20,000 nucleotides of DNA from IMG/VR virus record IMGVR_UViG_2882234885_000004. One strand, 5' to 3'. This DNA comes from an uncultured virus (IMG/VR IMGVR_UViG_2882234885_000004). Lineage: Duplodnaviria; Heunggongvirae; Uroviricota; Caudoviricetes. Positions 1-20,000 of the stretch are shown here, piece by piece. Both the position numbers and the translations under genes were made by a program. Numbering within the stretch: position 1 is the first letter of the stretch; each line of letters starts with the position of its first letter. The notes under the pieces are model-generated. The model made no database searches, was not told where the DNA came from, and worked only from the letters and a program-made list of their open reading frames with translations.

Positions 1-1
1 T

Positions 2-2002
2 GGAAAGTACCCTATCGTGTTCCGTATGGACGGCCGGAACAGGCTTAATCGAAGCATCTTGGCTACCGGGGGGCAAGACAAACTGGAGTCCTTTGCCAAG
101 AACTTCATCTTTCAGTCCGTAAAGCGGCGCGAGTCCATCCTGATAAATGACCCGGAGAGCAGGCTTTTCAATACGATGAGTTCGTATTTGAGTTCGAAAG
201 GTTATACTGTGCGGTATCTGGACCTGGACCGCTCGGAACTGAGCGATAGCTGGGAACCTTTCCAGCCGTTTTTCTATGCGGAGAATTGTCCTGGGGCAGG
301 GGACCCCGGCTATGCCGCCTTCCTTGCACATGCAATCGTGGACCCGGCCTGGGGGGATAGTTCCGAATCTTCCTCCGCCGCACAGGACCTCCTGATGGCA
401 CTTATCCTGCGTGTCGTCTATGGTATCGAATACGATGAGAAGACTCTGACTGCGGTGTTCCAGCTCCTGAAAACACCGTATGGCCTGCAGTATCTGGACA
501 CACTCTTCACCGAGGAGTTCCAGGGAAGCGCAACTCGCATGGCCATTGAGTCCTATCAGAAATTCAAAAAGCACCCGGAGCCGCTGCAGCAGGATGTTTT
601 CAAAAAACTGCCGTCCCTGGTCGAGCCGCTTCTGAAAATCTACCCGGCGGCCTCGGAATTTCCCATGCATACGGTTTCTATGGATATGCACCTGCCTGGT
701 AATGCCCCTTGTGCGTATTTTATTAAATACAGCAGGGATAGCCAGAACGCCAGGGAGGCCGCATTCTTCTTTAGCGCATTTTACAGGTCCCTGTTCAATG
801 ACTCGGACGCGCTTGCAAAACGTGGTGCTGTATCAATCCCCACGCCGGTAAATTTCCTTCTGCACGAAATGTCCTCTATCGGCCAAATCTTTAAATTGGA
901 TTTTGCCTTGGCCACGTCACGGAAGCGGAATGTAAATTTCTGTATGACGGCCAACAGTATTCAAGACCTCTCACAAACATATGAGAATTGGCTTACGATT
1001 TCCGCAAATTGCTCTACTCATCTTGCCTTTAGCCCGTACAATGCGACGGACATCGACATGATTCAGAAATGGGTCGGTCCAGGGGAAGTTGTTTTTGACC
1101 GCAAAAGCCTCCAGGATGATACTGTGGTTATCCTACTCCATTTCCATGAGCCTATTTTCGCCAAGGAATATCCTTACACTCTGCACTCCGAAGCGTCCGA
1201 CCCCATCATCCGTTCTGATGCTCCGGCAGATATTATCGGCTTATTGAGCCACAACGGTCTAAAGGAATATCGGGAGGGCCGCGATGCGGTTTCCAAAGAC
1301 TATATGCGGATTTTCCCCAAGGCAAATGAGGTGAACCGCAACTGGTTTGGGGAGTGCGAGCCAATTCCGGTTCCAGACTCTGTACTGAACCGGGTAAATG
1401 AGCCTGACAATTCGTCCCCCAGCAAAAAACTGGTCAAAATCAGCGACTATGGCGCGACCAATCTGGAGGCGGTCTCAACCCTGGAGAATATTTCGCAGAG
1501 CGCATTGGTGGATAGGCTTCTGACCTCGCCCTGTATGTTTGTCAAAGCCCAGTTCCTTGGCCGCGATGCAAATACGGTAGAGCCGATTGCCAATATCGTG
1601 GAGTATTACCAGGCGCAGTCCAGCCGGTCGATGTCGTTGGAGAAAAGCCGCGAGTTGCTGTACCTGATAGAAGATGTTGCGAAAGCAATCCTGGTGAACA
1701 GCGAGAAACTGAAACGGCAGAACAAGTACCTCTACTCCAACATGGTGGATGTGCTCAAAATGCCGGAGTTCACGGAAATCTGTCAGGACATGGAGGCCCA
1801 CCGCTTCTGCACAACTGCCCAATTCCAGCAGTTGATAGAGACTATGCTGGAGAATATCAGCGACCGCCAGGTGTATGCCAGTCCCTTCCTGTTCCGCAAT
1901 CTGGTCGTTATCCTCCGGGACTTCAGTCAGTGGTTCGGCGGCCAGACCTCGCTGGACTGGTATACGAAGGCGAAACCCGTCATTGAATTCTTGCTCGCGT
2001 GA
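2..2002 (+). CDS. VirD4/TraG-like type IV secretion coupling-protein homolog with degenerate Walker motifs (probably 5'-truncated by the window edge)
   Basis: Segments 'SILINDPESRLF...LSSKGYTVRYLDL...SDSWEPF', 'VNFLLHEMSSIGQI' and 'LATSRKRNVNFCMTANSIQDLSQTY...ISANC' follow the Firmicute VirD4/TraG pattern (TDPKGEL, GY.V..LNL, FLLDEFANIG.I, RSR.I....QS..QL...Y). The frame is open from base 2, so the true start may lie upstream; the ORF track starts at GTG 17. Confidence 0.75.
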   Translation, partial: GKYPIVFRMDGRNRLNRSILATGGQDKLESFAKNFIFQSVKRRESILINDPESRLFNTMSSYLSSKGYTVRYLDLDRSELSDSWEPFQPFFYAENCPGAGDPGYAAFLAHAIVDPAWGDSSESSSAAQDLLMALILRVVYGIEYDEKTLTAVFQLLKTPYGLQYLDTLFTEEFQGSATRMAIESYQKFKKHPEPLQQDVFKKLPSLVEPLLKIYPAASEFPMHTVSMDMHLPGNAPCAYFIKYSRDSQNAREAAFFFSAFYRSLFNDSDALAKRGAVSIPTPVNFLLHEMSSIGQIFKLDFALATSRKRNVNFCMTANSIQDLSQTYENWLTISANCSTHLAFSPYNATDIDMIQKWVGPGEVVFDRKSLQDDTVVILLHFHEPIFAKEYPYTLHSEASDPIIRSDAPADIIGLLSHNGLKEYREGRDAVSKDYMRIFPKANEVNRNWFGECEPIPVPDSVLNRVNEPDNSSPSKKLVKISDYGATNLEAVSTLENISQSALVDRLLTSPCMFVKAQFLGRDANTVEPIANIVEYYQAQSSRSMSLEKSRELLYLIEDVAKAILVNSEKLKRQNKYLYSNMVDVLKMPEFTEICQDMEAHRFCTTAQFQQLIETMLENISDRQVYASPFLFRNLVVILRDFSQWFGGQTSLDWYTKAKPVIEFLLA

Positions 2003-2015
2003 GGAGGTAAATTTT

Positions 2016-2852
2016 ATGGAGCTTGAAGGAAAAACTGTGCTTATAACGTCTGAAATGGCGGAAGAATTTTTGAAGCACAATACCAGGAATCGGAACATCC
2101 GGCTGCCGTATGTAGAAGAACTTGCCACCTACATGCGGCAAGGAAAGTGGGACGTCACCCACCAGGGTATCGGCTTCTATGAAGATGGGACCCTTTTCGA
2201 TGGGCAGCACCGCCTGCACGCCATCATCAAGGCTGGTGTCCCTGTAAAAATGATGGTCACTTATGGAATCCCCCTCGCTGCAACTCATGCGGACACGGGG
2301 CTGAAGCGCTCGGAGGCAGACCTGGTAAAGCTGATGGGTAACAGCGAGTTTCAGTGGGTCGGGGCCCGCGAAATTGCCATTACAAACATCCTAAAGGTAC
2401 AATTTCCCCGTCTTGGCCTTGTGACCTTGGAGGATAAAGCCGCATTCATGCAGTTTTACAAAAATGCGTATTGCTTTGCCAAACAAGCCTACCACCCGAA
2501 CGGGTCTGGGCTGCGGAGTGCAGCTATCTATGCGGCCTTTGTTTGTGCCTACATCGAAACGGGGGCAAAAGAGAAACTCTCCGCCGCAGGGACACTCCTT
2601 GCATCAGGGTTGATTGATAGTACCACCTCAGATGCCTGCTCAAACAACATGCTCCTCCTTCGCAACTATGTCATGCGGGCTGAGTACCGGAAACTGGGGA
2701 AGACTGATGGTAGCGGGCAAAATAAAGTTATCCTTTTTGCTTCCGCAAAAGCACTAGACTCCTACATAAAAGGGAAGCCCATGCGGCGCATCACGATTCC
2801 AAATGCGTTTCCGTTCCATATCTACAACCAGTACGGCATGATTTGCAGTTGA
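2016..2852 (+). CDS. ParB/Srx-like N-terminal domain protein (DGQHR motif)
   Basis: GAGGAGG RBS at 2001-2007 and ATG at 2016. 'ITSEMAEEFLKHNTRNRNI...MRQGKW...GIGFYEDGTLFDGQHRLHAIIKAG' is typical of phage/plasmid ParB-like DGQHR proteins. Confidence 0.75.
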   Translation: MELEGKTVLITSEMAEEFLKHNTRNRNIRLPYVEELATYMRQGKWDVTHQGIGFYEDGTLFDGQHRLHAIIKAGVPVKMMVTYGIPLAATHADTGLKRSEADLVKLMGNSEFQWVGAREIAITNILKVQFPRLGLVTLEDKAAFMQFYKNAYCFAKQAYHPNGSGLRSAAIYAAFVCAYIETGAKEKLSAAGTLLASGLIDSTTSDACSNNMLLLRNYVMRAEYRKLGKTDGSGQNKVILFASAKALDSYIKGKPMRRITIPNAFPFHIYNQYGMICS

Positions 2853-3526
2853 ACACTGATATGCTGAAACTGATTGCAATGCTGACGATGCTGGTAGACC
2901 ATATCGGATTGCTGTTCTTCCCGGAAATTATGGCCTTCCGCATCGTCGGCCGGATAGCAATGCCGCTGTTTGCCTACGGCATCGCACAGGGATATTGGTA
3001 CACGAGGCAGCACGGGACAACAGCCCGATATTTGTGCAGAGTTTCTGCACTTTTCCTCGTTTCCCAAATTCCATACAACTTAGTCCAATATCAGGCCGGA
3101 GTGGCGCTGAACTTCAATATCTGCATATCCTGGGTCCTGGGGATTGTTGCACTGGTCATCCTGGACAGCCAGTGGCATTATCTTCTAAAAACGCTTCTGC
3201 TAACGGCCATTGCCGTAGCTATCACGGGCACATGGCTGGATTATTCCTTTTTGGCTGTCTCAATGGTGATAGCCTTTTCATTGAGGTTCCGGGTCCAGAA
3301 GGGGACACCCATAGCTCTTTGCGCTGCTGGTGCCCTGGTGATTATGTTCTCAGTACTGTACAGCAATTACATTGAGCTGTATGCTTTGACGACATTACCA
3401 ATTCTACTCTGGGTTGAAAAGGAGACAGAACAGCGAGGTAAGACGCTTAAAATCCCAAAGTGGGTTGGCTATGCGTTCTATCCAGTCCATTTATCACTGC
3501 TTGCGGCAATTAAATTCATTGTGTAA
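2843..3526 (+). CDS. traX: TraX family membrane protein (putative acyltransferase)
   Basis: 'LKLIAMLTMLVDHIG...FRIVGRIAMPLFAY.IAQGY..TR' and the C-terminal 'YAFYPVHL' are TraX family signatures, and the protein has multiple hydrophobic segments. The start may be TTG 2849, overlapping the upstream TGA. Confidence 0.85.
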   Translation: MQLNTDMLKLIAMLTMLVDHIGLLFFPEIMAFRIVGRIAMPLFAYGIAQGYWYTRQHGTTARYLCRVSALFLVSQIPYNLVQYQAGVALNFNICISWVLGIVALVILDSQWHYLLKTLLLTAIAVAITGTWLDYSFLAVSMVIAFSLRFRVQKGTPIALCAAGALVIMFSVLYSNYIELYALTTLPILLWVEKETEQRGKTLKIPKWVGYAFYPVHLSLLAAIKFIV

Positions 3527-3541
3527 CAGGAGGTCAGCATC

Positions 3542-3910
3542 ATGAATTTCCCTATTGTTTTCCGATTCACCGACGCAAAAACACAGGACTTACTCCTTGC
3601 GGTTTCCAAAAAGCTAGGGAAATCCCCTATAGAAGCTATACAGGCCACCATTTGTGATGAGCGGACTGTCGAGGCGATTTCTGAGGGCTGGGGTATTATT
3701 GCACTATCTCTTTGGGGACATGGTGAAAACAAATTCGATGATGATGATTTTGCAAAGTTGGACGAACCCGAATTGGAAGTGCCTCTGAGCGAAGACCAGG
3801 TTGCGAACCTTATCGCCTACGCTGACAGTGACGAGTCGGTGAAGTCTATTGAAGACTTGGTAGGAGTGTTCTTGATTTTTGAGGCAGATGCTCTGGGTTT
3901 CCACGTATAA
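3542..3910 (+). CDS. hypothetical acidic protein (122 aa)
   Basis: AGGAGG RBS at 3528-3533; co-oriented with traX. Confidence 0.7.
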   Translation: MNFPIVFRFTDAKTQDLLLAVSKKLGKSPIEAIQATICDERTVEAISEGWGIIALSLWGHGENKFDDDDFAKLDEPELEVPLSEDQVANLIAYADSDESVKSIEDLVGVFLIFEADALGFHV

Positions 3911-3911
3911 G

Positions 3912-3951
3912 GCACTAAAGCGCCAAGATGCTTAGGCTCTTAGACACTCAA
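3912..3951. repeat. array A of degenerate 8-bp tandem repeats (consensus ~GYRCYTAA)
   Basis: gcactaaa gcgccaag atgcttag gctcttag acactcaa; related arrays at 13187 and 14261. Confidence 0.6.
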
Positions 3952-3985
3952 TAATTCTTGCTGTGCCCGTTCCTTCTCTCGAAAA

Positions 3986-4140
3986 TTGACCAATAAATTT
4001 TCACGTGGTATAATAAGAACCAAACCAAGGAAGTATCTGAAAAATTCTATCATTATGATTCAAGCAGTCATTCTTCGCAATTCATGCGGGAGTGGCTGCT
4101 TTTTATATATACACAAACATTTTTAAAAGGAGCGATAACT
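3986..4140 (+). promoter_or_regulatory. conserved operon leader copy 1 (sigmaA promoter + AAGGRAGTAT box + leader terminator)
   Basis: TTGACC 3986-3991, 17-bp spacer, TG-G-TATAAT 4006-4014, CAAGGAAGTAT 4026-4036, TTCAAG 4059-4064, hairpin 4062-4101, T-tract, ATATATACACAAAC, RBS AAAGGAG, ATG 4141. Confidence 0.85.
4062..4104 (+). terminator. intrinsic terminator-like hairpin within leader 1
   Basis: aagcagtcattcttcgca / tgcgggagtggctgctt stem with G-U pairs, followed by TTTTT. Confidence 0.7.
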
Positions 4141-4407
4141 ATGATAAGAGAAATCAACGATGTTTACGACCTGCGTGCCGCCTACTATGAGAAGCATCCG
4201 AACGGCCATTTCTTCGACGGAGACACACTCAAGTTTTTCGGGGAACGATTCTCCGAGATGCGCCTGCTTAAGGGAACGGTTCAAGTCACCGACTCCTTAG
4301 GGAAGGAACATACCTGCTATGTTGTCAGTTCGCTGCAGCGCATCCCAATGGTAGGGCGGAAGCGTGTCTACCACCATTTCGATGTAGAGACATTGGAGGA
4401 TATCTGA
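4141..4407 (+). CDS. small hypothetical protein (88 aa) with an 'HFFD.DT..FFG' motif reminiscent of small phage/MGE proteins
   Basis: AAAGGAG RBS before ATG 4141. The ORF-track start at 4084 lies inside the leader hairpin and is unlikely. Confidence 0.75.
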   Translation: MIREINDVYDLRAAYYEKHPNGHFFDGDTLKFFGERFSEMRLLKGTVQVTDSLGKEHTCYVVSSLQRIPMVGRKRVYHHFDVETLEDI

Positions 4408-5084
4408 TGGAAATGCAAAAAAACTTGGAGCGTATCATCGCTGAGACTTCTGCTGTGGCCATTCCAGTCACAGCACAGCCGGGGGAGAAAGAAGACTGGA
4501 TTCGTTACAGCGACTCCAATGAAGGTGAGCCGGGCTATTACCGAGATTATCTGGACCCCAAGACCGGGGCAATCCTGTATAGTTTCGGAGAGACCTGCTG
4601 TGTACACCCATGGCTTTGCGACCCTGCTGGTGTCCTTCCGTCTGAGTGCCATGGTCTGGTTCTATTGAGCAGTGAGAACTGTGACGAAAACTGCTTCACA
4701 GTGCCTCTTGCGCAGTTCGAAGCAGATTTTGGCTCGATTGCAGATGCAGTCATGCAGATGCTGGCCCAAAAACCCGAGAACTGTACGTTGCGGTTGTTTC
4801 TTAAGACGGATGACCCGGAAGATTCCTATTTAGACGCCTTGGATGTAAAGATGGACACCGAAACTGGCACTGTCAGCCTAGACAACGCTTTTATCCACGA
4901 CTATCTGGATAGTTCGCCTGCATGGCGACTCTGCGAGTCAGCCGGTATGGAAATCGAGGTGCAGGACTGCTATATGACTGGGTATTCCAGTTTTATTGCC
5001 AGCACGACAGCGGATAACCTGAAGAAATTTCTTTTGGAGCACAAGGTTATTCCTGTGTTCATCAAAAAAGCAAAGGAGAAATGA
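4407..5084 (+). CDS. hypothetical acidic protein (225 aa)
   Basis: GGAGG RBS; the start overlaps the previous stop (TGATG). Confidence 0.75.
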   Translation: MEMQKNLERIIAETSAVAIPVTAQPGEKEDWIRYSDSNEGEPGYYRDYLDPKTGAILYSFGETCCVHPWLCDPAGVLPSECHGLVLLSSENCDENCFTVPLAQFEADFGSIADAVMQMLAQKPENCTLRLFLKTDDPEDSYLDALDVKMDTETGTVSLDNAFIHDYLDSSPAWRLCESAGMEIEVQDCYMTGYSSFIASTTADNLKKFLLEHKVIPVFIKKAKEK

Positions 5085-5087
5085 ACC

Positions 5088-5537
5088 ATGGACGGAACTT
5101 TGAGTAAAATCGGCATCATCGACCTTGCTGAACGTGCTTCCCATCTTCCTGTGAATCGGATGGTTTACATCTACGGAAGGGAGGACATCAGTGCTGGGGA
5201 GACCTATGGTCTCATGGTCACGGATGCCTTCGAGACACGGATGTATCTGTTGTGTTACCTGGGCCACACCCATTGCAAGGCGGTCTCCTGCGACAGCGGC
5301 ATGGAGCACACAGAGGAGATTTCCGCTATCCGGGACATTCTGGAAAGTGCCTGGATGGAAGCCGAACTCACCGATTTCTACGTTGATGAGAGACAGTGGA
5401 GTGAAAAGCCCGCCGACATCACTCCTTGGCTGCTTGGTATCGGATGTGCCAGTAAGAAAAGCAGGGGAGGGGCAGCCACATTGGTTGCCCCTCTCTTCAA
5501 AGGAGATGAATCATTTGAAGTACTATCTGAGTTATGA
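5088..5537 (+). CDS. hypothetical protein (149 aa)
   Basis: AAGGAG RBS upstream; tightly packed in the operon. Confidence 0.7.
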   Translation: MDGTLSKIGIIDLAERASHLPVNRMVYIYGREDISAGETYGLMVTDAFETRMYLLCYLGHTHCKAVSCDSGMEHTEEISAIRDILESAWMEAELTDFYVDERQWSEKPADITPWLLGIGCASKKSRGGAATLVAPLFKGDESFEVLSEL

Positions 5538-5844
5538 CCATGTGGGGTCCCATGGGCCTGTACAGATGCAGGTCATTCCATACGACCCGTCCAACGGTGT
5601 CCGTGTGGTCGGCAAAAGTACCTTCCTCTACCACGGCAGTCTGATTGTCTCGGGCCTATTTGATACCATCAAAGAGGCCCTTGCAGACCTTGGGACGTAC
5701 TCGAAGCCCACCAGGCTGCCGGATGGAAGTTCTGTAATTCCGGCCGCAGCCAACGGCTATGAGCGGGATGACAGTCCGTTCCAGAGATGGCATCCCGGAG
5801 TGCAGGAGTTATGGCCCGGAGACCCTGGTTGGGGCCTTGTATGA
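5515..5844 (+). CDS. hypothetical protein (~109 aa)
   Basis: AAGGAG at 5500-5505 followed by in-frame TTG 5515 (MKYYLSYDHVGSHG...). This is the 3' part of track ORF 5191..5844. Confidence 0.6.
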   Translation: MKYYLSYDHVGSHGPVQMQVIPYDPSNGVRVVGKSTFLYHGSLIVSGLFDTIKEALADLGTYSKPTRLPDGSSVIPAAANGYERDDSPFQRWHPGVQELWPGDPGWGLV

Positions 5845-5858
5845 GGGGGGCGTTCAAA

Positions 5859-6152
5859 GTGGATACAATCAGTTCCTATGAGAGTCAGGTAAAAAACAGT
5901 ATCTTTCAGGTGTTCAACGGTGTCGAGACGGAAGTGGAGGCTATGGTATTTGCCAATTATGCCATGCGGCAGTTGAAAGAGTCGCAGAACCCCAAATTTT
6001 CCAGGGAGACATCCACTGCTTTTATCAATCTCTTGGCAGAGATGCTCCACCGAGAGATGCACAGCATCTATGGAAGCCAGGTCTTTGACTATTCGCTGGA
6101 TACAGCAGTGACGGACGCCAAGATTTGCCTTCAATCTGAAAGAATGGTATAA
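5859..6152 (+). CDS. hypothetical protein (~97 aa)
   Basis: GAGGGGG RBS then GTG 5859 (alternative start ATG 5841). Its stop codon TAA lies inside the -10 box of leader 2. Confidence 0.6.
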   Translation: MDTISSYESQVKNSIFQVFNGVETEVEAMVFANYAMRQLKESQNPKFSRETSTAFINLLAEMLHREMHSIYGSQVFDYSLDTAVTDAKICLQSERMV

Positions 6153-6279
6153 TTTACTCAAATTAAGGAAGTATCGAAATCACAGCCAATCTCATAACAC
6201 TTCAAGCAGCTATATCCTTTGGGGTATAGCTGCTTTTTATATATATACAAACAATCTTTACAAAAACGGAGGAATCACT
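6125..6279 (+). promoter_or_regulatory. conserved operon leader copy 2
   Basis: TTGCCT 6125-6130, 17 bp, TG-G-TATAAT 6145-6153, TAAGGAAGTAT 6164-6174, TTCAAG 6201-6206, hairpin 6204-6235, T-tract, ATATATACAAAC, RBS GGAGG, ATG 6280. Confidence 0.85.
6204..6238 (+). terminator. intrinsic terminator-like hairpin within leader 2
   Basis: aagcagctatatcc / gggtatagctgctt stem followed by TTTTT. Confidence 0.75.
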
Positions 6280-6732
6280 ATGTTCAGAGTAGACAGTTCC
6301 AGATTCAACAACTATCCTGCGTATGAGTTCAACCTGGAGCACCTCGACTTCTATCAAGTCGGGAATAAGGACCTCTACATCGTCTGCCGCGCAGGTGGAA
6401 GCACCGATGACTGTGTGCAGACAGGGAGTCAGGAGTATATCAACGGCTGGCTGTATGGTGCAGTCCAGGCCGCGTGTGGTCAGCTTCGCAAGCGCATGGA
6501 AAGCTATCCAGAGCTTCGAAATTATGACGAGGACCATCAGTATGACATGAACCGGGAACCTGATGACGTACCCGGGAACGAATTGGGCCGCTATGAAATC
6601 GTGTTCAAAGTACACGAAGACCACTACTATTGCTTTGCTGATGCAGTCAACATGGACGAAGCCCTGGGTCAGTTTTTCAAGCATCATCCCAATATTACTT
6701 ATGGGATGGTTGTTGACCACATGGAAGTATAA
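6280..6732 (+). CDS. hypothetical acidic protein (150 aa)
   Basis: GGAGG RBS; first gene after leader 2. Confidence 0.8.
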   Translation: MFRVDSSRFNNYPAYEFNLEHLDFYQVGNKDLYIVCRAGGSTDDCVQTGSQEYINGWLYGAVQAACGQLRKRMESYPELRNYDEDHQYDMNREPDDVPGNELGRYEIVFKVHEDHYYCFADAVNMDEALGQFFKHHPNITYGMVVDHMEV

Positions 6733-6758
6733 CCAGCATTTGAAAGGGGAGAAAAGTA

Positions 6759-7013
6759 TTGAAAAACACCGTTATTTCGGAAAAAGTGCTTCACGATGCA
6801 TCCGAATATATCAATGAGCATCCGGGTAACTTTTTCAAGTCTGACGCTGAGGAACTGAAGAAGTTCAACAGTGCGGAATTCAAGGAGCACGCATTGTCCG
6901 AACTTCAGGGTTCCATGGCCTATTCTGGCAATACGGTCTTTGCCGTCTACACAGCGGCAGACCTCGCCAGATATGTATGGAATATTTTCCTGAACTGGGC
7001 CTGGGGGTGGTGA
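6759..7013 (+). CDS. hypothetical protein (84 aa)
   Basis: AAAGGGGAG RBS and TTG start. Confidence 0.65.
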   Translation: MKNTVISEKVLHDASEYINEHPGNFFKSDAEELKKFNSAEFKEHALSELQGSMAYSGNTVFAVYTAADLARYVWNIFLNWAWGW

Positions 7014-7014
7014 T

Positions 7015-7410
7015 ATGGGCAACTATCCTATCTTTCCCATTGCAGAGGGCCAGAAGGTGTTCCTGGAGCCTTGCGGAAACGCAGCCAGATGGCACGGCGC
7101 AAAGGCTCCGTTGGAGGCTACCATCACCGCTATCAAGCGGAAGTACATCTATGTAGATGTTCCTGCTGTCCACGGAACCTTGAAGTTCTTCCGAGACACC
7201 TTGGAATACTGCGATAACTGCGAAACGAACTCATCCTACGTCATGTATCCCTCCAAGGAGGAGTACGAGGCGGAAATCGATACCAGAGAGAAGGAGCGTG
7301 TCGTAGTCGGTTATTTCCGTGATTACACGATGAACAAAATTCGCAGACGTGGCCTATCCCGTGAGGCCCTGAATACCATCTACCGGCTGATTCAAGAAGA
7401 GTTGAATTAA
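7015..7410 (+). CDS. hypothetical protein (131 aa), N-terminal beta-barrel-like region reminiscent of Firmicute phage proteins
   Basis: GGGGGTGGTG RBS. The 'GQKVFLEP.GNAAR...EATITAIKRKYIYV' pattern was recognised by eye. Confidence 0.7.
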   Translation: MGNYPIFPIAEGQKVFLEPCGNAARWHGAKAPLEATITAIKRKYIYVDVPAVHGTLKFFRDTLEYCDNCETNSSYVMYPSKEEYEAEIDTREKERVVVGYFRDYTMNKIRRRGLSREALNTIYRLIQEELN

Positions 7411-7435
7411 CAAATATTTACAGGGAGAAATTTAT

Positions 7436-7957
7436 ATGCTAAAGTCTTACTATGCCTTAGTTCTTTGCGATAGCCCTTGTGATGCTCAGGATACTGTGGA
7501 GCGAATGCAGGCACAGGGGCTGGATGCAACTGCTGTTGGACAGGGAGTACAGGTCAGCAGACAGTTTACCCTCCGCGAGGAGGGCCCGAAGTACTCCCCA
7601 CAGTGGGAGGTGTCCCTGATGAACGCCATTACCGACGAAATCGGTGCGGAGGAAATGATTCGGGATGCTGTAAAGGCAACTGGCAAGCCGTATGTGCTTC
7701 TGGACGAGGCTGACGCCGATTCCTCCATTTCGCTCAATGAGCGGTTGGAGGGTCTGGGAGACCATGAGGCATTTGCCAACATTGCCGCTGTGGAGCGTCT
7801 GCAGACCAAGCTGATTGACGGGCTGGACTTGGACGATAAGCCGTCGTTGCAGGAAGCCTTTCAGTACAGAGCCGCTTTGGACGTTGTACTTAGTATTGCG
7901 AAGAAGGCCCTGATTCAGAAACTGTCCAGCGAAGGAGGGCTGCAGGATGCAACCTGA
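7436..7957 (+). CDS. hypothetical acidic protein (173 aa)
   Basis: AGGGAG RBS; operon context. Confidence 0.75.
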   Translation: MLKSYYALVLCDSPCDAQDTVERMQAQGLDATAVGQGVQVSRQFTLREEGPKYSPQWEVSLMNAITDEIGAEEMIRDAVKATGKPYVLLDEADADSSISLNERLEGLGDHEAFANIAAVERLQTKLIDGLDLDDKPSLQEAFQYRAALDVVLSIAKKALIQKLSSEGGLQDAT

Positions 7958-8354
7958 CTTCATCATTCAGGAAGATGCGGCATCTGTATTGCTCAAAACC
8001 CGGTGGATGGCCTGCTACACGCTGCGAGACTCCTATCCCGGCCACGCAAGCAGATGCTTTGAAAGTCTGGACCAGAGGAGGCGAGGGCAAATCATTGCCA
8101 TCTTCTCCCGGTCTGACCATGAACCTTCCGAGCAGGATATCACGGCAGCCTATAACAAAATCCTTGCCCAAGAAATCGAGGACTCTGTGCAGACAGCCAT
8201 CGAAGAATGGGGCGGAGACCGGGCTACCGTCGAAGTAGAAATCGCAAAGACGATTCACGAACTTTTCGACGTGTTCGGGGAAAATCCCCGGCCCGTGATA
8301 CAAGAAAGCACAGAGGGAGACTCTGGAAAAGGCCAACCTGATTTGCCATTTTGA
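7947..8354 (+). CDS. hypothetical acidic protein (135 aa)
   Basis: AAGGAGG RBS; overlaps the previous stop; ends in DLPF. Confidence 0.7.
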   Translation: MQPDFIIQEDAASVLLKTRWMACYTLRDSYPGHASRCFESLDQRRRGQIIAIFSRSDHEPSEQDITAAYNKILAQEIEDSVQTAIEEWGGDRATVEVEIAKTIHELFDVFGENPRPVIQESTEGDSGKGQPDLPF

Positions 8355-8372
8355 AAAAAGGAGAAAAAATAA

Positions 8373-8828
8373 ATGCGAAAATTTTCTTTGCTCGCGGCAC
8401 TGCTGCTAATTGTCTCTGTACTCGCAGGATGCACCGACGCTGGCCCAAACAACGATACGGTTCCGTCTGACTTGACCTATACAGGCACATTCCTGGACCT
8501 GGTGGCCGAGGAAGAGCGGAACACGCCGCCGGTGGACGGGGAACTGAAAATCACCAAGGTCGATAAGGAGACTGGCTGGTGCGTTGTACCAGCCATGAGT
8601 TCTGGTGATGCTGAGTTCCTGTATCCCCGTATGGACTACGACGGGGAGCGTTACCAGCTCCGGTTTGAAAATGGCCTTCTGACCGGCTATACGACGCTCG
8701 GCACAGGCGACCTGTCCGTCACTGCGGATGATGTCTACGGTACGGACGAAGATATGCTGGCGGAATTATTCGATGAATACGTCCGCCAAGTGAACGAATT
8801 CCTTGAATCAGAAGAAGCCAAAGAGTAA
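8373..8828 (+). CDS. putative lipoprotein (151 aa)
   Basis: AAGGAG RBS; signal peptide MRKFSLLAALLLIVSV with lipobox LAGC. Confidence 0.8.
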   Translation: MRKFSLLAALLLIVSVLAGCTDAGPNNDTVPSDLTYTGTFLDLVAEEERNTPPVDGELKITKVDKETGWCVVPAMSSGDAEFLYPRMDYDGERYQLRFENGLLTGYTTLGTGDLSVTADDVYGTDEDMLAELFDEYVRQVNEFLESEEAKE

Positions 8829-8832
8829 CCAG

Positions 8833-8869
8833 AAAAACCCGGCGTTGTTCAAAACAACGTCGGGTTTTT
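8833..8869. terminator. intrinsic terminator, probably bidirectional
   Basis: aaaaacccggcgttgtt-caa-aacaacgtcgggttttt directly after the stop at 8828. Confidence 0.85.
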
Positions 8870-8896
8870 GCTTATTTATGCGAAAAATGGTACAAT
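8868..8896 (+). promoter_or_regulatory. sigmaA-type promoter lacking the conserved leader box
   Basis: TTGCTT 8868-8873, 17 bp, TG-G-TACAAT 8888-8896. Confidence 0.7.
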
Positions 8897-8928
8897 ACTT
8901 ACACAAAACACCATGAGGAGAGGATTCT

Positions 8929-9756
8929 ATGAGCAGTCTCGGCCATTCGGCCTTTCATGCCGGGATAAGCGGCCTGCGTGCCCGCTCGGCGCTGACCAGC
9001 GCATACCAGCAGGGCGACGTGAAAAAGGTAAAGCGGTTCTTCAAAACAGTGGATATTGGGGGCAAGGTTGGCGGCCTCTTTATGGCTCTCATCCTTGTGG
9101 CGCTCTCCATATCTATGTTTATGACGGCATTCAGCAGTCAGACTGATGGCAGCCGCACCGCGCCTTCTATCCCCGCAGAGGCCGGTGCATTGCCGGTCAC
9201 GGCAGTATACGACGATACAGGCTTCGTGGCGGATTATCATATTGAGCATCTGCCAGACTCCTTTGAACATATCGCGGATGACTACCACATCCAGACCGCT
9301 GTCTATTCTTCTTCCGCCCCGGCACACGACGTTTACGATTCCATTTTCACAGATGAGAATGGCGTTGTCCTCTACATTGAGGAGCACGAGGACTATGGAA
9401 CGCTGACCTATTACTGGGGCGACAATCTGGACAGTATCTTCACAGCAGAGAATATCGAGATTCTGGACTCAGCTCAGACCTACTTGGACGCCCGCACGCA
9501 TGACCGGGCAAGCAACGTGGTGTCTGACTTCAGAACAGGATTGAACCAGCTTTTTAACGGTCCTGAACACAAATCTTTATCCGCTCCGTTCGAGTTCGCC
9601 ACAGCGATTTTCTGGCTCCTGATGGCCCCAGTCTTCTATCTACTGGTCAATTTCCTAATCTGTGGTTTAGTCGGAGTGCCGTTCTCAAAGAAGAAGCGCA
9701 AAGCATTCCTAGACCGGCTGGTCTCCAGCATGGAGCAGAATCCAGCTCCTACCTAA
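8929..9756 (+). CDS. membrane protein with two TM segments flanking a TPM-like extracytoplasmic domain
   Basis: Hydrophobic stretches 'GLFMALILVALSISMFMTAF' and 'AIFWLLMAPVFYLLVNFLICGLVGV'. The region between them ('VYDDTGFV...IQTAVY...ENGVVLYI...YYWGDNLDSIF') resembles TPM-like domains. Confidence 0.7.
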   Translation: MSSLGHSAFHAGISGLRARSALTSAYQQGDVKKVKRFFKTVDIGGKVGGLFMALILVALSISMFMTAFSSQTDGSRTAPSIPAEAGALPVTAVYDDTGFVADYHIEHLPDSFEHIADDYHIQTAVYSSSAPAHDVYDSIFTDENGVVLYIEEHEDYGTLTYYWGDNLDSIFTAENIEILDSAQTYLDARTHDRASNVVSDFRTGLNQLFNGPEHKSLSAPFEFATAIFWLLMAPVFYLLVNFLICGLVGVPFSKKKRKAFLDRLVSSMEQNPAPT

Positions 9757-9757
9757 T

Positions 9758-9912
9758 TTGACCATCTACCATGCAGATGGTACAATAATAGTATCAATCA
9801 AGGGAGTATCTACTACAATCATCATATTATTTCAAGGCAGCAATCTCGTTACTGAGGTTGCTGTCTTTTTCAATATATACACAAACGATTTATCAAAGGA
9901 GGTTTTTGTACG
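9758..9912 (+). promoter_or_regulatory. conserved operon leader copy 3
   Basis: TTGACC 9758-9763, 17 bp, TG-G-TACAAT 9778-9786, CAAGGGAGTAT 9799-9809, TTCAAG 9831-9836, hairpin 9834-9867, T-tract, ATATATACACAAAC, RBS AAAGGAGG, ATG 9913. Confidence 0.85.
9834..9870 (+). terminator. intrinsic terminator-like hairpin within leader 3
   Basis: aaggcagcaatctc / gaggttgctgtctt stem followed by TTTTT. Confidence 0.75.
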
Positions 9913-11436
9913 ATGCAAAACAGTACCAGCAACGACAAGCAAATCAAAAAGAGCCGCCGGGGACTGACATTCAGCTTTCCGTCGGCAGGACGTCTTTCCG
10001 TGGGAAGTCACTATGACTATGTAATCGAGAAGGCGTCGAGAAGCATCCGCATCGTCCCTGCAGAGGCCGGACAGTACAAAATTTCTCGAAAGAAGAACGG
10101 GAAGATATGGAGTTCCCTGGTAGACCTCAGAAATAAGGAGATTTTGGATGCGGTCGCTGAGATGGAGCAGCTTTATGTTCACATCAGCGATGACCAAATC
10201 ATCGTCTCCGATGGAAAGGTACACACAGGAGCCGTATCCAAGAAGACAAGTCCCATTATCGTGTTCCAGCGTGCGGACCTGGCAAGGCTTCGCATGGCGG
10301 CTGGCCTAGATGATATTTCGGCTGCAGGGCGGATTCTGGAGTACACACAAATCAGCCTGGATGAATACCTGGCTGAGTCTCAGGACCCGCTATCGGTCTC
10401 TACTGTCCAAAAGGACATCGCCGATATCTACACGGTCGTCTCACTGTTCAGCGGCGCAGGCATCCTGGATTGGCCATTTGCACAGGACCCGAAGTTCTCT
10501 ATCCGCTACGCCATCGACTATGACGCTGCGGCCTGCGAGACATACCGGAAAAACATCGGGATGCACATTGTCCATGGGGACATCCACAAGGCTTTCACCC
10601 AAGCAGGGTATCCTCTGGATGAAACGGTCTCTGACCCAGACATCATCATCGGCGGCCCGTCCTGTAAGCCATTCTCGAATGCCAACCGCCATACCAGGCT
10701 GGACGACCACCCGGACAGCGACCTCATCGTGCAGTACATGCGCATTGTCAAAACCTTGAAACCCAAGGTATTTGCCATGGAGAATGTGCCCGAGGTGCTG
10801 ACTGCCTGCGGCGGTGCGTATTTTGACGCCATCAAGGAGACCGTCAAGGAGTGTGGATATGAGTTGGGCGCTAATATCGTCCAGGACTCCAAAGTCGGCG
10901 GTTACACGACCCGGAAGCGTGCCGTTATCCTTGGCAGCCGGATTGGAGCAGTCTCATTTCCTCCGTTGGAACTGACTTCTGGTATTCACACTGCGGGGGA
11001 GGCTCTCGGGAAGGTGACGCCGGAGTGGAGCAACTACTCTGATGTGACGCTCCCTGGAGCGGATACGAAGAAACGGATGTCCTTCGTCCCGCAGGGAGGG
11101 AACTACCAGGATATCCCGGAGGAGTATCGGACGAACAGCAAGAACCGCCACTCCTGCACCTACCGCCGCCTGGCCTGGAATGAGCCGTCTCCGACGATTG
11201 TCAACTGGCGGAAACCGCCGCTGATTCATCCTCTGGAGGACCGGACTCTGACTGTGGCCGAAGCAAAAGCTCTCCAGGGCCTGCCGGGCGATTTTCGCAT
11301 CTGCGGTACTCTTGGGCAGAAACAGCAGCAGGTAGGGAACTCCGTGCCTGTCGCACTCGGCCGGTATATCAAGAACGCGGTGTTAGCCCTGCTGCAGAAG
11401 GCGACACAGCATCAGCCGTGCGCTTCTATGGCCTAA
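9913..11436 (+). CDS. dcm: DNA (cytosine-5)-methyltransferase with ~170-aa N-terminal extension, orphan
   Basis: Motif I VVSLFSGAG, motif IV GGPSCKPFS, motif VI MENV, motif VIII TTRKRA, motifs IX-X RTLTVAEAKALQGLP...QQVGNSVP. Confidence 0.92.
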   Translation: MQNSTSNDKQIKKSRRGLTFSFPSAGRLSVGSHYDYVIEKASRSIRIVPAEAGQYKISRKKNGKIWSSLVDLRNKEILDAVAEMEQLYVHISDDQIIVSDGKVHTGAVSKKTSPIIVFQRADLARLRMAAGLDDISAAGRILEYTQISLDEYLAESQDPLSVSTVQKDIADIYTVVSLFSGAGILDWPFAQDPKFSIRYAIDYDAAACETYRKNIGMHIVHGDIHKAFTQAGYPLDETVSDPDIIIGGPSCKPFSNANRHTRLDDHPDSDLIVQYMRIVKTLKPKVFAMENVPEVLTACGGAYFDAIKETVKECGYELGANIVQDSKVGGYTTRKRAVILGSRIGAVSFPPLELTSGIHTAGEALGKVTPEWSNYSDVTLPGADTKKRMSFVPQGGNYQDIPEEYRTNSKNRHSCTYRRLAWNEPSPTIVNWRKPPLIHPLEDRTLTVAEAKALQGLPGDFRICGTLGQKQQQVGNSVPVALGRYIKNAVLALLQKATQHQPCASMA

Positions 11437-11454
11437 TACACGGAGGTGAGAGGT

Positions 11455-11811
11455 ATGGAGACAGATATTGGAGAAATCCCCATTCACTACTTTTTGTCAA
11501 CTTACGAGTTGGTCAAGAAGTCTGTTCCAGCGAGCTTCGTGCTCACGATGCTTAATGGCGGCTATCTGACCTTTCTCGGTGATGCGGAGATAGTCAGCCA
11601 GATTCTGCAGATTCCACTATACGCCCAGGAAGTGCTCAATCACAGCAAGCCTGTGCCATACTGCTTTATCCCCATGGATGGATTCGGTGAAAACCTAGAC
11701 ACCATCATGGATGTGCAGGGGAGTGGTGTTGTTCTTGCTGACAAAAATCCGGGAGTTGGAATTGAGACATTTGCAATTTTGCCCGCACAGATACAACTCT
11801 CACTATTCTGA
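11455..11811 (+). CDS. stand-alone MutS domain I-like protein
   Basis: GGAGG RBS at 11442-11446. 'YELVKKSVPASFVLTMLNGGYLTFLGDAEIVSQILQIPL...PVPYCFIP...NLDTI...G.GVVLAD' aligns by eye with MutS_I (Y..IK..HPD.ILF.R.GDFYE.F..DA...S..L.I.L...P.PM.G.P...L..L...G..VA..EQ). Confidence 0.6.
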   Translation: METDIGEIPIHYFLSTYELVKKSVPASFVLTMLNGGYLTFLGDAEIVSQILQIPLYAQEVLNHSKPVPYCFIPMDGFGENLDTIMDVQGSGVVLADKNPGVGIETFAILPAQIQLSLF

Positions 11812-11848
11812 TAAACTTATTCTGCGAGTAAAAAAGGAGACGTTTCAA

Positions 11849-12010
11849 ATGAAATTCGTTGATGCAAAAAAACTTCATGATGAAGATGAGGTAATTGTCA
11901 AAAAGACCGGCTGCGTGCTCCATGTGTTGGGGGACGTCGAGGTCGACGGGAAGGATGTGTTTATCCCGTGCGATGACGGAAAACTGTATCATCACACTGC
12001 CGTCAAATAA
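11849..12010 (+). CDS. small hypothetical protein (53 aa)
   Basis: AAAGGAG RBS and ATG 11849 (MKFVDAKKLHDEDEVIVKKTG...). This is the 3' part of track ORF 11711..12010. Confidence 0.7.
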   Translation: MKFVDAKKLHDEDEVIVKKTGCVLHVLGDVEVDGKDVFIPCDDGKLYHHTAVK

Positions 12011-12016
12011 GTCCGT

Positions 12017-12053
12017 CAGGTCCCGCACAGATATATTTTCTGTGCGGGGCCTG
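12017..12053. terminator. strong stem-loop at the end of the methyltransferase operon (no clear U-tract)
   Basis: caggtcccgcacaga-tatattt-tctgtgcggggcctg. Confidence 0.55.
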
Positions 12054-12078
12054 GTTCAAAATGTAGACTTGCCTGGGA

Positions 12079-12107
12079 TTGACCGGGACAAAAAGGTATA
12101 GTACAAT
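12079..12107 (+). promoter_or_regulatory. sigmaA-type promoter of the HipA-like gene
   Basis: TTGACC 12079-12084, 17 bp, TACAAT 12102-12107; GGGAGG RBS before ATG 12134. Confidence 0.7.
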
Positions 12108-12133
12108 AGCACAGACAGAAGGGAGGGAACCTT

Positions 12134-13183
12134 ATGCTGACTGGACTTATCATGAGCGGGGACACACCCGTCGCCAGATTTTCTGGCCGGGCAGTCACCC
12201 CCATTTTGCCGAGCAGGGCTCCCCTATGTTTCCGTAATGGGGGAGACCTGGAGGCGTGGCTTGAAATGCGGGCCATCGACCGCCATCGGACGAATAGCCG
12301 CATTTTGAAGCGCGTGCTTCGGCTCGGCGACACCTCAGACCTGAACACGGTCCTCCGTGTCCATGGCGCGACGATTACCGACAACTACTGGGTGAAGACG
12401 GATGATGAGCAAGACCTATGCTGTGAAAAGGTCCGCTTTTCCCAGAACTACTTCGCGGACGTGGCTCTGCACGGCTCCTTTGACAGCTTCTCCAAGCAGT
12501 ATACACCTGAGCAGCTCCGCACCCCAACGCCGGAACTGACCAACATCGGCAGTTACGAAAAGTGCTGGCGGCTGATAGATGGGGAGTGGGTTATGCTCAA
12601 GCAAGGCTCCATTTGTGAAATCTACTCTGAGGTGTTCACCGCCAAACTTGGAAAGCGCCTTGGCTTCCGAATGGCGGATTACCAGGTCATCGACGGCTGC
12701 GCCGCAACGACAGATTTCACGGAGGGCAGGCTCAACTTCGAACCCATGGCCTACCTCACAGGGGAAAACGAGGAGTACGCAGACAACTACCATGCATTGA
12801 AGCAGCTTCAACCCGGCCTGGAGCGGGAGTACCTGGACATCCTCTTCATGGATGCCCTGGTCTTCAACGTGGACCGGCATACGCAGAACTTCGGCATTCT
12901 GCGAAACGGGGAAACTGGAGACATCCTCTCCATGGCCCCAAACTTCGATAACAACATGGCGCTCATTTCCAGGGGCTATGCGGAGGACCCGGAAAGAACA
13001 GCAAATATGCTGGTCGACATGTTCCGCGACCTCATCTACGATGAGGGTGTCTTCTATAAGGCCCCGAATCTGGATGAGCAGACGGTGCGTGACATTGCTG
13101 TCAGCACCATGCCAGGGGCAGATGTGGACCGGGAGTATGTGGTAAAGCTGGTCATGGCCAACTATGCCAAGCTCCTCAAGTAG
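12134..13183 (+). CDS. HipA-like (HipA C-terminal domain / CtkA-like) Ser/Thr kinase
   Basis: Glycine-loop region 'TNIGSYEKCW', 'YSEV', catalytic 'DALVFNVDRHTQNFG' and Mg-binding 'MAPNFDN'. Confidence 0.85.
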   Translation: MLTGLIMSGDTPVARFSGRAVTPILPSRAPLCFRNGGDLEAWLEMRAIDRHRTNSRILKRVLRLGDTSDLNTVLRVHGATITDNYWVKTDDEQDLCCEKVRFSQNYFADVALHGSFDSFSKQYTPEQLRTPTPELTNIGSYEKCWRLIDGEWVMLKQGSICEIYSEVFTAKLGKRLGFRMADYQVIDGCAATTDFTEGRLNFEPMAYLTGENEEYADNYHALKQLQPGLEREYLDILFMDALVFNVDRHTQNFGILRNGETGDILSMAPNFDNNMALISRGYAEDPERTANMLVDMFRDLIYDEGVFYKAPNLDEQTVRDIAVSTMPGADVDREYVVKLVMANYAKLLK

Positions 13184-13186
13184 TAA

Positions 13187-13218
13187 GCGCCTAAGTGCTT
13201 AAGCGCTAGAGTGCTTCA
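13187..13218. repeat. array B of 8-bp tandem repeats
   Basis: gcgcctaa gtgcttaa gcgctaga gtgcttca. Confidence 0.7.
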
Positions 13219-13231
13219 TTTGACTCAGACA

Positions 13232-13264
13232 AACAGGGCTCACTCCTTCGGAGTGGGTCTTGTT
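13232..13264 (+). terminator. stem-loop, likely the terminator of the HipA-like gene
   Basis: aacagggctcactc-cttcg-gagtgggtcttgtt. Confidence 0.65.
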
Positions 13265-13269
13265 CTAAT

Positions 13270-13400
13270 TTGACGACAATTTTTGGGCGTGGTACAATAA
13301 TTTTATCAGACAAGGAAGTATGTTTATCACATCACGGCATAGAAAAAATCCAAGACCACAGACTCTAAAGGTGAGTTTGTGGCCTTTTTTCATATAAAAT
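13270..13400 (+). promoter_or_regulatory. conserved operon leader copy 4 (most divergent copy)
   Basis: TTGACG 13270-13275, 17 bp, TG-G-TACAAT 13290-13298, CAAGGAAGTAT 13311-13321, TCCAAG 13349-13354, hairpin 13352-13386, TTTTTT, CATATA. Confidence 0.8.
13352..13390 (+). terminator. intrinsic terminator-like hairpin within leader 4
   Basis: aagaccacagactc / gagtttgtggcctt stem followed by T6. Confidence 0.7.
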
Positions 13401-13489
13401 AGCGGCTTGCTACCGTATCGATGCAAGGACCTGTCAGGAAGACGAGTATTATTATTTTCTAAAGCAACATTGAGAATGGAGGAAATACC

Positions 13490-13798
13490 ATGAAAAACAC
13501 CACAAATAACCAAGAGAAAAAGGTTTTCAATCTGCAGGACGCCATCAATAATTTGCTGGCGGAGGACGATGCCAGTATACTGGCGGAAATCCCGGCAGTC
13601 TTTGTTGATGAGGCATGGGGCGATGACGAGTCCTATGAAAGCAAGGGCCGCGCCATGCTGGAGGCATATCTGAAGGGCGACGTTGACGGCTTCTGTATTG
13701 CCCTGACTGGATGGTCCTTTGAAAACATCCTGAAAAGAGCAGGTGCCATCGAGGACTACGACCAGACGTTCCATCAGAAGGGCAGGGGGGAGAAATGA
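13490..13798 (+). CDS. hypothetical acidic protein (102 aa)
   Basis: GGAGG RBS; first gene after leader 4. Confidence 0.75.
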   Translation: MKNTTNNQEKKVFNLQDAINNLLAEDDASILAEIPAVFVDEAWGDDESYESKGRAMLEAYLKGDVDGFCIALTGWSFENILKRAGAIEDYDQTFHQKGRGEK

Positions 13799-13986
13799 CA
13801 TCATTTTCTCGTTTCCAGGAAATCGTTCGTGCCATGGGCGGCCAATGGGCTGGCCCTCATGTGGTATTCACTCGGACACAGAGCGAATACCACGCTGCCT
13901 GTAACGGCGAATGGATACACCTGCTTGCTCCTGGCGGATACTGGTCCGCAAAAGGGGTGGACGCGGAGCGCCGGATGACTTGGTGA
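13795..13986 (+). CDS. small hypothetical protein (63 aa)
   Basis: ATGA overlap with the previous gene and a G-rich RBS. Confidence 0.6.
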   Translation: MTSFSRFQEIVRAMGGQWAGPHVVFTRTQSEYHAACNGEWIHLLAPGGYWSAKGVDAERRMTW

Positions 13987-14196
13987 TTGAAAAAGGGGAA
14001 TGGATTGCTCGTGAAAACCAACTGGAAAGAGAAGTCAAAAGCCATGGTTCAAGAGTACATCGCCGTCTGTCAGCAAGAATGCTACGACGACGCGCAGATT
14101 ATCGACGTACTGGCTGAAATCTTCACCCGGGAGGAGCTGGAATCCCTCGGCTATGGTGATTTCGTCAGAGACTACTTTAACGACGCAGAAGGCTGA
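13987..14196 (+). CDS. small acidic hypothetical protein (~61-69 aa)
   Basis: Last gene before a strong terminator. The start could instead be TTG 14005 or GTG 14011, after AAGGGG. Confidence 0.65.
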   Translation: MKKGNGLLVKTNWKEKSKAMVQEYIAVCQQECYDDAQIIDVLAEIFTREELESLGYGDFVRDYFNDAEG

Positions 14197-14204
14197 TAAA
14201 GCCT

Positions 14205-14245
14205 GCCCCGCACTTTCTCAGATAGAGAGAGTGCGGGGCTTTTTT
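14205..14245 (+). terminator. intrinsic terminator
   Basis: gccccgcactttctc-agata-gagagagtgcggggc followed by TTTTTT. Confidence 0.9.
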
Positions 14246-14260
14246 ATTTTTAAACAGCAG

Positions 14261-14300
14261 GCGCTAAAGCACCTAAGCACTTAATATCTTAGGTGCTCAC
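14261..14300. repeat. array C of 8-bp tandem repeats
   Basis: gcgctaaa gcacctaa gcacttaa tatcttag gtgctcac. Confidence 0.7.
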
Positions 14301-14338
14301 ATAGGAGCCCCCTGCACTTGTCCCCTCAAGGGCTAAAT

Positions 14339-14503
14339 TTGACTCATAAATTTCTGCATGGTAAGATATTCCCATCAAACAAGGGAGTATAAACGAGAAC
14401 AAAACCCATATTCCACGATGATTCAAGTAGCTTGTATCTGCTTTGCAGGTGCTGGCTGCTTTTTTATATATACCAAATCAAAAATTGAAGGAGGAGATGC
14501 CGT
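14339..14503 (+). promoter_or_regulatory. conserved operon leader copy 5
   Basis: TTGACT 14339-14344, 17 bp, TG-G-TAAGAT 14359-14367, CAAGGGAGTAT 14380-14390, TTCAAG 14422-14427, hairpin 14425-14461, T-tract, ATATATACCAAA, RBS AAGGAGG, ATG 14504. Confidence 0.85.
14425..14465 (+). terminator. intrinsic terminator-like hairpin within leader 5
   Basis: aagtagcttgtatctgc-ttt-gcaggtgctggctgctt followed by T6. Confidence 0.7.
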
Positions 14504-14659
14504 ATGGCTCGAAAGAAGCCTATGAAAACCGTCCCGACCCAGTTCGAGCTGATGCGGAAGATGCGCGGTTCTTGGAATGGACTGAATCCGGTAACACGGG
14601 TCATTCCAAACAAGAAGGCGTACACCCGCAAAGTCAAGCACAAGGGTCGGGACGAATGA
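14504..14659 (+). CDS. small basic protein (51 aa), ArfA/BrfA-like putative ribosome rescue factor
   Basis: Not in the ORF track. AAGGAGG RBS at 14488-14494. Translated by hand as MARKKPMKTVPTQFELMRKMRGSWNGLNPVTRVIPNKKAYTRKVKHKGRDE, whose C-terminal R..NKK.Y.RK.KH pattern resembles ArfA and BrfA. Confidence 0.65.
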   Translation: MARKKPMKTVPTQFELMRKMRGSWNGLNPVTRVIPNKKAYTRKVKHKGRDE

Positions 14660-14695
14660 CCCTGTTATACACAGACGTTTAAGGAGGAGTAACTG

Positions 14696-15892
14696 ATGGA
14701 AACCAAGATGGAAAAAAGATTTGACGATTATGTATTCTACACAGCAGATGAATCGGAGTTCCTGACGGAAATCTCCGAGATGGAGAAGAACTCTGTCTGG
14801 ATGCCAGGCATTCCGAGAACCGCATTGACGGTCCTTCCCCTGGATGCCCCCATGTTCATTCAGGAAGCCGTGGACAAGTACAACATCGACCCCGACCTGG
14901 CCCGTGATACCGTGGATGATGCCAGCGCAGGTACACATCTGATGGTCCAGTACCAGGGCCAGACATGGTGCCTGCGGGACACCGGCCGCATGACCCTCTA
15001 TACCTCCGCCGGTCAGATTGGCCCGGCGAATGGGAACATGGTCAAGGCGGAGGCATACAGCGACCTGGCCAAGAGCATGAACCTCGGCCTGAAATATGCC
15101 AAGGGTAACGCTCTCCTGCTGATTCGCTACGGCAAACTGTCTGCACTGCACAGCGGCGCATCCGACGGCTACTGTGTCATGCCCATCAGCGAACTGCTGG
15201 CCGCCACGAAGAACGCCTTAAATAAGCGCTTTGGGGTGCCCCAGTTCAAGGAGGGGTCCAACAGCCACAGCTACACCAGCGCCATTTGGGAACTGCCGGA
15301 TGTGCAGAGCGAGTTGGTGAACAAATACCAGCAGGCTCTCTCCACGGCCGTCAGCCGGAATCACAGCGCCAACTGGATGCCCATGGTTCGCTTTTCTACA
15401 AGCGATACTGCGACCAGCAGCGCTGTCCTGATGCCGAAGCTGAAGCCGAGTTCCGGCGGGTATGCCTTCTGTATCGGCAAGGGCATCCGGGTCGAGCACA
15501 TGATGAAAACCTCCGGGGCAGTCTATGGGCTGGAGAAGTTCCAGCAGGAAGCGGAAAATCTCTATGCCCTGTTTGAGGATGGCGCGGAGCTGATGAAGAA
15601 GCTGGGTGAGGTGGAAATCGCAAACCCGGTCAACTGCCTCGTCGGTATCTGTGCTGCCCTGAAGATTCCCCGTAAGTACGCTGACCCCGCTCGTGAGGAA
15701 GTGGACACGTTCACTATCAGCACGCCGCGTATGTCCGCTCTGGATATTTACCTCTCTATGGCTCAAATCCCGCAGTATGCGAAGGACAATGGTGCCAGCG
15801 AGGCAAAAATTCTGGAACTGGAGGAGACCGTGGCCAAGATTCTGAACATGGACTTCACTGACTACGATGTCGGCGGCGTCGTTTCTTGGTAA
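14696..15892 (+). CDS. conserved hypothetical protein (398 aa), possibly DUF932-like
   Basis: AAGGAGG RBS and a long ORF with strong codon bias, upstream of YqaJ. The DUF932 resemblance is a weak by-eye impression. Confidence 0.75.
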   Translation: METKMEKRFDDYVFYTADESEFLTEISEMEKNSVWMPGIPRTALTVLPLDAPMFIQEAVDKYNIDPDLARDTVDDASAGTHLMVQYQGQTWCLRDTGRMTLYTSAGQIGPANGNMVKAEAYSDLAKSMNLGLKYAKGNALLLIRYGKLSALHSGASDGYCVMPISELLAATKNALNKRFGVPQFKEGSNSHSYTSAIWELPDVQSELVNKYQQALSTAVSRNHSANWMPMVRFSTSDTATSSAVLMPKLKPSSGGYAFCIGKGIRVEHMMKTSGAVYGLEKFQQEAENLYALFEDGAELMKKLGEVEIANPVNCLVGICAALKIPRKYADPAREEVDTFTISTPRMSALDIYLSMAQIPQYAKDNGASEAKILELEETVAKILNMDFTDYDVGGVVSW

Positions 15893-15904
15893 AATCCCAT
15901 TATA

Positions 15905-15937
15905 GGGCTCCGCGACCATTCATCGGTTGCGGGGCCC
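15905..15937. other. intergenic GC-rich stem-loop without U-tract
   Basis: gggctccgcgacc-attcatc-ggttgcggggccc. Confidence 0.5.
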
Positions 15938-15962
15938 ATCTACTAAAAGAGGTGAACAAAAA

Positions 15963-16289
15963 ATGCGTATCAAAATTTTGGAGACGCAGAGTGGACGGAG
16001 ATATATCGTTTCTGAAAAGAACGAACTGACCCAGTACAGATATAACTTCTCAAAAGGCGGACTCCAGCGCCCGCAGTTCAGTGGGAACTGGAGGCTGGTT
16101 GGCTTTGCAAAAGTCCTGCCATTTGGCCATATCGGACCGGATATCCCGCCGGAAGAAGTCCTGGGTCAAGACATGAAGTTTAAGAACGGTCGAGGGGCCT
16201 ACGTGGTCCTCGACTACGACTATGGCACACATCGCATCTGGGGAGACCGGGCGGTGGCCTTTTACGAAACGGAGGTTCGGTTTCAGTGA
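15963..16289 (+). CDS. hypothetical protein (108 aa)
   Basis: AAGAGGTG RBS and ATG 15963; its stop overlaps the yqaJ start (GTGA). Confidence 0.7.
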   Translation: MRIKILETQSGRRYIVSEKNELTQYRYNFSKGGLQRPQFSGNWRLVGFAKVLPFGHIGPDIPPEEVLGQDMKFKNGRGAYVVLDYDYGTHRIWGDRAVAFYETEVRFQ

Positions 16290-17671
16290 GCTATTTCGAA
16301 TGTAACCTGCCAGATGTAAGCCCGGCCTATATCCATCCAACCATGTCCGCAGCATTCACTGAGACTTTGCAGCGGGTAAAGCGGCGGATGGCTAAGCTGA
16401 ATGACGCCCTGGAGATGACCGGCATGGACGGCGCTGTATTTGCGAAGCTGGCCAAGGTGCTGTTCGACAACTTCTACACGAAGTTCGAGGACTGCGGCGC
16501 TGAGGAACTGGCTGTGTGGGTGCAGAGCTGTGATGACGGAAGTCCCGTGCAGCATCGGCTTGAATGGCCCAATGCCACCGTGGTCGTCGATTGCGCGTTT
16601 CTCACCACAGAAGAGTGGGAGATGATTCGGCACCTGGGTATCGGGGGCTCTGATGACGCCTCTATCCTGGGCACCAGTGTCTACAAGAATGCGCAGGAGA
16701 CATACCACGATAAAGTGTGGAGCCCGATGCTGATGCCTGCGGACGAATCTCAGGCTGTCTTCGACCGTGGCCATTTTATGGAGGATAACGTCGTGGAGGC
16801 ATTCCTTAAGCTCACGGATTTCAAGCGTATTCCTGAGACCAGGATGTTCCGCTCCAAGAAGTACCCCCACGCTCTGGCCGACATCGACGCCATCATCCAG
16901 GCACCGGACGGACGCCTGTTCGTCTTCGAGGCTAAGACAACGGTGGCGGAGAACCATGCGGCATGGGAAGACGATAAAATCCCCTGCTCGTATACCCCAC
17001 AGATGCGGCACTATCCCGCCGTACTTGCGGACGACAGGATTCAGGGGACGTACATCGGCTGTATTTTTACAGTTGACCTCATTGCAGGCGGTATCTACAT
17101 TGGAAGTTCGTTTTCCGATGAGCAATTTGTTGCCCGATTTCTGGACAGGAATATCCAAACAGAGGGGCAGCAACTTCAACATATCGAAGAGTGGTGGAAC
17201 GCTTACGTTGAGCGTGGCATTGAGCCGCCGCCATCCAGTATTCCCAGTAATGATATCGCCGTTATCCGGCAGTTCCATTCCGGCCCAGCCAATCCAGATA
17301 AGCCTGTACTGGACCTGACGCCGGAGGCATCCCAGTACTGGAAGATTATCGAAGAATACGTGAAGGTAGCAGACGATAAGTCTGCTCAACAGAAAGTCGT
17401 AAAGTCTTTGGAGGACCGGCAGAAGCAGATTCAAAAAGTATTTATGAAGCGGATGCTGGATGTTACGGAGGCCCGGATTGATTTGCCCAGTGGAGATGAG
17501 TACTACGAAATCAAATGGACTCCACGGAAAGGAACCACAGTTGATATGGAAAAGCTCAAAATCGCGTTTCCTGAGGCTTATCAGAGATGCGTTGAGACCA
17601 ATCCTGAGTCCTCTCGCGTGTTCAGCATCAAGAAGAAGGTGAAGAAGGCAGCGAAGAAAAAGAAATCCTGA
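16286..17671 (+). CDS. YqaJ-like viral recombinase family (lambda-exonuclease-type) nuclease
   Basis: 'EEWEMIRHLGIGGSD.ASILG.S.YK', 'RGHFMED', 'ADIDA', 'FEAKT' and 'Q..HY' motifs; about 100-aa N-terminal extension; Lys-rich tail. Confidence 0.9.
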   Translation: MSYFECNLPDVSPAYIHPTMSAAFTETLQRVKRRMAKLNDALEMTGMDGAVFAKLAKVLFDNFYTKFEDCGAEELAVWVQSCDDGSPVQHRLEWPNATVVVDCAFLTTEEWEMIRHLGIGGSDDASILGTSVYKNAQETYHDKVWSPMLMPADESQAVFDRGHFMEDNVVEAFLKLTDFKRIPETRMFRSKKYPHALADIDAIIQAPDGRLFVFEAKTTVAENHAAWEDDKIPCSYTPQMRHYPAVLADDRIQGTYIGCIFTVDLIAGGIYIGSSFSDEQFVARFLDRNIQTEGQQLQHIEEWWNAYVERGIEPPPSSIPSNDIAVIRQFHSGPANPDKPVLDLTPEASQYWKIIEEYVKVADDKSAQQKVVKSLEDRQKQIQKVFMKRMLDVTEARIDLPSGDEYYEIKWTPRKGTTVDMEKLKIAFPEAYQRCVETNPESSRVFSIKKKVKKAAKKKKS

Positions 17672-17774
17672 TTTACCTTCCTCCCAGGAAAATCAGAAGG
17701 GAGAAGATTTATTTTGACCAAGGCAAATGACTTGATTTCCACAAGTCAGACTGCCCCGGAGGGGGTGGTTTGAC

Positions 17775-20000
17775 ATGTGTAACGATAAAGGCACCGGGGA
17801 ACTGCTGAAATCCGAAGTGATATGTTCCCATCTATTTACGGTGTATGAATCCCAGGACTGGAACGTGGCCAAGTATGTCGACGCAGAGACGGGCAACACC
17901 ATTACTGCCTGTGGTGCGAAACTGCCGACCAGCAAGAATGTGACCATCCATCTGCATGGCACATGGCGGGACAACCCCAAGTATGGGCGGCAGTTCTCAG
18001 TCGATTACTTCGACGTTGACCTGCCATCCACAAAAGATGGTGTCGTGTCCTACTTAGGCAGCCTCCGCGTAGGCATCGGCAAGGAGAAAGCCCTGCGTGT
18101 CTACCAGAAATTCGGCAGCAGCGTATGGAACGTCCTTGAGCGGAACCCGGAGCAGTTACTGGAAATCCGGGGTATCTCCAAGAAAATCGTGTCCAGGCTG
18201 ACCAAGAAGCTGGAGGAGACCCGCATCCAACGTAAAATCATCGAGCGGTGCGGCGACGCGGCAAGTGTCATTTCACCAGCCATGCTCAATCGAATGATTA
18301 ACCACTGCGCCAAGCGTGAGTGGGACATCATGGATATCCTGGAGCACCATACCTATCAGCTTATGGAAATCCGTGGCTTTGGGTTTGAGACAGTCGATAA
18401 GTTGGCCCGGCAGATGCCGGATTTTAAACCAGACAGCATCGTTCGTATCATTGCCTCGCTGACTTTCCTTTTCGAGCGGGCTGAGAGCAGGGGCCATGTG
18501 TGTCTCCCCAAGGACGACCTCATCAAGCAGATGATAGCTCTGCTCAATAACCAGTTCCCAAACGCAGTCAACGAGGAAAAGTGCCGCCAGGCACTGAATC
18601 TCGCTTATAAGCAAGAGGCTATCAAGGTGACGTCCGGGATGGTCTACACCAAGCGGTCCTACGACCAGGAGACTGGTATCGTGGAGGACATCAAGCGCCT
18701 GATGACGACTCATCCCCACCAAATCTCTAACATTGATGATTTCATCAAGCAGTATGAGGATGAGAACGGCGTCACCCTGGCCGACAGTCAAAAGGAAGCC
18801 GTCCGAAGCTCCTTCCGAAACCAGGTCAATATCATCACCGGCGGCCCCGGCACTGGTAAGACGACTACCACGAAGGCCGTACTCTATGTACATGACCAGG
18901 TGTTTGGCAGCTCGTCAGAGCCTGTGCTTCTGGCCCCCACGGGGCGAGCAGCCCGGCGGATGTCCGAGGCGACTGGCTATCCGGCCTGTACCATCCATTC
19001 CGCTGTCGGCTACACCGGCGTGCCTGAACTGGATGAGCGGATGTCCGATACGCTGGAGGGAAATCTATTCATCATCGACGAGTCCTCGATGGCTGACCAG
19101 TTCATCACGAATATCCTGCTGGAACATATCCCTGACGGAGCCCGTGTCATCTTTGTAGGCGACCCGGACCAGCTTCCCTCGGTCGGCGCTGGCAATGTGC
19201 TTCATGAGTTAATCAGAAGCCAGGTCATCCCGACTGTCAAGCTCAATGTCATTTTCCGGCAGGCGCAGGATAATCCTATCGTAGAGAACTCGATTCGGAT
19301 GCAAAAAGGGGAGACCTCGCTTTACTTTGATGGCAAAAGGTTCGTGCTCTTCGAGCAGTCTGACCCCGCAGCTATCTTCAAAAAGGCGTGCTCTCTCTAT
19401 GTAAAGTCCGTTCAGAAGTTCGGCCTGGATAATGTGATTCTGCTGAATCCTTACCGTCACAAAACACCTCTGAATGTTGACCGATTCAATTTGAACCTGC
19501 AGCATCTTCTGAATCCCCCAATAGAGGGGGAGTACACGATGCGAATTCACGGTATTGAGTTTCGGCGCAATGATAAGGTCATGCAGACAAGGAATACCGA
19601 AAATGCCATGAATGGCGATATCGGGTATATCCAGAGCATTGAACGATGTCCAGACCCGGACAATCCGACGGAATGGACATACATTGCGAGAATCGAATTC
19701 AATGGCGATGGAGAAATCCACGAGTATACTGCTGAGATGATGCAGGACCTTGACCTCGCCTACTGTAATACCGTACACAAGGCACAAGGGTCCGAATATC
19801 TTACGGTCATCATGGTCGTGTCAGGCGTCCATGAAATCATGCTGCAAAGGAACGTGGTCTATACCGCGATTACCCGAAGCAAGCAGAATGTGGCCATCGT
19901 AGGGGAGGAGGAAGCATTGAAACGCGCCATCCGCAATGATAAATCTGAAACACGGTATACATTGCTCGGAGACCGCTTACACAGCAAATTATCCAAGTAG
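17775..20000 (+). CDS. recD2: ATP-dependent RecD2-like SF1B DNA helicase
   Basis: 'G.W..NPKYGRQF', HhH motifs 'GIGKEKA', 'IRGIS' and 'GFGFETVD', Walker A GGPGTGKT, LAPTGRAA, DESSM, GDPDQLPSVGAG, FRQA, TVHKAQGSE, YTAITR; TAG at 19998-20000. Confidence 0.93.
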   Translation: MCNDKGTGELLKSEVICSHLFTVYESQDWNVAKYVDAETGNTITACGAKLPTSKNVTIHLHGTWRDNPKYGRQFSVDYFDVDLPSTKDGVVSYLGSLRVGIGKEKALRVYQKFGSSVWNVLERNPEQLLEIRGISKKIVSRLTKKLEETRIQRKIIERCGDAASVISPAMLNRMINHCAKREWDIMDILEHHTYQLMEIRGFGFETVDKLARQMPDFKPDSIVRIIASLTFLFERAESRGHVCLPKDDLIKQMIALLNNQFPNAVNEEKCRQALNLAYKQEAIKVTSGMVYTKRSYDQETGIVEDIKRLMTTHPHQISNIDDFIKQYEDENGVTLADSQKEAVRSSFRNQVNIITGGPGTGKTTTTKAVLYVHDQVFGSSSEPVLLAPTGRAARRMSEATGYPACTIHSAVGYTGVPELDERMSDTLEGNLFIIDESSMADQFITNILLEHIPDGARVIFVGDPDQLPSVGAGNVLHELIRSQVIPTVKLNVIFRQAQDNPIVENSIRMQKGETSLYFDGKRFVLFEQSDPAAIFKKACSLYVKSVQKFGLDNVILLNPYRHKTPLNVDRFNLNLQHLLNPPIEGEYTMRIHGIEFRRNDKVMQTRNTENAMNGDIGYIQSIERCPDPDNPTEWTYIARIEFNGDGEIHEYTAEMMQDLDLAYCNTVHKAQGSEYLTVIMVVSGVHEIMLQRNVVYTAITRSKQNVAIVGEEEALKRAIRNDKSETRYTLLGDRLHSKLSK

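What the first reader, a model, noticed from the sequence alone, without database searches (positions are those of the whole stretch)
3986..14503. Five-copy dispersed 'promoter - AAGGRAGTAT box - variable linker - TTCAAG - terminator' leader: candidate new attenuation/antitermination or sRNA regulon
Seen in sequence: five operons start with the same architecture (3986-4140, 6125-6279, 9758-9912, 13270-13400, 14339-14503). Each has TTG(A/C)CN-17bp-TGGTA(T/C/A)(A/G)AT, then 10-12 nt later (C/T)AAGGRAGTAT. A G-poor linker unique to each copy follows (22, 26, 21, 27 and 31 nt), then T(T/C)CAAG running into a 14-18 bp hairpin. The stem sequences differ but pairing is kept. A U-tract follows, then ATATATAC..AAA (degenerate in copy 4), and only then the RBS. 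Two other good promoters in the window (8868, 12079) lack the box and the leader terminator, which acts as an internal control. Inference: each strong promoter by default makes a terminated RNA of about 80-95 nt. The downstream genes (unknown proteins, MTase, ArfA-like, YqaJ, RecD2) would be expressed only when a factor recognising the box, TTCAAG or the tail permits read-through, for example just after transfer into a new host. Alternatively the short RNAs themselves are functional, with a constant scaffold and a variable 21-31 nt segment. Analogous logic is known from lambda N/nut antitermination, pLS20 establishment-gene leaders and conAn antitermination, and T4-type PeSL elements, but I do not recognise this motif as any of them.
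Basis: partly seen in the sequence, partly recalled or inferred. Interest (0 to 1): 0.88.

Follow-up and report, generated by a model that had tools for sequence, protein, structure and literature searches.

The report
Repeated stop-signal leaders in giant ICE
A 252-kb mobile DNA element in a spore-forming bacterium places the same short 'start, box, stop-hairpin' control sequence before about 30 of its gene groups, probably to switch them on together by letting transcription read through, a layout I could not match to a described system.

Summary
The five copies are real, at the stated coordinates. They belong to a set of 31 (24 canonical, 7 variants), all inside a ~252-kb conjugative element that splits spoIVA. 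The promoter+box pattern gives 29 hits here and 0-1 in each of 400 family genomes. The hairpin behaves as a + strand RNA terminator: 225 of 230 stem positions pair, 34 G-U against 1 A-C. Box, stem and tail change less between strains than linker or spacer. I found no cis antiterminator, leader peptide, guide-like linker or Rfam match. Leaders head DNA-metabolism and small unknown-gene operons; 45 boxless promoters head transfer and maintenance genes. Related elements keep the layout with their own box. Best reading: a dispersed attenuator regulon set by a trans-acting factor (0.55). The factor and the direction of control are not identified; a core triple-S1 protein is one candidate. Termination itself is not shown. 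Not found in Rfam or ten literature searches.

The parts
3986..4014 (+). copy 1 promoter: TTGACC, 17 bp, TG-N-TATAAT; predicted +1 near 4021
   Evidence: +1 inferred from spacing
4027..4036 (+). copy 1 box AAGGAAGTAT
4062..4117 (+). copy 1 terminator hairpin (4062-4101), U-tract and ATATATACAC tail; first gene starts 4141
6125..6251 (+). copy 2: promoter 6125-6153, box 6165-6174, hairpin 6204-6235, tail 6236-6251; first gene starts 6280
9758..9883 (+). copy 3: promoter 9758-9786, box 9800-9809 (AAGGGAGTAT), hairpin 9834-9867, tail 9868-9883; first gene starts 9913
13270..13402 (+). copy 4: promoter 13270-13298, box 13312-13321, weakest hairpin 13352-13386, degenerate tail; first gene starts 13490
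14339..14477 (+). copy 5: promoter 14339-14367, box 14381-14390, hairpin 14425-14461, tail 14462-14477; first gene starts 14504
4141..6152 (+). operon behind copy 1: small ORFs without a Pfam match over cut-off
6280..8869 (+). operon behind copy 2: unknown ORFs, one ProQ-C-like (7015-7410); ends at terminator 8833-8869
9913..12010 (+). operon behind copy 3: C5 DNA methylase (9913-11436), MutS-I-like ORF, small ORF
13490..14239 (+). operon behind copy 4: three small unknown ORFs; ends at terminator 14205-14239
14504..20000 (+). operon behind copy 5: 51-aa ORF, conserved 398-aa protein (14696-15892, used as family marker), YqaJ (16286-17671), RecD2 (17775-20000)
3918..3941 (.). 8-bp-period AAGCAC(C/T)T-type repeats upstream of copy 1; also 13185-13216 and 14259-14282; element-wide, also upstream of parA, so not leader-specific
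   Evidence: role as centromere/RHH site is inference
8868..8896 (+). boxless control promoter (extended -10), no leader terminator
12079..12107 (+). boxless control promoter in front of the HipA-like gene 12134-13183

Best explanation
These are 5' leaders of a dispersed attenuator regulon of a giant integrative conjugative element. SHOWN in sequence: a sigma-A-type promoter, a box at about +7 to +17, an unstructured A/C/U-rich linker, a 12-18-bp RNA hairpin with a U-tract interrupted after about 5 U, a conserved tail, then the RBS 33-47 nt after the stem in 21 of 23 copies. INFERRED: each promoter makes an 80-93-nt RNA that usually stops at the hairpin, and one trans-acting factor sets read-through at all leaders at once, so that DNA-synthesis, recombination, methylase and many small (probably anti-defence) genes come on together when the element becomes active or enters a new cell. 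The factor most likely binds the single-stranded box RNA and hinders folding of the next hairpin (antitermination, about 60:40 over a factor that enforces termination in the donor and is missing in a fresh recipient). The tail may be a second, DNA-level contact. The best candidate seen is the element's own three-S1-domain protein (C20:368600); this link rests on co-occurrence only.
For: 31 copies, all inside the element, 30 on one strand; 29 pattern hits against 0-1 in each of 400 family genomes. Stem 225 of 230 paired against 60% for shuffled partners (max 75% in 2000), 34 G-U against 1 A-C. Tail follows 21 of 28 leader terminators and 0 of 64 other terminators of the element, a test that does not select on the box. 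In 30 orthologue pairs, changes per site: box 0.027, stem 0.02, tail 0.033, -35/-10 0.01-0.02, against spacer 0.118, linker 0.077, loop 0.075 (pairs not independent). Leader plus 5' arm folds at only -0.8 to -10.8 kcal/mol, less than shuffles in 20 of 23. Leaders head a functionally distinct gene set; 45 boxless promoters head T4SS, parA, cas, rep, sigma and recombinase genes. The layout persists in relatives with an element-specific box: 17 model hits in a 136-kb relative whose promoters have lost the -35 consensus, and 21 leaders in 8 distant records, 20 with a variable small hairpin between two AGT(A/T)TC-type repeats. Two variants carry overlapping antiterminator/terminator stems. U-tracts have 5-7 T in 8 with distal breaks, a feature of NusA/NusG-dependent terminators (PMC8060035, passages). 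AimR is a precedent for an antiterminator binding DNA at a fixed distance from a terminator (PMC10769878, passages). The S1-like gene is in 8 of 8 genomes that carry the family marker and its model resembles ribosomal bS1 (pLDDT 83; E 3e-10, TM 0.33).
Against: No factor identified: no NusG, CsrA or ANTAR gene over cut-off in the element. No 3' ends were observed. Contigs of RNA library X1 bridge the U-tracts of copies 1, 2, 3 and 5; they may be DNA and cannot give levels, but they do not show strong termination. The S1-like gene sits in the conjugation cluster and is also on two plasmid records that lack this leader. The model from this element does not find the distant-clade leaders at E<=1, so common descent is unproven. 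One of 7 other marker-positive genomes had no detectable leader (L257). Box invariance within the element is partly by construction, since copies were picked by the box. No double-sided compensatory change was seen between strains (8 one-sided kept, 4 broken).
Confidence: 0.55

Rival explanations
1. The box (and tail) is a DNA operator for an element repressor, as with Reg576 on p576 or MrpR/SPBRE on SP-beta. The hairpin is only a fixed, leaky damper.
For: Box sits at a nearly fixed distance from the -10 (10-15 nt, mostly 12-13). The element encodes HTH, LexA-like and RHH-like proteins. Dispersed operators before establishment or lytic genes are known (PMC6294495; PMC10516654; passages).
Against: The box is single and not palindromic. 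A repressor does not explain a strong terminator 24-36 nt behind every box, the variable hairpin between the repeats in the distant clade, or box/anti-box pairing in the SSB-like gene leader of two relatives.
Confidence: 0.15
2. Read-through is the normal state. The hairpin and tail act after transcription, as a processing or stability element and an AU-rich translation enhancer bound by the S1-like protein; the box is a start-codon-free SD that shields the 5' end.
For: The tail lies past the release point and just before the RBS. The box pairs with the host anti-SD at -6.2 to -7.9 kcal/mol. X1 contigs bridge four terminators. The S1-like protein resembles bS1.
Against: A U-tract directly follows the stem in 23 of 23 copies. 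Boxes of relatives (AAAGAACTAT, AGTATCAAG) are not SD-like. No copy has the stronger AAGGAGGT.
Confidence: 0.15
3. The short RNAs are the product: about 30 sRNAs with a constant scaffold that titrate a protein, or with variable seeds that pair with mRNAs.
For: Narrow length range, 80-93 nt, constant 5' box, single-stranded middle. A sponge role is compatible with the best explanation.
Against: Longest exact linker matches are at chance level in the element (11.2 against 11.05 +/- 0.2) and host (12.6 against 12.4 +/- 0.2) (G-U-aware target search not run). Linkers drift like spacers and can be almost absent (C20:289429, L175, L209). 21 of 23 canonical copies have a gene 33-47 nt behind the stem.
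Confidence: 0.1
4. The cassettes are PeSL-like recombination linkers or relics of duplication with no shared regulation.
For: Gene content between leaders varies among strains. PeSLs are repeated promoter/stem-loop cassettes in variable regions (PMC2839356, passages).
Against: Spacer, linker and upper stem differ between copies, leaving only 10-16-nt identities. 5 of 32 synteny break ends lie near leaders, against about 2.6 expected for intergenic breaks. Purifying pattern on box, stem and tail.
Confidence: 0.05

Closest known systems
ANTAR (EutV/NasR/AmiR) antitermination regulons (PMC3369931, passages)
   Same: Several leaders share a short motif upstream of an intrinsic terminator and respond to one trans factor; the box could present a hexaloop with A1 and G4.
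   Different: No 3-bp stem in any of 23 copies, no second hairpin 5-12 nt away overlapping the terminator, no ANTAR gene in the element.
Arbitrium AimR antitermination (PMC10769878, passages)
   Same: Mobile-element factor reads through a terminator; its site lies at a fixed distance from the terminator (downstream of it in SP-beta), like the tail here.
   Different: One tested terminator per phage, not about 30 promoter-proximal leaders; no AimR-like gene found among Pfam hits.
p576 Reg576 establishment regulon / SP-beta SPBRE-MrpR (passages)
   Same: One short conserved motif at many dispersed promoters of a Firmicute mobile element, controlling establishment or lytic-type genes.
   Different: Those are DNA operators (dual TTATCCC; 15-bp SPBRE). 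The passages read describe no terminator behind each promoter.
pLS20 EGeRS1 (PMC8708921, abstract and passages)
   Same: Five conserved elements before establishment operons; they block read-through.
   Different: 420-750 bp, GC-rich, highly structured, without a constitutive promoter; here about 130 bp, AU-rich, with a strong promoter.
conAn, canT and cATT zipper attenuator (PMC8191782, PMC11658703, PMC13401043; abstracts only)
   Same: Termination control of genes on Gram-positive conjugative elements.
   Different: Single, large cis-acting RNAs at the head of the conjugation operon; here many short leaders without a cis antiterminator, mostly before non-transfer genes.
T4-type PeSL cassettes (PMC2839356 passages; PMC4122927 first third)
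   Same: Repeated promoter + stem-loop + SD cassettes before variable ORFans.
   Different: The PeSL stem-loop stops transcription from upstream and often lies within the promoter; here it lies 45-55 nt after +1 and would stop the cassette's own transcript.
lambda N/nut and T-box leaders (recalled, no call)
   Same: Short RNA signal between promoter and terminator; T-boxes are dispersed multi-copy attenuators.
   Different: No boxA/boxB or T-box match in Rfam scans; leader too short and unstructured for a T-box.

Membership tests
Any Rfam 15 family | CM score at gathering threshold | tested here: not met
   Window: 6 hits at E<=5, all far below gathering. Seven 20-kb tiles of the element (140 of 252 kb): only tRNAs and one HEARO.
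ANTAR substrate | hexaloop with A1 and G4 | tested here: inconclusive
   AAGGRA fits and a closing Y-G pair is possible in 23 of 23, but this may be plain sequence conservation.
ANTAR substrate | two short hairpins, the second overlapping the terminator, linker 5-12 nt | tested here: not met
   0 of 23 have a 3-bp stem on the box; 1 of 23 has any such hairpins in the leader; box-to-stem distance 24-36 nt.
ANTAR substrate | cognate ANTAR protein | tested here: inconclusive
   One host ANTAR gene outside the element; none over cut-off inside.
NusG-paralogue antitermination (LoaP, RfaH, UpxY type) | NusG paralogue on the element | tested here: not met
   Single NusG match in the genome, on contig C19.
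CsrA/Rsm target leaders | CsrA in host or element | tested here: not met
   0 matches at E<=1 in a 99% complete genome; the likeness of the box to the CsrA site is recalled.
pLS20 EGeRS1 | 420-750 bp, GC-rich, no constitutive promoter | tested here: not met
   About 130 bp, AU-rich, consensus promoter against passages.
Reg576-type operator regulon (EGeRS2) | dual direct-repeat operator bound by an RHH repressor | not testable with these tools
   The box is single here; separate 8-bp repeats and an RHH-like gene exist; binding cannot be tested.
conAn / canT / cATT | long structured cis RNA or alternative antiterminator fold in the leader | tested here: not met
   No stable alternative fold in 23 canonical leaders. 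Two variants (C20:334564, 336279) do have overlapping stems. ConAn1 homologues were not searched.
PeSL | stem-loop terminates upstream transcription | tested here: not met
   Hairpin lies downstream of +1 in all copies.
PeSL | indels break at the cassettes | tested here: inconclusive
   5 of 32 break ends near leaders against about 2.6 expected; one strain pair only.
Leader-peptide attenuator | short ORF behind an SD in the leader | tested here: not met
   Start codon behind the box in 1 of 23, 3.1 expected.
Intrinsic terminator | RNA 3' ends 7-9 nt after the stem in vivo | not testable with these tools
   Only assembled contigs were available.

The most novel reading that the evidence does not exclude
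A family-wide master switch of gut Clostridia ICEs: an element-encoded, ribosomal-S1-like protein (or another unrecognised fold) recognises an element-specific RNA box and opens 3 to 30 promoter-proximal terminators at once, while the terminated leader RNAs soak up the factor and set a threshold, so that only some cells turn the element on.
Probability: 0.15. Interest if true: 0.88.

Novelty: new variant of a known kind. Interest (0 to 1): 0.7.

Why it matters
Establishment and early genes of Gram-positive conjugative elements are so far explained, in the papers I saw, by repressor titration (Reg576) or promoter-less structured elements (EGeRS1). A regulon of about 30 short attenuators would be another route, and each leader marks an operon of mostly unknown genes that is a ready list of candidate anti-defence and host-takeover functions. 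The marker protein's cluster has members on hundreds of contigs, and the related loci whose record names give a source are human gut assemblies, so the element is not a rarity. Element-specific boxes on a shared scaffold make the cognate factor directly testable by swapping, and could give orthogonal read-through switches for gut Clostridia. The element also interrupts spoIVA, so its activity is likely tied to sporulation.

Tried and rejected
One search used a mis-spaced pattern and gave 0 hits even in the own genome; redone. Viral scan: 17 of 34 hits in one relative; the rest lacked the hairpin. Row C20:239095 (box-like, no hairpin) was dropped; statistics use 23 canonical copies and omit C20:300348, found later. 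Two orthologue pairs without a box match (L174) were dropped. RNAalifold on the MAFFT alignment misregistered the stem (7 pairs), so model R1 leans on sequence; I counted pairs on a stem-anchored set instead. Rejected: cis antiterminator, leader peptide, guide linkers, CsrA, NusG paralogue, ANTAR (see tests). Tail pairing with the -10 region (ssDNA promoter idea): no matching change in the G402 clade. Anti-box RNA in trans: the only perfect anti-box in the element is the - strand leader copy itself. The 224-aa gene behind a variant leader looks like an SSB (acidic DEELPF tail; Atlas 0.82, lead only); its anti-box is significant in G402 and L175 but not here. The basic 89-aa ORF C20:294931 matched only unnamed clusters. 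CRISPR spacers: only 3 extracted, no long match. RNA runs: contigs only; X4 is one flat 46-kb contig and looks like DNA; X1 contigs begin 12-37 nt after predicted +1 at four leaders, X3 begins elsewhere, so this is a weak hint from one study. No plasmid DNA match to copy 1. The Alkaliphilus plasmid stretch showed no such leader. Earlier-findings look-ups returned nothing.


Full report
Observation. All five copies are present as described (coordinates). The box occurs five times on the + strand against 0.057 per shuffled window, and each leader ends in a hairpin that folds better than shuffles (z -2.1 to -5.5). Corrections: the AAG of TTCAAG is the foot of the stem, the stem base is itself conserved, and the 51-aa ORF has no ArfA support.

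Setting. The window is C20:450962-470961 of its genome. It lies in a stretch of lower GC from about 237.3 to 489.5 kb that splits spoIVA: the N-terminal part ends at the left border and the C-terminal part resumes at the right, with a 21-bp inverted repeat (19 identical) at the ends and a large serine recombinase at the right end. The element carries VirB2-, VirB4-, VirB6- and VirD4-like genes, Rep3, ParA, Cas5/Cas8c/Cas7, anaerobic RNR, ligase, topoisomerase, RecG/RecJ/RecD2, ERF, two alpha-CTD-like proteins, an ECF sigma (296 of 330 predicted ORFs scanned, plus 28 window ORFs and the boundary-spanning ones), a RpoD-like sigma and 24 tRNA calls. It is an integrative conjugative element by gene content; mobility was not shown.

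Full set. There are 31 copies, 24 with the tail and 7 variants, between C20:255478 and 478026, 30 on the + strand. The promoter+box pattern gives 29 hits in this genome, one hit in each of 5 and none in 395 of 400 family genomes. Among 267 strong host promoters one has a box-like word. Leaders precede small unknown ORFs and the RNR, ERF/primase, AAA/VWA, UvrD, NADAR, dUTPase, methylase, YqaJ/RecD2 and SSB-like operons. A second class of 45 boxless promoters, with a conserved AT-rich spacer, precedes parA, cas, rep, the sigma, surface proteins, several T4SS genes and the recombinase. This is a much stronger internal control than the two promoters in the window.

Anatomy (23 canonical copies). 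Box: A91 A100 G100 G100 A83 A100 G100 T100 A100 T100 percent (partly by selection). Box end to stem 24-36 nt; predicted RNA 80-93 nt. Stem: 225 of 230 basal positions pair, against 60% when partners are shuffled between copies; 34 G-U and 1 A-C pair show it works as RNA of this strand. U-tract: 5-7 T in 8, broken distally, as in NusA/NusG-dependent terminators of B. subtilis (PMC8060035, passages). The tail follows 21 of 28 leader terminators and none of 64 other terminators in the element. Across 30 orthologue pairs, promoter hexamers, box, stem and first 12 tail bases change at 0.00-0.03 per site, spacer, linker, loop and distal tail at 0.075-0.118. No alternative fold competes with the terminator; leaders are less structured than their shuffles in 20 of 23. 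There is no leader peptide and linkers match nothing beyond chance.

Relatives. A near-identical 147-kb record has 18 pattern hits. A 136-kb record at 68% marker identity keeps box, TTCAG, terminator and TTTATATA tail (17 model hits) but has different promoters, with a weak -35 and upstream GGTTCT repeats; there the box sits in a possible 4-bp 5' hairpin in 17 of 18. Other relatives change the box: AAAGAACTAT, AAAGAAGTAT, ATAGAAGAC (no linker), ATGGAAGT. The marker gene is in 8 of 401 order-level genomes; 6 of the 7 others have a promoter-leader-terminator directly before it. This distant clade has 21 leaders in 8 records, with two AGT(A/T)TC-type repeats around a small hairpin of variable sequence (20 of 21 at p<0.05), before LPD11, PcfK/PcfJ, ligase, SSB and YqaJ/RecD2 operons. 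The model built here does not detect them, so they share position and layout, with descent unproven. Two more distant plasmid records lack this leader and show a different repeated one.

Factor. No NusG paralogue, CsrA or ANTAR gene lies in the element. One nucleic-acid-binding candidate is core to the family: a protein with three S1/OB folds in the conjugation cluster, present in 8 of 8 marker-positive genomes, whose model is closest to ribosomal bS1. Its presence on records without this leader weakens the link. It is a lead, not a result.

Expression. Nine runs on record as RNA hold part of the stretch, all as contigs; four were laid. In X1, contigs begin 12-37 nt after the predicted +1 of copies 1, 2, 3 and 5 and run through the U-tracts; X3 begins elsewhere and X4 looks like DNA. 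This allows read-through and does not measure termination.

Mechanism. Shown: layout, confinement, RNA-level hairpin, selective constraint, absence of a cis switch, two promoter classes, element-specific boxes. Inferred: default termination and control by one trans factor (0.55), more likely an antiterminator than a termination-enforcing factor lost on transfer. Two variants with overlapping antiterminator/terminator stems would give the opposite output if the factor simply blocks the first hairpin behind the box; this is speculation. Rivals: operator plus damper (0.15), post-transcriptional element (0.15), functional sRNAs (0.10), recombination cassette (0.05).

Comparison and novelty. It works most like ANTAR or AimR antitermination applied to an establishment-type regulon, but fails the ANTAR, NusG-paralogue, EGeRS1, conAn/cATT and PeSL tests that could be run. 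No Rfam family matches. Ten full-text searches returned no description of this leader or of this spoIVA-inserted element; the library lacks most subscription papers, I opened no supplements, bioRxiv supplements are closed, and motif catalogues outside Rfam were not checked, so a listing there is possible. Papers seen: passages of PMC6294495, PMC8708921, PMC2839356, PMC8060035, PMC3369931, PMC10516654, PMC10769878; first third of PMC4122927; abstracts and outlines of PMC11658703, PMC13401043, PMC8191782. Lambda nut, T-box, STAB-SD and the CsrA site are recalled.

Verdict. Real, larger than reported, apparently undescribed; a new variant of termination control on conjugative elements, with factor and direction open. 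Interest 0.70.

Noticed in passing
G000:C20:237290-489500 (L001-L012 and window): A ~252-kb conjugative element splits spoIVA, with terminal inverted repeats and a serine recombinase; it would have to excise for spore coat assembly, like skin or SP-beta (inference).
   Followed up: partly
L281:1060-2031 (C20:415060): Element-encoded RpoD-like sigma factor, 38% identical in G402; may serve the boxless promoter class with its conserved AT-rich spacer.
   Followed up: partly
window 3918-3941, 13185-13216, 14259-14282; C20:247748, 240353, 265064 and others: 8-bp-period AAGCAC(C/T)T repeat arrays across the element, including upstream of parA, next to a 158-aa RHH-like gene; possible centromere and global repressor sites. 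G402 has related GGTTCT repeats upstream of its leaders.
   Followed up: partly
L001:13314-19430 (C20:249314-255430): Type I-C-like Cas5/Cas8c/Cas7 with a degenerate array and no Cas3, Cas1 or Cas2 among the Pfam hits; a leader starts right after the last repeat.
   Followed up: partly
C20:334332(-), 334564(+), 336279(+) (L165, L166): Divergent pair of boxed promoters; two copies carry overlapping antiterminator and terminator stems, kept in G401.
   Followed up: partly
L012:6540-7436 (C20:476579): Variant leader with a long terminator before an SSB-like gene; box pairs with an anti-box in G402 and L175.
   Followed up: partly
W01:54287; W02:20547 and 98512(-) (L318, L324, L327): A different repeated promoter-leader (TGTAATTG(A/T)T(T/C)TTTGTGC...) in two plasmid records, in W02 upstream of the YqaJ/RecD2 operon.
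   Followed up: no
L004:4472-4840 and L010:17621-18124: Two stand-alone RNA polymerase alpha-CTD-like genes, one behind a leader and one behind a boxless promoter.
   Followed up: no
L010:8644-10236; L003:9073-10182; L004:10115-11047: HEARO RNA with an RRXRR-HNH (IscB-like) gene, and two TnpB-like genes.
   Followed up: no
L012:14870-14953: A tRNA-Val called with anticodon AAC, unusual in bacteria.
   Followed up: no
L003:14753-15907: SLH-domain surface protein with a weak ATLF-type metallopeptidase domain match (E 4e-7).
   Followed up: no
window 12134-13183: HipA-like kinase gene on its own boxless promoter with no obvious antitoxin gene beside it.
   Followed up: no
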